The translations under genes were made by a program, and so were the position numbers. From NCBI GenBank assembly GCA_902489795.1, contig CABUBU010000005.1, positions 166 through 64,165 on the forward strand: a stretch of DNA of 64,000 nucleotides. Direction: 5' to 3'. Numbering within the stretch: position 1 is the stretch's first letter; every line of letters starts with the position of its first letter. The notes below the pieces were generated by a model. The model had not been told where the DNA came from and did not search any database. It worked only from the letters and a program-made list of their open reading frames with translations. Source of the stretch: an uncultured Azospirillum sp. (GTDB lineage: Bacteria > Pseudomonadota > Alphaproteobacteria > RF32 > CAG-239). This document shows, piece by piece, positions 1 to 64,000 of the stretch.

Positions 1-1017
1 CTCTCTCTCCTTTGTTACCCCAAATCCCCTTACATCACTTTCACACCGAACAGTCTGCATGCCATTTTATACTCCCCGCTGTCAGCCCCCATACGTTACT
101 TCATATGATCCGCCCGCATTCCGCTTCACACCACTTTTTATCTCTCCGAATCCCCTTATATTTCCCCCGAACCCGGTACCGGATCTTGCGGGAAAAAAGA
201 AAAAAAGACGCCTTATCCGTCAGTTTTTCTCCTGCCGAAAGCACGACGGATAAGACCGTCATCCCGCAAAAACAAACACAGCCGTATCCGCCATCCTGCA
301 AGCAAACGAAAAGGCCTGGGGAACTTACAAAAAAACAAACAGCCAAACGAAAAGCAATACACAAAGAGGTACAAGAGCCAAGTGCGGCCTGACAGACTTT
401 CCGTCCGTTTCCCGCAAGCGAAAGGGATAAGCGGATTCGGGAATCCTGCGGAAAAGGAAGGACAAAAAAGGAAAAGGAAAATAAAACTCAACGGAGTTGA
501 AAACGGCATGATTCCGAGAAAAAACAGATAAAAAAGGAAACAAACGGAGTGAGCGGATTCGGGAACCTCATGTCGCGAAAAAGAAGCGGAAAGCCGGAAC
601 TGTTCCGCCATATTCATATGTTGCCGGAGATACCGCCTGAATATCCCGTAAAATTAATGGCGGGCGACCTCAAAGGCAAAAACCGCCTTTTAACATAAGA
701 ACAGTTTTGACATCACAACCAAAAATTTGGGCATAAAGGGCATCACGTCGATACCACAGAAAAAAAACAGCTGGAAGAATATATCCGAAATCAACCTAAA
801 GAAGACGCAGCAAAAGTCAACAGACTGTGGATTTTCCCTCGTTTAGGACAAACCGGACAATCTTTCCCCATCGAAACGTCAGCAGCTTTAAAGACAAAGA
901 TATTGTCTGATGTATGCCAAGTGCCGGCATTATATGCAGAAACTTCTCTTCTTATCAGAAAAGCCGTGTTCCGGGCATGCGGTCAACCTGCCGCGCCAGA
1001 GCGTCATATATCTTTTA

Positions 1018-1092
1018 GCGTTCGCCGATACCTTGAGGGTTACACCCGAGCATGAAAATCCCCGCGTTTTATGCGGGGAGCTTTTCATTTTT
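1018..1092 (+). repeat. Solo copy of the IS200/IS605-type element end that also occurs at 18366-18440 (inverted there)
   Basis: By-eye alignment of 1018-1092 with the reverse complement of 18366-18440. Shared core CCTTGAGGGTTACACCCG, followed by a G/C hairpin (CCCCGC-N7-GCGGGG here). Roughly 70 percent identity over ~75 nt. No transposase lies next to this copy. Confidence 0.55.
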
Positions 1093-2095
1093 TCAAACCA
1101 TAAGAGAAATAGCGCGGCTTTTCATAAACCACGATCCGTTCGATTTTTTCAAAAGAACTCATACGGCTGCCGTAAATGATCTTGCCGTTGGTTCCGGGCA
1201 GACTGCCGTTTCTTTCCTGATATTCCTTCAGATCCATCAGATTCATAAATACGCCGTTTTCAAAAAAAACGTTCCAGCCGTAAGGCGAATCAATGTTGAC
1301 ATGAATGGTTTTAATGCTTTTGTCATAATCAAGAAACTCCGGCATATTATTCAAAGAAATCTCATAAACCTTTTCTCCCAGCGTGCCGTCATACCATCTC
1401 AGGCATCCGAGAGCCCGACGGTCTTCCTCGGACAGAAAACATGCCTCTTCGGGTTTGTTTTCCTCCGCCGGCAACACCGCGTTTTCCATCCTCGGCGCTT
1501 CTGCCACCGGTTCCTCCTCCGGCAGGCTTCCCCCTGCCGCCGGATTTTCCGGTTTTTCCCCGCCGACGGCAGCCATCAGCTCGGCAACCGTCGCCGCCGG
1601 CGCCGTTCCCAGCCCCGACAAAGAACCGAAAGCCGCCGCACGGTTTGCCGCCGAAGCGTCAAATCTCGGTTTTTCCGCAAACTCGGGTATTTCCGGCTCG
1701 GCTTCGGCAATGCCGGACTGCGGCATCGCTGCCGTCAACGCGTCAAAATCGGACAATGTTTCCTCCGCCGCGTCAAACCTCGGCATTTCCGGTTCAATCC
1801 CGGCATCGTCAACTGCCGCTTCCTTCGCCGGAATTGCAGGTTCTGCCGCGGACGTCTGCGCCGGTTTGGATTTTCCGCCGCCTCTTGAAGCTTCGTATTT
1901 GCTCAGCGCCGTATCCAGATCGTCAATACTGAAATCGTTAAAATCGATAAAATCGTCATCATCGTCCGCGTTGCCGTTTCCGCCGGCGGCCGGCGCATCG
2001 TTCCCGTCGGCGGCAAGCAAAGCGTCGATACTGCCGACACCGCCGTCCGCGTCCTTAAGGTTTAATTCAAAATCGTCGTTTTCTTTACCAGCCAT
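1085..2095 (-). CDS. Hypothetical protein with an acidic low-complexity N-terminal half and a compact C-terminal domain
   Basis: 336-aa ORF; ATG at 2095 preceded by AAGGA. The N-terminal ~200 aa are D/E/A/P-rich; the C-terminal ~110 aa are non-repetitive (RWYDGTLGEKVYEISL...). No family recognised. The plus-strand ORFs over the same DNA are low-complexity shadows. Confidence 0.55.
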   Translation of the reverse strand: MAGKENDDFELNLKDADGGVGSIDALLAADGNDAPAAGGNGNADDDDDFIDFNDFSIDDLDTALSKYEASRGGGKSKPAQTSAAEPAIPAKEAAVDDAGIEPEMPRFDAAEETLSDFDALTAAMPQSGIAEAEPEIPEFAEKPRFDASAANRAAAFGSLSGLGTAPAATVAELMAAVGGEKPENPAAGGSLPEEEPVAEAPRMENAVLPAEENKPEEACFLSEEDRRALGCLRWYDGTLGEKVYEISLNNMPEFLDYDKSIKTIHVNIDSPYGWNVFFENGVFMNLMDLKEYQERNGSLPGTNGKIIYGSRMSSFEKIERIVVYEKPRYFSYGLKK

Positions 2096-2287
2096 CGTTT
2101 TGATCCTTGAATCGCAGAATTTTTACCTGAACACAGCTTACACAACATAAGTTAATTTGTTTTTAACAAAAAAAAGCCCCGACTGCAAGCAGAATGGCGG
2201 AAAATAAAAAAAGTTTTTCAGCCGTACCCGGATCAGGCGTAACTGAAAAACCTTTTTTATCGGAAAGTATATTTCCTGATGTGAGAG

Positions 2288-3661
2288 TTATAAGGGAATA
2301 GAAATGAGTACCCTCAAGCCTCCTATCGGTGAATCGGCCAGCTCTATTTTGCCGCCGTGTGAAACGATAACGTCCTTGGCAATCGACAGTCCGAGACCGA
2401 CGCCGCCGGTTTCCTTGTTGCGGGAACCTTCAATCCGGTAAAAGGCCTTGAACACGTCTTCCCTTTTGTCGGGCGGAATCCCCGGCCCGTCGTCATCGAC
2501 CGTCACTTCCAGCTTGTTGTTGTTGCTCTCAAGCGCAACCGAAACCGTGCTGCCGTAGTTAAACGCGTTGCCGATAACGTTGGTCAGCGCCCTTTTCAGC
2601 GACTGTTCGCGCCCCTGAATGGCGCTCACCTGATCGTTGGTGCTGTAACGGATCAGCGCCTTGCTGTTGCGGAATTTGTTCAAAATGCTTAAAATCATTT
2701 CGTTCATGTCAACAAAAGTCGACGGTTCGCCGCCTTCGCCGCTGACAAACGACAAATAGCCTTCAAGCATTTTTTCCATCTCGTTGACGTCTTGCAGAAA
2801 CTCTTCCTTGTCCAGACCGTTTTTATCGCCGTTGTCGGGCAGCATCGCCAACTGCAGCTTCATCCGCGTCAGCGGCGTGCGCAGATCGTGGGAAACGCCG
2901 GCCAGCATCTGCGTTCTTTCGCTGATCTGGCGCTGAATGCGCTCTTTCATCTTGATAAAGGCAATGCCGGCGCGGCGCACTTCCGAAGAACCGTAAGGCT
3001 TGAACTTTTTATTGTCCACCCCTTTGCCGAACTCTTCAGCAGCTTCCGCCAGATCAGCAATCGAACGAACCTGAATGCGCAGAAACAAAACCGCCACCAG
3101 AAACAGCAAAAGCGAAGTGCCGATCATCCAGGCGACGAACCCGAAAATGGAAGTACTGAAAATATTCTTTGACGAAGTCGCAAACTGATACAAACCTTTT
3201 TCGGTATCGACGAAAACCACCAGGTCGGGATTGCTCTTGCCGATGTAAATGCTGGTGATCGCTTCCGGAAACTCCACTCTCAGCGCGTCTTCCAAAAACC
3301 CGGTCACCAGTTTGTTCTGTTTTCTGACCTTGCGGATCACCTCATGCTTTTTGTCGTTGGGATAATACTCAAACTCCATGTCAAAAATCTCTTTGGTCAG
3401 CGCCTGAATTTCGGGCAGATTGGCCGGAGATTTTTCCGACAACTGTATGGCAAAGGCCATGTTGGACGTCAGATTGGTAGAGAGCCGTTTGCCGACCCGC
3501 CCCCAGCTGCCGTCAAAAAACGCGACGATCGACACCACCTGAACCACAATCAACGGAATGAAGATCAGAAGCATCGTACGAAAGAACAGCGTGCGCGGCA
3601 GCATCTTGATCTTCAGATAGCGCATCGTGTCTTCCACTTTTTTCGGAAATGTCAAATGCAT
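2288..3661 (-). CDS. envZ: Sensor histidine kinase, EnvZ-like
   Basis: 457-aa ORF with two hydrophobic segments, H-box SHDLRTPLTR and ATPase boxes (NAFNYG, DDDGPGIP, GGVGLGLSI) resembling E. coli EnvZ. It lies 30 nt downstream of the ompR-like gene. Confidence 0.85.
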   Translation of the reverse strand: MHLTFPKKVEDTMRYLKIKMLPRTLFFRTMLLIFIPLIVVQVVSIVAFFDGSWGRVGKRLSTNLTSNMAFAIQLSEKSPANLPEIQALTKEIFDMEFEYYPNDKKHEVIRKVRKQNKLVTGFLEDALRVEFPEAITSIYIGKSNPDLVVFVDTEKGLYQFATSSKNIFSTSIFGFVAWMIGTSLLLFLVAVLFLRIQVRSIADLAEAAEEFGKGVDNKKFKPYGSSEVRRAGIAFIKMKERIQRQISERTQMLAGVSHDLRTPLTRMKLQLAMLPDNGDKNGLDKEEFLQDVNEMEKMLEGYLSFVSGEGGEPSTFVDMNEMILSILNKFRNSKALIRYSTNDQVSAIQGREQSLKRALTNVIGNAFNYGSTVSVALESNNNKLEVTVDDDGPGIPPDKREDVFKAFYRIEGSRNKETGGVGLGLSIAKDVIVSHGGKIELADSPIGGLRVLISIPL

Positions 3662-3691
3662 TTTCCCGCTCCTTCAAGTTATCAAAAAAAG

Positions 3692-4396
3692 TTATTCGGT
3701 CAGCAGCATATAGCCTTTGCCGCGAACCGTCTGCAAATAGCGCGGATTTTTGGAATCCCTTTCAATCTTCTTGCGCAGCCTTGTCACCTGCACGTCAATC
3801 GAACGCGGCCCCTGTCCGGCCCCCAGCAGTTCCGCCAGCCGATCGCGGCTGAAAATCTGCCCCGGCTTCTGTCCCAAAAGCGAAAGCATGGACTGTTCCA
3901 CCGGCGTGATATGGACAATCTCCCCGTCTGCGCCGGTCAGTTCCCGGGTTTCCAGATCATAGCGGCAAAGCCCCAGGTTAAGCCGGGTTTCCTGTTTTTC
4001 GTTTTCCTGCGGCGCGCGGCGGAGAATGTTTTTAATCCTCAAAACCAGTTCCTTGGGTTCAAACGGCTTCGGCAGATAATCGTCGGCACCGCTCTCCAGC
4101 CCCGCGATACGGTCGCCGGTTTCCCCCATCGCCGTCAGCAGAATTACCGGAACGTTGTCTTCCTTTCTCAGGCCGGCAAGAAATTCCAGACCGCTTTCCT
4201 CGGGCATCATAATGTCGACGATCAGAAGATCGAACTTATACTGTTTCAGCATCATCCGGGCTTCCGCCGCGCCTTTGGCGGCCGACACGCGAAAACCGTT
4301 TTCCTGCAGAAAGCGCTGCAGCAGCGCCCGCAGACGGGTATCGTCGTCCACCACCAGAATATGCGCTTTGTGCATTTCCATCGCGGCTCCGGCCAA
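3692..4396 (-). CDS. ompR: OmpR-family response regulator
   Basis: Receiver domain (ILVVDDDTRLRALL, LLIVDIMMP, DDYLPKPF) plus a winged-helix C-terminus (VTRLRKKIE...YLQTVRGKGY), alignable by eye to E. coli OmpR. The start is ambiguous (ATG at 4396, 4381 or 4375). Confidence 0.9.
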   Translation of the reverse strand: MAGAAMEMHKAHILVVDDDTRLRALLQRFLQENGFRVSAAKGAAEARMMLKQYKFDLLIVDIMMPEESGLEFLAGLRKEDNVPVILLTAMGETGDRIAGLESGADDYLPKPFEPKELVLRIKNILRRAPQENEKQETRLNLGLCRYDLETRELTGADGEIVHITPVEQSMLSLLGQKPGQIFSRDRLAELLGAGQGPRSIDVQVTRLRKKIERDSKNPRYLQTVRGKGYMLLTE

Positions 4397-4398
4397 TG

Positions 4399-5340
4399 TC
4401 AGTTTTCCGTTTTCTCAGGCACCGCCGACCGGTCCGCCGCAGGCGCCGGGAACGCTTCCGCCGTCGTCTGTGTTTCCGCCGACTTAATCTCCTTCACCCC
4501 CGTTTTGGCCGCCGCTTTTTTCCGTCGGCGGCTGTTTTTCACCGCCGCTTTGGCAGCTGTCTTTTTCGGCGCCGCGGCATCCGTTTCCGCAGTCTTGGCC
4601 TTGCGCCCGCGCTTCGCCGCCGCTTTCTTCACCACCGTTTTTTCCACGCTGTTCTTAACCTTGACGGCAATTTTCTTAACTTCCTGTTCCACCTGTTTGA
4701 CCGGATTCTTCTTGTTGTTTTCAACCGTATAAATATAATCCAGACATTTTTCGAAATACTGATAACCGGTAATGAAAGTCAGAATGCCGGCCACCCACAG
4801 CAGCCATTCGCCGAGCACGCCGACGGGATTGCCGATCAGCGGCAGGTTTTGCAGCAAAATCATAGCGATCGCCGTCATCTGAAAACCGGTTTTCCATTTG
4901 GCCAGACGGGTTACCGGCATGCCGACGTGGAACTCGGCCAGAAACTCGCGCAGACCGGAAACCAGAACTTCCCGGCACATGATGATGATGACCGGAATAT
5001 AGGTCAGCGGCGTCACCAACTGGTTGGCAACCACGATGACCAGCGCCGACACCACCAGCAGTTTGTCGGCAATCGGATCAAGCAGCCGTCCGAGCACCGA
5101 ACTCTGATTGCGCGAACGGGCAAGATAACCATCAAGATAATCGGTAATCGAAGCCGTTACGAACAACGCGCCGGCAAAAATCGACCACAGGACGGAATGA
5201 ATATAAATCGAAAGAAAAATGACCGGGATCACGACAATCCGGGAAATTGTCAGAACATTGGGAAGATTTAACACTGCAACACCTATCAAAAAAACAAAAT
5301 TAAAAATCCATTTACCAAGATAATATTGCATAAATTTCAT
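4399..5340 (-). CDS. pgsA: CDP-diacylglycerol--glycerol-3-phosphate 3-phosphatidyltransferase with a ~110-aa Lys/Ala-rich C-terminal tail
   Basis: CDP-alcohol phosphatidyltransferase motif DGYLAR-x8-G-x2-LDPIADK and multiple TM helices. The ATG at 5340 overlaps the uvrC stop (ATGA). An alternative GTG at 5274 gives the usual MLNLPN N-terminus. The tail (about 4399-4740) is KAAAK/KKTAAK-like. Confidence 0.85.
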   Translation of the reverse strand: MKFMQYYLGKWIFNFVFLIGVAVLNLPNVLTISRIVVIPVIFLSIYIHSVLWSIFAGALFVTASITDYLDGYLARSRNQSSVLGRLLDPIADKLLVVSALVIVVANQLVTPLTYIPVIIIMCREVLVSGLREFLAEFHVGMPVTRLAKWKTGFQMTAIAMILLQNLPLIGNPVGVLGEWLLWVAGILTFITGYQYFEKCLDYIYTVENNKKNPVKQVEQEVKKIAVKVKNSVEKTVVKKAAAKRGRKAKTAETDAAAPKKTAAKAAVKNSRRRKKAAAKTGVKEIKSAETQTTAEAFPAPAADRSAVPEKTEN

Positions 5341-7142
5341 TTATGGAAGTATTTAAACACTTTTTCCGCCGTTTTTTTGCTGATTCCCGCCACTTTTTCA
5401 ATATCTTTAAGACCTGCCTGTGCCACCGCCTCGGCTGAACCGAAATAATTGAGCAATGCCTTCTTGCGGCCGGCGCCGATTCCCTCGATGGCGTCAAGCT
5501 TCGACCGGGTTATCGATTTGCCGCGTTTTTTGCGGTGGGTACCGATGGCGAAGCGGTGTGCCTCGTCGCGGATGTTCTGCATGTAAAAGGCCAGCGGCGA
5601 AGCAAACGGCAGGGCAAAGCTTTCTTTGCCCGCTTGATGGTAGAACTCCTTGCCGGCATTACGTTCCGGCCCTTTCGAAATGGCGATCACCGCAATCCCC
5701 GAAAGATCGAAATCTTTCAGGCATTCAAGCACCGCATGCAACTGGCCGAGACCGCCGTCAAGCAAAATCACATCCGGACGGTTTTCCGGCGTCATCCGCT
5801 TAAACCGACGGGTCAGCACTTCTTTCATCATTGCAAAATCGTCGTTGGTAATGGCCGGATCCTTGATGTTGAAAGTGCGGTAAGACTTCTTGTCGAAACC
5901 TTCCGGAGTGGCCACGATCATCGCCCCCACCGCATAGCTGCCCTGGATGTGCGAGTTGTCGTAAACCTCGATCCGTTCCGGCATTTTCGGCAGCCCGAAC
6001 GCCCGCTGCATTTCAAGCAGATTGCTGCGGACGGAATTTTCCAGCGCCATTTTGCGTTCCAGCGATTCTTTGGCATTGTTCCTGACATTGGCGGCAATTT
6101 TGGCTTTGTCGCCGCGTTGATAAACATTGATCCTTGCGCCGATCGCCTCGCTTAAAAATTCCCGCCCTTCTATTTCATCGGCGAGCACGATCTCTTCCGG
6201 CGGCACGTGCGAAGCGTAAAAACTGCTTAAGAAAGCCTCCATAATCTCGCCGTCATCGGCTTCTTCCGCCTGCGCGGGGAAAAACGGCAGATTGCCGCAG
6301 TTCTGCCCCGAACGGATAAAAAAGACCTGAATGGAAACCCTGCCGCTTTGACGGTACAAAGCAACAAAATCCGCCGACTTGATCGAACCGTATTCGACGT
6401 TGGTACCCTGCTGCACGCTGGTTAAGGCGCGGATCCGGTCGCGGTACGTTATCGCTTCCTCAAAATCCTGCCGTTCGCTCGCTTCCTGCATTTTCGCCGT
6501 CATTTCGTCGCGCAGCCGGCTGCTCTTGTTTTCGATAAAGGCCACCGCCTCGTTGACCAGCTGCCGGTATTCCTCTTTGGAAACTTTGCCGACACACGGC
6601 GCCGAACAACGTTTGATCTGATACATCAGACAGGGGCGGTCGCGGTGGGCAAACACGCTGTCCGAACACGAACGCAGCAAAAACGCCTTCTGCAAAAGGT
6701 CCAGCACGTTGTTGACCGCGCCGGCGTTGGCAAACGGACCGAAATATTTGTAACCGTCCTTTTTTTCGCCGCGATACTTGCAAAGCACCGGATATTCGGC
6801 CTTCACGTCCAGCGAAAGATAGGGAAAGCTCTTGTCGTCCTTGAGCAGAATGTTGTAATGCGGCACCAGTTTTTTGATCAGCTCGTTTTCCAGCAGCAGC
6901 GCCCGCGCCTCGTTTTCGACGACGATAAACTCCATCCGTTCGATTTCCGACACCATCCGCTGCAGCCGGACCGGCAGCTTTTCGATATGCGAATAGGCCA
7001 CGATCCGCTTTTTGATGTTTTTCGCCTTGCCGACGTAAAGCACCTTTCCGCCCTCGCCCAGCATCCGGTAAACACCGGGCTTTTCGGGAGCAATGCGGAT
7101 GTTTTTCTTCAATATTTCCAGTCCGCGCCTGATATCAATCAA
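5337..7142 (-). CDS. uvrC: Excinuclease ABC subunit C
   Basis: 601 aa. N-terminal GIY-YIG (GVYRMLGEGGKVLYVGKA), central UvrC endonuclease region, C-terminal HhH2 (IEGIGAGRKKALLNYFGS). Confidence 0.95.
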   Translation of the reverse strand: MIDIRRGLEILKKNIRIAPEKPGVYRMLGEGGKVLYVGKAKNIKKRIVAYSHIEKLPVRLQRMVSEIERMEFIVVENEARALLLENELIKKLVPHYNILLKDDKSFPYLSLDVKAEYPVLCKYRGEKKDGYKYFGPFANAGAVNNVLDLLQKAFLLRSCSDSVFAHRDRPCLMYQIKRCSAPCVGKVSKEEYRQLVNEAVAFIENKSSRLRDEMTAKMQEASERQDFEEAITYRDRIRALTSVQQGTNVEYGSIKSADFVALYRQSGRVSIQVFFIRSGQNCGNLPFFPAQAEEADDGEIMEAFLSSFYASHVPPEEIVLADEIEGREFLSEAIGARINVYQRGDKAKIAANVRNNAKESLERKMALENSVRSNLLEMQRAFGLPKMPERIEVYDNSHIQGSYAVGAMIVATPEGFDKKSYRTFNIKDPAITNDDFAMMKEVLTRRFKRMTPENRPDVILLDGGLGQLHAVLECLKDFDLSGIAVIAISKGPERNAGKEFYHQAGKESFALPFASPLAFYMQNIRDEAHRFAIGTHRKKRGKSITRSKLDAIEGIGAGRKKALLNYFGSAEAVAQAGLKDIEKVAGISKKTAEKVFKYFHK

Positions 7143-7154
7143 ATCTACTCTTCC

Positions 7155-7472
7155 TTAAAAAATCAGCGTTTCAAAAAAGATAAAGGCCAACAGCCCCGAA
7201 AACATCAACTGCAGCAGGTTGCCGACAAACCTTCCGCCCATCGCCGGATAATCGAGCCCGCGCCCGTGTTCTTTATATATTTGATTGAAAAACAAAGTGT
7301 AAAGCCCAGACCAGGCTGCCGACAGCAAATAAAAGCTCAGATCCGAAAACAACGGAAAGGCTTCTTCCATATCCAGAAACGCCGACAACAGAAACCCGGC
7401 GATGATACCCGAAAACACCATCGGCCGGAAAATGATGCCGCTGGCAAACAGGGCCTTCAATCCGTTCAGCAA
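7155..7472 (-). CDS. Small hypothetical membrane protein
   Basis: 105-codon ORF (TTG start as tracked) between glmM and uvrC on the same strand, with 3 hydrophobic helices. No family recognised; start uncertain. Confidence 0.4.
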   Translation of the reverse strand: MLNGLKALFASGIIFRPMVFSGIIAGFLLSAFLDMEEAFPLFSDLSFYLLSAAWSGLYTLFFNQIYKEHGRGLDYPAMGGRFVGNLLQLMFSGLLAFIFFETLIF

Positions 7473-7487
7473 TGTTTTTCGCCTCCT

Positions 7488-8831
7488 TTACTGAAAACGT
7501 TTAATTTCGTTGACAATAGAGTCGCTCAGTTCCCGCACCAGCGCCTCGTCGCTGCCGGAAACCCAGACCCGGATCAGCGGTTCGGTTCCCGACGGGTGCA
7601 AAACCACCCGCCCGCGGCCGGCGATTTTTTCTTCCGCCGCCTTTACCGCCGCTTGCACTCTTTCGTCCTCGACCGCCTGCCGAACCACTTCGCGGCTGGC
7701 CACCCGCGGATTGACAAACACAAACGGATCAAAGGCGAAACGAGGAAAAATTTCGCTCATTTTCCTGCCGCTCTTCAACAGCCCCAAACTGAGCAAAAGC
7801 CCGGCCACCATACCGTCGCCGGTTTTGCCGTAATCGGCAACCACCACATGACCGGACTCTTCGCCGCCGACGCTGCAGCCGACTTCCCGCATTTTGGCAA
7901 TTACCGCCCGTTCGCCGACTTTGGTGCTGTAATATTCCATGCCGAGCGAACGAACGTAACGCTCCAGAGCGGTGTTGGAAAGTACCGTCGAAACCACCGC
8001 GTTGCCGTTGTATTTGCCTTCCGCTTTCAGAGTTTCCGCCAAAAAGGCAATCAGCTGTTCGCTGGCGACTTTCTCGCCTTTTTCGTTGCAGACGATAATG
8101 CGGTCGCCGTCGCCGTCCACCGCGATTCCCAAATGGGCATGGGCATCGCGCACGGTCTCAAACATTTTTTCCGGGTGCTGCGATCCGCAGTCTTTGTTGA
8201 TGTTGCAGCCATCCGGCCGATTGCCGAGCGCGATCACGCCGGCGCCGAGGTCTTTAAACACCTGCGGCATAATGTCGGCAAATACGCCGTTGGCGCAGTC
8301 AAGCACCACCCGCTGCCCTTTCAGCGGCCGGTCCGATTCGATAAAGCTTTTGGCTTTTTCCAGATAAAGCACGACCGCTTCCCTGTTTTCGCCGACGGTA
8401 CCCGGCCGGCAGCCTTCCAGTTCAATACTGTCTGCGGCAATCAGCTCTTCCAGCCGCGAAGTCACCTCGTCGGAAAATTTGTCGCCTTCCGCGGTGATCA
8501 GTTTGATGCCGTTGTCCTGATACGGATTGTGAGAAGCCGTAATCATAAACGACATGTCCACGCCAAGTTCGGGGGTTACCGAAGTTACCGCCGGCGTCGG
8601 CAGCACGCCGAGCTTAACCACGTCGACCCCGGCCGCCGTCAGTCCGGCCGTCAGCCCGGCTTCAAGCATTTCACCGGAAATGCGGGTATCGCGCCCGATC
8701 GCCGCCCGCTTTTTGTTGCGGCAGATTTCCTGCCCGCAGGCCATTCCCAGTTTTACCGCAAATTCGGCAGTCATCGGATAAACGTTGGCCACCCCGCGCA
8801 CCCCGTCGGTGCCGAACAATTTTTTAGTCAT
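7488..8831 (-). CDS. glmM: Phosphoglucosamine mutase
   Basis: 447 aa. N-terminus MTKKLFGTDGVRG; active-site loop TASHNPYQDNGIK; full-length phosphohexomutase architecture. Confidence 0.95.
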   Translation of the reverse strand: MTKKLFGTDGVRGVANVYPMTAEFAVKLGMACGQEICRNKKRAAIGRDTRISGEMLEAGLTAGLTAAGVDVVKLGVLPTPAVTSVTPELGVDMSFMITASHNPYQDNGIKLITAEGDKFSDEVTSRLEELIAADSIELEGCRPGTVGENREAVVLYLEKAKSFIESDRPLKGQRVVLDCANGVFADIMPQVFKDLGAGVIALGNRPDGCNINKDCGSQHPEKMFETVRDAHAHLGIAVDGDGDRIIVCNEKGEKVASEQLIAFLAETLKAEGKYNGNAVVSTVLSNTALERYVRSLGMEYYSTKVGERAVIAKMREVGCSVGGEESGHVVVADYGKTGDGMVAGLLLSLGLLKSGRKMSEIFPRFAFDPFVFVNPRVASREVVRQAVEDERVQAAVKAAEEKIAGRGRVVLHPSGTEPLIRVWVSGSDEALVRELSDSIVNEIKRFQ

Positions 8832-8978
8832 GATTCCAAAATCTCCTGTTTAAAACTGTCATCAATATATAAACATTCGCCGCAAATGGCAACAATCCAT
8901 TTCGCAGCCGGGCAATTGACTTTTTTTGTCCAATAAAGTACGATAGAAAAACAATGTACCGGACACGGAGCGGCAGCA

Positions 8979-11564
8979 ATGATAAACATCAAAGAATATT
9001 TAATGACGAGGGGAAAAGAAGAAAGGCGCGTTTACCATATTGTCAAAAACGGAAGAATCGACCTGCTGCAACAGATTTTTCCCGATGCCGAAACGCTGGT
9101 TGCCAAAACCGAAAACTGCCGCGAATTCGGTTACGACGTCATGGCCAACCTGGCCGACGACGGCAACACCGGCATGCTGAAAAAAATACTCTCGGCTTAC
9201 TTTTCCGAAAACACGGAAGAAAACAACGCCCTGAAACGCCGTTTCCTCCTCAGCCATCGTATCAACGGCACTCCCAAAGACTTCCACCATTTCATCCGTT
9301 TTCTGTCCCCCCGGGAACAGGAGCTGGCCAAATTTGAACAAATGGAATGCTCCGACATCGACGAAATCGTCTTTCAGCAGCAAAAATTAAAACACGGCGT
9401 TTTTCCTCCCGACCTGCGCTCAAAAAAAGACCGCAGACGGGCGGAATTTTATTATCTACTGCGTGACGAATATCAAAACAGCCTGCCGTTGAAAAACCCC
9501 CACGAAAAAATGCCGACCGCCCGTCTCGGCATCGCTCCGAAAGGCGTCAGCGCAATAGAAATCAAAGGATACGTCGGCAGCCCGGAAGAAAAAAACGCCG
9601 TCGAATTTCGTTCCTGGCAGGAAACTTATCCCCGGTTTCGCTTAACCCAAATCCCCGAAGACCAGCAGCCCGATCAGCCGCTTTGCTGCCGTACCGAAGA
9701 TCTGCCGGCAATCCCTTACCGCCCCGGCCGATACGATTTGGCCAAAGAAGCTTTCCGGCAAATGCATTTTCCCGACCTGTGGTTTAACGATCATTATTTT
9801 CATTTCCTGCATTTCTTCGACCGTTCCTATCAGGATCTGCACGACAACGACCCGGTCGTTTCGGCTTCTTTCAAAAACTTCAACGAAAACGGACATTTTT
9901 TCTCCGTTGAGAACCGGATCGATCCCACCGCTTCGGGGAATTCCCTTGCCGGCGTCAAATACAGCGCATATTCTTCCGACGACTACATCTGCCTGCTCTC
10001 GCAGACCGCGCCCATGTTTATGACGTCACTTCTTCTCCACGAACTGGCGCATGACACCGACAAAAGCAACAACTTCTGCTGTTCCGACATATACGTTTTT
10101 TCCGCCTCTCTGATGGCCGCTCATCCCGAACACAGCATTCCCCGCACCAGAGCCGTTAACACAACCCGCCGTTATTATTCGGCATCAGAATTCGAAAAAG
10201 AGAGTCTGGCCCGCGTTGCCGAAGCCGGCGTTTCCGCTTCTCTTGACCAAAAAGATAAACTGCTGGGAGCAATATATAAAATGTTCTCCGCCTATGGCAA
10301 CGCTCAGCTCAATCAGGAAAGCGCCGTTCTCAACCGCATCAAACTCTGCGCGCGGCTGCGCCTGCCCGGACGCCCCGGCTATCACAAATTCGAAGAAGCG
10401 GCAAAAGCCTGCCGGCATATGCATATACTGTCGGATCACTGCCGGAATATGGCTGACGGCATCTTATATGACCGCTCAGCCACACCGCCCCCCTGCTCAC
10501 GGGAAAAACTGCAAGACGCAGAAAACAAATTTAAAGAAAGCTGCAAACAGTTACAAGGAAGCGGTTATTCGATCGTTGGCGGCAAAGACGTATCCTACCT
10601 GATTGCCGAAAAAGAAATCATCAAATGTATCGAGGCAGAACTCCGCGACATTGAAAAAATCAGAAAAAATCCGCTGGCCGCCAAAGTCGTGTTCAACTTC
10701 GACACGGTCTCGCGCGACAACATCACCGACAACACGCCGCTCGAACTGCTGGCTGCCGAAGAATTTTCCCGCGCGCAGAAGCTCGGCGCCGCCCGAATAA
10801 AAGTAACGCCAGACAAAAAAATGCGGGAAGAACTGAAATTCTATGCCGACGCCTGTCGGAACATCATGCAAAACCTGCAAAAAGACGCCGAAGAGGGGAT
10901 GCCTTTCGACCGCGCCCTTTTCCGCGCCGGCATCAACCGCACCGTCTACGCCTTAACATTTGCCGAAAAAGTCGCCGAACGCTACTTTCCGGACTATCAA
11001 CCGCAACCATTTGGCATCAACCGATGTCTGCCGCAAACAGAGGATAACGGAACGATTCGCACAGGAACAGAGGCGGTGCTGGAAAATATAGGCAATTTGG
11101 AAGCCAACATCGGTTATATAACGACCGACAACCCGGATCTTCGCCTGTCGGCAGAAATCATCGGCACTCCCTATTCAAACACTAAAGGAATTTTGGAAAG
11201 CGCAGAAAAACTGTATAAGCGCAAATTGGAACGTGCAGACAAAAACGACCCTGAAGACGGCAAACTTGAAACCATCGGCGATATGTTGGAACAAATCAGC
11301 CAAAGCAACTCAAATTCAAAACGTAATATTCTATTCGATATGCGCACCATGCAGTTAATCTATCAAGAGCTTCATCCCAACATCTCCCATTTACCGAATG
11401 ACCTGCAGTTTTCCGGTTTGACTGCCGATTCGTTTGCTTCTTTGGATCAAAATACGCCGGCTCCGGCCAGACAAAACCTGCAAAAATACTGCCGGCAGCT
11501 TTTGCAAATCACAGCCGGTCAGAATACGGCCATCCGCCCCACTGCCCGCGAATACGGAGACTAA
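8979..11564 (+). CDS. Large orphan protein with an HExxH motif (putative zinc metallopeptidase / effector-like)
   Basis: 861-aa uninterrupted ORF on the opposite strand to the flanking glmM and ftsH. A single HELAH motif (LLLHELAHDTDK) near residue 355; ankyrin-like N-terminal segment (ANLADDGNTGMLKKIL); no signal peptide seen; no family recognised. Confidence 0.7.
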   Translation: MINIKEYLMTRGKEERRVYHIVKNGRIDLLQQIFPDAETLVAKTENCREFGYDVMANLADDGNTGMLKKILSAYFSENTEENNALKRRFLLSHRINGTPKDFHHFIRFLSPREQELAKFEQMECSDIDEIVFQQQKLKHGVFPPDLRSKKDRRRAEFYYLLRDEYQNSLPLKNPHEKMPTARLGIAPKGVSAIEIKGYVGSPEEKNAVEFRSWQETYPRFRLTQIPEDQQPDQPLCCRTEDLPAIPYRPGRYDLAKEAFRQMHFPDLWFNDHYFHFLHFFDRSYQDLHDNDPVVSASFKNFNENGHFFSVENRIDPTASGNSLAGVKYSAYSSDDYICLLSQTAPMFMTSLLLHELAHDTDKSNNFCCSDIYVFSASLMAAHPEHSIPRTRAVNTTRRYYSASEFEKESLARVAEAGVSASLDQKDKLLGAIYKMFSAYGNAQLNQESAVLNRIKLCARLRLPGRPGYHKFEEAAKACRHMHILSDHCRNMADGILYDRSATPPPCSREKLQDAENKFKESCKQLQGSGYSIVGGKDVSYLIAEKEIIKCIEAELRDIEKIRKNPLAAKVVFNFDTVSRDNITDNTPLELLAAEEFSRAQKLGAARIKVTPDKKMREELKFYADACRNIMQNLQKDAEEGMPFDRALFRAGINRTVYALTFAEKVAERYFPDYQPQPFGINRCLPQTEDNGTIRTGTEAVLENIGNLEANIGYITTDNPDLRLSAEIIGTPYSNTKGILESAEKLYKRKLERADKNDPEDGKLETIGDMLEQISQSNSNSKRNILFDMRTMQLIYQELHPNISHLPNDLQFSGLTADSFASLDQNTPAPARQNLQKYCRQLLQITAGQNTAIRPTAREYGD

Positions 11565-11567
11565 GTC

Positions 11568-11661
11568 TCTGTCGTCCGCACCGGCTTCTGCCGTCCCCAA
11601 AAAACTACAGTTCGGGAACGGAAGCATGGTTTTGTTTTGCGGTATCGACCGACGTTTCCGC
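11568..11661. repeat. Displaced duplicate of the ftsH 3' end and its 3' flank (partner at 11756-11849)
   Basis: CTACAGTTCGGGAACGGAAGCATGG is identical at 11605 and 11793, where it is the ftsH stop plus last codons. I counted 50 of 57 nt identical over the coding part. Similarity extends ~35 nt into the 3' flank (CTGCCGTCCCC). The offset between copies is 188 bp. Confidence 0.85.
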
Positions 11662-11705
11662 TATCCCCACATAACTACAATAAGCGGAAACCATTCCCGA
11701 ATCTC

Positions 11706-11736
11706 AAAAAAAAGGCACCCAAAAGTGCCTTTTTTG
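11706..11736. terminator. Bidirectional intrinsic terminator between the 861-aa gene and ftsH
   Basis: AAAAAAAAGGCAC-CCAAAA-GTGCCTTTTTT: a perfect stem flanked by an A-run and a T-run. Confidence 0.75.
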
Positions 11737-11792
11737 CCATTTCTACCCTACACCGGTATCTTATCGTTCGCCCCTGCCGTCCCCGGCAAATA

Positions 11793-13664
11793 CTACAGTT
11801 CGGGAACGGAAGCATGGGTTTGTCTGGCAGGATCGACTGGCGTTTCCGCCGATTTGTTGATCTTTTCGCCGTTAATCACCTGCCTGATTTCTTCACCTGT
11901 CAGGGTTTCATATTCAATCAGGGCTTCGGAAAGACGCTCCCAGTCTTCCTTTTTCTCTTTCAGAATATTCAAAGCCCCTTCATGCGCTTCGCAAACCAGA
12001 CGCTTGATTTCGGCATCCACCACCCGCGCGGTTTCCTCGCTCATGTTCTTGTTCTGGGTTACCGATTTGCCGAGGAAAACCTCTTCCGAATTTTCCGCGT
12101 ACAGCACCGGTCCGAGCAGGTCGCTCATGCCCCATTCGGTAACCATCGAACGCGCCAGCTTGGTCGCCGCGGCAATGTCGGAGGAAGCGCCGCTCGTCAC
12201 TTTGTCACGGCCGAATTTCAATTCTTCCGCCGCCCGGCCGCCCATGCAGATAATCAGACGCGAAAGCATTTTGGCCCGGGAATAGGAGTACTGGTCTTTT
12301 TCCGGCAATTGCTGCACCATGCCGAGAGCCCGTCCCCGCGGCACGATCGTCGCCTTGTGGATAGGATCGGTTTCCTCAACGTTCAATGAACAAATTGCAT
12401 GTCCGGCCTCGTGATAGGCGGTCAGCTTCTTTTCCTGCTCGTCCATTGCCATCGACTTGCGCTCGTTGCCCATCAGCACTTTGTCCTTGGCGTCGTCAAA
12501 GTCTTTGGAAGTAACTTTGCGCTTGTTGCGGCGTGCAGCCAGAAGCGCCGCCTCGTTTACCAGGTTGGCCAGATCGGCGCCGGAAAAACCGGGCGTTCCG
12601 CGGGCCACCACGGCCAGATTGACGTCTTTGGCCAGCGGCACTTTGCGCACATGCACCTTCAAAATTTCCTCGCGGCCTTTCACATCGGGATTGGGCACCA
12701 CCACCTGCCGGTCAAAACGTCCCGGCCGCAGAAGCGCCGGATCCAAAACGTCCGGCCGGTTGGTAGCGGCAATCAGAATAACATTTTCATTCTCATCAAA
12801 ACCGTCCATCTCCACCAACAGCTGGTTTAAGGTCTGTTCGCGTTCGTCGTTGCCGCCGCCGAGACCCGCGCCGCGGTGACGCCCGACCGCATCGATTTCG
12901 TCGATAAACAGCAGACAAGGCGAGTTCTTTTTGGCCTGAGAAAACATGTCACGCACCCGCGAAGCGCCCACACCGACAAACATCTCGACAAAGTCAGAAC
13001 CGGAAATCGAAAAGAACGGAACGTCAGCTTCACCGGCCACCGCTTTGGCCAAAAGCGTCTTACCGGTTCCCGGAGGACCTACCAGCAAAACGCCCTTCGG
13101 TATCTTGCCCCCCAAACGCTGAAACTTGCCGGGATCTTTCAAAAAGTCGATCACTTCTTCCAGTTCCTGCTTGGATTCGTCACAGCCGGCCACGTCGGCA
13201 AACGTCACCTTTTTGCTGTTTTCCAAAAGCCGCGCACGCGACTTGCCGAAACTCATTGCTTTGCTGTTGCCGGCATTGGCCTGACGCATAAAAAAGATCC
13301 AAACCCCGATCAGCAAAATCATTGGGAACCAGGAAATGACGATTCCCCAGAAAGTGTTGGCGGAAGTGTCTTCCGGTTTGGCATTAACCACCACGTTGTT
13401 TTTGCGCAGGGTTTCGATCATGGTCGGATCATACGGCACATAAGTATAAAACTTGCCGCCGTCGGTATAAGTTCCGTATACGTCCGGGCCGGAAACCGTC
13501 ACTTCGGCAATCTTGCTGTTTTCCGCCTGATTCATAAACTCGGAAAACGGCAGTTCGCTGCCGGCGGACCTGGCCGGCGTTCCCTGTCCGGTCATGTTGG
13601 CAATCGCGGTCAGCAAAACGATCGCCGCCAGCCAGAAGATTAAACTTTTCCCTATTTTCATCAC
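11793..13664 (-). CDS. ftsH: ATP-dependent zinc metalloprotease FtsH
   Basis: 623 aa with two N-terminal TM helices. AAA+ Walker A GPPGTGKT, Walker [10 protein letters not shown], and zinc site HEAGHA. Confidence 0.97.
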
Positions 13665-13731
13665 ATTTCCTTAATTTAATAATCAATCTTGTCTATATAT
13701 AGTTTTTTTCTTCGCAAAACACAATAGACTT

Positions 13732-14832
13732 TCAACAATCGTCTTCCGCCGCCGTCAACAGACGTTTCAGCTTGTGCGGCAAAACCGCCGTCCGGCCGCC
13801 GGACAGCGCCGACAGACCGTTTTTTCTCCTGCCGGACATCCGCTTCGCGCCGGCTTCGGGAATAATCCACCAGCGTTTCATAAACGGCAGAATTTCGCAG
13901 CCGCCAAGCGTGCAGCCGGCAAACGTCGGATTTTGCAGCCGTTCAATAAGCCGCCGCAGCTCCCGGTATTCCGGCGGATAGCTGCGGCCGCCGGCTTCCC
14001 TGATCAACCGCGCCAGAACCCGCCGGCCGATCTCGGGATGCAGCCGGGCAAACGCCGATGGAGAAACGCTGAAAGCCGGTCCTTCAAAACAGCGGACGCG
14101 GACGCGGACAAAAGCGTCCGTTTCCGCTTCCAGATATTCCCTGGTCATACGCAAAGCCCGAGCCGTTTCCGCCAGTCGGTGGACGCTGATGCCGGTTTTC
14201 TTTTCCAGTTCGGGCAGAAATTTGCGGATTCTCACCCGCAGGAAATCGTCGCAGCCGTTTGAAGCGTCTTCCGCCCAGACAATGCCTTTTTTCCGCAAAA
14301 GCCGCCGCAGCGCCGCAGGCTCGGCTTCAAGCAGCGGCCGCACGACGCAGATTTTTCCGCGGGGCGTCATTTCCGCCATTGCCGACAATCCGTCAACCCC
14401 GCTGCCGCGTTGCAAACGCATTAAAAAAGTTTCCGCCTGATCCTGCTGATGATGAGCCGTCAGGAGATAGTAAAAACCGTTTTTGACACACCAGTCTTCC
14501 ATCAGCCGGTAACGGGCTTCTCTTGCTTTTTCTTCAATACTGCCGTTTCCCTCTTCGGGAAACCAGTTCAGAACATGATGTTCGATGCCCCATTTTTTCA
14601 TCAACGCGGCCACCATTGCGGCTTCCGCATCCGCTTCCGTCCGCAGGTGATGATTGACCGTCAACACCGCCGCCCGGCCGCCGTTTTGTCTTTGAAAATC
14701 TTTCAGCAGGAACGCCAGCGCCAGCGAGTCCGCGCCGCCGGAAACGGCCGCCGCCACCTGCCGGAAATCGGCATTATATTCCGCCGCCAGTTCCTGCATT
14801 TTAGCGGCAAAACTTTCGGCCGTCGCATCCAT
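13732..14832 (-). CDS. tilS: tRNA(Ile)-lysidine synthetase
   Basis: PP-loop SGGADSLALA near the N-terminus; 366 aa. It sits between ybgF and ftsH, as in alphaproteobacterial tol-pal clusters. Confidence 0.9.
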   Translation of the reverse strand: MDATAESFAAKMQELAAEYNADFRQVAAAVSGGADSLALAFLLKDFQRQNGGRAAVLTVNHHLRTEADAEAAMVAALMKKWGIEHHVLNWFPEEGNGSIEEKAREARYRLMEDWCVKNGFYYLLTAHHQQDQAETFLMRLQRGSGVDGLSAMAEMTPRGKICVVRPLLEAEPAALRRLLRKKGIVWAEDASNGCDDFLRVRIRKFLPELEKKTGISVHRLAETARALRMTREYLEAETDAFVRVRVRCFEGPAFSVSPSAFARLHPEIGRRVLARLIREAGGRSYPPEYRELRRLIERLQNPTFAGCTLGGCEILPFMKRWWIIPEAGAKRMSGRRKNGLSALSGGRTAVLPHKLKRLLTAAEDDC

Positions 14833-14834
14833 AA

Positions 14835-15665
14835 TTACTTACAGCCCAGCTTTTTGGCTCTTTCCGCGGCTTTTTCCTTAAGCCCTTTCTCTGCTTTCGG
14901 AAATTCTTCTTTCAGACTGAGAAAAGCCGCGCAGGCTTCATCTTTCTTTCCCAACTCCTGCATTGACATACCCAGTTTGAGCAGACTGTCAGCGCCTTTG
15001 GGATTGTTTTTATATACCTGATAGCCTTTGGCAAAAGCCACCGCCGCACGGCTGTAATCTTTCCTCGCATAATAGGTTTCTCCCAACCAGTATTGAGCGT
15101 TACCGGCCAGCTTGTCTTTGGGATACTTGTTTAAAACCGTATTAAAGTTTTCTTCCGCTACGGCAAAGTCGGAAGCCTTCAAAGCCTCCAGCCCTTTCTG
15201 GTAAATTTCCGCCGCGGTCAGCTTTCTGATCGGTTTCAGTTCGTCGTTGCTGATGCTTCCACCGACAATGGACTGTGGTGCCTCTTTAGCCACCGGCGCG
15301 GAAAACTTTGGCGAATTGTCGGCAATACTTCCGCCGCTGCCGGTGATTTTCTTACCTTCCAGCAGTTTCATCCGCACGTCAATGTCCTTGTTGATTAAAT
15401 TGATTTTCTCATCCAGCTGCTTGATTTTATAATCCAGTTCATCCAGCCGGCCGGCAGTCGAACGAACCAGCTCGTCCAAACGCCCAACGGTAACAACCAA
15501 TTCGGATCCTCCATCATTATACATCTGACGCTGTAAAATTTTCAAATCTTCCCTGATGTCATTCATTTCCTGCATAAGTACGGTAACGTCCTGTGCCGCC
15601 GCAGGCATTGCGTTGACAAGCGTCAGCGCCAGAACGGCAGTCAAAATCCGATATTGTTTTTTCAT
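14835..15665 (-). CDS. ybgF: Tol-Pal system protein YbgF/CpoB
   Basis: Signal peptide (ALTLVNAMPAAAQD), coiled-coil N-domain, and C-terminal TPR repeats (YWLGETYYARKDYSRAAVAF...). The stop is 3 nt from the tilS start. Confidence 0.85.
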   Translation of the reverse strand: MKKQYRILTAVLALTLVNAMPAAAQDVTVLMQEMNDIREDLKILQRQMYNDGGSELVVTVGRLDELVRSTAGRLDELDYKIKQLDEKINLINKDIDVRMKLLEGKKITGSGGSIADNSPKFSAPVAKEAPQSIVGGSISNDELKPIRKLTAAEIYQKGLEALKASDFAVAEENFNTVLNKYPKDKLAGNAQYWLGETYYARKDYSRAAVAFAKGYQVYKNNPKGADSLLKLGMSMQELGKKDEACAAFLSLKEEFPKAEKGLKEKAAERAKKLGCK

Positions 15666-15768
15666 CTGCTAACCTCTCCCAAGTTGATTTTCTATAAGAT
15701 ATAGGGCAATTTGCGTCAAATCACAAGTTAAAAAAGGAGGTGTCCTGAAAGCCCTCGTTTCCGCATGA

Positions 15769-16080
15769 GCCAACCGCCCGGCCTTTTATTTTTTCTTCGC
15801 CCCCCGCGAAGGCAAACCTGCGCCCGCTTCCCTTGCCGTTTTTTTAACATTTGCTCATAACAAACATCGCCGCCAAAGCGCCCCGCTTCCGCCAACCGCC
15901 CGAGCCTGCCGTTTATTCCTTTCTTCATCACCTGGGTTCAAAACAAGAGCGCTTCCGCCTCACCGGTTTCAATGTTTGTCCATAAATAAAACCATCACCG
16001 AAAGCGCCGCCAAACGCCCGAAATCGTCTTTTATTCCTTCACCATTAAAATTTCCACCCCCTGTTCCCGCCGGACGCCCG
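15769..16080. repeat. Degenerate ~120-bp periodic repeats in the pal-ybgF spacer
   Basis: The motif GCC(A/G)(A/G)ACGCCCG recurs at 15769, 15891, 16009 and 16069. Three of the four are followed within ~15 nt by TTTATT(C/T)C(T)TTC. No ORF with coding character is present. Confidence 0.6.
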
Positions 16081-16137
16081 AACCAGTCTCCATAGATATT
16101 TCTCGGTAACCTGAAGAGCTATAAAAGACACAAATCG

Positions 16138-16197
16138 AACGGTTTAGCCACAATCAAAGGCATGGAGTAGCGTCTAACGACACCTTAGCATTCAGCC
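16138..16197. other. Conserved ~60-70-nt non-coding element, copy 1 (partner at 20139-20210)
   Basis: AACGGTTTAGCCACAATCAAAGGC...GACACCTTAGCATTCAGCC versus AACGGTTTAACCATAATCTAAGGC...GACACTAAAGCATTCAGCT. 24 of the first 30 nt are identical and the 3' block is conserved. Both copies lie ~110-180 nt beyond the stop of a highly expressed minus-strand gene (pal, ppdK). Confidence 0.45.
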
Positions 16198-16309
16198 CCG
16201 GATAAACCTGTTTTTTCTGTAAAGCATGTAACAACGAAAAGGAGACACTCCTTTTAAGAGCGCCTCCCTTTACAGTTGTAAGCTTACTTGAATAAAAACA
16301 GGCTTCGGA

Positions 16310-16774
16310 TTAATTGCCTGCCTTGACAACGGTTACGGCACGACGATTCTGAGCCCAGGCAGCTTCATTGTTGCCGAGAACAGCCGGTCTTTCCTTACCG
16401 TAAGAGATGGTGGAAATTCTGTCGGCGGCAATACCCTCCAAAATCAGATAATCTCTGACAGCGCTGGCACGACGTTCACCCAAAGCCAGGTTGTATTCTC
16501 TGGTACCTCTTTCGTCGCAGTAACCTTGAACGACGACATTAACGTTTTCGTGTTTTTTCAGCCAGTTAACCTGAGTATTCAGAATTTCTTTAGCATTGTC
16601 GCTCAGAGAAGAGCTGTCAAAAGCGAAGAATACTCTGTCTTCGGCATTGGCCATAAAGTTGCGGGCATCTCTCGAATCGCATTCGCTGCCGCCGAACAGA
16701 CCGCCGTTGGAACCGGTCGACGAACAAGCGGACAACAAAGCTACCACGCAGAACAAACCTAAAAGCTTTTTCAT
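16310..16774 (-). CDS. pal: Peptidoglycan-associated lipoprotein Pal
   Basis: MKKLLGLFCVVALLSAC lipobox and an OmpA-like C-terminal domain (VVVQGYCDERGTREYNLALGERRA). The start at 16774 is preferred over the tracked 16798. Confidence 0.92.
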   Translation of the reverse strand: MKKLLGLFCVVALLSACSSTGSNGGLFGGSECDSRDARNFMANAEDRVFFAFDSSSLSDNAKEILNTQVNWLKKHENVNVVVQGYCDERGTREYNLALGERRASAVRDYLILEGIAADRISTISYGKERPAVLGNNEAAWAQNRRAVTVVKAGN

Positions 16775-17013
16775 TTTTTTTCTCCATATGGGTTTCATTT
16801 ATTAAATAACTAATACAAAAGCTAACTTAAGCAATAATAGTTTATATTTCAATAACAAAAACGCAAAAAATCAAAAAAAATAAAACTTTTTTTCAAACTC
16901 CGCCTATAACGGCGGTTTTAATTTCGTTTTATGGACATAAAACCCGCCGACGGACGACTCAGACCAGGACGTCGGCAGATTTTAAGACTTCAGGCGGCAC
17001 AACAGCCGTTTAA

Positions 17014-17044
17014 AACAAAAAAGAGCAGGCTTCCCTGCTCTTTC
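17014..17044 (-). terminator. Intrinsic terminator downstream of the 17065..17670 gene
   Basis: AGAGCAGG-CTTC-CCTGCTCT preceded by an A-run on the plus strand, which is a T-run after the stem on the minus strand. Confidence 0.65.
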
Positions 17045-17064
17045 AAACCGGTCTGATACGGCCG

Positions 17065-17670
17065 TCACGGCTGCATGACCATTCCCCGCCACTGATTTTT
17101 CAACTCAAGCGGCAGATTAACGTTGTTTTGGCACAAGTCGCCCATCAGATTGATGAACTCCTGCCGTTTGCCGTCGACGGCATCGGGCCAGGCAACCAGA
17201 AAAGCGATCACTTTTTCCTCTTTGAACGGCAGTTCACGCAACTTGCACAAGCTGTCGGGAAACGCCTTTTTCAGCGCCGTCAGCAGTTTTTTCTCTTCCT
17301 CGGACATGGCCTTCGGCTTTTCGCGCAGATTTCCGCAAATCTGTTTTAACTCCGCAGGAACGTCGATTCCGTGATCCTCGAAACTGTTCAGCAGCGAAAA
17401 CAGCTTTTCGCCTTTTCCGCCGAGCGTTTCCGGAAATTTGAGCAGCATGTTCATAAACTGCATAACGTCAAATTGCGGATGAGCTTCGGCATTGGCCAGC
17501 GACAAAGGGAAATTGGCGGCAAACTGAGCCAGCAAAATCCTTTTTTGCTTAACAACGGCAGCAGCGACTGCGGGATTTTCTCCGGCAGCGGCGAAAATTT
17601 CGCATGCTGCTCCATACAAATACTCGAAATCCTGAAATTTCATCATAACGTTTCTTATTTGGTTCAACAA
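17065..17670 (-). CDS. Hypothetical helical protein
   Basis: 201-aa ORF with balanced composition and its own terminator. No motif recognised. The start may be the internal MMKFQDF. Confidence 0.55.
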   Translation of the reverse strand: MLNQIRNVMMKFQDFEYLYGAACEIFAAAGENPAVAAAVVKQKRILLAQFAANFPLSLANAEAHPQFDVMQFMNMLLKFPETLGGKGEKLFSLLNSFEDHGIDVPAELKQICGNLREKPKAMSEEEKKLLTALKKAFPDSLCKLRELPFKEEKVIAFLVAWPDAVDGKRQEFINLMGDLCQNNVNLPLELKNQWRGMVMQP

Positions 17671-18037
17671 TTTATTAATAATTTTTAACTGCCCATTAAA
17701 TTAACAATTTTAGACAAAACTGTCAACAAAAATATGTACCGACGGCCTTGTCGTCCCCGTTTGCAAACCTTTTTTAAAAACGTTTCCGTCCGCTCTGAAA
17801 CGCCCGAAGCACGCTTTGAAACCTTCAGTCCGCTCAAAAATGCGGATAGACACCTCCGGTAAACCGTTAATTCTATGGGAAAGGCCTCATCAGATGCTTT
17901 TCGTCGTCACAGCTACAGTCTATGCTGACCTAAATCTTCTTAAAATTCTACATAATATTTTTTCTTCATCCGAACCAACGCTACTAACCAAGTATCCCCA
18001 AGACCAAAATACATTTTCCCTAAAGCATGCCTGGTTC

Positions 18038-18300
18038 TTATTCGCAATGAAGATCGGCTTTTAAATTGAGCCGTTGCATCTGCACATCCCGTGGGATTGT
18101 CATTATAAAATGAACGCGGCCTTTATCAAAGCCAACTTTCTCTGCCTTACGGCCGGAGATGCTTCCTGACAGTTCAGGCACAGTTTTTTGATATAATCGA
18201 CAACGCCGGGCTTTGTTTGGGACACGACGACAACATTCACACCCCAGACTGCATGGCAACTTAAACGATAAACTCTATGTCCGCTTTGTATGACTTCCAT
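18038..18300 (-). pseudogene. Possible remnant of a second IS200/IS605-family tnpA (frameshifted, truncated)
   Basis: Two overlapping minus-strand frames read YRLSCHAVWG and then CCRRVP...GRVHFIMTIPRDVQMQRL. This resembles the Y1-transposase blocks Y-x-L-x-YH-x-VW-x-KYRR and DHVH-hhh-x-PP. The reading stops after ~85 codons. Confidence 0.35.
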
Positions 18301-18365
18301 ACTTTCTTACCGCATCGTCGCCGTACTTGTTCGGCCACATGTAAACTCGGGAAAACCGTTAGTCA

Positions 18366-18923
18366 TTAAAAAAAGTAACCACCGCGTCTAACACGGGGTT
18401 CTTCATTAACGGGTGTAACCCTCAAGGTGCCGACGAACGCCTGAAGGGCGCGAGGAGGTCTGACAGGGCGAGTATTACTTGCCCCCGTAATCGGGTCAAA
18501 ATCCATCGTCAACTGACTTGCCTTCGCGTCTTCTTTTAATTGGTTCCGTATATACTCGGCTATCTTTTGAGTATTTTTCCCGGTAGTATCAACATAGTAC
18601 CCTTTACACCAAAATTCTCTGTTTCCATATCTGAGTTTCGCATTTCCCCATCGTTCATATATCGAAAGACTGCTCTTGCCTTTGAGATAGCCCATGATAC
18701 TGCTTACTGAATATTTTGCCGGTATCTCCGGCAACATATGAATATGGTCCGGACAAACTTCTGCTTCTATACTTCCTATTTTTTTTCACCGGCATAATTC
18801 TCTAAGTATAGCCCCTGTCTCCAGACGTCGACCGCCATAAAACGCCTTCCTGCGATATTTGGGAGCGAAGACAACATGATATTTACAACTCCATGTCGTA
18901 TGTGCCATTGTATGTATGGTCAT
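18366..18923 (-). pseudogene. tnpA: IS200/IS605 Y1 transposase TnpA interrupted by one in-frame TGA
   Basis: ATG at 18923 preceded by AAGGAG. N-terminal part HTTWSCKYHVVFAPKYRRK...ILRELCR, then TGA at 18786-18788, then in the same frame KKIGSIEAEVCPDHIHMLPEIPAKYSVSSIMGYLKGKSS...FWCKGYYVDTTG. The two tracked ORFs are in phase (offset 444 nt). From memory, family members have Trp at the stop position (LC-x-W-K). Confidence 0.85.
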
Positions 18924-18995
18924 ATAAAAACTCCTTTGCTTGTCATTAGACTGTTGCCAGACCGTCTTACCTAAAACAGCAAAGGAGTTTTTTAT
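18924..18995 (-). promoter_or_regulatory. Shine-Dalgarno-occluding stem-loop in the tnpA leader
   Basis: 18924-18940 (ATAAAAACTCCTTTGCT) pairs with 18978-18995 (AGCAAAGGAGTTTTTTAT). This is a ~17-bp stem with one bulge, and one arm contains the AAGGAG RBS. It matches the translational repression structure described for Salmonella IS200. Confidence 0.6.
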
Positions 18996-19059
18996 CTGTA
19001 AAGCCGTAAGCTTTTTGCAACCACGCGCCTGGCGCGTGGTTTTCTGGATACAAAAACAA

Positions 19060-19088
19060 AAAGCACGGTTCAAACCGTGCTTTTTTCT
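19060..19088. terminator. Bidirectional intrinsic terminator downstream of 19102..19476
   Basis: AAAAAGCACGGTT-CAA-ACCGTGCTTTTTT. Confidence 0.7.
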
Positions 19089-19101
19089 CAAGAATACGTT
19101 T

Positions 19102-19476
19102 TTATTCCATGATTGACGCCAAAAAATGCGTCGCCTCATTGGCGGGCAGTTCCGCAAGCAGACCGCGCAGCTTTTCCTCATTTCCCGTCAGCAGTCCGGG
19201 ATAGGCGGTCAGCAGACGAGCCAGAGCTACCGGTGAAAAATCGTCGATTTTTTCCGTATCAGCCATTGTCGCCGGAAACAGACTGTCAAACAGCGTTTTC
19301 AATATCTTTCGCTGGTTCAGGGCATTTCCTTCCAATTTTTTTCTCATTGTTGCCCAGCCGTTGAAAGATTCTCCTTCCAAATCGTACATTGCCACCGACC
19401 AAAAACCGGCAAGCAAAGGCTCGGCTTTAAACGTGCTCTCATACAACTGCTGAAATAAAGTTAAATTCATAAGCAA
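19102..19476 (-). CDS. Hypothetical protein
   Basis: 124-aa ORF followed by a terminator; helical, no motif recognised. Confidence 0.5.
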   Translation of the reverse strand: MLMNLTLFQQLYESTFKAEPLLAGFWSVAMYDLEGESFNGWATMRKKLEGNALNQRKILKTLFDSLFPATMADTEKIDDFSPVALARLLTAYPGLLTGNEEKLRGLLAELPANEATHFLASIME

Positions 19477-20138
19477 AATTAATAATTGTTAAATACGTTG
19501 CAACCATATGTAAAATTTTGTTTTTTGTCAAATATTTTCTGCCTTGCTTCATCTCCTCTCTTTTCGTTTCCTTTTTTCCTTCTTCCTGCCGTACCTGCCT
19601 TTCTTCCTCTCCCGCCCGTTTTCCTTTTTCCCTGTCTTTCGGAGATACCCAGCACTCTTTTTCCCCTGCCTCCTCTTTTCTCCTTTTTCCTTCGTTTCCA
19701 TACCCCGTTTCCGAATATTTTTCCTCTCCCTGCGCCTTTCCGTCCGAACACAACATTTCTGAATATAAGCCGAAAACATGCCGATTCTTCGTTTTGCCGT
19801 CCAAAGCGTCGTACACGGCAGATTATAAAAGTTTCTCCGAGACAACAGGAATGTATAAAAAACACTCGACCCGACCGACCAAAATTCCGAACCTCGAAAC
19901 ATCAGCAGAACAAATTTTGTCTTCGCCCCGGAAAATACGCGAAACGACAAAAAAACAAAGGCTTCCCGGTCAAGACAAAAGCATTACCCGTTCCAAACCG
20001 CAAATGCATCAAACGCTCTAAAAACCGACAGCCAAACTGAAAAGTCCGTATCTGCCTGCCTACACGGACATTTAAACCATCTCCCCTGAAGAAACGGAGA
20101 TTTCCCGGCAAACAGAGAGATCAAAACGTCTGCAAACT

Positions 20139-20210
20139 AACGGTTTAACCATAATCTAAGGCGTAAAGCGGTGTTGTCCAGACACTAAAGCATTCAGCTC
20201 AGAGCAAACC
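20139..20210. other. Conserved ~60-70-nt non-coding element, copy 2 (partner at 16138-16197)
   Basis: See copy 1. This copy lies just beyond the ppdK terminator hairpin. Confidence 0.45.
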
Positions 20211-20241
20211 CGGGGGCCGTCAGGCAACCGATAAGAATAAA

Positions 20242-20278
20242 GGAAATCCGCCGTACTTTTCCGTACGGCGGATTTTCC
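20242..20278 (-). terminator. Intrinsic terminator of ppdK
   Basis: GGAAATCCGCCGTAC-TTTTCC-GTACGGCGGATTTTCC: a 13-15-bp stem ~45 nt after the ppdK stop, followed by a T-rich tract on the minus strand. Confidence 0.7.
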
Positions 20279-20322
20279 CTTTTTGCGCTTTTTGCTCTAA
20301 ACGAGCCGGTTATTCGCGCTTT

Positions 20323-23019
20323 TTAGCAGGCTTTCTTGCAGCAGCAGGAATCCTTGCATTCTTCCTTCTTGTCGTTCTTGTGACGAACGGCAGCCTGAGC
20401 GGCGGCCAGACGTGCAACCGGAACGCGGTACGGCGAGCAGGAAACATAGTTCATGCCGCAGGTCTGGAAGAAGTCGATGGACGCCGGATCGCCGCCGTGC
20501 TCACCGCAGACGCCGAGCCAGATGCTCGGGTTGGCGCAGCGTGCCTTTTCACAGGCCAGCTTAACCAGGCAGCCGACACCTTCAACGTCGATCGAAGCAA
20601 ACGGATCGGCTACATAAACGCCGCGGGCGCGGTATTCATCCAGAATGGCACCGGTATCGTCACGGCTCATACCCAGAGTGGTCTGAGTCAGGTCGTTGGT
20701 ACCGAAACCGAAGAACTCGGCGGACTGAGCCAGTTCGTCGGCCTTCAGAGCCGCACGCGGCAGTTCAATCATCGAACCGACTTCGTATTTGATCTTCTTG
20801 CCTTTTTCTGCGAAGATCTTTTCGGCAGTGGTGTCGATGATGTTCTTAACGATATCCAGCTCTTTCTTGGAACCGGTCAACGGAACTTCGATTTCCGGCA
20901 ACACCTTGATGCCTTCGGCATCGCATTCCATTGCAGCTTCCAAAATAGCACGGGTCTGCATTTCGCAGATTTCCGGATAGGTAATCGGCAGACGACAGCC
21001 GCGGTGACCCAGCATCGGGTTGGCTTCGTGCAGGGAGTTGGCGCGCTGTTTAACCTTTTCCAAAGTCATGCCCAGCTTGTTGGCCAGTTCCTGCATTTCC
21101 GCATCGGTGTTCGGCAGGAACTCGTGCAGCGGCGGATCCAGCAGACGGATAACGACCGGCAGGCCTTCCATGATCTTGAACAGGTCTTTGAAGTCCTGCT
21201 TCTGATAAGGCAACAGACGATCCAGAGCAGCGCGGCGGCCTTCTTCGTTGTCAGCCAAAATCATGGCGCGCATGTCCGGAATACGTTCGGCGTCAAAGAA
21301 CATGTGTTCGGTACGGGCCAGACCGATACCCTGGGCACCGAAGTCGCGGGCGGTCTGAGCGTCTTTCGGCGTTTCGGCGTTGGCACGAACTTCCAGCGTG
21401 CGGATTTCGTCAACCCAGCTCATCAGTTTGCCGAAGTTGCCGCTGTTGGTGTCGGCCTTGACGGTCGGAACCTGGCCTTCGATAATCTGGCCTTTGGCGC
21501 CGTCCAGAGATACCCAGTCGCCTTCTTTGACAACCACGCCGCTGTCGGTGGTCATGGTCTTTTTGGCATAGTCGATGTGAATTTCATGAGAACCGGAAAC
21601 GCACGGAGTACCCATACCGCGGGCAACAACCGCCGCGTGAGAGGTCATGCCGCCGCGGGCAGTGATAACGCCCTGCGAAGCGTGCATGCCGCCGATGTCT
21701 TCCGGCGAGGTTTCGTTACGGATAAGGATAACTTTTTCACCCTTGGCAGCCCAGGATTCGGCATCTTCCGCATTAAATACGGCGCGGCCGACGGCAGCTC
21801 CCGGAGAAGCCGGCAGACCGGTGGCGATAACTTTCTTTTCGGCCTTCGGGTCAAGCATCGGGTGCAGCAGCTGGTCAAGCTGGTCGGCGCCGACGCGCAT
21901 AATGGCTTCTTCCTTGTTGATCAGGCCTTCTTCAACCATTTCTACGGCCATACGGACGGCAGCGGCGGCGGTACGTTTGCCGTTGCGGCACTGCAGCATC
22001 CACAGTTTGCCGTGTTCAATGGTGAATTCCATATCCTGCATGTCTTTGTAGTGTTTTTCGAGGTTGTTGCGAACGTCAACCAGTTCCTGATAAAGGTGCG
22101 GCCATTTCTCTTCCAGGGAAGTGCCGTCGCCTTTCGAGGCCATCGGCTGCGGCGTACGGATACCGGCCACAACGTCTTCACCCTGAGCATTTACCAGATA
22201 TTCGCCATAGTAAACGTTTTCACCGGTTGCCGGGTCGCGCGAGAAGCATACGCCGGTAGCGCAGTCGTCGCCGGCATTGCCGAAGACCATGGTCTGAACG
22301 TTAACGGCCGTACCCCAGTCGCCGGGGATGTTGTTGAGTTTGCGATAGGTGATCGCGCGAGCAGCCATCCAGGAACCGAATACGGCGCCGATGCCGGCCC
22401 ACAGCTGATCCCACGGATCCTGCGGAACGACTTTGCCCAGTTTCTGACCGATTTCCTTATATTCCTTAACCAGTTCTTTCAGGTCTTCGGCGGTCAGATC
22501 GGTGTCGGACTTGTAACCTTTAGCTTTCTTCATCGCTTCGAGAGCGCCTTCGTATTCGTCCAGATCGGCGCCGAGAACAACGTCGGAGAACATCTGCAGG
22601 AAACGACGGTAAGAGTCGTAGGCAAATCTTTCGGAACCGGAAGCTTTGGCCAGAGCCTTAACCGTTTCGTCGTTCAAACCGAGGTTCAAAACGGTATCCA
22701 TCATGCCCGGCATGGAAACGCGGGCGCCGGAACGAACCGAGAACAACAGCGGGTTTTCGGCATCGGCAAATTTTTTGCCCATGATTTTTTCAACGCCGGC
22801 AACGGCGGCCTTAACCTGGTCTTTCAGGTCGGCCGGATAGGTTTTGTTGTTGGCATAGTAGTAGGTGCAGACTTCGGTCGTAACTGTAAATCCGGGAGGA
22901 ACGGGCAAACCGACGACGTTCATTTCCGCCAGGTTGGCACCCTTACCGCCCAGGAGGTTTCGCATGGAGGCATCGCCTTCGGCTTGGCCGTTTCCAAATG
23001 TATATACCCATTTACTCAT
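20323..23019 (-). CDS. ppdK: Pyruvate, phosphate dikinase
   Basis: 898 aa. ATP-grasp N-terminus (LLGGKGANLAEM), phospho-histidine swivel domain (GGMTSHAAVVARGMG), and C-terminal PEP/pyruvate TIM-barrel domain. Unusual Cys-rich last ~20 aa. Confidence 0.97.
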   Translation of the reverse strand: MSKWVYTFGNGQAEGDASMRNLLGGKGANLAEMNVVGLPVPPGFTVTTEVCTYYYANNKTYPADLKDQVKAAVAGVEKIMGKKFADAENPLLFSVRSGARVSMPGMMDTVLNLGLNDETVKALAKASGSERFAYDSYRRFLQMFSDVVLGADLDEYEGALEAMKKAKGYKSDTDLTAEDLKELVKEYKEIGQKLGKVVPQDPWDQLWAGIGAVFGSWMAARAITYRKLNNIPGDWGTAVNVQTMVFGNAGDDCATGVCFSRDPATGENVYYGEYLVNAQGEDVVAGIRTPQPMASKGDGTSLEEKWPHLYQELVDVRNNLEKHYKDMQDMEFTIEHGKLWMLQCRNGKRTAAAAVRMAVEMVEEGLINKEEAIMRVGADQLDQLLHPMLDPKAEKKVIATGLPASPGAAVGRAVFNAEDAESWAAKGEKVILIRNETSPEDIGGMHASQGVITARGGMTSHAAVVARGMGTPCVSGSHEIHIDYAKKTMTTDSGVVVKEGDWVSLDGAKGQIIEGQVPTVKADTNSGNFGKLMSWVDEIRTLEVRANAETPKDAQTARDFGAQGIGLARTEHMFFDAERIPDMRAMILADNEEGRRAALDRLLPYQKQDFKDLFKIMEGLPVVIRLLDPPLHEFLPNTDAEMQELANKLGMTLEKVKQRANSLHEANPMLGHRGCRLPITYPEICEMQTRAILEAAMECDAEGIKVLPEIEVPLTGSKKELDIVKNIIDTTAEKIFAEKGKKIKYEVGSMIELPRAALKADELAQSAEFFGFGTNDLTQTTLGMSRDDTGAILDEYRARGVYVADPFASIDVEGVGCLVKLACEKARCANPSIWLGVCGEHGGDPASIDFFQTCGMNYVSCSPYRVPVARLAAAQAAVRHKNDKKEECKDSCCCKKAC

Positions 23020-23256
23020 GGTAATTCTTAGCTCCTATAGCTATTAAGGTTGACACAAAAATCACACTTCCCAAAAAAATTCATGCAAAATATGATTTTA
23101 AACAAATTCAGTTCAAGAAGTTATAACACTTCCGGCGATTCTTCAAGCAAAATCTTTGCGTTCGCTCCGTTTATCAACAGCCGGAGCAAGGCGGCGCGCG
23201 CTTGACAGCACCTTTGGCGTATGTTAGCCTTGGCAGAAATTTTCGGAGAACTTTTT

Positions 23257-24099
23257 ATGCTTAAAATCGTTTATCAGGGCGTGGCCGGCGCCTATTCGCA
23301 TATTGCCGCGCAGAATATTTATCCCGGGCAGAATTATCTGCCGTGTGAAACCTTTGAACAGGCGATGGACATGGTGCAGAAAAACCTCGCCGACGTCGCC
23401 GTCATTCCGGTTGAAAACTCCAACGCCGGACGGGTGGCAGACGTCCATTTTCTGCTGCCGCGCACCGGCCTGTTCATCAACGGTGAATACTTTTTGCGGG
23501 TGGAGCATCAGCTGCTTGGGTTAAAAGGCGCAAAACCGGAAGAAATCGTTTCCGCCTCTTCGCATCCGCAGGCGCTTGCCCAATGTTCGGAATTTCTGAA
23601 AAAACACAAAATCAGCGCAATTGCCCGCATCGACACCGCCAAATCCTGTCAGGACATCATCAATTTTCAGGACAAAAGCAAGGCGGCCATCGCCTCAAAG
23701 CTGGCGGCCGAAATCTACGGTCTGGAAATACTGAAATCCAACATCGAGAACGACGGCAACAACACCACCCGCTTTCTCGTCATGAGCCGCGAAAGCCAGA
23801 TTCCCGAAGACGACGGCGGCCGCTTCATCACCTCCTGCGTGTTCCGGGTCAAATCGATTCCCGCCGCGCTGTACAAAGCGCTCGGCGGCTTTGCCACCAA
23901 CGGCATCAACCTCACCAAACTGGAAAGCTATCAGGTTGACGGCAGGTTCGTTTCCGCCCGTTTTTACATGGAAATAGAATCCCACCCCGCCCGTTCCGCT
24001 TTTCAAAACGCTTTTGACGAACTGCGCTTTTTTGCCGACGAACTGCACATGCTCGGCACCTATGCCGCCAGTCCTTTCAGGGAGAAACAACATGACTGA
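23257..24099 (+). CDS. pheA: Prephenate dehydratase
   Basis: PDT domain beginning MLKIVYQGVAGAYSH, a TRF motif (NNTTRFLVM), and a C-terminal ACT domain (IESHP). The ATG at 23257 has GGAGA 8 nt upstream; the tracked ORF starts at 23221. Confidence 0.9.
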   Translation: MLKIVYQGVAGAYSHIAAQNIYPGQNYLPCETFEQAMDMVQKNLADVAVIPVENSNAGRVADVHFLLPRTGLFINGEYFLRVEHQLLGLKGAKPEEIVSASSHPQALAQCSEFLKKHKISAIARIDTAKSCQDIINFQDKSKAAIASKLAAEIYGLEILKSNIENDGNNTTRFLVMSRESQIPEDDGGRFITSCVFRVKSIPAALYKALGGFATNGINLTKLESYQVDGRFVSARFYMEIESHPARSAFQNAFDELRFFADELHMLGTYAASPFREKQHD

Positions 24100-24697
24100 A
24101 CAATTTATCGTTTTTGACACCGAATACGCCTCCTGACAGGGCTTCCTCAACGCCCCCGAGGAGGAAAAGAAAAAAGCCGAAATCGTTCAGATTGCGGCGC
24201 TCAAAATCAATTTGAACGACCTAAGCGTGGCGGAAAAACTCAACCTCTACGTTAAGCCGAGGTTTGCGCCCAAACTGACCGACTATTTTATCAACCTGAC
24301 CGGGATTACCGACGAGCTGTTGGCGCAAGAAGGCCTTCTCTTCCCCGCAGCTTATGCCCGTTTCAAACAATTTGCCGGCGGACTGCCCTGCTACTCCCAC
24401 GCCTGGCAACCTGACAACGACGGCATCGCCGACGGCAAAGTCATCGGTTACAACCTGGACATGTTCGGCATTAAAGACGATTCTCCGCTCAATTATCGCA
24501 ACATCGCCGGCTGGTTCAAACAGGCTTATCGCAAAAACGGCATATTCGTCGAAAAACAGTCTTCCGGGCAAATTGCCAAACTGCTCGGTCTTGAAGACGA
24601 AATCCGCACGCTCGGACTGGACGAACATAACGCTTTCTACGATGTCCACTCGATTCTCGCCGGCCTGCGTCATCTTGGTTTGGCTGAAACAATTTAA
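24092..24697 (+). pseudogene. DnaQ-like 3'-5' exonuclease (KapD/ERI-1-like) with one in-frame TGA at codon 15
   Basis: The ATG at 24092 overlaps the pheA stop (ATGACTGA). It reads MTEQFIVFDTEYAS-TGA(24134-24136)-QGFLNAPEEEKKKAEIVQIAALKI and continues in phase (120 nt) into the tracked ORF 24212..24697, which has the later exonuclease motif (DEHNAFYDVHS). From memory, family members read DxE-x-T/S-A/S-W-E/Q-G, so Trp is expected at the stop. Confidence 0.75.
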
Positions 24698-24890
24698 ACT
24701 TTTCCGACATTAAAAAATTCCTTTGCACGGATTTTTATGCAATGCCCCTTTGCCACACAGGGACATATGTTTTTACATGCCGTACACAGACAAAAGATAC
24801 TTGCCAAACGTCACAAAAGATGAAAAGACACAACCATTATTTGCGGAAATAAATTTTACAAAATCAAACATCTTGCAACGGAGGTTGTTG

Positions 24891-25877
24891 ATGCCAAAAA
24901 AATATTTCTTCAATCTGTTTATTGTTCTCGGCACCGCCCTGCTGACCGGATGCTCGGCCCTTATCGGGGCTTACGGCGATAATCCTTACGGACCCGTCGT
25001 CAACTGCGATTCCGATCTGCCGACCGACGAATTGATCCTGTGCATCAAAGATCAATACGAACTGATGGATAAAATATATATGGATCCTCATCAAAAATTC
25101 GACCGCAAATGGGCAAAGATTTATTCCCAGGAAAAATACCGAAACAGCAAAGACTTTTATTTTCCCGATACTTACCAAAACGTTTCCTACAAAACCGTCC
25201 CTCGGTTCAACAGCATCAAAAACTGTTACAAAAAAGACGGATGTATTGTGTATGAAGACAATTATCGTCAAGAACAGCTTGGAAGATATGATAACTACAA
25301 ACGAACAATTGCCGTCAGACGCAGCCACTCCATAGACGGCTGGGAACCAAACCTATGTAATGACAAAGAATGCAAAGCTGATTATTCAAAAATAGAGATT
25401 TATTTTCTTATAATGGATGTCGTTCATCGTCGTTTTTCTCGCAGTTACAGCAGTCTCAACAAAGATATCATTCTTTTCGCAGACCCCAAACTAAACCTCT
25501 ATACGGCACATTTCGAAGCCGTACAGCTTTCCGAAGGAAAAAAATTAATAGGCATACGAATTATTAAATTCCATTCCTTTGATCCCGTTAAAGACGGATT
25601 TTCCCTCACCGGCAATGTTTATGAAAGAGAAATACCGGGAGTTAGAACAGAATACTTAAATAAAGCTTCTGCTTTTAAACATTTTTTCCCCGATTCCATC
25701 TTTACGGTCTGGGATATCAGGGACGATGACATTCAATCCATGGCCGACAATTTCGCCATCAGCTTAGACAAACGGAAAAATCCGTCCAAAATCTATATTA
25801 ACACCGGTTCCAAAGTCTACGAAATCAAAATTCCGAAACCGGAAGAGCCCCAAGCAACAAACCGGAAAGGAGACTAA
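24891..25877 (+). CDS. Hypothetical lipoprotein
   Basis: ATG at 24891 with GGAGG 7 nt upstream. MPKKYFFNLFIVLGTALLTGC signal peptide/lipobox. 328 aa, AT-rich, Cys/Tyr/Lys/Asp-rich mature part. No family recognised. Confidence 0.7.
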   Translation: MPKKYFFNLFIVLGTALLTGCSALIGAYGDNPYGPVVNCDSDLPTDELILCIKDQYELMDKIYMDPHQKFDRKWAKIYSQEKYRNSKDFYFPDTYQNVSYKTVPRFNSIKNCYKKDGCIVYEDNYRQEQLGRYDNYKRTIAVRRSHSIDGWEPNLCNDKECKADYSKIEIYFLIMDVVHRRFSRSYSSLNKDIILFADPKLNLYTAHFEAVQLSEGKKLIGIRIIKFHSFDPVKDGFSLTGNVYEREIPGVRTEYLNKASAFKHFFPDSIFTVWDIRDDDIQSMADNFAISLDKRKNPSKIYINTGSKVYEIKIPKPEEPQATNRKGD

Positions 25878-25951
25878 AACACAAAATATTCCCTGTACAA
25901 CACCTTATCATTCACAATTTGACATAAACTGTTTTTATAAAGGAGTTTTCC

Positions 25952-26779
25952 ATGAGCACATTTAAGTTACAGGTTCACAGTCGGGATTTGGCTGCGCCTG
26001 TTGTCGGCGGCATCGCCTCTCATACCGGGTACGATTTGGTTGAATATGACGACAACGGAAAGGCACTGTCCATCAAAAGCATTGATCTGGTTAATAAAGA
26101 CGGAATCATTTGGTTCGACACCACCCCAAAAAAATTTATTTCCGTTGAAATAGACGGGAAAAAACAAATATGGGCTTCAACAATCTATAAAGATGAAACT
26201 TATGACATAAAAGTCGATCAAGAATTTGCCGAAAACAACCATTTTTATACGGCAAACATGTCGGCAGCCCGCCCTCAGGACGTATTCAATCAAATTCTCT
26301 TTGACGCCACGTTCCGCAACGCGCTGACGGAAGGCGGCATCGACGGCGGCGGTATTGATTATCAATTATGCGGCCCCAACTGCAACACCTGGACCAAATA
26401 CATCGGCATCACATACCTGGGATTCGACGTTTTCAAATACCTGCCCAAAAACGACCAGCTGTTCAACTACACCGGCAAAAACCAAACCTTTGCCGACTGT
26501 GCGGACGAAAAAGACGCCCGCAATTGTGCAATACTTGAAAACATAAGCCAAAATTTTTTCAAGAAATACAGTAACAATTTTAATTTCGACAATCTCAAAA
26601 TAGAACCTTATAACGTCACTTCGGCAACTGACCAAACAACAATCACCGGCTTTTCCGCCGGCCTTTTCCCTTTCTCCGCCGGTCGCACCGTCGCCGGCCT
26701 TCTCCCGTTCCAGCGCTTATACCCTTGCCGCCGCCTTTCCGCCGGCCTTCTCCGATACGGCAAAAAAAGGCACGAATAA
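25952..26779 (+). CDS. Putative permuted papain-fold thiol enzyme (PPPDE/DeSI- or LRAT/NC-domain-like)
   Basis: 275-aa ORF with AAGGAG upstream. His in GGIASHTGYDLV and Cys in IDYQLCGPNCNTWTKY resemble the H...Y-x-L-x3-NCNHF catalytic dyad motifs of PPPDE/LRAT-type enzymes. This assignment is from motif memory only. The last ~45 codons run into GC-rich CCGCCGGCCTT(C/T)TCC repeats and may not be genuine. Confidence 0.55.
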   Translation: MSTFKLQVHSRDLAAPVVGGIASHTGYDLVEYDDNGKALSIKSIDLVNKDGIIWFDTTPKKFISVEIDGKKQIWASTIYKDETYDIKVDQEFAENNHFYTANMSAARPQDVFNQILFDATFRNALTEGGIDGGGIDYQLCGPNCNTWTKYIGITYLGFDVFKYLPKNDQLFNYTGKNQTFADCADEKDARNCAILENISQNFFKKYSNNFNFDNLKIEPYNVTSATDQTTITGFSAGLFPFSAGRTVAGLLPFQRLYPCRRLSAGLLRYGKKRHE

Positions 26780-26810
26780 TGTCCGTGTCTTCTGCATAAA
26801 AAACTTCCGG

Positions 26811-27422
26811 TTACAAAGATTCTATTCTTTTTATCGATTCGTCAATCAGCTTTGCGCGGGCGCCGTCATCAAATTTTGCAGCCAGAGTGTCTTTCAGCAG
26901 CCCGATCGTCCGCTCAGTCACCAGCGATGCCAATTCGTTTTCAATGCGGCTTTGTTCGCCTCTGATTCTCTCATTGACGCTTTTCTCCTGCACCTGCATT
27001 TTTCGATCCAGATCCGCCAGCGCCTTTTTTTTCAAAACGCCGGCCTCTTTTTTGGCCTTTTCAATGATAGCCGCCCTTTCGCCATCAAGATTTTCAAGTT
27101 TTTTTTCATAGGCAGCCAGCAGTTTGCGCGCTTCCGTCTTCAGGTTTTCAGCCTCGTTGATACGCCTGGCTTCTTTCTCCGCATATTTGCCGAGATAAGT
27201 CAGCAGCATCTTTTTCAACGGCACGAACAAAACCGCAACCACCAGCACGAAAGTCATGCCTACCCAGAATTCGGCCGTCAGGTAAAAGGCTTCTCCGTTC
27301 CCGTGCAACTCTGCCGCCGTATCTTGTATAATCGTTTCCACGTTGCCGGCCGCGCCGACCACCGCCTGCTGGGTTGCATCAAGCAGCTCCCGGCTGCCGG
27401 AATTTGCCGCCTGTTCATTCAT
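26811..27422 (-). CDS. atpF: F0F1 ATP synthase subunit b
   Basis: ATG at 27422 (GGAGG upstream, 8-nt overlap with the b' stop). One TM helix (WVGMTFVLVVAVLFVPL) then a long charged helix. The tracked ORF extends spuriously to 27683. Confidence 0.85.
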   Translation of the reverse strand: MNEQAANSGSRELLDATQQAVVGAAGNVETIIQDTAAELHGNGEAFYLTAEFWVGMTFVLVVAVLFVPLKKMLLTYLGKYAEKEARRINEAENLKTEARKLLAAYEKKLENLDGERAAIIEKAKKEAGVLKKKALADLDRKMQVQEKSVNERIRGEQSRIENELASLVTERTIGLLKDTLAAKFDDGARAKLIDESIKRIESL

Positions 27423-27906
27423 GTTCCCGCCTCCTTCCGGTCGTCTCGGCCACGTCTTCGGCCGAAACCAAACCACCCAGTTCCAGCCGGCCGGCAATCC
27501 GCACCGCCAGCTCTGCCGCAATGTTTTCGATCTGCTCCATCGTCTGTCGCCGGTTTTCTTCCGTCCGGCGTTCGTTTTCCGCCATCGCCTCCGCCAGCCG
27601 GCGGCTTTTTTCGACTTCCCGTGCCGCAATTTTCTTTTCCAGCTCTTCACCGGCCTTTCGCAGATTCTCCGCCGCTTCGGCATTGGCCTCGCGCAAAACC
27701 CGCTCGTATTTTTCCAACGCCTCTTCCGCCGTCTGCTTAAACTCTCCGGCCGCCGTCAGATAGTCGTCGATCTTGCGCTGCCGCCGATTCAGAATGTCGG
27801 TGATTTTCGGCACGATCATTTTGGCCATAACCAGCCACATCAGCGTAAAGCTGACGACCAGCCAGAAAGCCTGCGAAGGAAATGTGGAAAAATCAAGCTG
27901 TGGCAT
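27415..27906 (-). CDS. atpF2: F0F1 ATP synthase subunit b'
   Basis: N-terminus MPQLDFSTFPSQAFWLVVSF, typical of b-prime; single TM helix plus coiled helix; 163 aa. Confidence 0.85.
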   Translation of the reverse strand: MPQLDFSTFPSQAFWLVVSFTLMWLVMAKMIVPKITDILNRRQRKIDDYLTAAGEFKQTAEEALEKYERVLREANAEAAENLRKAGEELEKKIAAREVEKSRRLAEAMAENERRTEENRRQTMEQIENIAAELAVRIAGRLELGGLVSAEDVAETTGRRREHE

Positions 27907-28002
27907 AACGCCTCTTCCTCACCGATAAATTACCGTCCGCCCCGGCGGAACAGCGGGGAAAAGAGGTCTTCTCCCCATGTTCGCTCCGCCGACTCCTGAA
28001 AA

Positions 28003-28227
28003 TTATTCGCCGCCCGTCAGCATAAGCAGAGCAATAACCAGCGCATAGAGCGCAATCGCTTCAATCGCGGCAAAGCCCGCCCAGCCGTATATATCAACAT
28101 CTTTTTTCACTTGCGGATTGCGACCGACGGTAGTAATGATCGTTGTCCACAATTTAGTTACGCCCCAAGCAGCAACCGTCATTGACAAGGCGCAAACCGC
28201 AGCGCCCACATAAGCTAAAGGTTCCAT
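28003..28227 (-). CDS. atpE: F0F1 ATP synthase subunit c
   Basis: 74-aa two-helix proteolipid with the conserved carboxylate in FAAIEAIALYALVIALL. Confidence 0.92.
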   Translation of the reverse strand: MEPLAYVGAAVCALSMTVAAWGVTKLWTTIITTVGRNPQVKKDVDIYGWAGFAAIEAIALYALVIALLMLTGGE

Positions 28228-28283
28228 TTAATTTTCCTTTCAGATTTTAACATTAAACATATCCTACAAAATAATCTTTTTCG

Positions 28284-29006
28284 CTAGTGACTGCGCAAAG
28301 CGTCCCCCAGATAGATGCAGCTCAGCACCGTGTAGATGAAAGCCTGCAAAACGCCGATAAACAACTCAAAAACGACAATACAGGCACTAAACAGCATCGG
28401 TACTGCACCAAGCACACCCAGACTGACAATAAAACCGGCAATAATTTTGAGCATGATATGCCCCACCGTCATATTGGCCACCAGTCGCACCGTCAGGCTG
28501 AAAGGCTTGGAAAGCATGGAAATGGTTTCTATCGGCACGATCAGCGGTGCCAACACCAGCGGAATGCCTTTAGGCATAAACGTGCGCAGATACCCCCATT
28601 TCCGTTTGCGGATGCCAACCGCAACGTTAAACAGCAACGCCGCAATTGACAAAGCTCCTACCGCAGTTGCATGCGAAGTAAAGGTAAAGGCATAAGGGAA
28701 CAATCCTAAAACATTACCAAAAGCGACAAACAAAAAGACCGAAAAGATGAAACTGAAATATTTCAACCCTTCGGGACCGATATTCTCCTTCATCAGATTG
28801 GCGATAAAGCCGTAAACACATTCGGGCAGCGACTGCGCCAGTCCGGGAACGATGGTTCGGCGCCGCAGACAAAGCGAAAACAAAAGCGCTGCCGCCGCCA
28901 CCGCCAGCAGCATAAACAGCGAAGAGTTGGTAAAAGAAATATCGACGTCGCCGGCCTTAAGCGGAATAATCGGCTTAATAACAAACTGTTCCAACGGATT
29001 TGACAA
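28284..29006 (-). CDS. atpB: F0F1 ATP synthase subunit a
   Basis: 240 aa, polytopic. Conserved Arg in SLTVRLVANMTVGH. Confidence 0.93.
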   Translation of the reverse strand: MSNPLEQFVIKPIIPLKAGDVDISFTNSSLFMLLAVAAAALLFSLCLRRRTIVPGLAQSLPECVYGFIANLMKENIGPEGLKYFSFIFSVFLFVAFGNVLGLFPYAFTFTSHATAVGALSIAALLFNVAVGIRKRKWGYLRTFMPKGIPLVLAPLIVPIETISMLSKPFSLTVRLVANMTVGHIMLKIIAGFIVSLGVLGAVPMLFSACIVVFELFIGVLQAFIYTVLSCIYLGDALRSH

Positions 29007-29012
29007 CTTAAC

Positions 29013-29324
29013 CTACTCCTTATTCGTTTTCCGTTCCTCTTCCGCTTTGGCCAGACGGTAAACGTTCAAAATGCCGGCCGCTCCGCCCAAAAACAGAAGC
29101 ACCATCAGAAAAAACGGACGGCTGCCCGCCATGCGGTCAACCACGTAACCGACTGCGCCGCCGACCAGAATCGCCGACAGAAATTCCGCCGTAATTCTGA
29201 GGCCGACCCCCGCCGCTCCGGCATATTCCGAAGCTTTGGCCGGCTCCCGCAAACGTTTTTCCTTTTCCCGCTGGCGGGCAATTTTTTCCTCCAGTGCCCT
29301 GATGTCTTCAGGAATTTTTTTCAT
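29013..29324 (-). CDS. atpI: ATP synthase protein I (AtpI/AtpZ-like)
   Basis: 103 aa with a charged N-terminus and two TM helices, located directly upstream of atpB. Confidence 0.7.
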   Translation of the reverse strand: MKKIPEDIRALEEKIARQREKEKRLREPAKASEYAGAAGVGLRITAEFLSAILVGGAVGYVVDRMAGSRPFFLMVLLFLGGAAGILNVYRLAKAEEERKTNKE

Positions 29325-29350
29325 CGGCCAGCATATTCCCTAAAGGTTAC

Positions 29351-30076
29351 TTACTTGTTAACGCCAAGATATTTATTCAGCACTTCTTTCAGTTTTTCAT
29401 AATCGGGCACTCCGGGCAAAACTTCTTCGCCAAGATCACTCCTCACCAAGAAGGACGGCGTTCCCTGAATTTGCAGCTTTTCCATCGCGTCCTGACGAAC
29501 CGACATAATTTCCTTGGCCACGTTGTCGTCTTCCATACAGGCTTTGGCCTTTTCAGCAGAAAGCCCCTCCAGTTCGGCATAACTGGTCAGCAGTTTTTCG
29601 GTTTTAAAGGAAAGCCCCCAGGTCAGCTGTTTTTTAAACAGCAGGCTCAAAAAGTCAAAATATTTATCGGCAGGCATACAACGAGCCAGCATTGCCCCTT
29701 TCATTGATTTGGCATCGATCGGAAAATCGGCAAACACCAGCTTGACCTTGCCGCTGTCAATATAATCTTTCTTCAACTCAGGCAGCATGTTCAGATGGAA
29801 ATCGGCACAATGGGAACAGCCGAGCGACGAAAACTCATAAATCGTCACCGGCGCGTCCGTGCTGCCGAGCACATGCGCGGCATTCATTTCAAAACGGCTG
29901 GGCACCGCGCCGCCGGCGACCGCCGACACCGACGCTTCCGCCGGTCTGACCAACACCAGACTGCCGTCCACCCAGTTGAATCCCTTCTGCGACAGATAGA
30001 AACCGTCGGCCATCAAGAACATAAACGCCGCGGCCAACACCTGGCTCACTCTCTTTATGATATTTTCAAAAGTCAT
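29351..30076 (-). CDS. DsbA-family thiol:disulfide oxidoreductase
   Basis: N-terminal anchor helix and a thioredoxin fold with CSHC (FSSLGCSHCADF). Confidence 0.85.
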   Translation of the reverse strand: MTFENIIKRVSQVLAAAFMFLMADGFYLSQKGFNWVDGSLVLVRPAEASVSAVAGGAVPSRFEMNAAHVLGSTDAPVTIYEFSSLGCSHCADFHLNMLPELKKDYIDSGKVKLVFADFPIDAKSMKGAMLARCMPADKYFDFLSLLFKKQLTWGLSFKTEKLLTSYAELEGLSAEKAKACMEDDNVAKEIMSVRQDAMEKLQIQGTPSFLVRSDLGEEVLPGVPDYEKLKEVLNKYLGVNK

Positions 30077-30088
30077 TGCTACTCCTGT

Positions 30089-30631
30089 TTATTTGCGGTT
30101 TTGCGATAATACACACTTTCCCAGACGGATCAGGCTGTCTTTGAGATCGCCGTCGTTCAGCCCCCCGGTCAGTTGTTCAATATAATTTTGTTCCTCGCCG
30201 CTTACAAGTATTTTCTTAAATTCCGGTTGATTAATTTTCCGCCGCCGGCGAAAGGGAACCCCGCCGCTCTGACGGATTCGGAGTTCGGAAACCGCGTTGT
30301 AGCCAAAAAATGCGTTAACCTTTTCCAGCACAAACTTTTCCCGGTGCTGCAGTTCCAGAGCAAAAGCGCCGTTGACCGCCGCCACCTGCAAAACGCCGTT
30401 CTGCCGTTCCCTGCCGCGGAAACTGATTTTTTCCGGGAAAGTGAAAGCGGCCAGTTCCTCCCCTGCAATCTGTTCCCAAAAAGCCAGCACGTCGGCCGCC
30501 ATCATCCCCTTTCGGCCGAGGATTCGGCGCAAAAGCGGCATCGTTTCGGAGGCCAGCGTATTCAGCCCCGAAGCCGTTCTTTTTTCCTCATTTGTCGTTT
30601 TTTCTTTCGTCATAATCGTTACGGCTAGCAC
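30089..30631 (-). CDS. DUF721 (DciA-like) protein
   Basis: Pattern W..I.G..LA..T.P.....G.L.V.....A.A.ELQ.....L...N.F.G recognisable in FWEQIAGEELAAFTFPEKISF...VLQVAAVNGAFALELQHREKFVLEKVNAFFGY. Start uncertain (30631 or 30611). Confidence 0.65.
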   Translation of the reverse strand: MLAVTIMTKEKTTNEEKRTASGLNTLASETMPLLRRILGRKGMMAADVLAFWEQIAGEELAAFTFPEKISFRGRERQNGVLQVAAVNGAFALELQHREKFVLEKVNAFFGYNAVSELRIRQSGGVPFRRRRKINQPEFKKILVSGEEQNYIEQLTGGLNDGDLKDSLIRLGKCVLSQNRK

Positions 30632-30814
30632 AAAACCGTTGAAAAAGCAAGCATACTGCTTAAATTATACCGGCGGCTCCAAACGGACTCCCGACAAATC
30701 CGGCCGATCCCGACAAATTCTGCCGCCGCCGCACAAAAAACTTGATTCAATTAAAAAATTAATGTACTCTTTGTCCAGAATTTTCATTTTGCTTTAACGA
30801 GAGGAATCTTTAGA

Positions 30815-31435
30815 ATGTTGAAAAAAATGTTGGCCGGAGCATCGGCAATAGTTTTGGGAATGGTCGCGGCTTCCGACGCCATGGCCGAATGCGACGGTAT
30901 TTACCTCGGCTTGCGCGGCGGTGTTGCCGAACCTGACATCGGAGACAGACACACCTCGGGTGACCGTCTGGACATCGACGACAACCTGTTCATGCTTTCC
31001 GGCGCCATCGGTTACCGTTATCAGTACTTCCGCGCCGAAGTCGAATATATCTGGCGCGACAAGAGCGAAGATTCCGAAACGCTCGTCATTCCGGTGGAAG
31101 GACGCGATCCGATCGTTTCCACCAGTACCGGCACGTTTGAATACGATTCCTATATGTTCAACGTCTATTACGACTTCTCTCCGTATACTTGGTTTACGCC
31201 CTATCTGCAGGCCGGTATCGGTGTAACCAACCTTGAATACAAATTCTCGTACGACGACGGCCGCGACAGTTACAAGAAACACAATTTCACCTGGGTACTG
31301 GGCGGCGGTATCTCCGCAAAGATGACCAACCGCCTGAACATCGACGTCGGTTACCGTTACTACGACATGGGCAAAATCGGCGACGGCAAAGTCCACAATC
31401 AGGAAATCTACGGCGGCGTCCGCTACGTTTTCTAA
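30815..31435 (+). CDS. Small outer-membrane beta-barrel protein (Omp25/OmpA-like porin family)
   Basis: Signal peptide ending AMA, alternating beta-strand pattern, and aromatic C-terminus GGVRYVF. A terminator follows. Confidence 0.8.
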   Translation: MLKKMLAGASAIVLGMVAASDAMAECDGIYLGLRGGVAEPDIGDRHTSGDRLDIDDNLFMLSGAIGYRYQYFRAEVEYIWRDKSEDSETLVIPVEGRDPIVSTSTGTFEYDSYMFNVYYDFSPYTWFTPYLQAGIGVTNLEYKFSYDDGRDSYKKHNFTWVLGGGISAKMTNRLNIDVGYRYYDMGKIGDGKVHNQEIYGGVRYVF

Positions 31436-31451
31436 ATTGCAAATCTACAAA

Positions 31452-31479
31452 AAACTCCCCTGCCCGGGGAGTTTTTTTA
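31452..31479 (+). terminator. Intrinsic terminator of the OMP gene
   Basis: AAACTCCCC-TGCCC-GGGGAGTTTTTTT. Confidence 0.8.
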
Positions 31480-31613
31480 GTTCAAGCATCGACAAAAACC
31501 GACAGATGCGGACATTTCGACCCAGCGGCAAGGATTACGAAGCTTTCAAGATGCATATTTAAGGAACTAAAATCAAGTCTGCGGCGGCCGGCGGACACTT
31601 GTCGGCACTGCCG

Positions 31614-32432
31614 TCAGCGGCCGGTGCCAAAACGCCGATTCAGCCAGTCGAGCATCGTCCGATGGTTGCCGTCTTCAAAAAACAAACGGTTGTGGTCAAC
31701 CCCCTCCGCCAAAAAGAATTCCTTGTCCGCAGCTGGCGACAATTTAAAAAGTTCCTGTCCATGGTATGGCAGAATCAGTTTGTCTTCGCTGCCGTGAACA
31801 ACCAGCAGCGGCCCCGAGTAGGCGGCAATAAACCGGCTTGATTCCAAACGGTTTTTCAACACCAGCCGGGCCAGGGGAATCGGCTTGTCGCCGACCTCGC
31901 GTTCCAGAGAATAAAACGGCGCGGCCAGAATCAGCGCGTCGGCAGAGCACATGCCTGCCGCCGCCGAAGCCGGCGCGGTTCCCATCGAATAGCCAAAAAC
32001 GACAATTCTGTCATGCCCGAGTCTGTCTTTCAGATAATTGCAGGCAACGACGGCATCGGCATACATTGTTTCTTCCGAAAGCTTACCGCCGCTTAAGCCA
32101 AAACCGCGATATTCGGGCATAAACACCGGGTAGCCGGCATCAATATACGCTTTCAGATGCGGCGCAAAAGTCGCCAGCTGCCCGGCATTGCCGTGGAAAA
32201 ACAAAATTGCCGGCTTGTCGGCGGCGCCTTTTGCATACCAGGCCATAATCAAGTGCCCGTCGGCGGTTACCAGCGGTCGCTCTTCAAACGCCGGTACGCC
32301 GGCATTGTTTGGGCCGGCATAAAACCTGTCCGGATAAAAGATGAGATAATCCTGCACCGCATACAGACAGACCAGATAAACGACGACGAACGCCGCTCCC
32401 GCAGCCGCTGCCCGCAATATTTTTTTCAACAT
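31614..32432 (-). CDS. Alpha/beta-fold hydrolase
   Basis: ATG at 32432 (GGAGG upstream). N-terminal TM helix, oxyanion HG (FFHGNAG), nucleophile elbow GYSMGT, C-terminal DHN. The tracked ORF extends spuriously to 32789 across the divergent neighbour. Confidence 0.85.
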   Translation of the reverse strand: MLKKILRAAAAGAAFVVVYLVCLYAVQDYLIFYPDRFYAGPNNAGVPAFEERPLVTADGHLIMAWYAKGAADKPAILFFHGNAGQLATFAPHLKAYIDAGYPVFMPEYRGFGLSGGKLSEETMYADAVVACNYLKDRLGHDRIVVFGYSMGTAPASAAAGMCSADALILAAPFYSLEREVGDKPIPLARLVLKNRLESSRFIAAYSGPLLVVHGSEDKLILPYHGQELFKLSPAADKEFFLAEGVDHNRLFFEDGNHRTMLDWLNRRFGTGR

Positions 32433-32517
32433 TTTCGACCTCCGCCAGAAAAAACTTGACTTCTCCCTTCTCTGATGGCGTAAATTATAACCAGCAATTA
32501 ATTTCGGATAAGTTAAA

Positions 32518-33693
32518 ATGACTGACAAAAAACTGTACCTGACACGCGCCCAGCTAATTTCTGAACTGGGACGCTGTTTGGGCTGCAAAAACAAACCCTG
32601 CATGAACGCCTGCCCCGTCAACTGCAACCCGCAGGAGTTTATCGCCAAAGCAAAGGCAAACGATTTTGCCGGCGCGGTCGAGAGCATTACCCGCAACAAC
32701 CCGATGGGACAGACCTGCGGCCTGATCTGCCCCGACAAGTTCTGCATGCAGGCCTGTACCCGCGCCGGCATCGACTTTCCGATCAACATTCCGCGGGTTC
32801 AGGCCACCATTTTGGAAAAATACCGCACCGCGGAATCCGCCGTCCATCCCAAGCTGCCGGCCAACGGCAAAAAAGTCGCCGTCATCGGCGCCGGGCCGGC
32901 GGGCATTGCCGCAACGGCGGAACTGTCACGGCTCGGTTACCGCATTACCCTGTTTGAGGGAGATGAAAAAATCGGCGGCGCCCTCAATCTCATCCCCGAC
33001 AGCCGGCTGCCATTTGAGGTCATCGCCAAAGACTGGAGCTTTATTGACGCCCCCGACATGATCGAACTGCGGCTCAACGCCCCCGTCGACACCCCCGCCG
33101 CGCTTCTGAACCGGGACTTTGACGGCGTTATCGTCGCCACCGGAGAACCGGAAGGCATTAACCTCGACATTGAAGGTGAAGAGCACGCCGTTTCCTATCT
33201 TGACTATCTCCGCCACCCCGAGTGCTATACGGCGGAAGGAAACGTCGCCGTCATCGGCGGCGGCGCTGTCGCTGTCGACTGTGCGCTGACAGCCGTCAAC
33301 TTTGGCGCCGAAAACGTTGAAATGTTCGTCCGCCGCAGGGTATCCGACATGCGGATCACCGGCGAGGAACGAAAATCGCTGCTTGATGCCGGCGTAGATC
33401 TGACCACCATGACCAAAGTCAAAAAAATCGGTACCGACGGCGAATATCTCACCCTGTATACCGCCAAAAACCGTTTTAACCGCGGCAAACTGGAAGAAAT
33501 TCCCGACACCACCATTGCCCGACCCGGCTTTTCCCTGGTTATCAAAGCCATCGGCAGCACCGCTCCCCGCCAGCCGGACACCGACCGTGTCATCTATGCC
33601 GGCGACTGCAAACACGGCGGCTCCACCATCGTCGAAGCTCTGGCTTCTGGAAAAACGGCAGCCTGCAGCCTGGACGAAAAACTGATTCCCTGA
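32518..33693 (+). CDS. GltD/PreT-like NAD(P)H-dependent Fe-S flavoprotein oxidoreductase
   Basis: N-terminal Cys clusters (CLGCKNKPCMNACP; CGLICPDKFCMQAC) and two Rossmann GxGxxG motifs (VIGAGPAG, VIGGGAVA). 391 aa. Confidence 0.8.
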   Translation: MTDKKLYLTRAQLISELGRCLGCKNKPCMNACPVNCNPQEFIAKAKANDFAGAVESITRNNPMGQTCGLICPDKFCMQACTRAGIDFPINIPRVQATILEKYRTAESAVHPKLPANGKKVAVIGAGPAGIAATAELSRLGYRITLFEGDEKIGGALNLIPDSRLPFEVIAKDWSFIDAPDMIELRLNAPVDTPAALLNRDFDGVIVATGEPEGINLDIEGEEHAVSYLDYLRHPECYTAEGNVAVIGGGAVAVDCALTAVNFGAENVEMFVRRRVSDMRITGEERKSLLDAGVDLTTMTKVKKIGTDGEYLTLYTAKNRFNRGKLEEIPDTTIARPGFSLVIKAIGSTAPRQPDTDRVIYAGDCKHGGSTIVEALASGKTAACSLDEKLIP

Positions 33694-33715
33694 AACGGCA
33701 AAGGACTTCTACCCG

Positions 33716-34680
33716 ATGGCATACGAAAAAATGCACAACATATTTGACCTTGCCATCCGTATGCAATCAAGCGCCGAAGGAATTTCCATCGCCGACGTCA
33801 TGCAGCAGTTTGACGTTTCTCGCCGCACGGCGGAAAGAATGCGCAATTTTATTCGCGAAAGATTTCCCCAGCTGACCGAAACCATCGGCGAACACGGTGT
33901 CAAACGCTGGCACCTGCCGTACGGATCACTCAAAAACTACATCAGTTTCTCGACCGAGGAAATATCCACCCTGCAAAACGCCCTGCGGCTATTAAAACAC
34001 GTTCAGCTTTGCGAACAGTCGCGCACGCTGGCCGGCCTTTTGACCAAACTCAAAGCCATGATGCGGCCGGAAGTCTGCTGCCGGATAGAAACCGACACCG
34101 AAATCATGCAGGCTTCCGAAGGCTACCTCTTCAGGCCGATGCAAAAAATCGAGATCAACCCGCGCCATCTGGCGCTGCTCCGACATGCCGTCACCGCCTG
34201 CCGTAAAATCCGCCTGTGCTGGGCAGAAAGAGGCCACCAGACAAAATGTCAAACATTATGCCCATACGCCTTCATTTACGGCCCCAATCATCACCTTATC
34301 GCCTATTCGGAAAAAAACGGGAGTTTCTCTACGTCTGCCTGAGCGACATCATTGACATTAAAGAAACCGGCAGCTATTTTATCCGCAACGCTGACTTTTG
34401 TCTGGAAAACCATTGCTGTGCAAATTTCGGACAGTTCAGCGAACCGGCTTTTGAAAACGAATGGCTTTTTGACGCCCGCTCGGCTGCTGCTGCCAAAAAC
34501 TATATTTTTCACCCCCGCCAGCAGGTTCGCGAAAACTCCAACGGCAGTCTGACCGTCAGTTTCAAAGCGGGCGGCGTGTTGGAACTGGGCCGCTGCCTTT
34601 ACGGCTGGGAACCGCATGTCAAAGTCATCAAACCCAAAAACTGGAAACACATGGTCAGGGAGGCCAAAAAACATGTCTGA
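33716..34680 (+). pseudogene. HTH-WYL-WCX transcriptional regulator, frameshifted in an A7 run
   Basis: Frame 1 (33716..34342) gives the HTH (ISIADVMQQFDVSRRTAERMRNFI) and the start of the WYL domain (YAFIYGPNHHLIAYSEK). A second frame (to 34680) continues REFLYVCLSDIIDIKETGSYF and the C-terminal extension. The switch maps to AAAAAAA at 34311-34317; one extra A restores a single ~321-aa ORF. Confidence 0.8.
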
Positions 34681-35482
34681 ACCGGCAGCGCAAACCATCC
34701 GCAGCCTTCTGCACGATCTGGAAGAACAATGGCAGATAAAAATTCTTTTTGCCGTTGAAAGCGGCAGCCGCGCCTGGCGGATCGAAAGTGCCGACAGTGA
34801 TTACAACGTCCGCTTTGTCTATTATCGATCGCTGAAAGACTATGTCAGCCTTGCCCGGGCGGGCGACGTCATTAACGCGGCGTTTGACCAAAAGCTTGCC
34901 CCCTGTACCGCGCACGACGCCTTGTACGACCTTTGCGGATTTGACATTTTCAAATTCCTGCGTCTTCTGGCAAAATCCAACCCTTCAACCATCGAATGGC
35001 TGATCTCAAACGTCGTCTACCTCGGACCGGTGCCGCCGGAACTGCGCACTTTTGCCGAAAAAAGTTTTGACGACGGCACTCTGATCCGCCACTACCGTTC
35101 CATGGGCGCCGACAATCTCCGGGAAATGGAAAAACGCCAAACCTTCACCGGCAAAAAATACCTCTACGCTTTCCGCGGCCTGCTCAACGCCTTTTGCGTC
35201 GCCGCATTCCGCCGCCTGCCGGAAACCGATTTCACCCACACGCTGGAAACCTGCCGGCAGACGCTCGGCGAAGAAACATACGCCGCCCTTTCCCGTTTGA
35301 TCGAAAACAAAAAATACGGCAGAGAAAAAGAAGACCTCGGCCGGCAACCGTTGCTTGACGAAGTGCTTGGCAAACTCCTTTCGCTTACCGAAACCAACGC
35401 CCGCGCACAAAATTTCCGAGAAGAAAAAGAACGCTTTTTAAACGCTTATCTGCAAAAACTGCTGTTGGGAGAAAAAGTATGA
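34673..35482 (+). CDS. Pol-beta-superfamily nucleotidyltransferase (COG3541-like)
   Basis: ATG at 34673 (GGGAGG upstream, 8-nt overlap with the WYL stop). Motif AVESGSRAWRIESADSDYNVRFVY matches G-S-x(n)-D-x-D nucleotidyltransferases of the predicted-nucleotidyltransferase family. The stop overlaps the cca start (ATGA). Confidence 0.7.
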   Translation: MSEPAAQTIRSLLHDLEEQWQIKILFAVESGSRAWRIESADSDYNVRFVYYRSLKDYVSLARAGDVINAAFDQKLAPCTAHDALYDLCGFDIFKFLRLLAKSNPSTIEWLISNVVYLGPVPPELRTFAEKSFDDGTLIRHYRSMGADNLREMEKRQTFTGKKYLYAFRGLLNAFCVAAFRRLPETDFTHTLETCRQTLGEETYAALSRLIENKKYGREKEDLGRQPLLDEVLGKLLSLTETNARAQNFREEKERFLNAYLQKLLLGEKV

Positions 35483-36720
35483 AAATCTATCAGGTCGGCG
35501 GCAGCGTACGCGACAGACTGCGCGGCCGACAGCCGCAGGATTACGACTATGTCGTCACCGGCGCCTCGCCTGACGAAATGCTTGCCCGCGGCTTTGTCCG
35601 TGTCGGCAAAGACTTTCCGGTGTTTCTCCACCCCGAAAGCAAAGAAGAATACGCACTTGCCCGCAAAGAGATTAAAACCGGCCGCGGCCACGCCGATTTC
35701 CGTTTTATTTTCGACCCCTCTGTCACTTTGGAAGAAGACCTCGAACGGCGGGACTTCACCTGCAACGCCATCGCCTTTGCCCCGCAAACGGGAGAATACT
35801 TTGACCCTTTCAACGGGCGGAAAGACATTGAAAACCGCGTTTTAAGGCACATTAACGCCGAACATTTTCAGGAAGATCCCCTAAGGGTTCTCCGCCTTTG
35901 CCGGTTTGCCGCCCAGCTCAATTTTACTCCAGCGCCGGAAACGCTTGAACTGGTTGCCCGGATGACGGCGGAAGGACAGCTTGCCCACCTCTCCGCCGAG
36001 CGGATATGGAAAGAACTGGAAAAAGCCCTGCGCTTTCCCGATTTTCCCCGTTTTGTACAGACTGCCCGCGCCTGCGGAGCGCTTGAAGCCGTTCTGCCGG
36101 AAGTCAACCGGTTGTGGAATACGCCCGAGCGCACCGACTATCACCCGGAAGGCAACAGCGGCGACCATACTCTGTCGGCGCTGGAACAGGCTGCCGGCGG
36201 CAATGCCCTCGTCCGCTTCGGCATTCTCCTGCACGATATCGGCAAAACCGTCACCCCGGCGGAAATTCTCCCTTCGCACCACAATCATGAACAAAACGGT
36301 CTGGGAATTATCCGCACAATCTGCCGCCGACTGAAAATCCCCAACCATTACCGCGATTTTGCCCTCACAGCCTGCCGTTATCATATGAAGTTTTGCAAAA
36401 TCCCGGAAATGAGGATCGGCACACTGGTCGACTTTTGCGAAGATCTCACCCGTGCCGGCTCAAAAGACCTTGAAAACTACATCGCCGTCTGCCGCGCCGA
36501 CATGCATGGCTGCAAACGAACAATTGCCAAAGAAGAAGACCTAATATTTGAACAAAATGCCACCCGATTGCGACAAATCGTAGCCATCTTGCAAGATATC
36601 AAAGCAACCGATATGCCAAACTTTGCAGTACTGCCCAAAGACGAACATTTTGGCAACCTATATCGCGAATTTCGCATCCAAAAAGTTCGGCAAATAATGC
36701 ATTCTGCTCAAAACAGTTGA
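35479..36720 (+). CDS. cca: Multifunctional CCA-adding enzyme (nucleotidyltransferase plus HD phosphohydrolase)
   Basis: MKIYQVGGSVRDRLRG, DYDYVV, RRDFTCNA, and an HD domain (LLHDIGK). 413 aa, E. coli Cca-like. Confidence 0.9.
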   Translation: MKIYQVGGSVRDRLRGRQPQDYDYVVTGASPDEMLARGFVRVGKDFPVFLHPESKEEYALARKEIKTGRGHADFRFIFDPSVTLEEDLERRDFTCNAIAFAPQTGEYFDPFNGRKDIENRVLRHINAEHFQEDPLRVLRLCRFAAQLNFTPAPETLELVARMTAEGQLAHLSAERIWKELEKALRFPDFPRFVQTARACGALEAVLPEVNRLWNTPERTDYHPEGNSGDHTLSALEQAAGGNALVRFGILLHDIGKTVTPAEILPSHHNHEQNGLGIIRTICRRLKIPNHYRDFALTACRYHMKFCKIPEMRIGTLVDFCEDLTRAGSKDLENYIAVCRADMHGCKRTIAKEEDLIFEQNATRLRQIVAILQDIKATDMPNFAVLPKDEHFGNLYREFRIQKVRQIMHSAQNS

Positions 36721-36757
36721 ACAAGGCAGCTGTTATAAGCCGCCTTGTTTCGATTAA

Positions 36758-39598
36758 TCAGTTGAAAGTCCAGTTGAAACCAAACATCACCCGATAATCG
36801 GTCTCGGCATCTTTCTGATGATCGGGATTGAGCCGCATATCAAACTGTGCCTTAAAATTCATGTTCTCGTTAAGCTCCCGGTCATGATAAAATGAAAACT
36901 TGTATTCCCTGGCATCCGGCTTCATACTGGCACGAAACCGCTCGCGGTAAACTTCGTCGGAATAGTTGTCGCGTCCGACCGGCAGGTCAAAGGCAGCCGT
37001 GCCCTTGTAAATTCTGAGCGGCGAAGAAATCTGCAAGCCGACTGCATCGGTTTTGTTATAACGGTAATGGCCGTCCAGAGCAAAACTGTCGCTGACCAGT
37101 CGACTGGTCTGCATCAGATTAGAAGCGAGGTTTCCGGCATCGGTCCAGCCCTGATAGTAGACACCGCTCAAAAACAGATTCTTCAGCGGCGACCAGCTGA
37201 CCGAAAGCCCGGCATAACAGGTGCTCGAATCGCCGATATCAAAACCGCCGGTGCCGTTCAAACCGAGCATTGCGCTGTCTTCGTACAAAACACCGCTCAT
37301 CGCCGTCACCGTCAGATTATCCGTCAGACTGTAAGCAGCTGCGGAATCAAAACCATAAACCCGGTTGTCAAAATCGCGGTCGTTGTCATCCCGACTGCCG
37401 TCGTAAAGGCCGTTTTCGCCGGTAGCAAAGCCCATCGTCACCTTCCAGTCTGAAGACGGCTGATAGCGGCTGTAAACACCGTAAGCCGAGTTCATCGCCA
37501 TAAACGGATTAGCCAATGCCTTTTCAAAATAAGCATTATGGTTATAAAGCGTATTTTCCGTATAATAGAATCCGGCAGCATACCCCTCTCCGGCATATTC
37601 TGCTTCCATGGTGCCGAGACCACTCGCAGAATCCGCCAAAGCCGCCGGCGCATAGGAGAAAGCCAGATTGCCGCCGGCTGCTATCCTCCGCTTCGGCTGA
37701 TAGCGGGAAAAAGCATACAAATCGTTTTTGAAATTGCGCTCTCCGCTGTGGGTCATCTTCACAAAAGAAGAAATCGGCATCGCATAAGGACGTTTGTACT
37801 TGTCAAACGCAGTAACGGAACGCGGCATCTTCGCCGCCAGCGCACTCCTGAAAACGGCCGGCACCGACATTGTCGTCGAACGAGCCGCAATACCTTCCCC
37901 TTTCACGTTTGAGCCGGTAGCGATCATCAGTTCGCCCTGCGGCTGAGTCGCATTATTCAGATTGATCCGACCATGTCCGTAAATGGCATCCACGCCGACA
38001 TTCCCCAAATCATCGGCGGTTTCAAACACCAGACTGACCACTTCCTGCGGCGTCATGTATGGATAAGCGCCCATCAGAAAGGCAATACTGCCGGTAACCA
38101 CCGGCGCCGCCATCGAAGTACCGCTCATCGACCCGATCATATTGTCCTGATTGACAACCGACCAGATGTCTGTTCCCGGCGCAGCAATACAATAATTCTG
38201 TGCAGCTCCGCAAGCATTTGAATAGCTGGCCAGTTTATCATCCTTACCCAAAGCGACGACCGTCACGAACAAATTGCTCAAACTTTCCTTAAACTCGTCT
38301 AAGAGCGGTATTCCGTTCAAAACCCCTGGTTGTGCCTGACCTTCGTTACCGGCAGAAAAAACAAAAACAACGTTATTTTCAATCTGATAACGCACGCTGT
38401 CTATATGATCACCTAATTTATTTACATGTTTATTAATGGTAGAAGCATTCATATCTGGCGTTGAATCTACACCCAGACTGAAATTGACTACTTTCGCCCC
38501 CATGTCGATCACATCTTTTACCGGTGCCGAAATCGGCGACATCAAATCATAACGGGCAGCGATGATCGAGGCGTTTTCAAAAGCCACGCCGTGCATGCCG
38601 CCGCCATTTCTGTCAGCGGCAATAATGCCGGCCACATGGGTGCCGTGCGCATCTTCTTCCGACTTGTTCGGATAAAAGCCGGTGGCGCTGTCTTTTTCCT
38701 TGTTCCAATCATAACCCTCATCATAAGCAGACGCCCATTTGTCATACTCTTCTTTGCTGCCTTTACCTATCCGCGTAATGTGTACATCACCATTATCAAG
38801 TTTCAGATAAGTAACATTTGAATACCCTTTATAGTTTTTCGCCCACTGCCAGCAGTTGGTAGAGTTCCCGCTCTTGCTGCACGGACCGTAGTCATAATTG
38901 ACGCCGCTGATGTCGGTGGCGGCAAACTCCGCGTGAGCACCGTAAACACCGGTATCAACCACGCCGACGGCAACTTTTTCTAAAGAAGACACTGGTTCGT
39001 TTGACTTTACCCCGTAAAAACGCGCATAAGCTTCCGCCGCGCCGATCTGCGACAGGAAATTGCCTTGTTTGTATTCATCGGTCTGGAAAAATGAAGCATC
39101 AACTTCTTCTATAATATCACCACCGGGTTTTTCTCCCCCTCCATCGCCGGGGTTGATACCGTCGCCCCAACTGCCGTCCGATTTTGATCCGCCGCCGCTG
39201 CCGCCGGCGGCAATGGCCACGGTACCCCCGATCAGGGCGGCGGCGCCGAGATAGGTCGTCGGCCCCACGTTCCATACGAACTTGTCGTTTTTAACCGGCC
39301 GCACCGCTGCTTCCAGTTTTTTAACGCAGGGGTGGGCGGTGTTTGCTCCCATCTGCCGCAGCAGTTTATAAGCATTTTCGTCTTTGCGCACAATGGCAGT
39401 GCAAAGCGCCGTATTGCCGCGAGAATCCACGGCATCAAGAGAATAGCCGTTTCTCTTCAGCCGCGCCAGCGCCTCCCGATTGCGAAAATGCGCGTGATTG
39501 TAAATTGACGCCGCCAGATTATCCCCCTCCGCCGCCAAACAGTTTTCCGCTGCGCAGGCCAGCGCCGTCAGCAAACACAACACTTTACGGATATTCAT
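36758..39598 (-). CDS. Autotransporter with subtilisin (S8) passenger domain and N-terminal ankyrin-like repeat
   Basis: Signal peptide MNIRKVLCLLTALACAAENCLA (ATG at 39598). S8 triad blocks VGVVDTGV, HGTHVAGIIAA and GTSMAAPVVTG. The C-terminal ~280 aa form a beta-barrel ending GFNWTFN. An ANK-like segment DAVDSRGNTALCTAIVRKDENAYKLLRQMGAN follows the signal peptide. Confidence 0.88.
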   Translation of the reverse strand: MNIRKVLCLLTALACAAENCLAAEGDNLAASIYNHAHFRNREALARLKRNGYSLDAVDSRGNTALCTAIVRKDENAYKLLRQMGANTAHPCVKKLEAAVRPVKNDKFVWNVGPTTYLGAAALIGGTVAIAAGGSGGGSKSDGSWGDGINPGDGGGEKPGGDIIEEVDASFFQTDEYKQGNFLSQIGAAEAYARFYGVKSNEPVSSLEKVAVGVVDTGVYGAHAEFAATDISGVNYDYGPCSKSGNSTNCWQWAKNYKGYSNVTYLKLDNGDVHITRIGKGSKEEYDKWASAYDEGYDWNKEKDSATGFYPNKSEEDAHGTHVAGIIAADRNGGGMHGVAFENASIIAARYDLMSPISAPVKDVIDMGAKVVNFSLGVDSTPDMNASTINKHVNKLGDHIDSVRYQIENNVVFVFSAGNEGQAQPGVLNGIPLLDEFKESLSNLFVTVVALGKDDKLASYSNACGAAQNYCIAAPGTDIWSVVNQDNMIGSMSGTSMAAPVVTGSIAFLMGAYPYMTPQEVVSLVFETADDLGNVGVDAIYGHGRINLNNATQPQGELMIATGSNVKGEGIAARSTTMSVPAVFRSALAAKMPRSVTAFDKYKRPYAMPISSFVKMTHSGERNFKNDLYAFSRYQPKRRIAAGGNLAFSYAPAALADSASGLGTMEAEYAGEGYAAGFYYTENTLYNHNAYFEKALANPFMAMNSAYGVYSRYQPSSDWKVTMGFATGENGLYDGSRDDNDRDFDNRVYGFDSAAAYSLTDNLTVTAMSGVLYEDSAMLGLNGTGGFDIGDSSTCYAGLSVSWSPLKNLFLSGVYYQGWTDAGNLASNLMQTSRLVSDSFALDGHYRYNKTDAVGLQISSPLRIYKGTAAFDLPVGRDNYSDEVYRERFRASMKPDAREYKFSFYHDRELNENMNFKAQFDMRLNPDHQKDAETDYRVMFGFNWTFN

Positions 39599-39835
39599 AA
39601 GTTCCCCCCCGGTCAACAAATAATTTTTTTCAATCGTAGATGACATTGGCAAAAATGGTCAAAATAATTTCTTTCCGTCATATCACATAAGGTTTAAATT
39701 AAGATTTATATGATTATATAAAAAGCAGATTTTTTTAAACAGAAATTGACAAATTAGAAAAAAAGACTATATTATATTCAAATTTTTTGCTAATCCGTTA
39801 TATTGCAACTATCAATCAACGAAAGAGAAAAAGTC

Positions 39836-40537
39836 ATGAAAAAGTTATTTGTATTCTCCCTTCTGTTCCTGCTTGGCGCCTGCGCTGAAGGATCCATTTA
39901 TAAAAAGTACGATCAGGACTGCAACAATCATTTCTATTCCCGCAAAGACTGCCCGGCCAAAGAGGAAAAAGCCAAAATTGCAGAAAAAGCGCCCGAAAAA
40001 GTATACGTTTACCGGGAAGCAAGACCCGAGCCGCGCCGCATTACTCTGGTTGCCCAGCGTCCGGTTTATGTTGCCCCGCGCCCGGCGCCGATGCCGGCTC
40101 CCGCACCGGTTCCCGTAACCACCGTTAACATTCAGGCTCCGGCTCCCGCCCCCATCCCGACTCCTGTTGTTGTCAGCACTAACGGCTGCAACGGTTGCGC
40201 ACCGGTTGTCAGACAGACCCGCGAACCGGTTGAAGTCATCTATAAGAAAACCACCTACACCACGGTTTACGAACCGAAAACCACATCGACCGTCAGCTAT
40301 GAAAAAGAACCTGTCATCAATCAAAAAATCATTTCCAACACTCAGGTTGTCGCTCAGCCGGAAGTCAAAACGGTCGTTACTTCCCAGCCGGAAGTCAAAA
40401 CCGTAGTCACCACCCAGCCGCAGGTAAAAACCGTGGTCACCACCACGACCAAACCGGCGACCCGGAAAGTGTCCTACACCATTGAAAACACTCAGACCAC
40501 TGCTCCGAGCGAACTGCTGATTGAAGAAATCAAATAA
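39836..40537 (+). CDS. Proline-rich repeat lipoprotein
   Basis: MKKLFVFSLLFLLGAC lipobox, a PAPAPVP-rich segment, three tandem QPEVKTVVT(S/T) decapeptides, and a strong terminator. Confidence 0.75.
   Translation: MKKLFVFSLLFLLGACAEGSIYKKYDQDCNNHFYSRKDCPAKEEKAKIAEKAPEKVYVYREARPEPRRITLVAQRPVYVAPRPAPMPAPAPVPVTTVNIQAPAPAPIPTPVVVSTNGCNGCAPVVRQTREPVEVIYKKTTYTTVYEPKTTSTVSYEKEPVINQKIISNTQVVAQPEVKTVVTSQPEVKTVVTTQPQVKTVVTTTTKPATRKVSYTIENTQTTAPSELLIEEIK
40355..40444 (+). repeat. 3 x 30-bp in-frame tandem repeat
   Basis: CAGCCGGAAGTCAAAAC(G/C)GT(C/A)GT... repeated at 40355, 40385 and 40415. Confidence 0.9.
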
Positions 40538-40557
40538 GGAAACGACAGTTCCCGCCG

Positions 40558-40590
40558 ACACCGCCGTTTGAAAACGGCGGTGTTTTTTTA
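40558..40590 (+). terminator. Intrinsic terminator
   Basis: ACACCGCCGTT-TGAA-AACGGCGGTGTTTTTTT. Confidence 0.85.
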
Positions 40591-40686
40591 TGACAGCCCC
40601 GGCCGGCCCGGGGATTACGCTTCGAAAAACGGTTTGTCTTTTTGTCTTCCTGCCGTTATAATGGTTGCCGGGAAAGGAAAAAAGAA

Positions 40687-41517
40687 ATGAACAAAACGCG
40701 CGTGGCCGTCAAGGCCGTCATTGTTTGCAACGGTTGTTTTCTGCTGCTCGAACGCCGGCAAAACGGCGAAGAAGGAATATATGACCTGCCCGGCGGCGGC
40801 GTCGAAACAGGCGAAAGCCACACGCAGGCGCTGACAAGAGAGATATTTGAAGAAACCGGGTTAACGGTACGAATCAAACGCCCGCTCAGAACCTGGAGTT
40901 TTTCTCCCCGGGCGGGGGAAACGCTTTACGGCGTCACTTTTCTTGCCGAATACCTCTCCGGCACGGTCAGACTTTCCGCCGAGCACGGAAGCTGGCAATG
41001 GTTTCCTTTCAGCCACACGGCCGATGCCGGCCTGCCTCGCTGGATCCGCGACGAAAGCGCCCTGGCGGCGGAAGCCGTTGAACGGGAACGCAACGCCTTT
41101 TCCGTCACCCGCATTCACCGCGGCATCTACGGCGTTATCCGCCGGGAAGGAAAGATTCTGCTGATCCGCAAAAAACGGGGACCTTACACCGGCCTTTTCG
41201 ACCTGCCCGGCGGTTCGCCGGAAAAAGGTGAAAGCGAAGAACGGACGCTTGCCCGCGAACTGGAGGAAGAAACCGGCTGCCGTTTGCAAAGTGTTGGCGA
41301 ACGGAGGGAAGAAAATGTCTTTTTCCGCGGTTTTGTCGAAGACGACGGCCGCCCCGGCGGGCTGTTCCACACCGGCGTTTTATTCGACTGCACCGTCGAC
41401 GGCGTTCCCGACCGGGACATTTCCGACCTTGATTCCGACGGCGCTTCATGGATTGACGAAAAGGAACCGACGACGCAAAATGCCGCACCGATGGTTTTGG
41501 CTGCTCTCCGGCGCTGA
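40687..41517 (+). CDS. Tandem double-Nudix hydrolase
   Basis: Two Nudix boxes: GGGVETGESHTQALTREIFEETGL and PGGSPEKGESEERTLARELEEETGC. The start at MNKTRVAVKAV is preferred. Confidence 0.8.
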   Translation: MNKTRVAVKAVIVCNGCFLLLERRQNGEEGIYDLPGGGVETGESHTQALTREIFEETGLTVRIKRPLRTWSFSPRAGETLYGVTFLAEYLSGTVRLSAEHGSWQWFPFSHTADAGLPRWIRDESALAAEAVERERNAFSVTRIHRGIYGVIRREGKILLIRKKRGPYTGLFDLPGGSPEKGESEERTLARELEEETGCRLQSVGERREENVFFRGFVEDDGRPGGLFHTGVLFDCTVDGVPDRDISDLDSDGASWIDEKEPTTQNAAPMVLAALRR

Positions 41518-41600
41518 CCGCGAAGAGAAAACGTTGCCTGATTGAAAAACCTTCGGTTCGTACTTATATTCGAAAGAAAACAAATCAAACGGGAGAAAAA

Positions 41601-42479
41601 ATGAGCATATCGCAGGCCGTTTTCGCCGCCGGCTGCTTCTGGGGAATCCAGGCGGTGTTCGACACCGTGCCGGGAGTTGTGTCCACTACCGTCGGCTACA
41701 CCGGCGGACAAACGGAAAACCCGGACTACCGGCAGGTCTGTACCGGCGGCACCGGCCACACGGAGGCGGTCAAAGTCGTCTTTGACGACAAAATGGTCAC
41801 CTACAACCAGTTGCTGGACATTTTTTTTGCCAACCACGACCCGACCACGCTCAACCGCCAGGGATCGGACGTCGGCACCCAGTACCGGTCGGCCGTTTTC
41901 TGGTTCACGCCGGAACAAAAGAAAGAGGCCCTGGCCAAAATAGAAGAACTGAACAACTCGGGAACATATCCCGCGCCGGTGGTAACCGAAGTGGCGCCGG
42001 CTGCCGAATTCTATCCGGCCGAAGAATATCATCAGAAATACCTGGCCAAACAGGGAAAAGGCTGTTGCAGCAGAAAAACGCCGCCGCTGAACTTAAGCGA
42101 AGAAGAATGGAAAAAACGACTGTCGCCGGAACAATATAAAATTCTCCGCGAAAAAGGTACCGAAAAGCCGTTTTCCGGACAATACCTGAATATGAAGGAC
42201 GACGGCACCTTCGTCTGCGGCGCCTGCGGCAACCCGGTTTTCCGTTCCGGCGACAAATTCGATTCCGGCAGCGGCTGGCCGAGCTTTGACCGCGCCATTC
42301 CCGGCAGCATCAGACAAAATGCAGACTTCAGCCACGGCATGGTAAGGATTGAAGTTACCTGTGCGCGCTGCGGTTCCCATCTCGGACACGTATTTGAAGA
42401 CGGACCGACCAACACCGGCATGCGCTATTGCATCAACTCGGGCGCCATGAACTTCAAACCCGACGCAACAAAAGACTGA
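41601..42479 (+). CDS. msrAB: Bifunctional methionine sulfoxide reductase MsrA-MsrB fusion
   Basis: MsrA active site AGCFWG; MsrB zinc CxxC pairs (CGACGNP, CARCGSH) and RYCINS. Confidence 0.92.
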   Translation: MSISQAVFAAGCFWGIQAVFDTVPGVVSTTVGYTGGQTENPDYRQVCTGGTGHTEAVKVVFDDKMVTYNQLLDIFFANHDPTTLNRQGSDVGTQYRSAVFWFTPEQKKEALAKIEELNNSGTYPAPVVTEVAPAAEFYPAEEYHQKYLAKQGKGCCSRKTPPLNLSEEEWKKRLSPEQYKILREKGTEKPFSGQYLNMKDDGTFVCGACGNPVFRSGDKFDSGSGWPSFDRAIPGSIRQNADFSHGMVRIEVTCARCGSHLGHVFEDGPTNTGMRYCINSGAMNFKPDATKD

Positions 42480-42592
42480 ACCTTCCCCGGCCGGCCGCGC
42501 CGTTTTTCCGCCCGGAATTTCCCCCCCCAAAAAAAATTGAATGCCGGCGGCAAAAACTTTATTCTTGTTTTTTCACAACCCGGAGAAAAACA

Positions 42593-43057
42593 ATGGAAAA
42601 GATTTTCCGCTATTCAATCAAAGCCGTCATCATCCGCAACGGCAAACTGCTGGTCGAAAGCTGCGACTACGGCCGCGGCCGTTTCTGCAAACTGCCCGGC
42701 GGCGGCCACCAGTGGGGCGAAACCATGGAACAGGCTCTGATCCGCGAATGCCGGGAAGAACTCAACCTTACCGTCCGTCCGGAACGGCTGCTTTTTGCCC
42801 GCGACTATATCGCCAAAAACCACGATTCGCCTTTTGACGACCCCTGTTTTCATCAGGCGGAACTGATGTTCCTCTGTACGGTCAAAGACTTCTCGCCGCT
42901 TTGCAACGGCAGCATCCCCGACGGCGAAAAACAGCAAATCCGCTGGATCGAAATCGACCGGCTGGCCGATTCCGACTTTTTTCCCAAAGCAATCGTTCCC
43001 TGGCTTAAAAACATTGACAAAGTGACACAGACGATTGTCCTCGGCGACGTCAACTGA
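42593..43057 (+). CDS. Nudix hydrolase
   Basis: ATG at 42593 with GGAGA upstream. Nudix box PGGGHQWGETMEQALIRECREELNL. Confidence 0.8.
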   Translation: MEKIFRYSIKAVIIRNGKLLVESCDYGRGRFCKLPGGGHQWGETMEQALIRECREELNLTVRPERLLFARDYIAKNHDSPFDDPCFHQAELMFLCTVKDFSPLCNGSIPDGEKQQIRWIEIDRLADSDFFPKAIVPWLKNIDKVTQTIVLGDVN

Positions 43058-43211
43058 GCGCCGGCAACGCCCCGGCGCCGGTTCCGCCCCCGGATTCGCC
43101 CTCTCCGCCGGATATTCCGCCAATCCTCTGCCTCAGCCCGCATCAAACATGCCCTCCTTCGTTAACGGAAGCAATTCGGCCACACAACCGGAGCTTGTTT
43201 TTTGACACAGG

Positions 43212-43238
43212 AAAAGGGACGGTTTAGCCGTCCCTTTT
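43212..43238. terminator. Bidirectional terminator between the Nudix gene and the RND pump gene
   Basis: AAAAGGGACGG-TTTAG-CCGTCCCTTTT. Confidence 0.75.
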
Positions 43239-43280
43239 CTCCTGCTGCCGGAACATGTCTTCCAGCGCATTTTCCGCAAC

Positions 43281-46200
43281 TTACCGCAGTTTTCCCTTCA
43301 ACTGCGGACGGCCGAGCTTTTTCGCCCGTTTGCTGATCTTGCGACGGAGTATGTTTTCCTCGTCGAAAGTTTCGCCGATAATCGCAAACATCATCGGCAC
43401 AAACAAGGTGGCGACAAAGGTCGACAAAATCATGCCGCCGATCATGCCGGTGCCGATAGCGTGACGGCTGCCGGCGCCGGCACCGGTGGAAACGGCCAGC
43501 GGCAAAACGCCGAAGGTAAATGCCAGCGAAGTCATCACAATCGGACGGAAACGCAGTTTGGCCGCGCTGACCGCCGCTTCCGCATAAGTCAGCCCGCGCT
43601 GCACTTCCATTACCGCAAACTCAACGATCAGAATGGCGTTTTTCGCCGCCAGACCGATCAGGGTAACCAGACCAACCTGGAAATACAGATCGTTTTGAAT
43701 GCCGCGCAGATAAATTGCCAGCAAAGCGCCCAGTACCGCAAACGGCACCGACAGGATAACCACGAACGGCAGCGACCATTTTTCATATTGGGCGGCCAGA
43801 ATCAGGAAGATCATGATCAGACCGAAAACAAAGGCCTGGGTCGACGCGCCGCCGGTCAGCTTTTCCTGATAGGCGGAACCGATCCACGACAGCGAATAGT
43901 CGTCGCCCAGAACCTGACCGGCCACTTCTTCCATCGCCGCAATCGCCTGACCGGACGAATAACCGTCGCCCGGATCGCCCAGCACCTTGGCGGCCGGGAA
44001 AATGTTAAAGCGGTTAACCAGCTCCGGTCCGGTAACGCGCTCGACTTTCAGCAGAGTCGACAACGGCACCAGCTGCCCGCTGTTGGATTTGACATAAACG
44101 TAACGCAGGTCGTCCGGAGTGCGGCGGAAGCGTCCTTCCGACTGCAAAATCACCCGGAAATTACGGCCTTTGTAAGTAAAGTCATTAACATAAAGACTGC
44201 CGAAGGTTGACTGCATAACCGCATAGATGGCATCGATCGACACATTGAGGATCCTTGCCTTTTCGCGATCGAGATCAACCCGGTACTGCGGCGTGCTGAC
44301 CGAAAACGTGGTACGCACGTTTTTCAGCTCCGGCCGTTCGTTGGCGGCATTGACAAATTCGGTCACCTTGTCCATCAGCTCGTTTGAACTCTTGCCACCG
44401 CGGTTTTGGATATAACCTTCAAAACCGCCGGACATGCTCATGCCCATGATCGGCGGCATGGAAAAGGCATAGCCGATGCCCTCGGGCCGGCTCATGCCGA
44501 ATTTGGTATAAAGCTGAGCCAAAGCGTCCGCCGATTGGTCGGCGTTTTCCCGCAGTCCCCAGTCTTTTAAGATGATGAAGCTGATGCCCGAATAGGTGTT
44601 CTGGCTCGACGACAGCATATTGTATCCGTTAATCGTCAGCACGTTTTCCACGTTCGGATCCTTGTCCAGCAGTTTAACTACGGAATCGGTAAAATTCGTC
44701 GTCCGCCGCAGCGACGAAGCTTCCGGCATACTATAGGCCATCAGCAGGTTGCCCTGGTCTTCGCCCGGCACCAGACCGCCCGGCACGATCTTGAACAAAA
44801 AGGCAATCGCGGCCAGAACGGCGACGAAACTGACCGTTGCCGTTTTCCGGTGGTTAAGGAAGAAACGCACGCCGGAAAGATAGGCTTCCGTCACCCATTC
44901 GAAAAAGTTGTCAAACCATTTGAAAAAGCCTTTCGGTTCCTGATGCTGGCGGTTGGGCTTGATGATCAGGGCGCATAGAGCCGGCGTCAGCGTCAGCGCG
45001 ACAAACGCCGAAATCAACACCGAAACCGCAATCGTCACCGAAAACTGTTTGTACATAACGCCGGTCATGCCGCCCAGAAAAGCGATCGGCAAAAATACCG
45101 ACGACAACACCAGAGCCACTGCGACCACCGGTCCCGACACTTCCTGCATCGCCTTGATCGCCGCTTCTTTCGGGGTCAGCTTTTCCTCGCTCATCAAACG
45201 TTCGACGTTTTCCAGCACAATGATGGCGTCGTCAACCACGATACCGATTGCCAGAATCAGACCGAACAATGTCAGCAGGTTGATTGAGAAACCGAGCAGA
45301 TACATACCGGCAAACGCACCGATAATCGACACCGGCACCGCCAAAATCGGGATCAGGGTCGCCCGCATGTTCTGCAAAAACAAATAGACGACGACGATAA
45401 CCAGCAGCACCGCCTCAAAGAAGGTATGGATAACTTCGTTGATCGACACGTTCACAAACAAAGTCGTGTCATACGGAATTTCATAACTGATGCCGTCGGG
45501 GAAACTTTTCGACAGTTCTGCCATTTTGGCTTTGACCAGATTGGCCGTTTCCAACGCGTTGGCGCCCGGCTGCAGATAAACCGCAAAAGCCACCGCCGGT
45601 TCACCGTTGAAATAGGAATTGACGCTGTAGTCCTGCGCGCCGAGTTCGATCCGCGCCACGTCTTTCAAACGGAGAATACCGCCCTTGTCATCGCTTTTAA
45701 GAATAATGTTGCCGAATTCCTTTTCGTCGACCAAACGCCCTTTGGTGTTGACCGAATAGGTATAGGGCAGATATTCGTCCAGCGGTTCCTGACCGAACTG
45801 ACCGGCAGCAAACTGCGAGTTCTGCTCCTGTACGGCGGCAATCACGTCCTGCGGCGTCATGTCAAAATCCGCCAGTTTGTCGGGCGACAGCATAATCCGC
45901 ATCGAATAGTCCTGCGAGGCAAACAGCGAAGCGCTGCCCACGCCCTTGATACGGCGAATTTCGTCCAGCACGTTCAACAGCGCATAGTTGGAAACGTAAA
46001 TCGTATCATAGCGTTCGGAAGAAGACTTCATCATCACGACCTGTAAGATCGAGTTTGATTTCTGTTCAACCGTCACGCCCTGCTTGGTCACTTCGCTCGG
46101 CAGTTTGGAAGTCGCCGCCTGCACCTTGTTGTTGACGTCAATCGTCGCCTGATCAGGATCGGTGCCGATATCAAATACCACGCCGATGGTCAGATACCCC

Positions 46201-46457
46201 TGCGAAGTGGCGTTGGAATACATGTAGATCATGTTCTTAACGCCGTTGACTTCCTGTTCGATCGGCGCTGCCACCGTATCGGCCAGCACTTCCGCCGTCG
46301 CCCCCGGATAGGTGGCGCTGATCTGAATTTCCGTCGGCACGATGTTGGGGTACTGCTCAATCGGCAGCACCTTCATCGAAACCAACCCCGCCAGCACAAA
46401 AACCAGCGACACGACGGTCGCAAAAATCGGGCGGTCAATAAAAAACTTGGAAAACAT
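43281..46457 (-). CDS. RND multidrug efflux transporter, AcrB/HAE1 family
   Basis: 1058 aa. N-terminus MFSKFFIDRPIFATVVSL; 12-TM architecture with two large periplasmic loops. Confidence 0.93.
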   Translation of the reverse strand: MFSKFFIDRPIFATVVSLVFVLAGLVSMKVLPIEQYPNIVPTEIQISATYPGATAEVLADTVAAPIEQEVNGVKNMIYMYSNATSQGYLTIGVVFDIGTDPDQATIDVNNKVQAATSKLPSEVTKQGVTVEQKSNSILQVVMMKSSSERYDTIYVSNYALLNVLDEIRRIKGVGSASLFASQDYSMRIMLSPDKLADFDMTPQDVIAAVQEQNSQFAAGQFGQEPLDEYLPYTYSVNTKGRLVDEKEFGNIILKSDDKGGILRLKDVARIELGAQDYSVNSYFNGEPAVAFAVYLQPGANALETANLVKAKMAELSKSFPDGISYEIPYDTTLFVNVSINEVIHTFFEAVLLVIVVVYLFLQNMRATLIPILAVPVSIIGAFAGMYLLGFSINLLTLFGLILAIGIVVDDAIIVLENVERLMSEEKLTPKEAAIKAMQEVSGPVVAVALVLSSVFLPIAFLGGMTGVMYKQFSVTIAVSVLISAFVALTLTPALCALIIKPNRQHQEPKGFFKWFDNFFEWVTEAYLSGVRFFLNHRKTATVSFVAVLAAIAFLFKIVPGGLVPGEDQGNLLMAYSMPEASSLRRTTNFTDSVVKLLDKDPNVENVLTINGYNMLSSSQNTYSGISFIILKDWGLRENADQSADALAQLYTKFGMSRPEGIGYAFSMPPIMGMSMSGGFEGYIQNRGGKSSNELMDKVTEFVNAANERPELKNVRTTFSVSTPQYRVDLDREKARILNVSIDAIYAVMQSTFGSLYVNDFTYKGRNFRVILQSEGRFRRTPDDLRYVYVKSNSGQLVPLSTLLKVERVTGPELVNRFNIFPAAKVLGDPGDGYSSGQAIAAMEEVAGQVLGDDYSLSWIGSAYQEKLTGGASTQAFVFGLIMIFLILAAQYEKWSLPFVVILSVPFAVLGALLAIYLRGIQNDLYFQVGLVTLIGLAAKNAILIVEFAVMEVQRGLTYAEAAVSAAKLRFRPIVMTSLAFTFGVLPLAVSTGAGAGSRHAIGTGMIGGMILSTFVATLFVPMMFAIIGETFDEENILRRKISKRAKKLGRPQLKGKLR

Positions 46458-46474
46458 TGCTTTTTTCTCCCGGA

Positions 46475-47641
46475 TTATTCCTCGACAGTTTCCCGTTCCG
46501 CCGGCTGCCCAACGTTTTTGGGATCAACTGTCATGCCGGGGCGGATCTTCATCAGGTTGCTGACGATCACCCGGTCGCCGGCTTTCAGACCGCTGTCAAC
46601 GATCCAGCCGCCCTCCTTGGTCATCAGGCCGGTCTGGATATTAACCGCTTCAACCATCTTTTTGTCATTGACGATATAAACGTAAGAGCCGTTGGCACCC
46701 TGCATAATCGCCTCCTGCGGCACGATCAGGGCATTGACCCGGGTCAGCCCTTCCATCACCAGCCGCAGAAACTGCCCCGGCTTAAGCTGTTTTTTAGGAT
46801 TGGGGAAAACCGCCCTCAGCTTAATGGTACCGGTTCCTTCATCAATACCGGAATTGATAAAATTGATCTGTCCCGGCAACGGATAAAAACTGTCATTGCT
46901 GAACTTGACTTTGGCCACAATTTCACTCTTATTTTCCGGATTGCGGATCAAACCATTATTCACCATACCGGAAAGCGACATCATTTCGCTTTCCGAAGCG
47001 GAAAAGATGACATAAATCGGATCAAGCTGGGTAATGTTGGTCAACAGGCCTGTTGCCGAAATCAGACTTCCTTCCGACTGCACTTCCATACCGGTAACGC
47101 CGCTGATCGGCGCAGTGACTTTGGTATAGTCAAAATTCAACTGTGCGGTTTCCACTTCCGATTCCGCCATCAGCACCGCCGCTTTCTGCGCTTCCAGTTC
47201 AGCTTGGGCGTCATCGCGCGACTTTTCGCTTACCACCCGCTGTTTGAACAGCTTTTCGATTCTCGCCCATTCGGTTTCCGCCCGCCGCAGCTGTGCCTTG
47301 GCCTTGGCCAGGTTAGCCTTGGCGTTGTTGAGCCTGGCCTTGTATTCCTTGGGATCGATTTCAAACAAAACGTCTCCCTCTTTGACTTCGCTGCCTTCGA
47401 TATAATTTTTCTTCAGCAAAATGCCGCTCACCCGCGCCCGCACTTCCGTTTCCTTGTATCCTTGCGCCCGGGCGGAAAATTCAAAACTGAGAGGCACGTC
47501 TTCCGCCGCCACCTCAAGCACATTTACCGGCAGCGCCGCGGTTTTGGCCGCCGCATTCTGAACCGCGCTTTTGTCTTCCTTGCAGGCGCACAAAGACAGC
47601 ACCACCGCCAATCCCGCCAACAATTTGCTACTTTTCCACAT
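46475..47641 (-). CDS. RND periplasmic adaptor (membrane fusion protein, AcrA-like)
   Basis: Lipobox LSLCAC, coiled-coil hairpin and beta-barrel domains; located directly upstream of the RND gene. Confidence 0.88.
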   Translation of the reverse strand: MWKSSKLLAGLAVVLSLCACKEDKSAVQNAAAKTAALPVNVLEVAAEDVPLSFEFSARAQGYKETEVRARVSGILLKKNYIEGSEVKEGDVLFEIDPKEYKARLNNAKANLAKAKAQLRRAETEWARIEKLFKQRVVSEKSRDDAQAELEAQKAAVLMAESEVETAQLNFDYTKVTAPISGVTGMEVQSEGSLISATGLLTNITQLDPIYVIFSASESEMMSLSGMVNNGLIRNPENKSEIVAKVKFSNDSFYPLPGQINFINSGIDEGTGTIKLRAVFPNPKKQLKPGQFLRLVMEGLTRVNALIVPQEAIMQGANGSYVYIVNDKKMVEAVNIQTGLMTKEGGWIVDSGLKAGDRVIVSNLMKIRPGMTVDPKNVGQPAERETVEE

Positions 47642-47737
47642 TTTTTCACCTTTCGTTTTAAAAAACCGACAAAATTTTCTCATACGATAAACCGTTTTTT
47701 TACACCCGTCACCTTAATTTTTCATAAACAAACAATT

Positions 47738-49075
47738 TTACCGACGGGCAAAAAAATGCCGCATTTTGTATGGTCGGCGCTTTTTCCTGCCGAACCACAG
47801 GTAACAGACGAACAAAAACAGCAGCACGCGGGAAACCGGCATTGCCAGCCATACACCGTCCAGACCGAACCACACCGGCAGCGTAAACAGACACAGAGGC
47901 AGCGCGACAAAAGCGTCACCGTAAATCAACAGCGAAGAATCCGTGATTTTGCCGGTCGCCTGATAATAATAACCGGCCACCCGGATCACTCCCAGCAGCA
48001 CGAACGCCGTCGAACTGATAACCAGTCCGTGTGCGGCAAGAGCCGCTGCATTGCCGTGCAAATTGAACCAGGAGGGGAAAACGTTGTGTCCGACAATCGA
48101 TACGCACATCAGCACAATCCCCAACCCGAAAGCGGTATAATAGCCCATGTTGCCGATAATGTTCTGCCGGCGGTGGCGGCCGCCGCCGTAAAGGTAAGCG
48201 ACCAGCGGCTGCACCCCGAGCGCCAGCCCGGTCATCAAAAGCGAACCGAGCGATTCGACCGCGCCGATAAAGGTATAGGCGGCCAGCCCGTCCACCCGTC
48301 CGTATTTCAGCGCCTGATAATTATGGAAAAACAGCATCGCGATAATCGACAACTGGTTGCCGAGCGAAGGAAAGCCACTTACGACAATGTTTTTCAAATA
48401 CTTCGGCTTCAGCTTAAACATCTGCCGGTCGAAACGAAGAGCAGTCTTCCGGGTAAAGAAATAGGCCAGCCCGGCAACAGCAATCAACATCTGCGCGGTA
48501 ACCGTGGCATAGGCCGCGCCGGCCACGCCGCCGCCGAGCGGAAAAATAAAAACATAATCCATTACGATGTTCAGCAGCAACCCGCCGACCATCAGCCACA
48601 TCGACAGCACCGGCCGGCCGTCGTTGCGGATTACCGCCAGCACGCCGGTTACCAGCATATAGGCCAGATTGCCGTATATCAAAATCCGCGAATAACGCAC
48701 GGCGCCTGGCATCAGTTCGTCGGTAGCGCCGAACAGACGGAGTATGTCGGTCAGAAAACAGTTGACGACAGTCATCATCAGCAGGCTGAACAATACCTGC
48801 CAGACCAGCATGTTGCCGAGGCTGAGCCGTGCCAGCTGCAGATTGCCGTTGCCTCTCGACTGGGCGATGATAATTGCCGCACCGGTTCCCAGCATATCGC
48901 CGACCGCGCCGAACATCATCACCAGCGGCCAGGTAACCGCCACCGAAGCCAACCCGAGTTCGCCGGCGCTCCAGCCGATAAAAATGGTATCCACGATGCT
49001 GTAAGAACCGACGATCAGCATGCCGATCATAGACGGCAGCACATAAGAAAGAAAAAGTCTGGCATTTTTATTCAT
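47738..49075 (-). CDS. MATE-family efflux transporter
   Basis: ~445 aa, 12 TM. N-terminus MNKNARLFLSYVLPSMIGMLIVGSYSIVDTIFIG, typical of MATE/NorM-like proteins. Confidence 0.85.
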   Translation of the reverse strand: MNKNARLFLSYVLPSMIGMLIVGSYSIVDTIFIGWSAGELGLASVAVTWPLVMMFGAVGDMLGTGAAIIIAQSRGNGNLQLARLSLGNMLVWQVLFSLLMMTVVNCFLTDILRLFGATDELMPGAVRYSRILIYGNLAYMLVTGVLAVIRNDGRPVLSMWLMVGGLLLNIVMDYVFIFPLGGGVAGAAYATVTAQMLIAVAGLAYFFTRKTALRFDRQMFKLKPKYLKNIVVSGFPSLGNQLSIIAMLFFHNYQALKYGRVDGLAAYTFIGAVESLGSLLMTGLALGVQPLVAYLYGGGRHRRQNIIGNMGYYTAFGLGIVLMCVSIVGHNVFPSWFNLHGNAAALAAHGLVISSTAFVLLGVIRVAGYYYQATGKITDSSLLIYGDAFVALPLCLFTLPVWFGLDGVWLAMPVSRVLLFLFVCYLWFGRKKRRPYKMRHFFARR

Positions 49076-49250
49076 CGGCCGCTTCTCCCGCCGCGGCAAA
49101 CGCCGGTTCCGTCGGCGCGCCGTCGACGACACATGTCGCCGTTGCCGGCAGTTTCACATCGGTTGCAAACGAACCGAACGCCGCCAGAAATCCCGCAAAC
49201 ACAAAAACAAACTGCGCCGAACTGCCTGCGGCTTTTCCCTTGACCGTCAT
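49068..49250 (-). CDS. Possible small membrane peptide coupled to the MATE gene
   Basis: 60-codon ORF from ATG 49250 (AAGGAA upstream) with one hydrophobic helix (FVFVFAGFLAAFGSF). Its stop overlaps the MATE start by 8 nt. No family recognised. Confidence 0.3.
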   Translation of the reverse strand: MTVKGKAAGSSAQFVFVFAGFLAAFGSFATDVKLPATATCVVDGAPTEPAFAAAGEAADE

Positions 49251-49442
49251 TTTCCGTTCCTTAAAAAAACTTTTTCCAACCGGTGTTTTTTTAATGCGGA
49301 TTTTTTTAAATTTCAAATGCTTTTTTCACATTCGGCGACAAATGTTTCCGCCATTTTTCCCCAAAAAAACATACAGGAAAATCCGGCAACGGCACTCGTT
49401 GACTTTTCGGCATATCGTGATATAATAAAAAATGGAGAACAT

Positions 49443-50732
49443 ATGGTTGATTTGAATCGATTAAGAGGCGTCTCTGCACGCTCCGAACCGGAAGGCGACA
49501 TTTCCCCGTCACCGAAAAAAGCGGAATTAAAAGAAAAGATGGAAGCGCTTTCCGTTAGCATCCGCCGCAAAAAAGAGCGGAAAGAACAACCTCCTCCGAC
49601 AAACGGAGAAATGCCGGTTGCCGGCAAATACAATCTGACGCAGGACGAAGCGACCGTCGAAACGGCCTACAAAAATGGAAAAACCAAAACGACCGAAGAT
49701 ATTAAAGTCAGCCGCGTCACAGATACGGTGGAAGAAAACAAGACAGTCGTCAACACCACCGTTATTGCGGAAAAGAAAGAACTGCACCGGAACGGCAAAA
49801 CCGCCGCCGAACACTATTCTTCCAGCCATGTTTCGGAAAAATACAGAGACATCGGCAACAACACCCGCACGGAAACCTCCCGTAACGAAACAACGGAATT
49901 CGACCGCCGGGGACGGGCGAGGAAAATCGAAGAAACGCAAGACACGCAAACGACGTCCGAAGCGGACGCCCTTGACAGAACTCACGGATACGACGGCTCT
50001 CACAGCTGGGGAACTTCGCAAACAATAACTGTTGACTTGGACAAACAGGGACGGGAACGAATTTGGAACACGCACAACGAAAGTTTCGGACTGACCTCAT
50101 CCTTGTCTGACAGTCATACGGAAACCCGCCGCGGCTATGACATAAACGAAATCTCCCCGGAAACAAACAAAGGAATAAAAGAAACCACACAGGCAAGAGG
50201 AACCGCCGACAAAAGAAACCGACAAACAGTATCCGTCGATTCTTATCAATACGGCACAGACGGCAATTTAAAAAAGTCCTGGTGGGGCCGGTTAACCGAC
50301 GGCATAAAGGAAACCTACGGCAAAACAAAAGTTGGCAAAAAAACGACACAAACGGAAATCACCATTGAAAACGGCGAAATTACCGGACAAAGGACAATCA
50401 TCGACAAAAAAGACAACATAAAACGCAAAAAAATAAACAAGGGAATGGCCAAGCTCCGCCTGGCAGGCATACGCAGAAAAATCAACAACAGACTGAAAGA
50501 AACCGGCAACGTGGCGAACATGGAAGAGTATGCCGACAAAATTCCTGCCGTCGACCAAACGGCACGCGCCCCGCTCGGCCTCGCTTTCGATACCATTCCC
50601 GATCGGGAAAAATATGAAGAAAACAAACGGGAAGATCAGGCTCGCAACGATCAGTTGAGCGAGCGCGCCGACAAAATCACGGCAACCGACGTCATAAATA
50701 ATCTGATTCGGGAAAAATACATGAAGGAATAA
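49443..50732 (+). CDS. Hypothetical Thr/Lys/Glu/Arg-rich, probably disordered protein
   Basis: ATG at 49443 with GGAGA upstream. 429 aa, no signal peptide or TM helix, no recognisable domain. Confidence 0.5.
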   Translation: MVDLNRLRGVSARSEPEGDISPSPKKAELKEKMEALSVSIRRKKERKEQPPPTNGEMPVAGKYNLTQDEATVETAYKNGKTKTTEDIKVSRVTDTVEENKTVVNTTVIAEKKELHRNGKTAAEHYSSSHVSEKYRDIGNNTRTETSRNETTEFDRRGRARKIEETQDTQTTSEADALDRTHGYDGSHSWGTSQTITVDLDKQGRERIWNTHNESFGLTSSLSDSHTETRRGYDINEISPETNKGIKETTQARGTADKRNRQTVSVDSYQYGTDGNLKKSWWGRLTDGIKETYGKTKVGKKTTQTEITIENGEITGQRTIIDKKDNIKRKKINKGMAKLRLAGIRRKINNRLKETGNVANMEEYADKIPAVDQTARAPLGLAFDTIPDREKYEENKREDQARNDQLSERADKITATDVINNLIREKYMKE

Positions 50733-51064
50733 TCCGCCGCAAACGACGATTCACTCGGCTGCCGCCTCTTTTTCCGCCGTTTTGCCCGGTTTCCGCACGT
50801 TTTCCTTTGTTTCCTGTCGATATCTCCGGCCGCAGCACGCCGACAACTCCCGTTCAAAAGTTCCTTCCCGCACAAATTCCGAAATTGCCGACGGAGAATT
50901 AAATGCCCAACTCCTTTCTGTCTAAACGCTTTTCCTGATCCGTCCGACCTTCTCCGCGCCGTTTTTCCTATCCCCGTCCGTTTTCCGTACAAATACACAG
51001 ACCTTTACCCAAACAGAAAACTCTTACGCCTTCTGCCAGACAAACGACCCGTTTCCGCCGGCGC

Positions 51065-51623
51065 GGCAAAGCCGACCTGACGGTCGTCCAAAGCAGTTTT
51101 ATCGGCAAGTACACCTCCGTCAATCAACAGGGAACGTCAAACTACGGCGGGGCAATTTACGGCAACGAAAAACAAACGTCAGTCAGACGCTGTTTGAAGG
51201 CAACCACGCGACCCAAACCGGCGGCTCGCTCATAACCGTCGACCCCAAATTTGAATTTCGCTATGTGCACGGACAATCCAAAAACTTCAAAACCGACAAC
51301 GGCGAAATCGGCTCCATCGATTCCACCAGTTCGCTCGTCAGCAGATTTAACCTGCAGACTTCCTACCTGCCGGAAGAGCGAACCTCAAACCGGAAACTGT
51401 TTCTGGAACTAAGACTGTACAACGAATGGATCAGCCGCACCAAAGTCAAATTTGCCGACACGCACCTCACCACTTCCGACTTAAACGGCCTCGGGTTTGA
51501 CGCGTCACTCAGGTTCAACGCCGCCGTTGCCGAAGACGCCTATTGCTGCGGCGCCGTCACCCTGGAAGCCGGTGAACCTATACCTCATACCAGTTGAACG
51601 CCGGCCTGCGGGTCAGCTTCTGA
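51065..51623 (+). pseudogene. Remnant of a Pmp-like autotransporter (frameshifted, internally deleted)
   Basis: Three frames read successively SSFIGKYTS...NYGGAIYGNE, then TLFEGNHATQTGGS...KLFLELRLYNEW...GFDASLRFNAAV, then YTSYQLNAGLRVSF-stop. The first two carry GGAI and FxxN passenger motifs. The third is a terminal beta-barrel signature ending in Phe. Confidence 0.65.
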
Positions 51624-51754
51624 AACGAAGGGAGAACATGCCGGCTAACCGGAAGGTAAATCGATTTTCGTGTTAAAATCCGAAGTTATTCCTTGAAAGT
51701 CAAAGCAATCTTTAATAAGCTCGGGCTAAAAGAATTAACTTAAGAGATGCAGAC

Positions 51755-54472
51755 ATGAACGATACGCAACGAACGATTGAACAGGCACTTTCCTTGCGCG
51801 CCCCGCAAAAGGAAAGCCTCGACATTCTGGTACAAATTTTAAACAAAATCGTCTTAAGCAAAGAGATGTCCGCCGACGAAGCGCTGTGCCTGATTCGGGA
51901 AGTCTGCCCTTCCGTCAAAGACTTCGAACATGCCTTTCCCTGCATTTGCTTCGCCATCGCCACCGGCGTGGGCAAAACCCGGCTGATGGGCGCAATGATC
52001 GCCTATCTGCACGCGGAAAAAGGCATAAAAAATTTCATGGTTCTGGCACCCAACCTGACAATCTACAACAAGCTCAAAACCGACTTCACGCCCAATACCG
52101 AAAAATATGTTTTTCCCGGGTTGAAAGCGCTGGTTGACGTTCCGCAAATCATCACCGGCGACGATTATCATCAGGTCGGCGGTTTGTTTGACAATCCGAA
52201 CGACAACCGTGTCCGCATCAACATTTTCAATATTTCCAAGATCGATTCCGACAAAGACGCACGCGGCATGCCGCGCGTCCGCCGAATGGCCGAATATCTG
52301 GGACAGTCTTATTTCGACTATCTTTCCGGTTTAAAGGATTTGGTTTTGATTATGGACGAAGCGCACCGTTACCGTGCCAATGCCGGTATGGCCGCCGTCA
52401 ATGAACTGCACCCGTTTTTGGGAATTGAACTGACGGCCACCGCCAAATCGACCGGCGCCAAAGGCAAGCCTTTCCGCAACATTGCCTATGAATACAATCT
52501 GGCGCACGCCATTTGCGACGGTTACGTCAAAAAACCGGCAGTCGTCGGCCGCCTGGATTTTAACTGCGACCTGTACGGAAGCGGCAATTCCGAAGCGTTG
52601 GAAAATCTGAAAATCAAAGACGGCATCAAAGTACACGAAAGCATCAAGGCGGAATTGCAGGTTTATGCCGACAACAAAAAAAACAAAACGGTCAAACCTT
52701 TTATGATGATTGTCGCCCAGAACATTGATCATGCGGAACGCATTGAGGCAAAAATAAAAAGCGACGATTTTGAAGACGGCCGCTATAAAGACAAGGTCAT
52801 CGTCGTCAACTCCAAACAAAACGGCGAACTGAAAGACGAAGTCCTGCAACGGCTGCTGGCAATCGAAAACGCCGATGAACCGACCGAAATCGTTATCCAT
52901 GTCAATATGCTGGGCGAAGGCTGGGACGTCAACAACCTTTATACTATTGTACCGCTTCGTGCCGCCGATTCCAAAATTCTGGTTGAACAGACGATCGGCC
53001 GCGGTCTGCGTCTGCCGTTCGGAAAACGAACCGGCGTTGACGTCATCGACCGCCTGCATGTGATTGCGCACGACAAATTTGCGGACATCATCAATGCCGC
53101 TCAGGCGGAGCAATTCGAGTTTCAGCGGGAATATATCGACAACACGGACAGCGGCCTGACGGGAAAAAAGGCGGAAGACAACACCAGTAAACTGGACGAC
53201 GAAGTGAAAAACGGTCATATCGTCGTCACCCGGCCGACACCGGACAAACAGGGTAAACTGCCGGTTTTTGACAACGACGTCAATAAACAGATCGGCGACA
53301 TCGTGCGCGAAGCAATTAACGAAACCAGCCGCTACGCCCTGACCGCCGAAAATCTGTTAACGCCGGATAATCAAAACAGGATTGTCGAAATCGCAACCGA
53401 AAAAATCAAGGAAATCCGGTTGGAAAATTCCGAACTGTCGCTTGAACCGCTGGTTGACGTCAAAGAAACGGCCAAGCGCTATACGGAAAGCTTCATCAAA
53501 CTGAACATTTCCGTCCCGCGGATAAAAATTCTGTACGAACAGGAAGGCGATTTTACTTTTGACGATTTTGACATCGACACCGCGGATTTTGCCGGTTATC
53601 AGCCTTTGCGACCAACAGTTATCATCGGAGAACTGATGGATAAAGGCAAACAGGACGAAATAAAGGCCGAATTTGTCGACTGCCATTCGGACATCACGCA
53701 CTACCTGCTGGTACCGCTGATCGAAGACCCGGCCATCTCATACCAGAAAAACGCCGACTTGCTGTATAAGCTGATTCATCAGGTGATTGATTACATCACT
53801 TCCTATTCCGGCAGCGAACTGAACACCCGGAAGATTCTGTACTTCCACGGTGAAAAACTGGCGCAGAAAATCTGCACGCAGATAAAAGCCCATCTGCGGG
53901 AAGCGCCGATGACCAAACGCGTCAAAATAGACAGCGGGTATGCCGCGGTCACTTCCGCCTCTTACAAAATCAGCACAACGGAAGGACAGGATGCGCTGGA
54001 TATACATGCTTTCGTCCGCGACAAGGAAAAAATCCGCAATTTGGTCTTTACCGGTTTCAACAAATGCCTGTTTGCCAAACAAAAATTCGATTCCAACACC
54101 GAAAAGGAACTGGCGGAAATTCTGGAACGCACGCCGGCCGTGCAAAAATGGTTCAAAATCAACAATGACCGCGCCGGAGAAATTTTTGACATCAAATATT
54201 CGGACGACGATCGACAAATGCACCGTTACTTGCCGGATTTCATCGTTGAAACCGTTGACGCCAAATATATGATCGAAACCAAAGCGGCAAATCAGATGAG
54301 TGACAAGGTCGTGCAGGCCAAAAAAGAAGCCGCCGTCGACTGGTGCAAAATCGCCACCGGTTTTGAACGGGAGCATCACGGCAAACCCTGGCACTACCTG
54401 TTGATCCCCGACACGACCATTGTTGCCGACCGCGGCTTTGACAAACTCGTCAACGATTTTGAGGAAGATTAA
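51755..54472 (+). CDS. res: Type III-like restriction endonuclease/helicase subunit (Res)
   Basis: 905 aa. SF2 helicase motifs I (IATGVGKT), II (IMDEAHRY) and VI (QTIGRGLRL). C-terminal PD-(D/E)xK nuclease motif (YLPDFIVET...YMIETK). Confidence 0.88.
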   Translation: MNDTQRTIEQALSLRAPQKESLDILVQILNKIVLSKEMSADEALCLIREVCPSVKDFEHAFPCICFAIATGVGKTRLMGAMIAYLHAEKGIKNFMVLAPNLTIYNKLKTDFTPNTEKYVFPGLKALVDVPQIITGDDYHQVGGLFDNPNDNRVRINIFNISKIDSDKDARGMPRVRRMAEYLGQSYFDYLSGLKDLVLIMDEAHRYRANAGMAAVNELHPFLGIELTATAKSTGAKGKPFRNIAYEYNLAHAICDGYVKKPAVVGRLDFNCDLYGSGNSEALENLKIKDGIKVHESIKAELQVYADNKKNKTVKPFMMIVAQNIDHAERIEAKIKSDDFEDGRYKDKVIVVNSKQNGELKDEVLQRLLAIENADEPTEIVIHVNMLGEGWDVNNLYTIVPLRAADSKILVEQTIGRGLRLPFGKRTGVDVIDRLHVIAHDKFADIINAAQAEQFEFQREYIDNTDSGLTGKKAEDNTSKLDDEVKNGHIVVTRPTPDKQGKLPVFDNDVNKQIGDIVREAINETSRYALTAENLLTPDNQNRIVEIATEKIKEIRLENSELSLEPLVDVKETAKRYTESFIKLNISVPRIKILYEQEGDFTFDDFDIDTADFAGYQPLRPTVIIGELMDKGKQDEIKAEFVDCHSDITHYLLVPLIEDPAISYQKNADLLYKLIHQVIDYITSYSGSELNTRKILYFHGEKLAQKICTQIKAHLREAPMTKRVKIDSGYAAVTSASYKISTTEGQDALDIHAFVRDKEKIRNLVFTGFNKCLFAKQKFDSNTEKELAEILERTPAVQKWFKINNDRAGEIFDIKYSDDDRQMHRYLPDFIVETVDAKYMIETKAANQMSDKVVQAKKEAAVDWCKIATGFEREHHGKPWHYLLIPDTTIVADRGFDKLVNDFEED

Positions 54473-54561
54473 TGTAAAATATTTCATACACAGCAGTGTC
54501 AAGCAACATTGACATTTCGCATAAAATGTCGTATATTTACATTATATCGAGGAGCACGACA

Positions 54562-55335
54562 ATGACAAATGTTTTAAGAAGCCTGAGAGAACAAAAAGGC
54601 ATCTCTCAGGAAGAGTTAGCGTCTGAATTAAAAATAAGCCGTCAGACCCTGAGCAAATACGAAAACGAAGAAACTAAATTTTCTTTAGACATCATAAAAA
54701 AACTGGCCAGATTTTTTGATGTCGATTACTCATGCTTCATCGACAACAAAATGCCGCCGGAAACAACCTATAACATTATAGGAAACACGCCCAAAGAAAA
54801 CAAGACCGATATCCGCATCAACATTCCGCAGGAAAATATCAACAAATTCAAACAGGTTCTGCTTTATATCCTTAACAAAGTCGGCGCCAAACCGAATGTC
54901 GGGCAAACGGTAATTTACAAGCTTCTTTACTTCATAGATTTCGATTATTACGAAATATACGAAGAACAGCTGATGGGACTGAAATATATCAAAAATACAT
55001 ACGGCCCGACGCCGGTTGATTTTGCCAAATTAATAAAACAGATGGAAGACGACGGTTCTTTGGAAGAAATAAAAACCAAATATTTCAACCATGACCAAAC
55101 CAAATATCTTCCCCGCATACAACCGGATTTGTCCCTGCTTTCCGGACAGGAGCTGGCGCATATCGACAAAGAACTGGAACGCCTTGCCGGCCGGACGGGA
55201 AAAGAACTGTCGGAATTCTCGCATAAGGACATTCCGTGGATCGGCGCGGAAATGAACGAGGTTTTGGAGTACGAGGCCGTTTTTTACAGAACCCCGGAAA
55301 CTTCTGTTCGGGAGTATGACGAAGCAGATGATTAA
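54562..55335 (+). CDS. XRE-HTH plus Panacea (DUF4065/SocA-like) domain antitoxin
   Basis: ATG at 54562 with GGAG 8 nt upstream. HTH LREQKGISQEELASELKISRQTLSKYE. C-terminal domain with IYKLLYFIDFDYYEIYEEQLMGLKYIKNTYGPTPVDF, typical of DUF4065. Confidence 0.8.
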   Translation: MTNVLRSLREQKGISQEELASELKISRQTLSKYENEETKFSLDIIKKLARFFDVDYSCFIDNKMPPETTYNIIGNTPKENKTDIRINIPQENINKFKQVLLYILNKVGAKPNVGQTVIYKLLYFIDFDYYEIYEEQLMGLKYIKNTYGPTPVDFAKLIKQMEDDGSLEEIKTKYFNHDQTKYLPRIQPDLSLLSGQELAHIDKELERLAGRTGKELSEFSHKDIPWIGAEMNEVLEYEAVFYRTPETSVREYDEADD

Positions 55336-55699
55336 CTACGTAACTGTTCCCGAGTTTGACAAGGATTTCAAAACCGTGTCAAAAAAATTCCGAACTTTGG
55401 AAAAAGATTTCGGACATATGAAAAAATACACGATAGAAACGTTTTACGAAAAAGGTGTCCCGACAACGGCGTTTGTCCCCATTGAAGGTTTTTGTGGAGA
55501 AAACTATACTTCCAACAAAATGCGCAAGTTTTCCTGCCAGTCGTTAAAAGGCAGAGGTTCGGCATCGGGTATCAGGGTTATTTTCATCTGGGAAGAAGAA
55601 ACGCGAAAAATAACTTTTATCGAAATCTATTTTAAGGCAGATCAAGCCAACGAAAACAAAGAACGCCTGCAAAAATTTATAAAAGAAAATTTCGGATAG
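55316..55699 (+). CDS. RelE/ParE-superfamily-like toxin (putative)
   Basis: 127 aa (or 123 from ATG 55328). Overlaps the antitoxin stop by 20 or 8 nt. The C-terminal block GIRVIFIWEEETRKITFIEIYFK resembles the R-hh-Y...I-x-h-h-x-h core of RelE/ParE toxins (motif memory). Confidence 0.55.
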   Translation: MTKQMINYVTVPEFDKDFKTVSKKFRTLEKDFGHMKKYTIETFYEKGVPTTAFVPIEGFCGENYTSNKMRKFSCQSLKGRGSASGIRVIFIWEEETRKITFIEIYFKADQANENKERLQKFIKENFG

Positions 55700-55710
55700 G
55701 ATAATTCAAT

Positions 55711-56469
55711 ATGTATTGTTACTTGTTCTATGAGTTCTATACTCCGACACAAACATCTCATTCAATTTACAACTGGTGGAAAGATATCTGGTTGCCGGCG
55801 GCCGGTGCAATAGCAATTCCATTACTGGTTTGGTGGTTAAGTTGGCTTTTTGGAGCAAGCCGTGCTGAACAACAAAAGGAATTGAGAGATTTGAGAAATA
55901 ATCTTAATTTGCTTTCATCTATACTACTATCAACCTTTCAATCTCTGCTGTCATTAAAAGAAAATTTTGAAAACTGTCAAAAAATATATCCGTTAAAAAT
56001 TACTCCTTATGATAAAATAAATAAAATTGACAAATGTTTATTCATTGATTTTCCAATACTGAATAATATTGATATTTCTAAATACTCCCCTTGTATAAAT
56101 GCATATGGTAATTTTGTTATCGACTTAGTGAATATTAAACAAGGTTGTCGCATATTAAACGAAATGATTTTGCACAGAAATGAAGTGTTAAAATCAATCG
56201 GTTCCTGTGAGGATGAGCACATGAAAAAACTCAGAATTTTTGATTTTATTGCCGAAGATTCTGAAAATAATATTTCTAATCTGATGAGAACGAACAAACT
56301 AATACTGGAAATAAAAGAACTGGTTGATAAAATAAATATTTTAAAAACAAAAATAAAAGGCCTAAACTTAGAAGAAGTAACATTTGATGAAAACTCTTTA
56401 CAGCAATTTAAAAATATAAAATTAGAAATTGAGAAATTTATTCAAGATACAAAGGAACCAAATAAATGA
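55711..56469 (+). CDS. Orphan single-pass membrane protein translationally coupled to mod
   Basis: 252 aa, very AT-rich. One TM helix (WLPAAGAIAIPLLVWWLSWLF) followed by a helical/coiled Asn/Lys/Ile/Leu-rich domain. The stop overlaps the mod ATG (ATGA at 56466-56469). No family recognised. Confidence 0.65.
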   Translation: MYCYLFYEFYTPTQTSHSIYNWWKDIWLPAAGAIAIPLLVWWLSWLFGASRAEQQKELRDLRNNLNLLSSILLSTFQSLLSLKENFENCQKIYPLKITPYDKINKIDKCLFIDFPILNNIDISKYSPCINAYGNFVIDLVNIKQGCRILNEMILHRNEVLKSIGSCEDEHMKKLRIFDFIAEDSENNISNLMRTNKLILEIKELVDKINILKTKIKGLNLEEVTFDENSLQQFKNIKLEIEKFIQDTKEPNK

Positions 56470-58787
56470 CTGAAAAATTGCAGAGACTGGAACTGACATG
56501 GCCGGGGAAGGAAGACCGATTTAACCCGGAACCGCGGATACTGCTGGAAGACAAGGGAAAGTCCTATTCCAAACCTGTAATTTCTTCCCCTTTGCGTGAA
56601 AAAGAACGCTCTTCCGCCATTTCCTCCCCCTTGAGGAGGGAGGATAAAGGAGAGGGTGAACAACCCAGTTTCCTTCCTTTAAGTAGCAAAGAATGCTCTT
56701 CCGTCATTTCCTCCCCCTTGAGGGGGGAGGATAAAGGAGAGGGTGAACAACCCAGTTTCCTTCCTTTAAGTAGCAAAGAATGCTCTTCCGTCATTTCCTC
56801 CCCCTTGAGGGGGGAGGATAAAGGAGAGGGTGAACAACCTAACCTCCTTTCTTTAGCAAAAAAAATGAGGCATAATCCGACAGAAGCCGAAAATAAAATG
56901 TGGCAAATTCTGCGTAACAATCAATTAGGTTATAAAATACGACGTCAACATCAGATAGGCCAATACATAGTTGATTTTATATGTTTGGAAAAAAAATTAA
57001 TTATTGAATGCGATGGCGGCCAACATAATGAAACCGTCGACAAGGAAAGAACACTTTTTTTGGAAAATGAAGGCTTTAGAGTTATTCGTTTTTGGAATAA
57101 TGAAATATTAAATAATATAGAAGGATGTTGGGAGATAATTCAAAAAAGCCTGAATGATTGTACCCCTCACCCTAACCCTCTCCCCCAAGGGGCGAGGAAT
57201 TCCATTGTCCTTGAAACCTCTCCCTTGAGGGAAGAAGGCGACACTTTAGTGTCGAGCGAGGGTGATAAGTTAAATCTACTTAAGACGAAGAGAATTCAAC
57301 CGACTTTCGACAATATGCTGATCCACGGCGACAACCTGCTGGCCTTGAAAGCCCTGGAGCAGGACTATACCGGTAAAATCAAATGTATTTACATAGATCC
57401 GCCGTACAATACAGGTAACGCTTTCGAACATTATGACGACGGACTGGAACACTCCATCTGGCTTTCGCTGATGAGAGACAGATTGGAGATTTTGAGAAGA
57501 TTATTAAGTAATGACGGAGGCAGTATTTGGATTTCCATTGATGCGGACGAAAGTCATTACCTGAAAGTCCTTTGTGATGAAATTTTTGGCCGTCAATGTT
57601 TTGTTGATGAAGTTATCTGGCAACGAGCCTTTGCTCCTGTAAATTTAAAGAAAACGCTTTCACGTTCTCACGATACAATTTTAGTATATTGCAAAAATCC
57701 TATTAATTTTATCTTAAATACATTACCAAGAAGTGATAAACAATGTGAAAATTATAAAAATCCAGACAATGACCCCAGAGGTGCATGGACATCGGCAGAT
57801 TGTACTGTGGGACCTGTAGTTGAAGAAAAACTCTATGAAATAATAACTCCTGGGGGACGTTCTGTATTTCCTCCCGAAGGACGTTGTTGGTTATTTTCTA
57901 AAGATAGATTTGAAGAAGTGGTAGCAGATAATCGTATATGGTTTGGAAAAAATGGCAATAATGCACCTCGTGTAAAAAAATTTATATCAGAAGTCAAAGG
58001 CGGGGTTGTTGCGACAACGCTCTGGACCCGTGATGAATGTGGGGATAATCAGGAAGCTAAAAGAGAAATCAAGGCTTTATTTCCTGATGAAAAAAATCCG
58101 TTCGATACACCTAAACCCGAACGTTTAATTCAAAGAATCTTAACATTAGCATCCAACCCCGGCGATCTTGTTTTAGACAGCTTTTTAGGTTCAGGAACGA
58201 CTGCCGCCGTAGCGCAAAAAATGGGACGTCGCTGGATTGGGGTGGAAATGGGCGACCATGTTTACACACATTGCATTCCCCGCCTGAAAAAAGTAATCGA
58301 CGGCGAAGATCAGGGCGGCATCACCAAAACCGTCAACTGGCAGGGCGGCGGCGGTTTCAAATTCTATGAACTGGCTTCTTCCCTGATCGTGACCGACAAA
58401 TACGGCCAGCAGATCATTTCCAAAGAATACAACGCCGACATGCTGGCCGAAGCCATGTGCAAAATCTTAGGCTATCACTATAAACCGGATAAGGAAATTT
58501 ACTGGAAACAGGGCTTTTCTTCCGAAAAGAACTTTATCTATACCACCACCATGAGCTTGCAGGAAAGTTCGCTTGACCGCCTCGCCGAAGAAATCGGCGA
58601 CAACAACCTGCTGATTTGTTGCAGCGCCTTTGTCGGCAACAGCAGGATATATCCTAACATCTCGGTCAAAAAAATTCCCGCCGCTATCCTCAAAAAATGC
58701 GAATGGGGCCGCGAAGGCTACCCCCTCAACCTCCGCAACTACCACCCAACCGACGAAGAATTTGAATTCGAGGAGGAAGAGGAATAA
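56466..58787 (+). CDS. mod: Type III-like N6-adenine/N4-cytosine DNA methyltransferase (Mod) with an in-frame DUF559 endonuclease-domain insertion
   Basis: N-terminus LELTWPGKEDRFNPEPRILLED, motif IV IYIDPPYNTGN, motif I DSFLGSGTTAAVAQ (beta-class order). Residues ~35-265 are repeats plus a DUF559/Vsr-like domain (MWQILRNNQLGYKIRRQHQIGQYIVDFICLEKKLIIECDGGQH...RVIRFWNNEIL). Confidence 0.88.
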   Translation: MTEKLQRLELTWPGKEDRFNPEPRILLEDKGKSYSKPVISSPLREKERSSAISSPLRREDKGEGEQPSFLPLSSKECSSVISSPLRGEDKGEGEQPSFLPLSSKECSSVISSPLRGEDKGEGEQPNLLSLAKKMRHNPTEAENKMWQILRNNQLGYKIRRQHQIGQYIVDFICLEKKLIIECDGGQHNETVDKERTLFLENEGFRVIRFWNNEILNNIEGCWEIIQKSLNDCTPHPNPLPQGARNSIVLETSPLREEGDTLVSSEGDKLNLLKTKRIQPTFDNMLIHGDNLLALKALEQDYTGKIKCIYIDPPYNTGNAFEHYDDGLEHSIWLSLMRDRLEILRRLLSNDGGSIWISIDADESHYLKVLCDEIFGRQCFVDEVIWQRAFAPVNLKKTLSRSHDTILVYCKNPINFILNTLPRSDKQCENYKNPDNDPRGAWTSADCTVGPVVEEKLYEIITPGGRSVFPPEGRCWLFSKDRFEEVVADNRIWFGKNGNNAPRVKKFISEVKGGVVATTLWTRDECGDNQEAKREIKALFPDEKNPFDTPKPERLIQRILTLASNPGDLVLDSFLGSGTTAAVAQKMGRRWIGVEMGDHVYTHCIPRLKKVIDGEDQGGITKTVNWQGGGGFKFYELASSLIVTDKYGQQIISKEYNADMLAEAMCKILGYHYKPDKEIYWKQGFSSEKNFIYTTTMSLQESSLDRLAEEIGDNNLLICCSAFVGNSRIYPNISVKKIPAAILKKCEWGREGYPLNLRNYHPTDEEFEFEEEEE
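56565..57265 (+). other. In-frame insertion module inside mod: hairpin repeats - DUF559 domain - hairpin repeats
   Basis: DUF559 domain at ~56865-57160. Left flank: 87-bp tandem repeats, each with the hairpin CCTCCCCC-TTGA-GGGGGAGG. Right flank: hairpins CCTCTCCCCCAAGGGGCGAGG, CTCTCCCTTGAGGGAAGAAG and CGACACTTTAGTGTCG. The mod sequence resumes at ...FDNMLIHGDNLLALKAL. Confidence 0.7.
56578..56860 (+). repeat. ~3.2 copies of an 87-bp (29-codon) tandem repeat
   Basis: AGGATAAAGGAGAGGGTGAACAACC starts at 56641, 56728 and 56815 (period exactly 87), with a diverged partial copy at 56578-56640. The array is open in frame on both strands. Confidence 0.9.
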
Positions 58788-58810
58788 CAAATTCCGCACG
58801 CTCCCCTTTC

Positions 58811-58841
58811 AGGCATGACCACCCTTGTCATGCCTTTTTTA
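58811..58841 (+). terminator. Intrinsic terminator of mod
   Basis: AGGCATGAC-CACCCTT-GTCATGCCTTTTTT, located 24 nt after the mod stop. Confidence 0.8.
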
Positions 58842-58903
58842 TCTCCTCCTCGTCTGCCATACCTTTTCTTTTATCTCATCTTTCCTGCATTTTCTGTCTT
58901 CCT

Positions 58904-59640
58904 GTCATGCCTCCGACGGGCAAAAAGCCCGGCGGATCAGGCATCTTTTGCCCCTCCGGTCATCACCTTTGTTCAGGCATCTTTTGAAAAAGGAAAAACA
59001 TTGTATAATCCCTAAACTCGCTCGCTCACGCTCCCTCGCGGGATGACAGTCTGAAGAGGGTTCACGCTCCCTCGCGGGATGACAACCTCAAATTGTCATG
59101 CCTCCGACGGGCGAAAAGCCCGGCGGATCAGGCATCTTTTGCCCCTCCGGTCATCACCTTTGTTCAGGCATCTTTTGAAAAAGGAAAAACATTGTATAAT
59201 CCCTAAACTCGGTCGCTCACGCTCCCTCGCGGGATGACAACCTCAAATTGCCATGCCTCCGACGGGCAAAAAGCCCGGCGGATCAGGCATCTTTTGCCCT
59301 TCTGTTACTCCCTTTGAACAGGCTCCTCCTGAAAAAGGAAAAAACATTGTAAGATCCCTAAACTCGGTCGCTCACGCTCCCTCGCGGGATGACAACTTCA
59401 AATTGTCATGCCTCCGACAGGCGAAAAGCCCGGCGGATCAGGCATCTTTTGCCCCTCCGGTCATCACCTTTGTTCAGGCATCTTTTAAAAAAGGAAAAAC
59501 ATTGTAAGATCCCTAAACTCGGTCGCTCCCACTCCCTCGCGGGATGACAGTCTGAAGAGGGTTCACGCTCCCTCGCGGGATGACAGTCTGAAGAGGGTTC
59601 ACGCTCCCTCGCGGCAGAATGACGGCTTGGAGTATCTGCT
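58904..59640. repeat. Four tandem copies of a 155-191-bp unit with nested 36-bp sub-repeats
   Basis: Units start at 58904, 59095, 59250 and 59405 with G(T/C)CATGCCTCCGAC(G/A)GGC(A/G)AAAAGCCCGGCGGATCAGGCATCTTTTGCCC. Each ends in one to three copies of TCACGCTCCCTCGCGGGATGACAGTCTGAAGAGGGT. There are no unique spacers. Confidence 0.92.
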
Positions 59641-59728
59641 CGCAGGACGGCGTTTTTTTTCAATAAAGGCTCATGATTTCAGGAACGTTTCACTCGCAGG
59701 CCGACAGATAAACAAGAAGCGAAAAAAC

Positions 59729-60007
59729 TCAAAATAATCGTTCGTACAAATCAGACCACTCAGGGTTGTTTTCTTCTATCAATCTTATCTTCACTTTCCG
59801 AAACGCTTTTTTCAAAAACTTTTCCCGGGCAATAGCCTCATTTTCGCCAACAATCTCCTCAAAATAAACCAGCCGGATCAGATTATAACGCTTGGTAAAC
59901 CCTTCAAACAGCTTGTTCCTGTGCTCATAAACCCTTCTCGTCAGGTCTTTTGTCACTCCGACATACAGCGTTCCGCCTTTTTTGTTACTCATAATGTAAA
60001 CGTACAT
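59729..60007 (-). CDS. Small GIY-YIG nuclease family protein (COG2827/UPF0213-like)
   Basis: 92 aa: MYVYIMSNKKGGTLYVGVTKDLTRRVYEH...LVYFE...AIAREKFLK. The ATG shares one nucleotide with the SNF2 stop (TGATG at 60005-60009). Confidence 0.85.
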   Translation of the reverse strand: MYVYIMSNKKGGTLYVGVTKDLTRRVYEHRNKLFEGFTKRYNLIRLVYFEEIVGENEAIAREKFLKKAFRKVKIRLIEENNPEWSDLYERLF

Positions 60008-62898
60008 CAGCTTTTTACTTCCCAGGTAACATCAAACACCTGTTCAATGGTGTAATCCAATTTCAGACTGCGCTTTTTGCCGCCGATGAGGCGGTTGCAC
60101 TTCTTTTCCAGCTCACGCTCAATGTCAAAAGTATTGAACTCGTTATCGTTCATTTCTTTTTGCAGACGTTTGATTTCTTCATCCAAAGCCAGTTTTTTTG
60201 CAAAATCTTTCTCCAACTTAAACTGGCGTTTCAGATTGCCGATCTTATTTTTCATCTTTTCGCCTTTCAGATGAATGGCCTGTTTTTCATCCGCCAACCA
60301 GCGAGTAAGCTTGTCTACCTCAATTTTTAACAAAACATCGACCCGGTGCTTTTCGGATTTCTCATATTCGGCAATATTCCTTTCGTGCAGCCGCCGAATC
60401 AAATCCTGATACCCCATCTCAACCGGCGCAGCCGTTTTCCGCACATTATCAAAAATGTCTTCCGGTTTCAAATTTAACGCTTCGCCGTGATCGTCAATAA
60501 CTGCCGACAACAGACGAAAAGACTTTTCCGGCGCATTTTGCCTGAACAAAGACAAAATCAGCCGCCCGCGTTGTCCGGATTTTAACTTGTCTCCCGCCTT
60601 CAACAACAAATGGCACGCCTCGACCGGCTGCGCCAGCGCCTCCCGTAAAATAATCCGCCCGAACTCACTGTCCGGATTGTACGGCGTAGCTCCCCGCCAA
60701 ACGGCTTTGCGATCCTGCGGAGAAAGAAAACGATTATTGTCGCGGCTTGAAAAATCCAGACAGAAATTGAAATTCTTATTGAAAACAATGTCCGACGGCC
60801 GGTCAAAAACCTGTTCTTCAAAAGGGCCGAACACCTGCCGCGCCGGATTGATAAACATATCAGGATGATTTTTTTCCAGCATGATAACCGACAAATCCCA
60901 GAAAATTTGCTTGCGGCGTTCCAAATAATCTTCAACCCTCCGCTTGATGACCTGCAGTTTTTCCTGTGTGGTCGGGTTCAGGTTTTCCAGAACCAACTGG
61001 CGCGTTTCTTCCATTTTGGCATCACGCTTCACGCCAAGGCTTGCCTGTAATTCGTCAAAAGCACGGTTAATTTCCTCGGTTGTCCGGCACAATTCAAATA
61101 TGGAGGCCACCGCACGCTCAAAATCCACGCCGTCGGACAATGTGCCCAAAATTTCGTCGCTGGCACCGAATACATCGTCAAACAATTTAAATTTATATTG
61201 CAAAATATCATAAAGGCGCACATCGGCAAGATTCTGTTTGTTGATAAAATTGATGATTACAACATCGCATTTTTGCTTATAACGATGAATACGCCCGATT
61301 CTCTGTTCTATTCTTTGCGGATTCCACGGCAAATCGTAATTGACCAGCAGCGAACAAAACTGCAAATTCAGCCCCTCGGCCGCCGCCTCGGTGGCAATCA
61401 TGATTTCCGCCTCTTCCCTGAAAGCCGCAACCAGAGCTTTTTTCATATCGTTGGCTCGCGAACCGGTCAGCTCCGCCGAGTGATTTTCGACAAAATCGTT
61501 GTAAATCCGATTGCAAAGCGGGGAATTGTTCTGACCGTTAAAGGTGATGATTTTATCCTTAAAACCGTGAGCCGAAAGATAATCGAAAAGATAATTCAAA
61601 GTCCGGTTGCTTTCCGTAAAAATAATTACCTTGCGCAAACCTCCCTTTTCCCTGATTTTTTCAAATCCCCGGTTGATCGCGCCGACAAGCTTTTCCGTCT
61701 TGCCGTCAACTTCGATTTTACCCGCCTTGTCAATCAACGACTGCAAAAATTCCTTTTCGGCTTTAAGGTCAGCATCCGTCGGATAATTCTTAGCATAAGC
61801 GTTGCGGCAGCGATCGTCAAAATCCGACAGGGAATCCTGATATTCTTCCAGCAAATCTTCATCAAACACAATAAGATCACCGGTGTTTCCGCCAAGTTTC
61901 TCAATACGGCACAGCCTTTCCATCAACTTTTCCAATGTTCCTTTGACCGCCGCGGTGGAGGAACTCATCAATTTGCGTATCATCAGAACAATCAGCGTAC
62001 GATAACGGGTGGTAACGGCAATCTTTGAAACATCCTGAATATAAGCCGAAACTTCCCGGTAAAGTTCTTCTTCCGCTGGAGTCGGATTAAACGCAACAGT
62101 CATTGCCTCGCGATTGGTATATTTAATATACTCCGAAACATCTTTGCGCAAAGTGCGATGCAAAACGCATTTTAAACGTTCTTTCAGCTCAATATGATGC
62201 CGTTCGGAATACAGGTAATTTTCCATAAAAGAATATTCATTGCCCAAAATATGCGGATCAATAATCGTTACCAGCGAAAAAATGTCCATCAGAGAATTTT
62301 GAATGGGCGTTGCCGTCAACAAAAGCTTTTTCTTACCGTAAAAAGCCTCATTAATCCCGTCAGCCGTTTTAGTCTTGCCTTTATAAAAATTACGGAGCTT
62401 ATGCGCTTCGTCCAAAACGACCAGATCCCAATCATGTTGTTTCATGCAATCTTTTAGCTGCACCGCACAATTATACGAACAAACCGTCACGCCTTTAAAC
62501 AACAGCGGATTTTCCTTTTCCGACTTCAAAGCCTTGCCATAAATCCCGGCCTCAATAACCCGGGTCGGCAAATTAAATTTTTCCTGCATTTCAGCCTGCC
62601 ATTGCTGGCAAAGACTTGCCGGCGCAACAACCAGAACGGAAGTTCGGCCGCGTGAAAAATATTCGGAAACGACGATACCTGCCTCAATCGTCTTTCCCAA
62701 ACCGACTTCATCGGCCAGAATAACACCTTGCGACAACGGGGATTTCAAGGCAAACAACGCCGCTTCGATTTGATGCGGATTCATATCAATTTTAGATGTT
62801 TCCAATGAACCGGAAATGTTTCCCATATCCGCCTGGTTATTGGAAGCTAAAACTTCCAAAGCCCAATATTTTGCTTTTATTTCTTCTGTCGTTATCAT
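60007..62898 (-). CDS. SNF2/RAD54-family helicase with ~350-aa uncharacterised C-terminal region
   Basis: 963 aa. Motifs I ADEVGLGKTIEAG, II LVVLDEAHKLRN, III LLLTATPIQNSL and VI QRIGRIHRYKQ. The C-terminal third has no recognised motif and ends in a coiled-coil-like Lys/Glu-rich segment. Confidence 0.9.
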   Translation of the reverse strand: MITTEEIKAKYWALEVLASNNQADMGNISGSLETSKIDMNPHQIEAALFALKSPLSQGVILADEVGLGKTIEAGIVVSEYFSRGRTSVLVVAPASLCQQWQAEMQEKFNLPTRVIEAGIYGKALKSEKENPLLFKGVTVCSYNCAVQLKDCMKQHDWDLVVLDEAHKLRNFYKGKTKTADGINEAFYGKKKLLLTATPIQNSLMDIFSLVTIIDPHILGNEYSFMENYLYSERHHIELKERLKCVLHRTLRKDVSEYIKYTNREAMTVAFNPTPAEEELYREVSAYIQDVSKIAVTTRYRTLIVLMIRKLMSSSTAAVKGTLEKLMERLCRIEKLGGNTGDLIVFDEDLLEEYQDSLSDFDDRCRNAYAKNYPTDADLKAEKEFLQSLIDKAGKIEVDGKTEKLVGAINRGFEKIREKGGLRKVIIFTESNRTLNYLFDYLSAHGFKDKIITFNGQNNSPLCNRIYNDFVENHSAELTGSRANDMKKALVAAFREEAEIMIATEAAAEGLNLQFCSLLVNYDLPWNPQRIEQRIGRIHRYKQKCDVVIINFINKQNLADVRLYDILQYKFKLFDDVFGASDEILGTLSDGVDFERAVASIFELCRTTEEINRAFDELQASLGVKRDAKMEETRQLVLENLNPTTQEKLQVIKRRVEDYLERRKQIFWDLSVIMLEKNHPDMFINPARQVFGPFEEQVFDRPSDIVFNKNFNFCLDFSSRDNNRFLSPQDRKAVWRGATPYNPDSEFGRIILREALAQPVEACHLLLKAGDKLKSGQRGRLILSLFRQNAPEKSFRLLSAVIDDHGEALNLKPEDIFDNVRKTAAPVEMGYQDLIRRLHERNIAEYEKSEKHRVDVLLKIEVDKLTRWLADEKQAIHLKGEKMKNKIGNLKRQFKLEKDFAKKLALDEEIKRLQKEMNDNEFNTFDIERELEKKCNRLIGGKKRSLKLDYTIEQVFDVTWEVKS

Positions 62899-63540
62899 AT
62901 CAAAATCACAAACTATAAATATAAAAAATCAGTTTTTTACCTAAAAACTTTTCCTCCACGCAAACCTGTAAAAATACAACTCCGTTTCATTCCGGCCGCA
63001 GACGGCAGCACCGTCCTGCGGCTTCCGTCCCGTCCGACCATTGCATCGGCTTTGTCTTCCGGCCCTTCAGAAAATTTTATATTCCGTTCTATGCCTCCTC
63101 TGCAACTCAACCGCACGACAAAACCCAACCGGCAGCTATTTTTCTCCCGGAGAGTATACCTGAAGATCAAAAATTCGGCAAAACTAATTTTGACGTTTAT
63201 AATCAATTATACGGATTTGAAGCGGAAAGCTAATTCACCTTGCGGTTGAAGCCTGACTGAACAGAAAGACTTTCAGACATAAAAAAAATGAGCCGGAAAT
63301 CATCTGACTCATAAATCTTACCGGCCGCATGGGCAGGATCGGTTCTTCATTCGCCCCTCTCCGTCGCTCCGCACTGCTTCACCAGTTTCACCGTTCCGCA
63401 CCGCTTATCAGCTTCGCCGACGGTCATACCCGCATCTTGCTGCCGCCTGCCGTAAATCTGTAAACAAGCTGATATAAAAGCAGGCAATGACTTCAATCTC
63501 ACAAAAGAATTTATCAATGCTGATACGATAAATATTGAAG

Positions 63541-63774
63541 TTAAAAACAATTTAACCAATAATAGCAAACTTGTTGCGGATACGGATTTAAAGGTGATGC
63601 ATTCAAAATGGGAACTATCGCGCCCTCATTTATCATGACAGAAATATTTAATGCTATTGGAGAAGCAAAACAATTATTGAATAAGAATGTTGAGGAGCAA
63701 AAATATTGCCGCCATAGTTCTTTTAATTCGTTAACACTCATATCTTTAAGAGAAGTCACTTCATTTTCAATCAT
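63541..63774 (-). CDS. Small hypothetical protein
   Basis: 77 codons; ATG 63774 preceded by AAAGGAG; coupled to the upstream small ORF. Only a weak resemblance of the N-terminus (MSVNELKELWRQYF) to DUF2924. Confidence 0.3.
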   Translation of the reverse strand: MIENEVTSLKDMSVNELKELWRQYFCSSTFLFNNCFASPIALNISVMINEGAIVPILNASPLNPYPQQVCYYWLNCF

Positions 63775-63919
63775 TACAAACTCCTTTCTTACTCCAATGA
63801 ATGCTTGGATTTTCTTGGTTATCCAGTTCTTTTTGCAATAATTCTGAACTATTTTCGCCGTTAATCAGGGCTATCAGCTCAGGTAATAGTAACTCTATAA
63901 TTTTTTGTATTTCTGTCAT
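63767..63919 (-). CDS. Small hypothetical protein
   Basis: 50 codons from ATG 63919 with GGAGG upstream; AT-rich. The stop overlaps the next ORF's start by 8 nt. Confidence 0.3.
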   Translation of the reverse strand: MTEIQKIIELLLPELIALINGENSSELLQKELDNQENPSIHWSKKGVCND

Positions 63920-64000
63920 TTTGAACCTCCGACAGGAACACCCGAATAAAAATAAAATCGGGACCAAAAAAAATAAAGATTTTATAAGTTATTGAAATTT

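What the first reader, a model, noticed from the sequence alone, without database searches (positions are those of the whole stretch)
51755..62898. Composite ~11-kb defence island: a split Type III-like R-M operon carrying passenger genes, convergent with an SNF2 helicase / GIY-YIG pair
Seen in sequence: res (51755-54472) comes first, and the cognate-looking mod starts 2 kb later (56466). Between them sit an XRE-Panacea antitoxin, a RelE-like toxin, and an orphan single-pass membrane protein whose stop overlaps the mod ATG. The mod gene itself carries an in-frame DUF559 endonuclease domain. A 737-bp tandem array separates this block from a convergent SNF2 helicase whose stop overlaps a GIY-YIG nuclease gene. 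Much of the block is visibly more AT-rich than the backbone, and a decayed autotransporter lies at its left edge. Established: canonical Type III systems are adjacent mod-res pairs. Inference: this is either a stack of independent modules or one multi-gene system combining methylase, two helicases, up to three nuclease folds and a membrane component. I do not recognise it as any named system.
Basis: partly seen in the sequence, partly recalled or inferred. Interest (0 to 1): 0.78.

Follow-up and report, generated by a model that had tools for sequence, protein, structure and literature searches.

The report
Type III restriction locus with SNF2 partner
This 11-kb block is one strain's version of a highly variable phage-defence locus in which a Type III restriction enzyme, its methylase and a recurring SNF2 motor protein form a fixed frame that holds swappable defence genes and selfish inserts.

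Summary
Related loci from at least six species settle the "stack or single system" question: it is both.

**Frame.** Res, Mod and a convergent RapA/DrmD-like SNF2 ATPase are constant. All 37 SNF2-anchored loci in which both genes could be scored carry Mod and Res.

**Wider reach.**
- Full-length SNF2 homologues sit beside 5 of 7 distant Res homologues.
- They also sit beside Type III Mod/Res on plasmids and chromosomes of Salmonella, E. coli, Cupriavidus, Aeromonas and a planctomycete.
- The usual form there is HTH-SNF2-Mod-Res.
- Three different Type III Mod/Res family pairs are involved.

**Cargo.** The genes between Res and Mod, and between Mod and SNF2, are interchangeable, even among strains with 99% identical SNF2. 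Two loci have none between Res and Mod.

**Selfish inserts.** The DUF559 domain is a recent in-frame insertion, absent from the nearest relatives. The GIY-YIG gene and the tandem array occur only in this haplotype.

**Status.** The locus is not DISARM, Hma or MADS. No searched library or paper names the triad. Embedding of defence genes inside modification-based systems is already published. The role of the SNF2 protein is inferred, not shown.

The parts
51032..51620 (+). Relic of a pertactin-like autotransporter gene. Two fragments survive, matching aa 229-292 and 922-1064 of the intact 1064-aa gene. It marks the left edge of the locus.
   Evidence: tblastn of the intact L003 protein gives 68-100% identity; blastn gives 91-93%.
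51755..54472 (+). res. Type III-family restriction subunit (905 aa) with an SF2 ATPase (GVGKT, DEAH, TAT, QTIGRGLR) and a C-terminal PD-ExK nuclease. Frame gene 1.
   Evidence: Pfam ResIII 3e-22 and TnsA-like N. PADLOC REase_III PDLC03648 scores 579 bits. Motifs located. Only a distant match to EcoP15I Res (E 1e-4).
54509..54537 (+). Promoter-like site (TTGACA-17-TATATT) with a palindrome, GACATTT-N6-AAATGTC, in the spacer. It lies just ahead of the cargo cassette. Inferred to be an autoregulated promoter that also reads into mod.
   Evidence: 11 of 12 consensus matches. Sequence read directly; GAGGAG and the ATG at 54562 follow.
54562..55335 (+). XRE-HTH plus Panacea-domain antitoxin (257 aa; the longest ORF starts at GTG 54496). 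Embedded cargo.
   Evidence: HTH_3 8.5e-18 and SocA_Panacea 8e-15. Gene callers use the 257-aa start. Absent from L010, L013, L044, L070 and others.
55316..55699 (+). 127-aa candidate toxin, weakly HigB-2/RelE-like. Overlaps the antitoxin gene by 20 nt. Embedded cargo.
   Evidence: All five top PDB sequence hits are HigB-2, E 0.04. No Pfam, PADLOC or NCBIfam hit. Co-occurs with the Panacea gene in every locus that has either.
55711..56469 (+). 252-aa orphan protein with an N-terminal membrane helix and a helical bundle. Its stop overlaps the mod start (ATGA). The commonest occupant of the slot upstream of mod.
   Evidence: 13 homologue clusters only. AlphaFold pLDDT 83, all-helical. No PDB or viral fold match. 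Paralogues at 25-36% identity occupy the same position in conspecific strains. One homologue stands apart from any Type III R-M genes (L007).
56466..58787 (+). mod. Type III-family N6-adenine methylase (DPPY at aa 311, FLGSG at aa 573, variable target-recognition block between them, conserved acidic C-terminal tail). Frame gene 2.
   Evidence: N6_N4_Mtase 3e-46. PADLOC MTase_III PDLC03636 scores 641 bits. PDB Mod 6k0w 5e-46 and EcoP15I Mod 2.5e-33, using the insert-free allele of L009. Alignment.
56601..57275 (+). In-frame insertion of about 675 bp in mod. It is a DUF559 (Vsr-like endonuclease) cassette with its own ATG at 56866 and no stop. GC-rich imperfect inverted repeats flank it; the upstream 87-bp flank is tandemly repeated 2.7 times (56601-56839).
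   Evidence: Absent from all six other Mod sequences aligned (L003, L009, L010, L011, L033, L034), while aa 1-45 and aa 271 onward align. DUF559 2.8e-35. TRF repeat. Repeat number differs between contigs, giving 744 or 773 aa.
58811..58835 (+). Terminator-like hairpin with a T-run, 24 nt after the mod stop.
   Evidence: 9-bp stem followed by TTTTTAT.
58905..59614 (.). Tandem array of about four 155-bp units with 36-bp sub-repeats at both ends. Units carry terminator-like hairpins on the minus strand. Its length varies between strains.
   Evidence: TRF rows. Six copies of a 22-mer against 0 expected. Hairpins. The slot is 687-1225 bp long in W-type contigs, those sharing the window's haplotype.
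59729..60007 (-). 92-aa stand-alone GIY-YIG nuclease gene. Haplotype-specific passenger.
   Evidence: GIY-YIG 3.9e-16. Present only in W, L001, L002, L004-6 and L072; a remnant in L003.
60007..62898 (-). SNF2 ATPase (963 aa). Intact motifs GLGKT, DEAH, TATP and QRIGRIHR, with a RapA-like C-terminal region. Convergent with mod. Frame gene 3.
   Evidence: SNF2-rel_dom 4e-35 and Helicase_C 1e-17. PADLOC DrmD PDLC02619 scores 629 bits over the core only. NCBIfam DrmD_b scores 632, below its cut-off of 950. RapA is the best PDB sequence hit. The C-terminal model matches RapA at E 8e-5. Constant linkage to Mod and Res.

Best explanation
The block is one haplotype of a hypervariable defence locus in an uncultured gut alphaproteobacterium (MAG 'Azospirillum sp. 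51_20').

**The frame.** Three genes are conserved: res, a Type III-family SF2 ATPase with a PD-ExK nuclease; mod, a beta-class N6-adenine methylase with an exchangeable target-recognition block; and a RapA/DrmD-like SNF2 ATPase.

**How it most likely works (inferred).** Mod marks host sites. Mod-Res attacks unmarked DNA as Type III enzymes do. The SNF2 motor is a third, facultative but recurrent subunit or helper of this kind of R-M. It most plausibly acts as a dsDNA translocase or remodeller that clears or tracks along target DNA for Mod-Res, or that controls Mod-Res on host DNA.

**The cargo.** Two slots, Res-to-Mod and Mod-to-SNF2, accept self-contained cassettes by recombination between the conserved frame genes. 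Here the first slot holds an autoregulated XRE-Panacea antitoxin, a HigB-2-like toxin and an orphan membrane protein. All are read from their own promoter into mod. They are inferred to be independent abortive-infection or back-up layers.

**The inserts.** The DUF559 cassette in mod, the GIY-YIG gene and the tandem array are recent insertions of selfish or repeat DNA. They are not parts of the machine.
For: **Identity of the parts:**

**The frame is constant**
- Gene maps of 8 loci from at least 6 species all show Res, slot, Mod, slot, then a convergent SNF2.
- In 37 SNF2-anchored loci where both genes could be scored, Mod and Res are always present. The count includes seven contigs, the window among them, recovered through the 252-aa protein rather than through SNF2. 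Loci that end sooner beyond SNF2 show Mod alone or neither gene.

**The link reaches far**
- Of 7 Res homologues at 44-56% identity, 5 have a full-length SNF2 homologue (37-58%) next to them, in three gene orders. One is a compact SNF2-Mod-Res operon with gaps of 8 and 3 nt (L078).
- Annotated replicons of Salmonella, E. coli, Cupriavidus, a planctomycete and Aeromonas show HTH-SNF2-(cargo)-methylase-(cargo)-Res.
- Three different PADLOC Type III Mod/Res family pairs are partnered with this SNF2.
- SNF2 and Res identities to the window co-vary: r = 0.96 over 21 non-conspecific loci.

**The cargo is optional and swappable**
- Slot A is empty in L010 and L070.
- Among strains with 99% identical SNF2 it holds the toxin-antitoxin pair plus p252, a p252 paralogue alone, or the toxin-antitoxin pair alone.
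- In relatives the second slot holds RelA_SpoT, ApeA_NTD1 or DUF4209 genes.
- Distant loci embed Bro-N, SLFN/AlbA_2, Abi_C, DUF3800, AIPR, an AAA ATPase with DUF4276, or DUF4258 with DUF2283.

**The inserts are recent:**

**Promoter and terminator:**

**Precedents:** embedding of defence genes in Hma, BREX, DISARM and Type I R-M (bioRxiv 10.1101/2024.01.29.577857). The layout of a RapA-like SNF2, a methylase and a second helicase is seen in DISARM class I and ARMADA (PMC12458937).
Against: - No experiment or methylome was available, so activity of any gene is unproven.
- SNF2 is absent within 10 kb of 2 of the 7 distant Res homologues (L033, L036). It cannot be obligatory for the Res/Mod family.
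- In the window SNF2 is convergent, not co-transcribed, and lacks the small HTH gene found upstream elsewhere.
- Most SNF2-anchored loci come from one clade of gut bacteria and are not independent samples.
- The correlation is inflated by shared ancestry.
- The 225-residue insertion might inactivate Mod. If so, the locus could be decaying in this strain, as the neighbouring autotransporter relic might suggest.
- The p127 toxin assignment rests on E 0.04.
Confidence: 0.7

Rival explanations
1. A pure stack. SNF2 is an independent single-gene defence or housekeeping helicase that merely sits in the same defence island as an ordinary Type III R-M system. All linkage reflects co-transfer of an island.
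For: SNF2 is convergent with res-mod in the window. Two of 7 distant Res homologues lack it. DrmD-like SNF2 helicases also join unrelated systems such as ietAS (PMC13069673). Stand-alone SNF2-nuclease defence exists (HmaA, PMC11232893).
Against: Linkage persists from 99% down to 37% identity, through three gene orders, across four phyla or classes, and with three different Mod/Res family pairs. Some operons are tightly packed, with 3-8 nt gaps. No full-length member of the SNF2 subfamily that was inspected lacked Mod and Res. This SNF2 has no nuclease domain of its own.
Confidence: 0.2
2. One obligate nine-gene machine. The methylase, two helicases, the toxin-antitoxin pair, the membrane protein, DUF559 and GIY-YIG all work together.
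For: Start-stop overlaps suggest coupled translation: p252 with mod, and SNF2 with GIY-YIG. The genes share a low G+C content.
Against: Slot A is empty in L010 and L070. DUF559 is absent from L003, L009 and all other species. GIY-YIG is confined to one haplotype. The toxin-antitoxin pair and p252 occur without each other (L044, L051). A p252 homologue occurs without any Type III genes (L007).
Confidence: 0.03
3. A degenerate or variant DISARM class I, ARMADA or Hma system.
For: The best profile for the SNF2 core is DrmD (629-632 bits). The layout of SNF2, a methylase and a second helicase matches those systems.
Against: The score is below the DrmD_b cut-off of 950 and covers only the helicase core. 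No DrmA/YprA, DUF1998, PLD, DUF499 or PglX-like genes are present in the locus or its relatives. The methylase and second helicase match Type III profiles at 580-1650 bits.
Confidence: 0.05

Closest known systems
Type III restriction-modification (EcoP15I/EcoP1I type)
   Same: The Mod is a beta-class N6-adenine methylase with a central target-recognition block. It matches PDB Mod 6k0w at 5e-46 and EcoP15I Mod at 2.5e-33. The Res is an SF2 ATPase with a C-terminal PD-ExK nuclease. PADLOC's Type III profiles match strongly.
   Different: Res is only distantly related to EcoP15I Res (E 1e-4). Gene order here is res first. Up to 3.6 kb of cargo separates the two genes. A third conserved gene, SNF2, accompanies them. 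From my own knowledge, the classical enzymes have no such partner.
DISARM class I and ARMADA (RapA/BrxHII-like SNF2, a methylase and a second helicase); PMC12458937
   Same: A RapA-like SNF2 ATPase is linked to an adenine methylase and to a second SF2 helicase in a modification-based defence locus. The SNF2 core is closest to the DrmD profiles.
   Different: The methylase is a Type III Mod, not PglX-like. The second helicase is a Type III Res with its own nuclease, not YprA/DrmA. There are no DUF1998, PLD or UvrD partners.
Hma / Type-1 BREX-related systems and 'guilt by embedding' (bioRxiv 10.1101/2024.01.29.577857; PMC12839542)
   Same: An SNF2 helicase and a methylase form a frame in which unrelated defence cassettes are nested in the same orientation. 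Cargo turns over between strains.
   Different: There is no DUF499 ATPase and no DUF1156 methylase. The SNF2 lacks the C-terminal nuclease of HmaA. Embedding was reported there for Hma, BREX, DISARM and Type I R-M, not for Type III.
PanAT toxin-antitoxin pairs (Panacea-domain antitoxins) and HigB-2/RelE toxins
   Same: An HTH plus Panacea antitoxin gene overlaps a small downstream gene with weak HigB-2 similarity. A palindrome sits in its promoter.
   Different: The toxin matches no family profile. The pair is nested inside an R-M operon and reads into mod.
MADS (methylation-associated defence system; bioRxiv 10.1101/2023.03.30.534895)
   Same: NCBI names the small HTH gene upstream of the E. 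coli homologue of this SNF2 as MAD1.
   Different: [quoted passage not shown] None of these is present, and no window protein hits a MADS model. The window also lacks that HTH gene.

Membership tests
Type III restriction-modification | Mod is an N6-adenine methylase with motif IV (DPPY) before motif I (FxGxG) and a target-recognition block between them. | tested here: met
   DPPY at aa 311 and FLGSG at aa 573. The variable block lies between them in the alignment. MTase_III scores 641 bits. Matches to solved Mod structures.
Type III restriction-modification | Res is an SF2 helicase-like ATPase fused to a PD-(D/E)xK nuclease. | tested here: met
   GVGKT, DEAH, TAT, QTIGRGLR and PDF...ETK motifs. 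REase_III scores 579 bits. Similarity to EcoP15I Res is weak.
Type III restriction-modification | mod and res are adjacent in one operon, mod first. | tested here: not met
   In the window res comes first and 2 kb of cargo lies between the two genes. They are adjacent in L010 and L070 but still res first. Distant relatives are mod first.
Type III restriction-modification | Hemi-methylation of an asymmetric site; cleavage needs two inversely oriented unmodified sites and ATP. | not testable with these tools
   Needs methylome data and biochemistry.
DISARM class I | A DrmD SNF2 helicase that reaches the family threshold. | tested here: not met
   NF038318 scores 632 bits against a cut-off of 950, and only profile positions 23-653 of 868 are matched.
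DISARM class I | DrmA (YprA-type helicase), DrmB (DUF1998) and optionally DrmC (PLD) in the operon. | tested here: not met
   No such domains in any gene of the window block or of the sister and related loci.
Hma / Type-1 BREX-related | A DUF499 ATPase (HmaC) and a DUF1156-type methylase (HmaB) together with an SNF2 nuclease (HmaA). | tested here: not met
   HmaA scores only 191 bits against 629 for DrmD. No HmaB or HmaC hit appears among the families listed for Mod (top 25 of 66) or Res (all 9).
MADS | MAD6, MAD7 and MAD8 are mandatory; the system also has a kinase and a specificity subunit. | tested here: not met
   No MADS model is hit in NCBIfam. The definition comes from the preprint. The MAD1-like HTH is absent from the window.
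Panacea (PanA) toxin-antitoxin | An antitoxin carrying the Panacea domain. | tested here: met
   SocA_Panacea 8.3e-15 at aa 141-248, with HTH_3 at the N-terminus.
Panacea (PanA) toxin-antitoxin | An adjacent cognate toxin that the antitoxin neutralises. | tested here: inconclusive
   An overlapping 127-aa gene always accompanies the antitoxin gene. Its only similarity is to HigB-2 at E 0.04. Toxicity and neutralisation were not tested.
Embedded defence cargo ('guilt by embedding') | Variable genes nested between the genes of one multi-gene system, in the same orientation, differing between otherwise similar loci. | tested here: met
   37 cargo clusters were found across the two slots. All slot A cargo is co-oriented with res and mod. 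Contents differ among strains with 99% identical SNF2.

The most novel reading that the evidence does not exclude
HTH-SNF2-Mod-Res is an unrecognised, widespread four-gene restriction system. It is found in Alpha-, Beta- and Gammaproteobacteria, in Planctomycetes, and on enterobacterial plasmids. In it a RapA-like SNF2 motor is a working subunit of a Type III enzyme, needed for restriction or for sparing host DNA. On this reading its inter-gene slots are hot spots that hold new defence genes, of which the p252 membrane-protein family is one.
Probability: 0.35. Interest if true: 0.75.

Novelty: new variant of a known kind. Interest (0 to 1): 0.55.

Why it matters
Type III enzymes are textbook two-subunit machines. 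A third conserved motor protein would change how their long-range communication, or their control on host DNA, is understood. Here the partner is linked to three different Mod/Res family pairs.

It would also tie Type III R-M to the growing group of SNF2-plus-methylase systems (DISARM, ARMADA, BREX type 3, Hma), in most of which the role of the SNF2 protein is still unknown.

The locus extends 'embedding' of defence genes to Type III R-M. It therefore supplies a short list of candidate new defence genes: the p252 family and several unannotated cargo families.

Tractable homologues exist in E. coli and on Salmonella plasmids, so the idea can be tested directly.

Tried and rejected
- **DUS/USS uptake sequences** to place the organism: none found. 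The organism came from the genome scan instead.
- **megablast of the island against plasmids:** only a 43-bp methylase hit.
- **Homologue search with the SNF2 C-terminus:** returned only fragments. It was useful only as an alignment for structure prediction.
- **p252:** no hit in Pfam, even at E 5, or in PADLOC, NCBIfam or PHROGs. There was no fold match in PDB or viral libraries despite a confident model. A profile of 21 paralogues found it in none of the distant triad loci, so it is not part of the wider system.
- **p127:** no family hit. Only HigB-2 at E 0.04.
- **DUF4391:** a weak hit in the SNF2 C-terminus (E 0.006) was followed through the literature and dropped. The fold match is to RapA.
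- **Rfam on 49-64 kb:** nothing, so the array is not a known RNA and not a CRISPR array.
- **ORFs upstream of SNF2 (62.9-64 kb):** no HTH and no similarity to the MAD1-like HTH of other loci.
- **MADS, suggested by an NCBI gene name:** rejected on gene content.
- **DISARM and Hma:** rejected on missing partners and a sub-threshold score.
- **Literature:** searches for a named SNF2 plus Type III system found none. The library lacks most subscription journals, so this is not proof of absence.
Full report

Yes. The ORF list reproduces every coordinate.

- **Res (905 aa).** It has ResIII and Helicase_C domains and a C-terminal TnsA-like PD-ExK motif. It scores 579 bits on a PADLOC Type III restriction profile.
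- **XRE-Panacea gene.** The next gene is an XRE-HTH plus Panacea protein. Its likely start is 54562. This lies behind a near-consensus promoter-like site at 54509-54537 with a palindrome in the spacer.
- **127-aa gene.** It overlaps the Panacea gene by 20 nt and matches no family. Its only similarity is to the RelE-superfamily toxin HigB-2 (E 0.04, all five top hits).
- **252-aa protein.** It matches nothing. It has one hydrophobic helix and its stop overlaps the mod start as ATGA.
- **Mod (773 aa).** It carries DUF559 in frame ahead of a Type III-class methylase (641 bits).
- **Downstream of mod.** A terminator-like hairpin follows mod. Then comes an array of about 710 bp made of 155-bp and 36-bp units.
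- **Minus strand.** A 963-aa SNF2 ATPase ends in TGATG, overlapping a 92-aa GIY-YIG gene.
- **Composition and left edge.** G+C drops to 31-44% over 54-58 kb. At 51032-51620 lie two fragments of an autotransporter gene that is intact in a sister contig.

**2. Where the window comes from**

Exact look-up of the 252-aa protein finds the window's own metagenomic contig and sister contigs. A scan of reference genomes places it in the MAG 'Azospirillum sp. 51_20', an uncultured gut alphaproteobacterium.

**3. Frame and cargo**

Gene maps of eight loci from at least six species (SNF2 68-99% identical) all read Res, slot A, Mod, slot B, then a convergent SNF2. A metagenome scan with the SNF2 C-terminal alignment added 39 loci. 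In all 37 SNF2-anchored loci where both genes could be scored, Mod and Res are present. Loci that end sooner beyond SNF2 show Mod alone or neither gene.

The slots are not constant.

- **Slot A** is the stretch between res and mod. It is empty in L010 (48 bp) and L070 (19 bp). Among strains whose SNF2 is 99% identical it holds one of the following:
  - the toxin-antitoxin pair plus p252;
  - a p252 paralogue alone, at 25-36% identity;
  - the toxin-antitoxin pair alone;
  - other genes.
- **Other species** add Bro-N genes and two further small families to slot A, or carry two p252 paralogues in tandem.
- **Slot B** holds different genes in different loci. These include a RelA_SpoT protein, an ApeA-like protein, a DUF4209 protein and several unannotated families. 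Only in the window's haplotype does it hold the array and GIY-YIG.
- **Mod itself** exists in several alleles (69-100% identity) among strains with 99% identical SNF2. The differences lie in the block between motifs IV and I.

The locus is therefore a conserved three-gene frame with exchangeable cargo and exchangeable Mod specificity.

**4. The inserts**

Mod aa 1-45 and aa 271 onward align with all relatives. The 225 residues between them are found only in the window's haplotype.

The insert is a DUF559 gene with its own ATG and no stop. GC-rich imperfect inverted repeats flank it, and the upstream 87-bp flank is repeated 2.7 times. Sister contigs have one repeat fewer, giving 744 aa. It looks like a mobile cassette that landed in frame in a variable linker.

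GIY-YIG is present only in this haplotype and is a remnant in L003. The SNF2/GIY-YIG 'pair' is therefore not a conserved unit.

**5. Does SNF2 belong with the R-M genes?**

The Res family is very large; the search hit its ceiling of 8000 clusters. I sampled seven members at 44-56% identity.

| Locus | Res identity | Arrangement |
|---|---|---|
| L076 | 56% | Mod, a 368-aa gene, Res, an AAA_13 gene, then a convergent SNF2 |
| L034 | 50% | Mod, a SLFN/AlbA_2 gene, Res, then a convergent SNF2 |
| L035 | 44% | SNF2, DUF3800, Abi_C, Mod, Res, Mod |
| L077 | 44% | SNF2, three genes, Mod, Res |
| L078 | 44% | Compact SNF2-Mod-Res with gaps of 8 and 3 nt |
| L033 | 53% | No SNF2 within 10 kb |
| L036 | 44% | No SNF2 within 10 kb |

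In the five linked loci the SNF2 is a full-length homologue at 37-58% identity, C-terminus included.

A protein search of annotated plasmids found 18 records with a full-length match. Every locus inspected reads HTH, SNF2, optional cargo, methylase, optional cargo, Res:

- a Salmonella IncFIB plasmid, with IS256 and Abi embedded;
- E. coli and Klebsiella IncF plasmids;
- a Cupriavidus plasmid, which is compact;
- a planctomycete plasmid;
- an Aeromonas plasmid, with an AAA ATPase and DUF4276 embedded;
- E. coli chromosomes, with Abi and AIPR embedded.

The Mod/Res partners in these loci belong to three different PADLOC Type III family pairs. SNF2 and Res identities to the window co-vary at r = 0.96 over 21 non-conspecific loci. 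This figure is not corrected for phylogeny.

Taken together, this is strong evidence of selection for linkage. It is not proof of joint function.

**6. What the SNF2 is**

All helicase motifs are intact. The closest solved protein is E. coli RapA. A model of the last 324 residues (pLDDT 74) matches the RapA C-terminal region at E 8e-5.

The core scores best on DrmD profiles but falls below the NCBIfam cut-off, and the match stops at the end of the helicase core. The C-terminal profile finds 412 clusters at 50% identity in 1.84 billion representative proteins. The full-length hits are typically 940-1000 aa, so this is a family of moderate size.

**7. How it most likely works**

*Shown.* The domain content, intact motifs, gene overlaps, promoter-like and terminator-like sites, conserved linkage and cargo turnover.

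*Inferred.*
- Mod methylates one strand of an asymmetric site. Mod-Res restricts unmarked DNA.
- The SNF2 motor assists or controls this. It could strip proteins from incoming DNA, track along it, or remove enzyme from host sites.
- The XRE-Panacea protein represses its own promoter and neutralises the HigB-2-like toxin.
- Transcription from that promoter continues through p252 into mod.
- The cargo acts as independent back-up defence.

None of these steps has been tested.

**8. Comparison with known systems**

The Mod and Res meet the sequence criteria of Type III R-M. The operon layout does not.

- **DISARM class I, ARMADA and Hma** share the layout of a RapA-like SNF2, a methylase and a second helicase. 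Their defining partners are absent: YprA/DUF1998/PLD, the PglX-like methylase and the DUF499 ATPase.
- **MADS** was suggested by NCBI's name for the HTH gene in the E. coli homologue. It is excluded by gene content.
- **Embedding** of defence genes is published for Hma, BREX, DISARM and Type I R-M. This locus extends it to Type III.

I found no paper or profile library that names the SNF2 plus Type III triad. The paper library is incomplete.

**9. Verdict**

The locus is a new variant of a known kind. Interest is moderate to good, mainly for two reasons. One is the recurrent, untested SNF2 partner of Type III enzymes, with testable E. coli and Salmonella homologues. The other is the cargo families.

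Noticed in passing
window 56601-57275: A DUF559 gene with its own ATG (56866) and no stop codon is inserted in frame in mod. GC-rich imperfect inverted repeats flank it. The 87-bp upstream flank varies in copy number between strains, giving Mod of 744 or 773 aa. It looks like a mobile cassette that can be read through.
   Followed up: partly
window 58905-59614: The tandem array varies in length between otherwise near-identical contigs: the slot is 687-1225 bp. Units carry terminator-like hairpins on the minus strand. No Rfam family matches.
   Followed up: partly
window 54509-54562: A near-consensus promoter-like site with the palindrome GACATTT-N6-AAATGTC in its spacer sits just before the Panacea gene. 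A mirror-image promoter-like site lies on the minus strand at 54568-54541.
   Followed up: no
window 63541-63774 (minus strand): A 77-aa ORF has a weak N-terminal DUF2924 fragment (E 0.009). DUF2924 genes sit next to large serine recombinases beside the homologous triad in L076, and also in L007. This may be a relic of the element that delivered the locus.
   Followed up: no
window 49317-50732 (plus strand): A 429-471-aa lysine-, glutamate- and threonine-rich protein hits no family. The region has an AT skew of up to 0.51. It lies between the MatE gene and the autotransporter relic.
   Followed up: no
window 46457-49243 (plus strand): A 928-aa ORF is a shadow of the MatE and RND membrane-fusion genes, which the gene callers place on the minus strand. 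It is not a gene.
   Followed up: yes
L007 10001-10693: The only p252 homologue outside the Type III frame stands alone beside a Hachiman-like HamA-helicase pair and an EcoO109I-type R-M system in a Hadza gut contig. This fits p252 being a self-contained defence-island gene.
   Followed up: partly
L009 12957-14012 and L010 12963-14030: In relatives the slot between Mod and SNF2 holds a 351-355-aa RelA_SpoT-domain protein. From my own knowledge its size and domain recall fused toxSAS defence proteins such as CapRel. L013 holds an ApeA-like gene there.
   Followed up: no
L081 3001-3201 (E. coli APEC E16002): NCBI annotates the small HTH gene upstream of the SNF2 homologue as MADS protein MAD1, although no other MADS gene is present. 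The name is likely to mislead users of that annotation.
   Followed up: yes
L079 (E. coli plasmid pEC316_2, NZ_CP018955, 29496-39248): On IncF plasmids of E. coli and Klebsiella the HTH-SNF2-methylase-Res operon lies a few kilobases from ssb, psiB and psiA, with two IS transposase genes between. That is close to the plasmid leading region.
   Followed up: no
L001 20004-20631 (beyond the right end of the window): The rtcB gene to the right of the locus is split into fragments of 58 and 131 aa in all sister contigs. It is a probable pseudogene.
   Followed up: no

Follow-up and report, generated by a model that had tools for sequence, protein, structure and literature searches.

A predicted single-pass membrane protein family carried in a variable slot between the res and mod genes of gut and rumen Alphaproteobacteria

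ORF252 and its homologues

The window analysed here, a 64,000-nucleotide stretch of DNA from a 1.6 Mb genome of an uncultured Azospirillum sp., carries a Type III-like restriction-modification (R-M) operon with a gene of an unannotated family just ahead of its methyltransferase gene. An earlier note on the same DNA described this gene as an orphan that is wired into the methyltransferase gene by an overlap of stop and start codons. Is its product a part of the R-M enzyme, a separate function that travels with the operon, or no protein at all?

The gene, ORF252 (55711..56469, plus strand), starts at an ATG at 55711, stops at a TGA at 56467-56469 and encodes 252 amino acids. An AGGA Shine-Dalgarno-like motif (55698-55701, plus strand) is positioned 9 nt 5' of this ATG and shares bases with the TAG that ends the preceding 127-aa gene. 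ORF252 is as AT-rich as the earlier note described. Its GC content is 0.29 overall, against about 48% in the flanks, and measurements in 300-nt windows give 0.26-0.28 over 55850-56449 and 0.45-0.54 in res, mod and the flanks.

ORF252 is a genuine gene, and it is not an orphan. We identified 13 clusters of homologues at 90% identity in a large protein collection and 55 representative clusters at 50% identity in an exhaustive HMMER scan. Nearly all family members are 223-278 aa long and share a common architecture. Homologues that do not conserve the reading frame, a prospect that the earlier note had raised, are not what we found: dN/dS between allele pairs is 0.14-0.3, in the whole gene and in the variable C-terminal part alike, and the frame appears to be under purifying selection. 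The very low GC content and the lack of a database family could also be expected of a chance open frame within an AT-rich spacer. Such a reading conflicts with the 55 frame-conserving clusters, with dN/dS values well below 1, with a confident fold prediction and with the Shine-Dalgarno motif. Its probability is practically nil, the homologue clusters and dN/dS having already refuted it.

The absence of a recognisable family held up under database searches. ORF252 has no match in Pfam, NCBIfam, PHROGs or PADLOC. Across 45 aligned members, no single Pfam family (LemA, SLATT and chemoreceptor 4HB included) matches more than one member, and NCBIfam, PHROGs and PADLOC return nothing consistent. A family profile searched against PDB sequences gave only coiled-coil noise (E at least 0.13), and Foldseek searches of the ORF252 model against PDB and BFVD returned only generic helical bundles (best E 0.28 and 0.13). 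These comparisons linked ORF252 to no known effector, either by homology or by fold.

All named hits come from metagenome-assembled genomes of gut or rumen Alphaproteobacteria. As seen so far, the family appears to have a narrow taxonomic range, confined to RF32 Alphaproteobacteria of the gut and rumen. 'Azospirillum sp. 51_20', which we take to be an RF32-type lineage, carries a copy of ORF252 with 99% identity. Related loci were retrieved with an 11-sequence family alignment. They include a single 'viral' contig with a family member, L038 (IMG/VR UViG_3300042816_000265). Its tblastn results are identical to those of the metagenome locus L034 (res, ORF, mod, SNF2), and its viral label was probably given to a chromosomal island or to a region next to a prophage. 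On a low-coverage metagenome contig (L029 4521-6293), the first 87 ORF252 codons continue in frame into a Cas4-like C-terminus, with cas1 and cas2 behind it. This fusion is either an assembly chimera or a true gene-breaking rearrangement.

A variable slot between res and mod

The left frame of the slot that holds ORF252 is res (51755..54472, plus strand), which encodes a Type III-like restriction subunit with a ResIII helicase and a C-terminal TnsA-like nuclease. Two co-cargo genes follow in the window: an HTH-XRE and SocA/Panacea antitoxin-like gene (54496..55335, plus strand) and the gene for its 127-aa partner (55316..55699, plus strand), a putative toxin with no family match. The right frame is mod (56466..58787, plus strand), which encodes a Type III methyltransferase (N6_N4_Mtase) and here contains a repeat and DUF559 insertion. 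Beyond it lies a convergent gene for an SNF2 (DrmD-like) helicase (60007..62898, minus strand), whose synteny with res and mod extends to almost every related locus. The order res, slot, mod, second slot and convergent SNF2 is conserved in RF32 gut and rumen Alphaproteobacteria. Related loci encode Res proteins of 900-905 aa, and their Res and SNF2 proteins are about 70-82% identical to the window copies.

We identified an ORF252-family gene between res and mod at more than 20 distinct loci. Many of these loci were retrieved through the ORF252 family itself, which biases such counts. An unbiased set comes from a search of 283 same-order genomes with Res only: 19 carry Res, and about 16 loci are readable downstream of res. 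ORF252-family genes occupy the slot at 11 of these approximately 16 loci. The other five contain alternative fillings or an empty slot, namely RhuM with a 128-136-aa gene (two loci), a Bro-N gene alone (one locus), DUF3800 with a 167-aa gene (one locus) and an empty slot of 48 bp (one locus, G022). The res-to-mod interval is a variable cargo slot, and ORF252 is its commonest, non-obligatory occupant. Because five of about 16 loci do without it, ORF252 is not required by the R-M system. Nor is it a subunit of the Type III-like enzyme, a role that we rejected on the same absence and on the lack of Pfam or PADLOC Res or Mod domains.

The company that ORF252 keeps in the slot also varies. Its co-cargo includes HTH-Panacea genes with their 127-153-aa partners, Bro-N or KilA-N genes, a gene for a 223-aa TM-like protein and a gene for a 142-149-aa helical protein. 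At many loci, ORF252 is the only cargo, or its neighbours in the slot are Bro-N, KilA-N, 223-aa or 145-aa genes. We rejected ORF252 as a third component of the Panacea toxin-antitoxin (TA) system, since the TA pair accompanies it in four lineages only (the window type, L002/L013, L059 and L060). Comparison of co-cargo across loci likewise led us to reject an obligate pairing with Bro-N/KilA-N or with the 145-aa gene.

The slot has sharp edges. On the left, cargo begins 1-15 nt past the res stop; on the right, it ends inside the ribosome-binding leader of mod. This conserved leader (56452..56469, plus strand) consists of an AAGGA Shine-Dalgarno sequence, a 9-nt spacer and ATGA. It is read as the final codons of ORF252, the last five of which (KEPNK*) are the conserved mod leader, AAGGAACCAAATAAATGA. 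In a junction alignment across loci, the 12-16 nt immediately 5' of the mod ATG are conserved (AAGGAAC..AA(A/T)AA-ATGAC), irrespective of the upstream gene, and the relative with an empty slot keeps them too. Bro-N, 128-147-aa and 223-aa cargo genes likewise terminate in the leader, and cargo ORFs stop at a TAA or TGA within or just past the mod ATG. The C-termini of cargo proteins are similar (KEPNK* in the window, ..KND* and ..ENDK* elsewhere) because their ORFs run into this leader.

The earlier note was right that the TGA of ORF252 shares three bases with the mod ATG (ATGA at 56466-56469; mod ATG at 56466-56468). Its conclusion that ORF252 is wired into mod does not hold for this gene specifically, as the overlapping sequence is mod's own leader and is common to unrelated cargo and the empty slot. 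Since every cargo ORF enters the leader, the ATGA overlap is a property of the slot and not of ORF252. An ATGA overlap with a conserved neighbour need not imply a specific functional partnership.

Co-transcription of ORF252 with mod, which the earlier note had also proposed, is plausible. The spacing from res to mod in the window is tight (24 nt, 20-nt overlap, 11 nt and 4-nt overlap), and the first convincing terminator-like hairpin (58811..58835, plus strand; 9 pairs and then a T-run) lies 3' of mod. Coupled translation of the two genes is possible as well, with nothing in it that is specific to ORF252. Transcription of ORF252 and mod could arise by read-through from res or from a promoter of the TA genes. 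A strong promoter-like sequence, TTGACA-17-TATATT (54509-54537, plus strand), is located ahead of the HTH-Panacea gene or at its start. This gene start is flanked by a pair of promoter-like sites (54509-54568) that face each other and each match the consensus at 11/12 positions. Such a pair would suit a TA promoter under autoregulation, from which ORF252 and mod could be transcribed as well.

The interval between mod and SNF2 varies too, so the res, mod and SNF2 frame carries two cargo slots. This second slot contains repeats and a GIY-YIG gene in the window (58788-60006). Elsewhere it holds a gene for an ApeA_NTD1 protein of 509 aa (L007), a 341-aa gene (L003), a 603-aa gene (L002) or 465-aa and 214-aa genes (L079). 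The window Mod has an in-frame insertion of about 235 aa (87-bp repeats and DUF559) after residue ~36 (56565-57265), which is missing from the 99%-related L012 and from all other relatives. Several res/mod/SNF2 islands have a gene for a large serine recombinase or integrase within a few kb (L079 691-2427, L001 1-1138 and L003 16013-16609). This proximity suggests that the whole block may ride on integrative elements.

Other genomic contexts and allele exchange

Divergent members of the ORF252 family also occur outside the res-to-mod slot. One member lies within a Type I operon (L078; hsdM, hsdS, ORF253, hsdR). Two others are convergent with and abut two D12-class methylase genes, with a 460-aa gene in addition (L076 and L077). 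At L015, the order is Bro-N, ORF241 and then a gene for an OLD-family ATPase-TOPRIM nuclease. At L001, the family gene is divergent from a Hachiman HamA-helicase pair and adjoins a Type II R-M system. Further members are found near a PLD, helicase, HATPase_c_3 and PAPS-reductase cluster (L075) and behind an HTH-Peptidase_M78 gene (L073). The sole non-defence neighbour is gyrA (L008), on a contig that ends shortly past the family gene. The earlier note had envisaged homologues that are never linked to R-M or defence genes; R-M or other defence neighbours are instead present almost always.

Alleles of ORF252 move between these loci. Res identity is nearly constant at 70-75%, while ORF252 identity to the window copy spans 32-74%. 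Some pairs of alleles are mosaic, L034 and L017 for example, with a dS of 0.34 in the N-terminal 75 codons and 0.01 in the remainder. An allele from an R-M slot (L031) is 78% identical to the L015 allele from the OLD context. Covariation of ORF252 with Mod specificity was rejected, because ORF252 is 99% identical among same-species strains whose Mod target-recognition domains (TRDs) differ. Across L020-L028, loci of the window's own species, res, TA, ORF252 and SNF2 are 96-99% identical. The central target-recognition region of their Mod proteins shows 86% or 69-70% identity or is unalignable across the middle, which suggests TRD swapping within the species.

These contexts bear on whether ORF252 works with the R-M enzyme. 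On the model of PrrC, it could be an R-M guardian or a coupled partner whose helical bundle binds Res/Mod or HsdMSR. A guardian would be held latent and, once the enzyme is disabled by an anti-restriction factor of a phage, would collapse the membrane potential. A tether would hold the R-M complex at the inner membrane near the site of DNA entry. Either form is consistent with the embedding of the family between restriction and modification genes of Type III-like as well as Type I operons, and with the potential coupling of translation to mod; the hsdS-hsdR position at L078 is also that of prrC in EcoprrI (PMC12707154). A fixed partner is, however, hard to reconcile with five of about 16 loci that lack ORF252, with family members beside OLD, Hachiman and other non-R-M neighbours, and with the 78% identity between alleles from an R-M slot and an OLD context. 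The lack of covariation with the Mod TRD or with res divergence leans against latency enforced by the R-M system, and one binding surface is unlikely to suit Type I, II and III enzymes. We consider a guardian or coupled partner of this kind unlikely. An autonomous module is favoured over a fixed Res/Mod partnership because ORF252 is dispensable, has heterogeneous partners and does not covary with Mod.

Autonomy could also mean that ORF252 has no defence role. The GC content of the family is 25-34% everywhere and that of most host loci is 30-37%, against 48% in the window genome. Because the family and most of its host loci are AT-rich, ORF252 was probably imported into this genome from lower-GC relatives, and its AT-richness would reflect this import together with an Asn/Lys/Ile-rich composition. 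The slot may moreover gather selfish passengers, since Bro-N, KilA-N, RhuM and TA co-cargo are typical of mobile elements. ORF252 might then be a selfish or addiction-type gene (a small membrane toxin, for example) or a neutral hitch-hiker, maintained because the slot is a hotspot of recombination that is read through with the operon. Such a passenger would be at home among the mobile-element genes of the slot, the 29% GC of ORF252 in a 48% GC genome is what an import would show, and serine recombinases or integrases flank some islands. It would not be expected to remain under purifying selection across deep divergence or to be re-embedded repeatedly in different defence systems, with no housekeeping context save gyrA at L008. 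Embedded genes are also mostly defence-related in systematic surveys. A non-defence passenger seems unlikely.

Protein architecture and a candidate function

We identified a single hydrophobic segment in ORF252, at residues 26-49 (Kyte-Doolittle 19-residue maximum 1.74), where the earlier note had placed one transmembrane (TM) helix near the N-terminus. All 45 aligned members contain a single strong hydrophobic helix (mean KD19 2.0). K+R residues average 1.4 N-terminal to this helix and 4.0 C-terminal to it. Under the positive-inside rule, the side richer in K+R is cytoplasmic, and the excess on the C side places the helical bundle in the cytoplasm. ORF252 is predicted to be a bitopic inner-membrane protein with a short N-terminus outside and a helical bundle of about 200 aa in the cytoplasm. 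A signal peptide cleaved after FGAS is unlikely, as the 23-residue Trp-flanked stretch lies 25 residues in and, in the model, runs on into the stalk helix.

The AlphaFold2 model of ORF252, built with 45 family members, is all-helical (mean pLDDT 87.5, pTM 0.75), in line with the long helical domain that had been read from the sequence. A continuous helix (residues 20-92) comprises the TM segment and a stalk. It is followed by a short-helix insert (99-130) and by helices at 135-164, 169-214 and 227-248.

Conservation along the protein is uneven. Residues 1-25 (55711..55785, plus strand) are probably periplasmic and form a poorly conserved leader with low pLDDT and mosaic swapping between alleles. 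The TM helix (residues 26-49; 55786..55857, plus strand) has Trp belts and near-invariant P29, P37 and G48. Next comes a conserved juxtamembrane stalk (residues 50-75; 55858..55935, plus strand) with the consensus SRAEKQKELRELRDNLNLLxS, in which E53, K56, L65, N66, L68 and S70 are conserved at 90% or more. Residues 76-252 (55936..56466, plus strand) form a fast-diverging helical bundle in which only Y125 (KYSxCI motif) and N157 (xRN motif) are near-invariant. Mean pairwise identity in the family is 51% over residues 20-75 and 23% over the bundle. The bundle contains several cysteines, a conserved C128 among them. ORF252 has no catalytic motif, and a HEPN assignment for the xRN motif was rejected since no Rx4-6H motif is conserved in the alignment.

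In the opposite orientation (N-in/C-out), a periplasmic bundle might block phage DNA injection, and ORF252 would act in superinfection exclusion independently of R-M. A single-pass protein with a four-helix bundle suits this activity, as does a location in defence islands. The weak best Foldseek matches, none of them significant, include the periplasmic four-helix sensor domains of Tar and TorS. The positive-inside signal is nevertheless family-wide and indicates a cytoplasmic C-terminus, and the bundle cysteines, including C128, argue in the same direction. The family was also not found in prophages, its lone viral-contig match being identical to a chromosomal-type R-M locus. We regard superinfection exclusion as improbable and return to an autonomous module with a cytoplasmic bundle.

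A TM segment that serves merely as an anchor is usually the least constrained part of a protein. In the ORF252 family, the membrane-proximal part is more conserved than the bundle and is thus likely to be the working end. The conserved Pro/Gly residues and the polar stalk suggest that this part does a conserved job, while the bundle adapts to partners or triggers. Gene conversion or recombination, and not function, could account for part of the high conservation in the N-terminal third. A search for fusions found no case of the TM module joined to other domains, so a modular division into effector and sensor is without independent support.

From the embedding and this architecture, we infer a defence role, a membrane-effector mechanism and a division between sensor and effector. 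Our favoured reading, which we put forward tentatively, is that ORF252 is an autonomous embedded accessory anti-phage module with a membrane-acting output. It would be the commonest passenger in a recombination-exchanged slot and would share the operon of res and mod. The conserved TM and juxtamembrane segment would be the active end, probably forming oligomers that perturb the membrane in a response of the abortive-infection type, and sensing or regulation would fall to the fast-diverging cytoplasmic bundle. A related proposal makes ORF252 a membrane-anchored restriction guardian. In that case, the bundle would monitor the R-M enzyme or phage anti-restriction proteins, and the Pro/Gly TM helix and stalk would oligomerise into an infection-aborting leak. 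We think this version very unlikely; if true, the swap-in slot of the res/mod/SNF2 locus would carry a second line of defence that resembles PrrC and acts on the membrane.

An autonomous anti-phage module would have known parallels. Most genes that lie nested within multi-gene defence systems are themselves defence genes, a principle termed 'guilt-by-embedding' (Payne et al., 2024, bioRxiv 10.1101/2024.01.29.577857). The RefSeq-based survey behind this principle covered Hma, BREX, DISARM and Type I R-M systems (Payne et al., 2024). PrrC, embedded in EcoprrI, is the classic example (PMC1484252, PMC12707154), and TgvAB in a Vibrio Type I operon is a recent one (PMC11411939). The ORF252 family is nested in known multi-gene defence systems, the embedding expected of HEC/PDC candidates. 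Like the embedded HEC/PDC, TgvAB and BrxU candidates, ORF252 is an uncharacterised gene within a defence system whose relatives also occur in other defence islands. Unlike them, it matches no PADLOC v2 HEC or PDC model (0 matches for ORF252, and only chance single-member matches across the 45 members). Type III-like res/mod operons were not covered by the HEC/PDC surveys, and RF32 metagenome-assembled genomes would be missed by RefSeq-based ones.

The likeness to PrrC lies in genomic position. Both are accessory genes nested amid an R-M operon, optional and horizontally exchanged, and the L078 gene sits exactly between hsdS and hsdR. PrrC, however, is a soluble ABC-ATPase and RNase (an anticodon nuclease), whereas ORF252 is a predicted single-pass membrane protein. 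We found no NTPase or nuclease motif, no ABC-ATPase or anticodon-nuclease domain and no sequence or fold similarity to PrrC in ORF252, and the comparative data on ORF252 argue against a fixed R-M partner.

ORF252 also resembles RexB and the TM effectors of CBASS, Pycsar and retron systems, which are small TM proteins in defence loci with a conserved membrane part. Sequence and model both give it the integral membrane segment of the membrane Abi effector class. Typical members of this class possess 2-4 TM helices or a domain that binds a signal, and the partner that activates them is known. ORF252 instead combines one TM helix with a 200-aa bundle; neither a ligand-binding nor an enzymatic domain is recognisable in it, and it shows no homology to these effectors. 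In Campylobacter jejuni, the rlo ('R-linked ORF') genes of Type I loci are variable, strain-specific ORFs between hsd genes. They are similar to ORF252 in their variable insertion and differ in belonging to other families, the host operon of ORF252 being Type III-like.

Defence-embedded accessory genes are already known as a kind; the ORF252 family is new and unannotated. To our knowledge, embedding in a Type III-like res-to-mod slot with sharp edges has no earlier description. Systematic surveys have shown genes nested within defence systems of several genes to be rich in new anti-phage functions, and the loci described here extend this pattern to a Type III-like res/mod/SNF2 host, to uncultured gut Alphaproteobacteria and to a sharply edged slot. 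As the most frequent occupant of that slot, with no known match, ORF252 is a concrete and cheaply tested defence candidate. The slot also provides a list of further candidates, which includes the 128-147-aa and 223-aa proteins and the Bro-N, KilA-N, RhuM and DUF3800 genes.

Two of the recurrent slot proteins have no Pfam match. The 223-225-aa protein (L017 / L063 8906-9577 and L032) has an N-terminal hydrophobic segment and a helical body; homology to ORF252 was rejected (hhalign probability 0.3%). A helical family of 128-149 aa recurs immediately 5' of mod, behind ORF252 or RhuM. The largest slot seen (L032, 3.5 kb) contains tandem divergent ORF252 paralogues of 265 and 239 aa (2728-4150) that share a single res-to-mod interval with Bro-N, 225-aa and 147-aa genes.

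What the first reader, a model, noticed from the sequence alone, without database searches (positions are those of the whole stretch)
56565..57265. DUF559 (Vsr-like endonuclease) domain inserted in frame into the N-terminal linker of a Type III Mod methyltransferase
Seen in sequence: the mod reading frame runs from the typical N-terminus (LELTWPGKED...PRILLEDKGKSY) into ~230 extra residues and then resumes at FDNMLIHGDNLLALKAL...IYIDPPYNTGN. The extra segment is a complete DUF559 domain (QYIVDFICLEKKLIIECDGGQH...RFWNNE). G/C hairpins on both sides translate as SPLRGEDKGEG / PNPLPQGAR. From memory, free-standing DUF559 genes are often bracketed by exactly this kind of SPLP-x-GER-coding hairpin, which suggests a mobile cassette. 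Here it landed, or was selected, so that the host ORF stays open. The result could be a methyltransferase-endonuclease fusion. An internal ATG (56865) could also express DUF559 alone.
Basis: partly seen in the sequence, partly recalled or inferred. Interest (0 to 1): 0.7.

Follow-up and report, generated by a model that had tools for sequence, protein, structure and literature searches.

The report
Nuclease cassette inside a methyltransferase gene
A small nuclease gene (DUF559) bracketed by GC-rich hairpin repeats sits in frame inside a restriction-modification methyltransferase gene, and the same kind of cassette occurs inside many unrelated bacterial proteins, which suggests a selfish element that persists by being translated as part of its host protein.

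Summary
The Type III mod ORF (56466-58787, 773 aa) contains a 727-nt segment (56571-57297) where the nearest cassette-free allele, 99% identical elsewhere, has 40 nt. That is 229 extra codons, in frame. The segment holds a complete DUF559 (Vsr-fold) nuclease domain with every conserved catalytic residue. It is flanked by copies of a GC-rich palindromic module, one of them amplified into an 87-nt in-frame tandem array.

The site is the poorly conserved linker between the ELTWxGK motif and the methyltransferase core. About 1 in 10 close Mod alleles carry the cassette. It is combined with different target-recognition domains, and filled and empty alleles coexist in two diverged gut lineages. It has diverged as much as the rest of the locus, under purifying selection (dN/dS about 0.13).

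The cassette type is general. DUF559 genes from many phyla sit between such modules, and 36 of the 150 closest representative clusters are proteins of 300 aa or more; for those checked, DUF559 lies inside or fused to unrelated hosts such as tRNA synthetases, RecG, NadE, Sua5, HsdS and Type IIG enzymes.

Most likely it is a selfish, REP/RAYT-like or homing-like nuclease cassette tolerated in a disordered linker. The internal ATG cannot yield DUF559 alone. Nuclease activity and mobility were not tested.

The parts
56466..58787 (+). Type III mod ORF, 773 aa, open across the cassette
   Evidence: PADLOC MTase_III 5e-193
56490..56510 (+). Conserved N-terminal ELTWPGK motif of Type III Mod (aa 9-15)
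   Evidence: Aligns to YELTWTGK (from residue 56) of H. pylori Mod 6K0W. Nearly invariant in alignment A1.
56571..57297 (+). Whole inserted segment (cassette). The nearest empty allele has 40 nt here.
   Evidence: blastn of the window against L001; alignments A1 and A2
56601..56839 (+). 87-nt (29-codon) in-frame tandem repeat, 2.7 copies, each carrying the left hairpin. Copy number differs between strains (about 0.7, 1.7, 2.7, and at least 4).
56797..56833 (+). Left palindromic module next to DUF559: 10-bp hairpin plus purine-rich third arm (CCTCCCCCTTGAGGGGGGAGG ATAAAG GAGAGGGTGA). Earlier copies at 56623 and 56710.
   Evidence: the degenerate pattern hits more than 120 metagenome contigs
56858..56867 (+). 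A8 tract ending in the internal in-frame ATG (56865). It has no stop codon of its own downstream.
   Evidence: the tract is the same length (A8) in L003 and L043
56841..57164 (+). DUF559 (Vsr-fold PD-(D/E)xK) nuclease domain. Conserved residues E142, D170, E181, D183, H187 and D192 are intact.
   Evidence: 3HRL, E 1e-24; pLDDT 75-87
57164..57198 (+). Right palindromic module: pyrimidine-rich arm plus imperfect hairpin (CCCTCACCCTAACCCTCTCCCCCAAGGGGCGAGGA). It is an imperfect inverted copy of the left module.
57217..57254 (+). Further degenerate hairpin (CCTCTCCCTTGAGGG) and a small hairpin (CGACAC-TTTA-GTGTCG), both inside the inserted segment
57298..57401 (+). About 100-nt tract right of the cassette holding 5 of the mismatches to the empty allele, followed by 517 nt with none. 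Probable co-conversion tract.
57378..58262 (+). N6_N4_Mtase domain. DPPY lies at 57396-57407; the FxGxG-type motif DSFLGSGTT lies at aa 571-579.
51755..54472 (+). Type III Res subunit, 905 aa, with helicase and a C-terminal PD-(D/E)xK region of its own

Best explanation
The 727-nt segment is a DUF559 nuclease cassette. It is a Vsr-fold PD-(D/E)xK nuclease reading frame nested between copies of a GC-rich REP-like palindromic module. It sits in the poorly conserved, probably disordered linker between the ELTWxGK motif and the catalytic core of a Type III Mod.

The following is shown. The cassette has no start or stop codon of its own at its ends, so the only open reading of it is as part of Mod. 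That gives a 773-aa protein in which a separately folding nuclease domain hangs between low-complexity tethers. It is present in a minority of otherwise near-identical alleles in two diverged lineages. It occurs with different target-recognition domains. It has diverged in step with the locus, and it is under purifying selection with all catalytic residues kept.

The following is inferred. The cassette is a selfish element related in logic to REP/RAYT systems and to homing endonuclease genes. Its nuclease acts on DNA, most plausibly on the palindromic modules or on cassette-free alleles. It spreads or is retained through recombinational repair. The host tolerates it because it lies in a permissive linker and keeps the frame. 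Mod methylation and Res restriction are expected to be unaffected. Any contribution of the nuclease to restriction would be secondary.
For: Anatomy and boundaries. The nuclease looks functional. All 34 positions that are at least 85% conserved in 58 free-standing DUF559 proteins are kept in the 6 Mod-embedded copies, with one conservative change (F158I) in type 1. dN/dS is about 0.13 between the two lineages. The domain matches 3HRL at E 1e-24 and is confidently folded, while its flanks have pLDDT below 30.

Polymorphism and recombination: the window and L001 are 99% identical outside the cassette, with 0 synonymous differences in 193 target-recognition-domain codons. Mismatches cluster in the first 104 nt to the right of the cassette. 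The same cassette occurs with another target-recognition domain (P0002-P0008). In the second lineage, filled P0009 and empty P0063 are 97% identical.

Ancient residence: the cassette in L004 is 72.9% identical at nt level, against 67-78% for the rest of that locus.

Generality: hairpin modules flank DUF559 in 30 of 34 loci. The flanks are copies of one module, with a median alignment score of 57 against 16 for control flanks. Clean in-frame insertions bounded by the modules occur in a PuuD-type amidotransferase. DUF559 with module-coded flanks also lies in frame inside TsaB/YeaZ-like, HhH-GPD and peptidase M14 proteins, Type IIG enzymes of Campylobacter and Helicobacter, and LeuRS-like, GluRS, RecG, NadE and Sua5 proteins. 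Of the 150 best representative clusters, 36 are 300 aa or longer. Modules are mostly solo: only 8 of 120 have DUF559 beside them, which parallels the REP-to-RAYT ratio.

Precedents: Vsr-fold nucleases act as homing endonucleases (PMC3239194). A DUF559 protein causes DNA damage in vivo when a methyltransferase is absent (PMC12907096).
Against: No nuclease activity, target or mobility has been demonstrated. No near-identical cassette copies at non-homologous sites were found. Every DUF559 pair with at least 80% nt identity among the GTDB species-representative loci is orthologous, except L007/L009. No free copy more than 70% identical to the window's was found. No target-site duplication was seen. 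The empty allele's 40-nt linker is unrelated to the cassette's edges, so the difference is a replacement rather than a simple insertion. The window's right-hand hairpin is imperfect, as expected for an old and possibly immobile copy. About 8 of 36 long host proteins are R-M proteins, which could point to a functional partnership instead. Long-term purifying selection would equally fit a domesticated function.
Confidence: 0.55

Rival explanations
1. Domesticated second nuclease. The DUF559 domain is now a working part of the R-M enzyme. For example, it could be a Mod-tethered nicking or cleavage module that supplements Res, or a methylation-linked repair or addiction nuclease in the manner of Vsr/Dcm or Caulobacter VsrA/ScmA.
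For: The domain is under purifying selection and all catalytic residues are kept across a divergence where synonymous sites are saturated. It sits at the same site in two lineages. R-M proteins are over-represented among hosts of the closest DUF559 relatives, including HsdS, Type ISP/Eco57I-like enzymes and another N6_N4_Mtase. DUF559 proteins are enriched among predicted programmed-inversion targets together with R-M genes (PMC9881135). A DUF559 protein is functionally linked to a methyltransferase in Caulobacter (PMC12907096).
Against: About 90% of close Mod alleles lack the domain, including alleles that are 96-98% (lineage 1) or 97% (lineage 2) identical outside the insert, so it is dispensable. 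Res has its own helicase and PD-(D/E)xK region. The same cassette sits in housekeeping enzymes where a nuclease has no obvious role. Mod is an N6/N4-class enzyme, not a C5 methyltransferase, so Vsr-type T:G repair has no rationale.
Confidence: 0.22
2. Neutral passenger. This would be a fossil insertion that is merely tolerated in a disordered linker, with an inactive or irrelevant nuclease. Presence or absence would reflect only recombination between alleles.
For: The linker is hypervariable in length and sequence among empty alleles (12-21 aa). The flanks are predicted to be disordered. The right-hand hairpin has decayed. No recent transposition is detectable.
Against: dN/dS is about 0.13 over 119 codons with synonymous sites saturated. 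All 34 family-conserved positions are retained. None of the 11 allele clusters has a frameshift or stop codon.
Confidence: 0.12
3. Ancestral Mod domain lost in most lineages, rather than an insertion.
For: Two diverged lineages have it at the same linker.
Against: 109 of the 120 best homologues lack it. The solved Mod structures 6K0W and 4ZCF match only the Mod part of the query, and the only PDB match to the DUF559 segment is the free-standing protein 3HRL. The segment carries the same flanking modules as free-standing DUF559 genes. Its nearest relatives are free-standing genes.
Confidence: 0.05
4. Spliced element, either an intein or an intron carrying a homing endonuclease, so that the mature Mod lacks the segment.
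For: Vsr-fold (EDxHD) nucleases are known inside inteins and group I introns (PMC3239194). There is a weak match to I-Bth0305I (3R3P, E 0.2).
Against: Pfam finds no Hint/intein domain. The flanks are about 90 and 40 residues of low-complexity sequence, too short and too unlike splicing domains. Rfam finds no intron in the window.
Confidence: 0.02

Closest known systems
Type III R-M modification subunits (EcoP15I Mod, PDB 4ZCF; H. pylori Mod, PDB 6K0W)
   Same: Beta-class N6_N4 methyltransferase with DPPY before FxGxG, a central variable target-recognition domain, an N-terminal ELTWxGK motif, and a partner Res in the locus.
   Different: It carries 229 extra residues with a nuclease fold in the N-terminal linker. 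Res lies upstream and is separated from mod by an HTH-Panacea gene and two small ORFs.
Free-standing DUF559 / 'endonuclease domain-containing' proteins (N. gonorrhoeae protein, PDB 3HRL; Caulobacter VsrA, CCNA_02930)
   Same: Same Pfam family, same conserved residues, and the same flanking GC-rich palindromic modules.
   Different: It has no start or stop codon of its own and is translated inside a host protein. The nearest free-standing relative found is only 70% identical.
EDxHD homing endonucleases (I-Bth0305I, PDB 3R3P; PMC3239194)
   Same: Vsr-fold catalytic domain used by a selfish element. There is presence/absence polymorphism at one site, with a flanking tract that looks co-converted.
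   Different: It has no NUMOD/HTH DNA-binding region and no intron or intein, and the sequence match is only marginal (E 0.2). The product stays in the host protein.
Rickettsia palindromic elements and other in-frame MITEs (PMC10969869)
   Same: Palindromic repeats inserted in frame into unrelated genes at permissive sites. Solo copies of the module here do the same.
   Different: RPEs are about 150 bp and encode no enzyme. This unit carries a 100-aa nuclease domain and is found across many phyla.
REP sequences and their RAYT transposases
   Same: Many solo GC-rich palindromes and a rare nuclease gene nested between two of them. The nuclease genes are vertically inherited at fixed loci.
   Different: RAYTs are HUH/Y1 enzymes, whereas this is a PD-(D/E)xK nuclease. 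The palindromes lack the GTAG/CGTC tags. No functional link between DUF559 and the modules has been shown.

Membership tests
Type III Mod methyltransferase | N6_N4_Mtase domain with motif IV (DPPY) ahead of motif I (FxGxG) | tested here: met
   PF01555 3e-46. IDPPYNT lies at aa 310-316 and DSFLGSGTT at aa 571-579. PADLOC MTase_III 5e-193.
Type III Mod methyltransferase | Partner Res subunit (helicase plus nuclease) in the same locus | tested here: met
   51755-54472: ResIII 3e-22 and PADLOC REase_III 5e-174. The gene order is res, three ORFs, then mod.
Type III Mod methyltransferase | m6A methylation of an asymmetric site | not testable with these tools
   Needs methylome sequencing or a biochemical assay.
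DUF559 (PF04480), Vsr-fold PD-(D/E)xK | Profile match above the curated threshold | tested here: met
   120.9 bits against a cut-off of 20.6. 3HRL matches at E 1e-24.
DUF559 (PF04480), Vsr-fold PD-(D/E)xK | Conserved acidic and His residues (E, D, ExD, H, D) | tested here: met
   E142, D170, E181, D183, H187 and D192 are kept in all 6 embedded copies.
DUF559 (PF04480), Vsr-fold PD-(D/E)xK | Nuclease activity | not testable with these tools
True Vsr (T:G mismatch endonuclease paired with a C5 methyltransferase) | Vsr profile match and a cognate m5C methyltransferase | tested here: not met
   The Pfam scan reported only DUF559 and MTES_1575 for this segment. The host methyltransferase is N6/N4 class.
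EDxHD homing endonuclease | Location in a group I intron or an intein | tested here: not met
   No Hint domain and no intron family.
EDxHD homing endonuclease | N-terminal NUMOD/HTH DNA-binding region | tested here: not met
   Pfam reports no DNA-binding domain in the flanks, which are low-complexity hairpin-coded sequence.
EDxHD homing endonuclease | Filled and empty alleles at one site, with flanking co-conversion | tested here: met
EDxHD homing endonuclease | Cleavage of the empty allele | not testable with these tools
   An experiment is needed.
In-frame MITE (RPE-like) | Terminal inverted repeats | tested here: met
   The flanks are an imperfect inverted pair in the window (alignment score 37 against 12 for control flanks). 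The inverted orientation scores higher than the direct one in 19 of 31 loci.
In-frame MITE (RPE-like) | Short, non-coding-capacity element present in many copies per genome | tested here: inconclusive
   The unit is 727 nt and encodes an enzyme. The module occurs nowhere else in the 64-kb window. The rest of the genome is not available.
In-frame MITE (RPE-like) | Target-site duplication | tested here: inconclusive
   None is recognisable at the junctions. The empty-site linker is not homologous.
REP/RAYT system | HUH/Y1 transposase | tested here: not met
   The enzyme is a PD-(D/E)xK nuclease.
REP/RAYT system | Nuclease gene flanked by the palindromes that are otherwise mostly solo | tested here: met
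   30 of 34 DUF559 loci are flanked on both sides. Only 8 of 120 module loci have DUF559 beside them.

The most novel reading that the evidence does not exclude
DUF559 genes and their flanking GC-rich palindromic modules form a widespread, undescribed class of selfish element. It would be a PD-(D/E)xK counterpart of the REP/RAYT system. Its nuclease reading frame is open through both ends, so the element can live unspliced and in frame inside host proteins (Mod here; elsewhere tRNA synthetases, RecG, NadE, Sua5, HsdS and Type IIG enzymes). This would be a third strategy beside introns and inteins for a nuclease gene to occupy a coding sequence without destroying it.
Probability: 0.3. Interest if true: 0.85.

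Novelty: new variant of a known kind. Interest (0 to 1): 0.64.

Why it matters
DUF559 is one of the most abundant uncharacterised nuclease families: 23,491 representative clusters at E up to 1e-3 in a library clustered at 50% identity. Two patterns suggest a concrete, testable function for the family. DUF559 genes are almost always nested between copies of one palindromic module. The bounded unit also recurs in frame in loops and linkers of unrelated, often essential proteins. Together these point to a nuclease tied to REP-like repeats and give a route by which selfish DNA adds folded domains to host proteins without splicing.

For restriction-modification biology, this locus provides natural, near-isogenic Mod alleles with and without a tethered nuclease. 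That is a ready-made experiment on whether such a fusion alters restriction or methylation.

For genome annotation, it explains why bare DUF559 proteins are sometimes labelled 'adenine-specific DNA-methyltransferase', and why gene callers produce odd fusions across these cassettes.

Tried and rejected
1. Internal start producing DUF559 alone is rejected. There is no stop codon before 58787, and the 638-aa database protein P0012 that begins at that ATG comes from a scaffold with a run of N inside the repeat array.

2. Phase variation through the A8 tract or the repeats has no support. The tract is A8 in the window, L003 and L043 and is absent in L004. The repeat periods (87 and 33 nt) are multiples of three.

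3. Intein or intron is rejected.

4. An internal promoter or terminator has no support. Promoter-like sites are at the shuffled expectation, and there are no terminator-like sites.

5. Searching for a recent donor copy failed. No free-standing DUF559 more than 70% identical was found in the 5.8-billion-protein set, and none above 57% in the GTDB species representatives. The two DUF559 word-index searches did not return the Mod fusions themselves, so their sensitivity is limited.

6. The locus is not carried on a known plasmid or phage. No plasmid record covers more than 36% of the mod gene, and only 3 of 50,697 phage records have a distant DUF559 match.

7. The full-length AlphaFold model was poor (mean pLDDT 46), because the Mod homologues are too similar to one another. 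Only the DUF559 domain and the low confidence of its flanks are usable. I ran no fold search.

8. The exact 37-mer of the window's module gave 0 hits in JGI metagenomes.

9. The organism could not be named. Cluster look-ups carry no names, and the window has no tRNA or rRNA. Sample names point to human gut metagenomes.

10. I dropped the argument contrasting repeat periods in coding and non-coding arrays, because the non-coding array in L038 has a 42-nt period, which is also a multiple of three.
Full report
**1. What is in the sequence**

The ORF 56466..58787 (+) is open for 773 aa. Pfam finds N6_N4_Mtase at aa 305-599 (3e-46) and DUF559 at aa 128-229 (2.8e-35). PADLOC calls the protein a Type III methyltransferase (5e-193). 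It calls the 905-aa protein at 51755-54472 a Type III restriction subunit (5e-174).

The left flank is an 87-nt tandem repeat of 29 codons, 2.7 copies at 98% match, spanning 56601-56839, and each unit carries the hairpin. The left hairpin has a 10-bp stem (-11.2 kcal/mol, z -2.5). The right one is imperfect (-6.1 kcal/mol). Neither motif occurs elsewhere in the 64-kb window or in shuffled versions of it.

**2. Boundaries, and insertion rather than an ancestral domain**

Of the 120 best Mod homologues, 11 clusters carry DUF559 and 109 do not.

- The closest empty alleles (P0010, P0011) are 96-98% identical to the window protein outside the insert.
- At DNA level the window and the empty locus L001 are about 99% identical on both sides. 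Window 56571-57297 (727 nt) stands where L001 has 40 unrelated nt, a net 229 codons.
- The site is the linker between the nearly invariant LELTWPGKED...KSYS and PTFDNMLIHGDN. Among empty alleles this linker varies from 12 to 21 residues with little sequence conservation.
- The H. pylori Mod structure 6K0W has the same ELTWTGK motif, followed by a poorly aligned stretch before the catalytic core. 'N-terminal linker' is therefore an accurate description.

**3. Population and evolutionary pattern**

- Between the window and L001 the 193 target-recognition-domain codons show 0 synonymous and 1 non-synonymous difference.
- Five mismatches lie in the first 104 nt to the right of the cassette, and the next 517 nt have none. 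The filled allele L003 shares the window's state there at four of these five positions. This looks like a co-conversion tract.
- The same cassette is joined to a completely different target-recognition domain in P0002-P0008.
- Repeat copy number differs between strains. L003 has about 0.7 copies, P0002 about 1.7, the window 2.7, and L043 at least 4, where the assembler left a gap.
- A second lineage (L004/P0009, P0026) has a cassette at the same linker, with the same ISSPLR...GEDKGEG left flank and a 33-nt in-frame repeat. The whole locus of that lineage is only 67-78% identical to the window at nt level.
- The cassette in that second lineage is 72.9% identical at nt level, as diverged as mod itself (74%) and res (71%). 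Filled (P0009) and empty (P0063) alleles that are 97% identical coexist in that lineage too.
- Between the two lineages the DUF559 core has dN 0.26 with saturated dS, giving dN/dS of about 0.13.

I read this as one old insertion that has persisted as a presence/absence polymorphism and is shuffled by homologous recombination. Two independent insertions of related cassettes into the same linker cannot be excluded.

**4. State of the nuclease domain**

- The domain matches the N. gonorrhoeae DUF559 protein 3HRL at E 1e-24. It matches the EDxHD homing endonuclease I-Bth0305I (3R3P) only marginally, at E 0.2.
- All 34 positions that are at least 85% conserved in 58 free-standing relatives are retained in the six Mod-embedded copies. 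These include E142, D170, E181, D183, H187 and D192. The one exception is a conservative F158I in type 1.
- In the AlphaFold model only this domain is confident (pLDDT 75-87). Residues 1-124 and 233-293 score below 30. The rest of Mod is unreliable because the alignment is shallow.

**5. The internal ATG**

Translation from ATG 56865 would run to the mod stop codon and give 638 aa, not DUF559 alone. The database protein that starts there (P0012) comes from a scaffold with an N run in the repeat array.

The free-standing relative L038 has a purine-rich, Shine-Dalgarno-like stretch and an ATG directly after the module. The window and L004 have no ATG at the equivalent position. There are no terminator-like sites inside the segment, and promoter-like sites do not exceed the shuffled expectation.

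**6. The cassette is a general unit**

The flanking modules:

- The closest free-standing gene (P0255/L038, 70% identical) has the same hairpin plus purine arm just before its start codon. A 42-nt hairpin array follows its stop codon, and after that the upstream module is repeated.
- In 34 loci from Alphaproteobacteria, Gammaproteobacteria, Campylobacterota, Elusimicrobia, Planctomycetes and gut metagenomes, 30 have a GC-rich hairpin within 200 nt on both sides. The density is 7.3 per kb against 1.06 per kb elsewhere in the same loci.
- The two flanks are copies of one module of about 40 nt, made of a hairpin plus a third arm. The median local alignment score is 57, against 16 for control flanks. 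The inverted orientation scores higher in 19 of 31 loci. L017 gives 49 of 50 identical positions. This orientation explains why the N side translates as SPLxGE..GEG and the C side as PxPxPLPxGxRE.

In-frame occurrence inside other proteins:

- The unit lies in frame inside unrelated proteins, and in the cases I could check its edges fall exactly at the modules.
- In a PuuD-type amidotransferase the host sequence matches PDB 3FIJ residues 27-164 and 174-241 on either side of the insert.
- Other hosts are TsaB/YeaZ-like, HhH-GPD and peptidase M14 proteins.
- Three different Type IIG or ISP-like R-M enzymes of Campylobacter and Helicobacter also carry the unit.
- In an exhaustive search of 1.84 billion representative proteins, 36 of the 150 best hits are 300 aa or longer.
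- Their host families include HsdS, Type_ISP_C, N6_N4_Mtase, a LeuRS-like synthetase, GluRS, RecG, PriA, NadE, Sua5, TrmD, MPG and HydF. Among the ten checked individually, DUF559 lies within the catalytic domain of the two synthetases and between annotated domains in RecG, NadE and Sua5.
- Some of these 'fusions' are probably read-through across intergenic cassettes. P0396, which combines a biotinyl domain, DUF559 and PriA, is an example.

The reverse test, starting from the module:

- Only 8 of those 120 have DUF559 next to the module, 7 of them within 150 nt.
- 93 of 120 are at ORF ends or intergenic. 10 lie inside long ORFs.
- By my reading of their sequence motifs, these long ORFs include TrpC-like, UDP-glucose dehydrogenase-like and DsbD-like proteins.

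So there are many solo palindromes and a rare nuclease gene nested between two of them.

Limits on the evidence for mobility: among the GTDB species-representative loci, every DUF559 pair with at least 80% nt identity sits at an orthologous locus. The exception is L007/L009, which are 82% identical and lie in different R-M host genes. Movement is therefore rare, and most copies are inherited vertically.

**7. Mechanism**

Shown:

- a bounded nuclease cassette in frame in a permissive linker;
- a conserved nuclease domain under purifying selection;
- polymorphism with recombinational exchange between alleles;
- the same unit inside many other hosts.

Inferred, and my preferred reading (0.55): the cassette is a selfish element with the logic of REP/RAYT systems or homing endonuclease genes. 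Its nuclease works on the modules or on cassette-free DNA, and its persistence depends on recombinational repair. The host tolerates it because frame and fold are preserved. Two precedents support this. Vsr-fold nucleases act as homing enzymes (PMC3239194), and a DUF559 protein damages DNA in vivo when a methyltransferase is missing (PMC12907096).

Rivals:

- Domestication as a second nuclease of the R-M enzyme (0.22). This is favoured by the excess of R-M hosts (about 8 of 36) and by long retention. It is disfavoured by dispensability in about 90% of alleles and by Res having its own nuclease.
- Neutral relic (0.12). This is disfavoured by the selection signal.
- Ancestral domain (0.05).
- Spliced element (0.02).

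**8. Comparison with what is known**

The host is an ordinary Type III Mod and the insert an ordinary DUF559 member. What is unusual is how they are combined.

- The closest analogies are in-frame palindromic elements such as the Rickettsia RPEs (PMC10969869), REP/RAYT, and intein- or intron-borne EDxHD endonucleases.
- It fails defining features of each of these. It encodes an enzyme, the enzyme is not an HUH transposase, and there is no splicing element.
- In the searchable literature only 25 papers mention DUF559. Of the 22 listed I judged most from titles and abstract openings and opened six. None of these describes the palindrome association or in-frame residence.
- One paper lists DUF559 proteins as enriched among predicted programmed-inversion targets, alongside R-M genes (PMC9881135). 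That fits genes flanked by inverted repeats.

I cannot exclude a description in literature outside this library.

**9. Verdict**

I rate it a new variant of a known kind. Interest is moderate to high (0.64), mainly because the Mod case opens onto a general and apparently undescribed behaviour of a very large nuclease family. Nuclease activity, its target and actual mobility remain untested.

Noticed in passing
window 59062-59614: A 155-nt tandem repeat (3.1 copies, 88% match) runs into a 36-nt perfect tandem repeat (2.3 copies). It lies in the mod to GIY-YIG intergenic region. The contigs of L001 and L003 end at this array.
   Followed up: partly
window 59729-60007 (-): A 92-aa GIY-YIG nuclease gene lies directly downstream of mod. 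It is conserved at the same position in the diverged locus L004 and in L043. It is a second small nuclease gene in the same island.
   Followed up: partly
window 55711-56469 (+): A 252-aa ORF with no Pfam or PADLOC match and very low GC (26-28%) whose end overlaps the mod start. It is present in L003 and L043 but absent from the otherwise 99%-identical locus L001, so it is a second presence/absence polymorphism next to the cassette.
   Followed up: partly
window 54496-55699 (+): An HTH plus SocA/Panacea antitoxin-like gene and a 127-aa ORF are nested between res and mod. Other alleles carry Bro-N and other cargo at this position (L035, L036). The res-mod gap appears to be a cargo hotspot.
   Followed up: partly
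window 60007-62898 (-): A 963-aa SNF2 helicase matches PADLOC DrmD (DISARM) at 3e-189. It is a conserved neighbour of the Type III system in several loci.
   Followed up: no
window 50896-51370: A 475-nt segment absent from L001. It lies in a stretch without a long ORF that, by my reading of the sequence, looks like an autotransporter remnant upstream of res.
   Followed up: no
L014 6016-6447; L007 and L009 host ORFs: In Campylobacter troglodytis the DUF559 domain is itself split in frame by a hairpin-coded insert. The Campylobacter and Helicobacter host enzymes also carry a different in-frame repeat that translates as ...CHSERSEES...RDIS....
   Followed up: no
L081 259-1290 (-); L048 8485-9939 (-); L110 1651-3054 (-); L089 1943-4297 (+): Solo copies of the palindromic module sit in frame inside ORFs that, from their motifs, look like TrpC, UDP-glucose dehydrogenase and DsbD. 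The two UDP-glucose dehydrogenase-like ORFs are from different organisms and carry the insert at the same site.
   Followed up: partly
window 18933-19041 (-): Rfam hit to the STnc490 Hfq-binding sRNA, just above the gathering score (58.1 against 56 bits). It was the only RNA family found in the window.
   Followed up: no
P0188, P0198: Bare 141-aa DUF559 proteins are labelled 'adenine-specific DNA-methyltransferase' by one source. This is probably annotation transfer from methyltransferase-DUF559 fusions such as this one.
   Followed up: no
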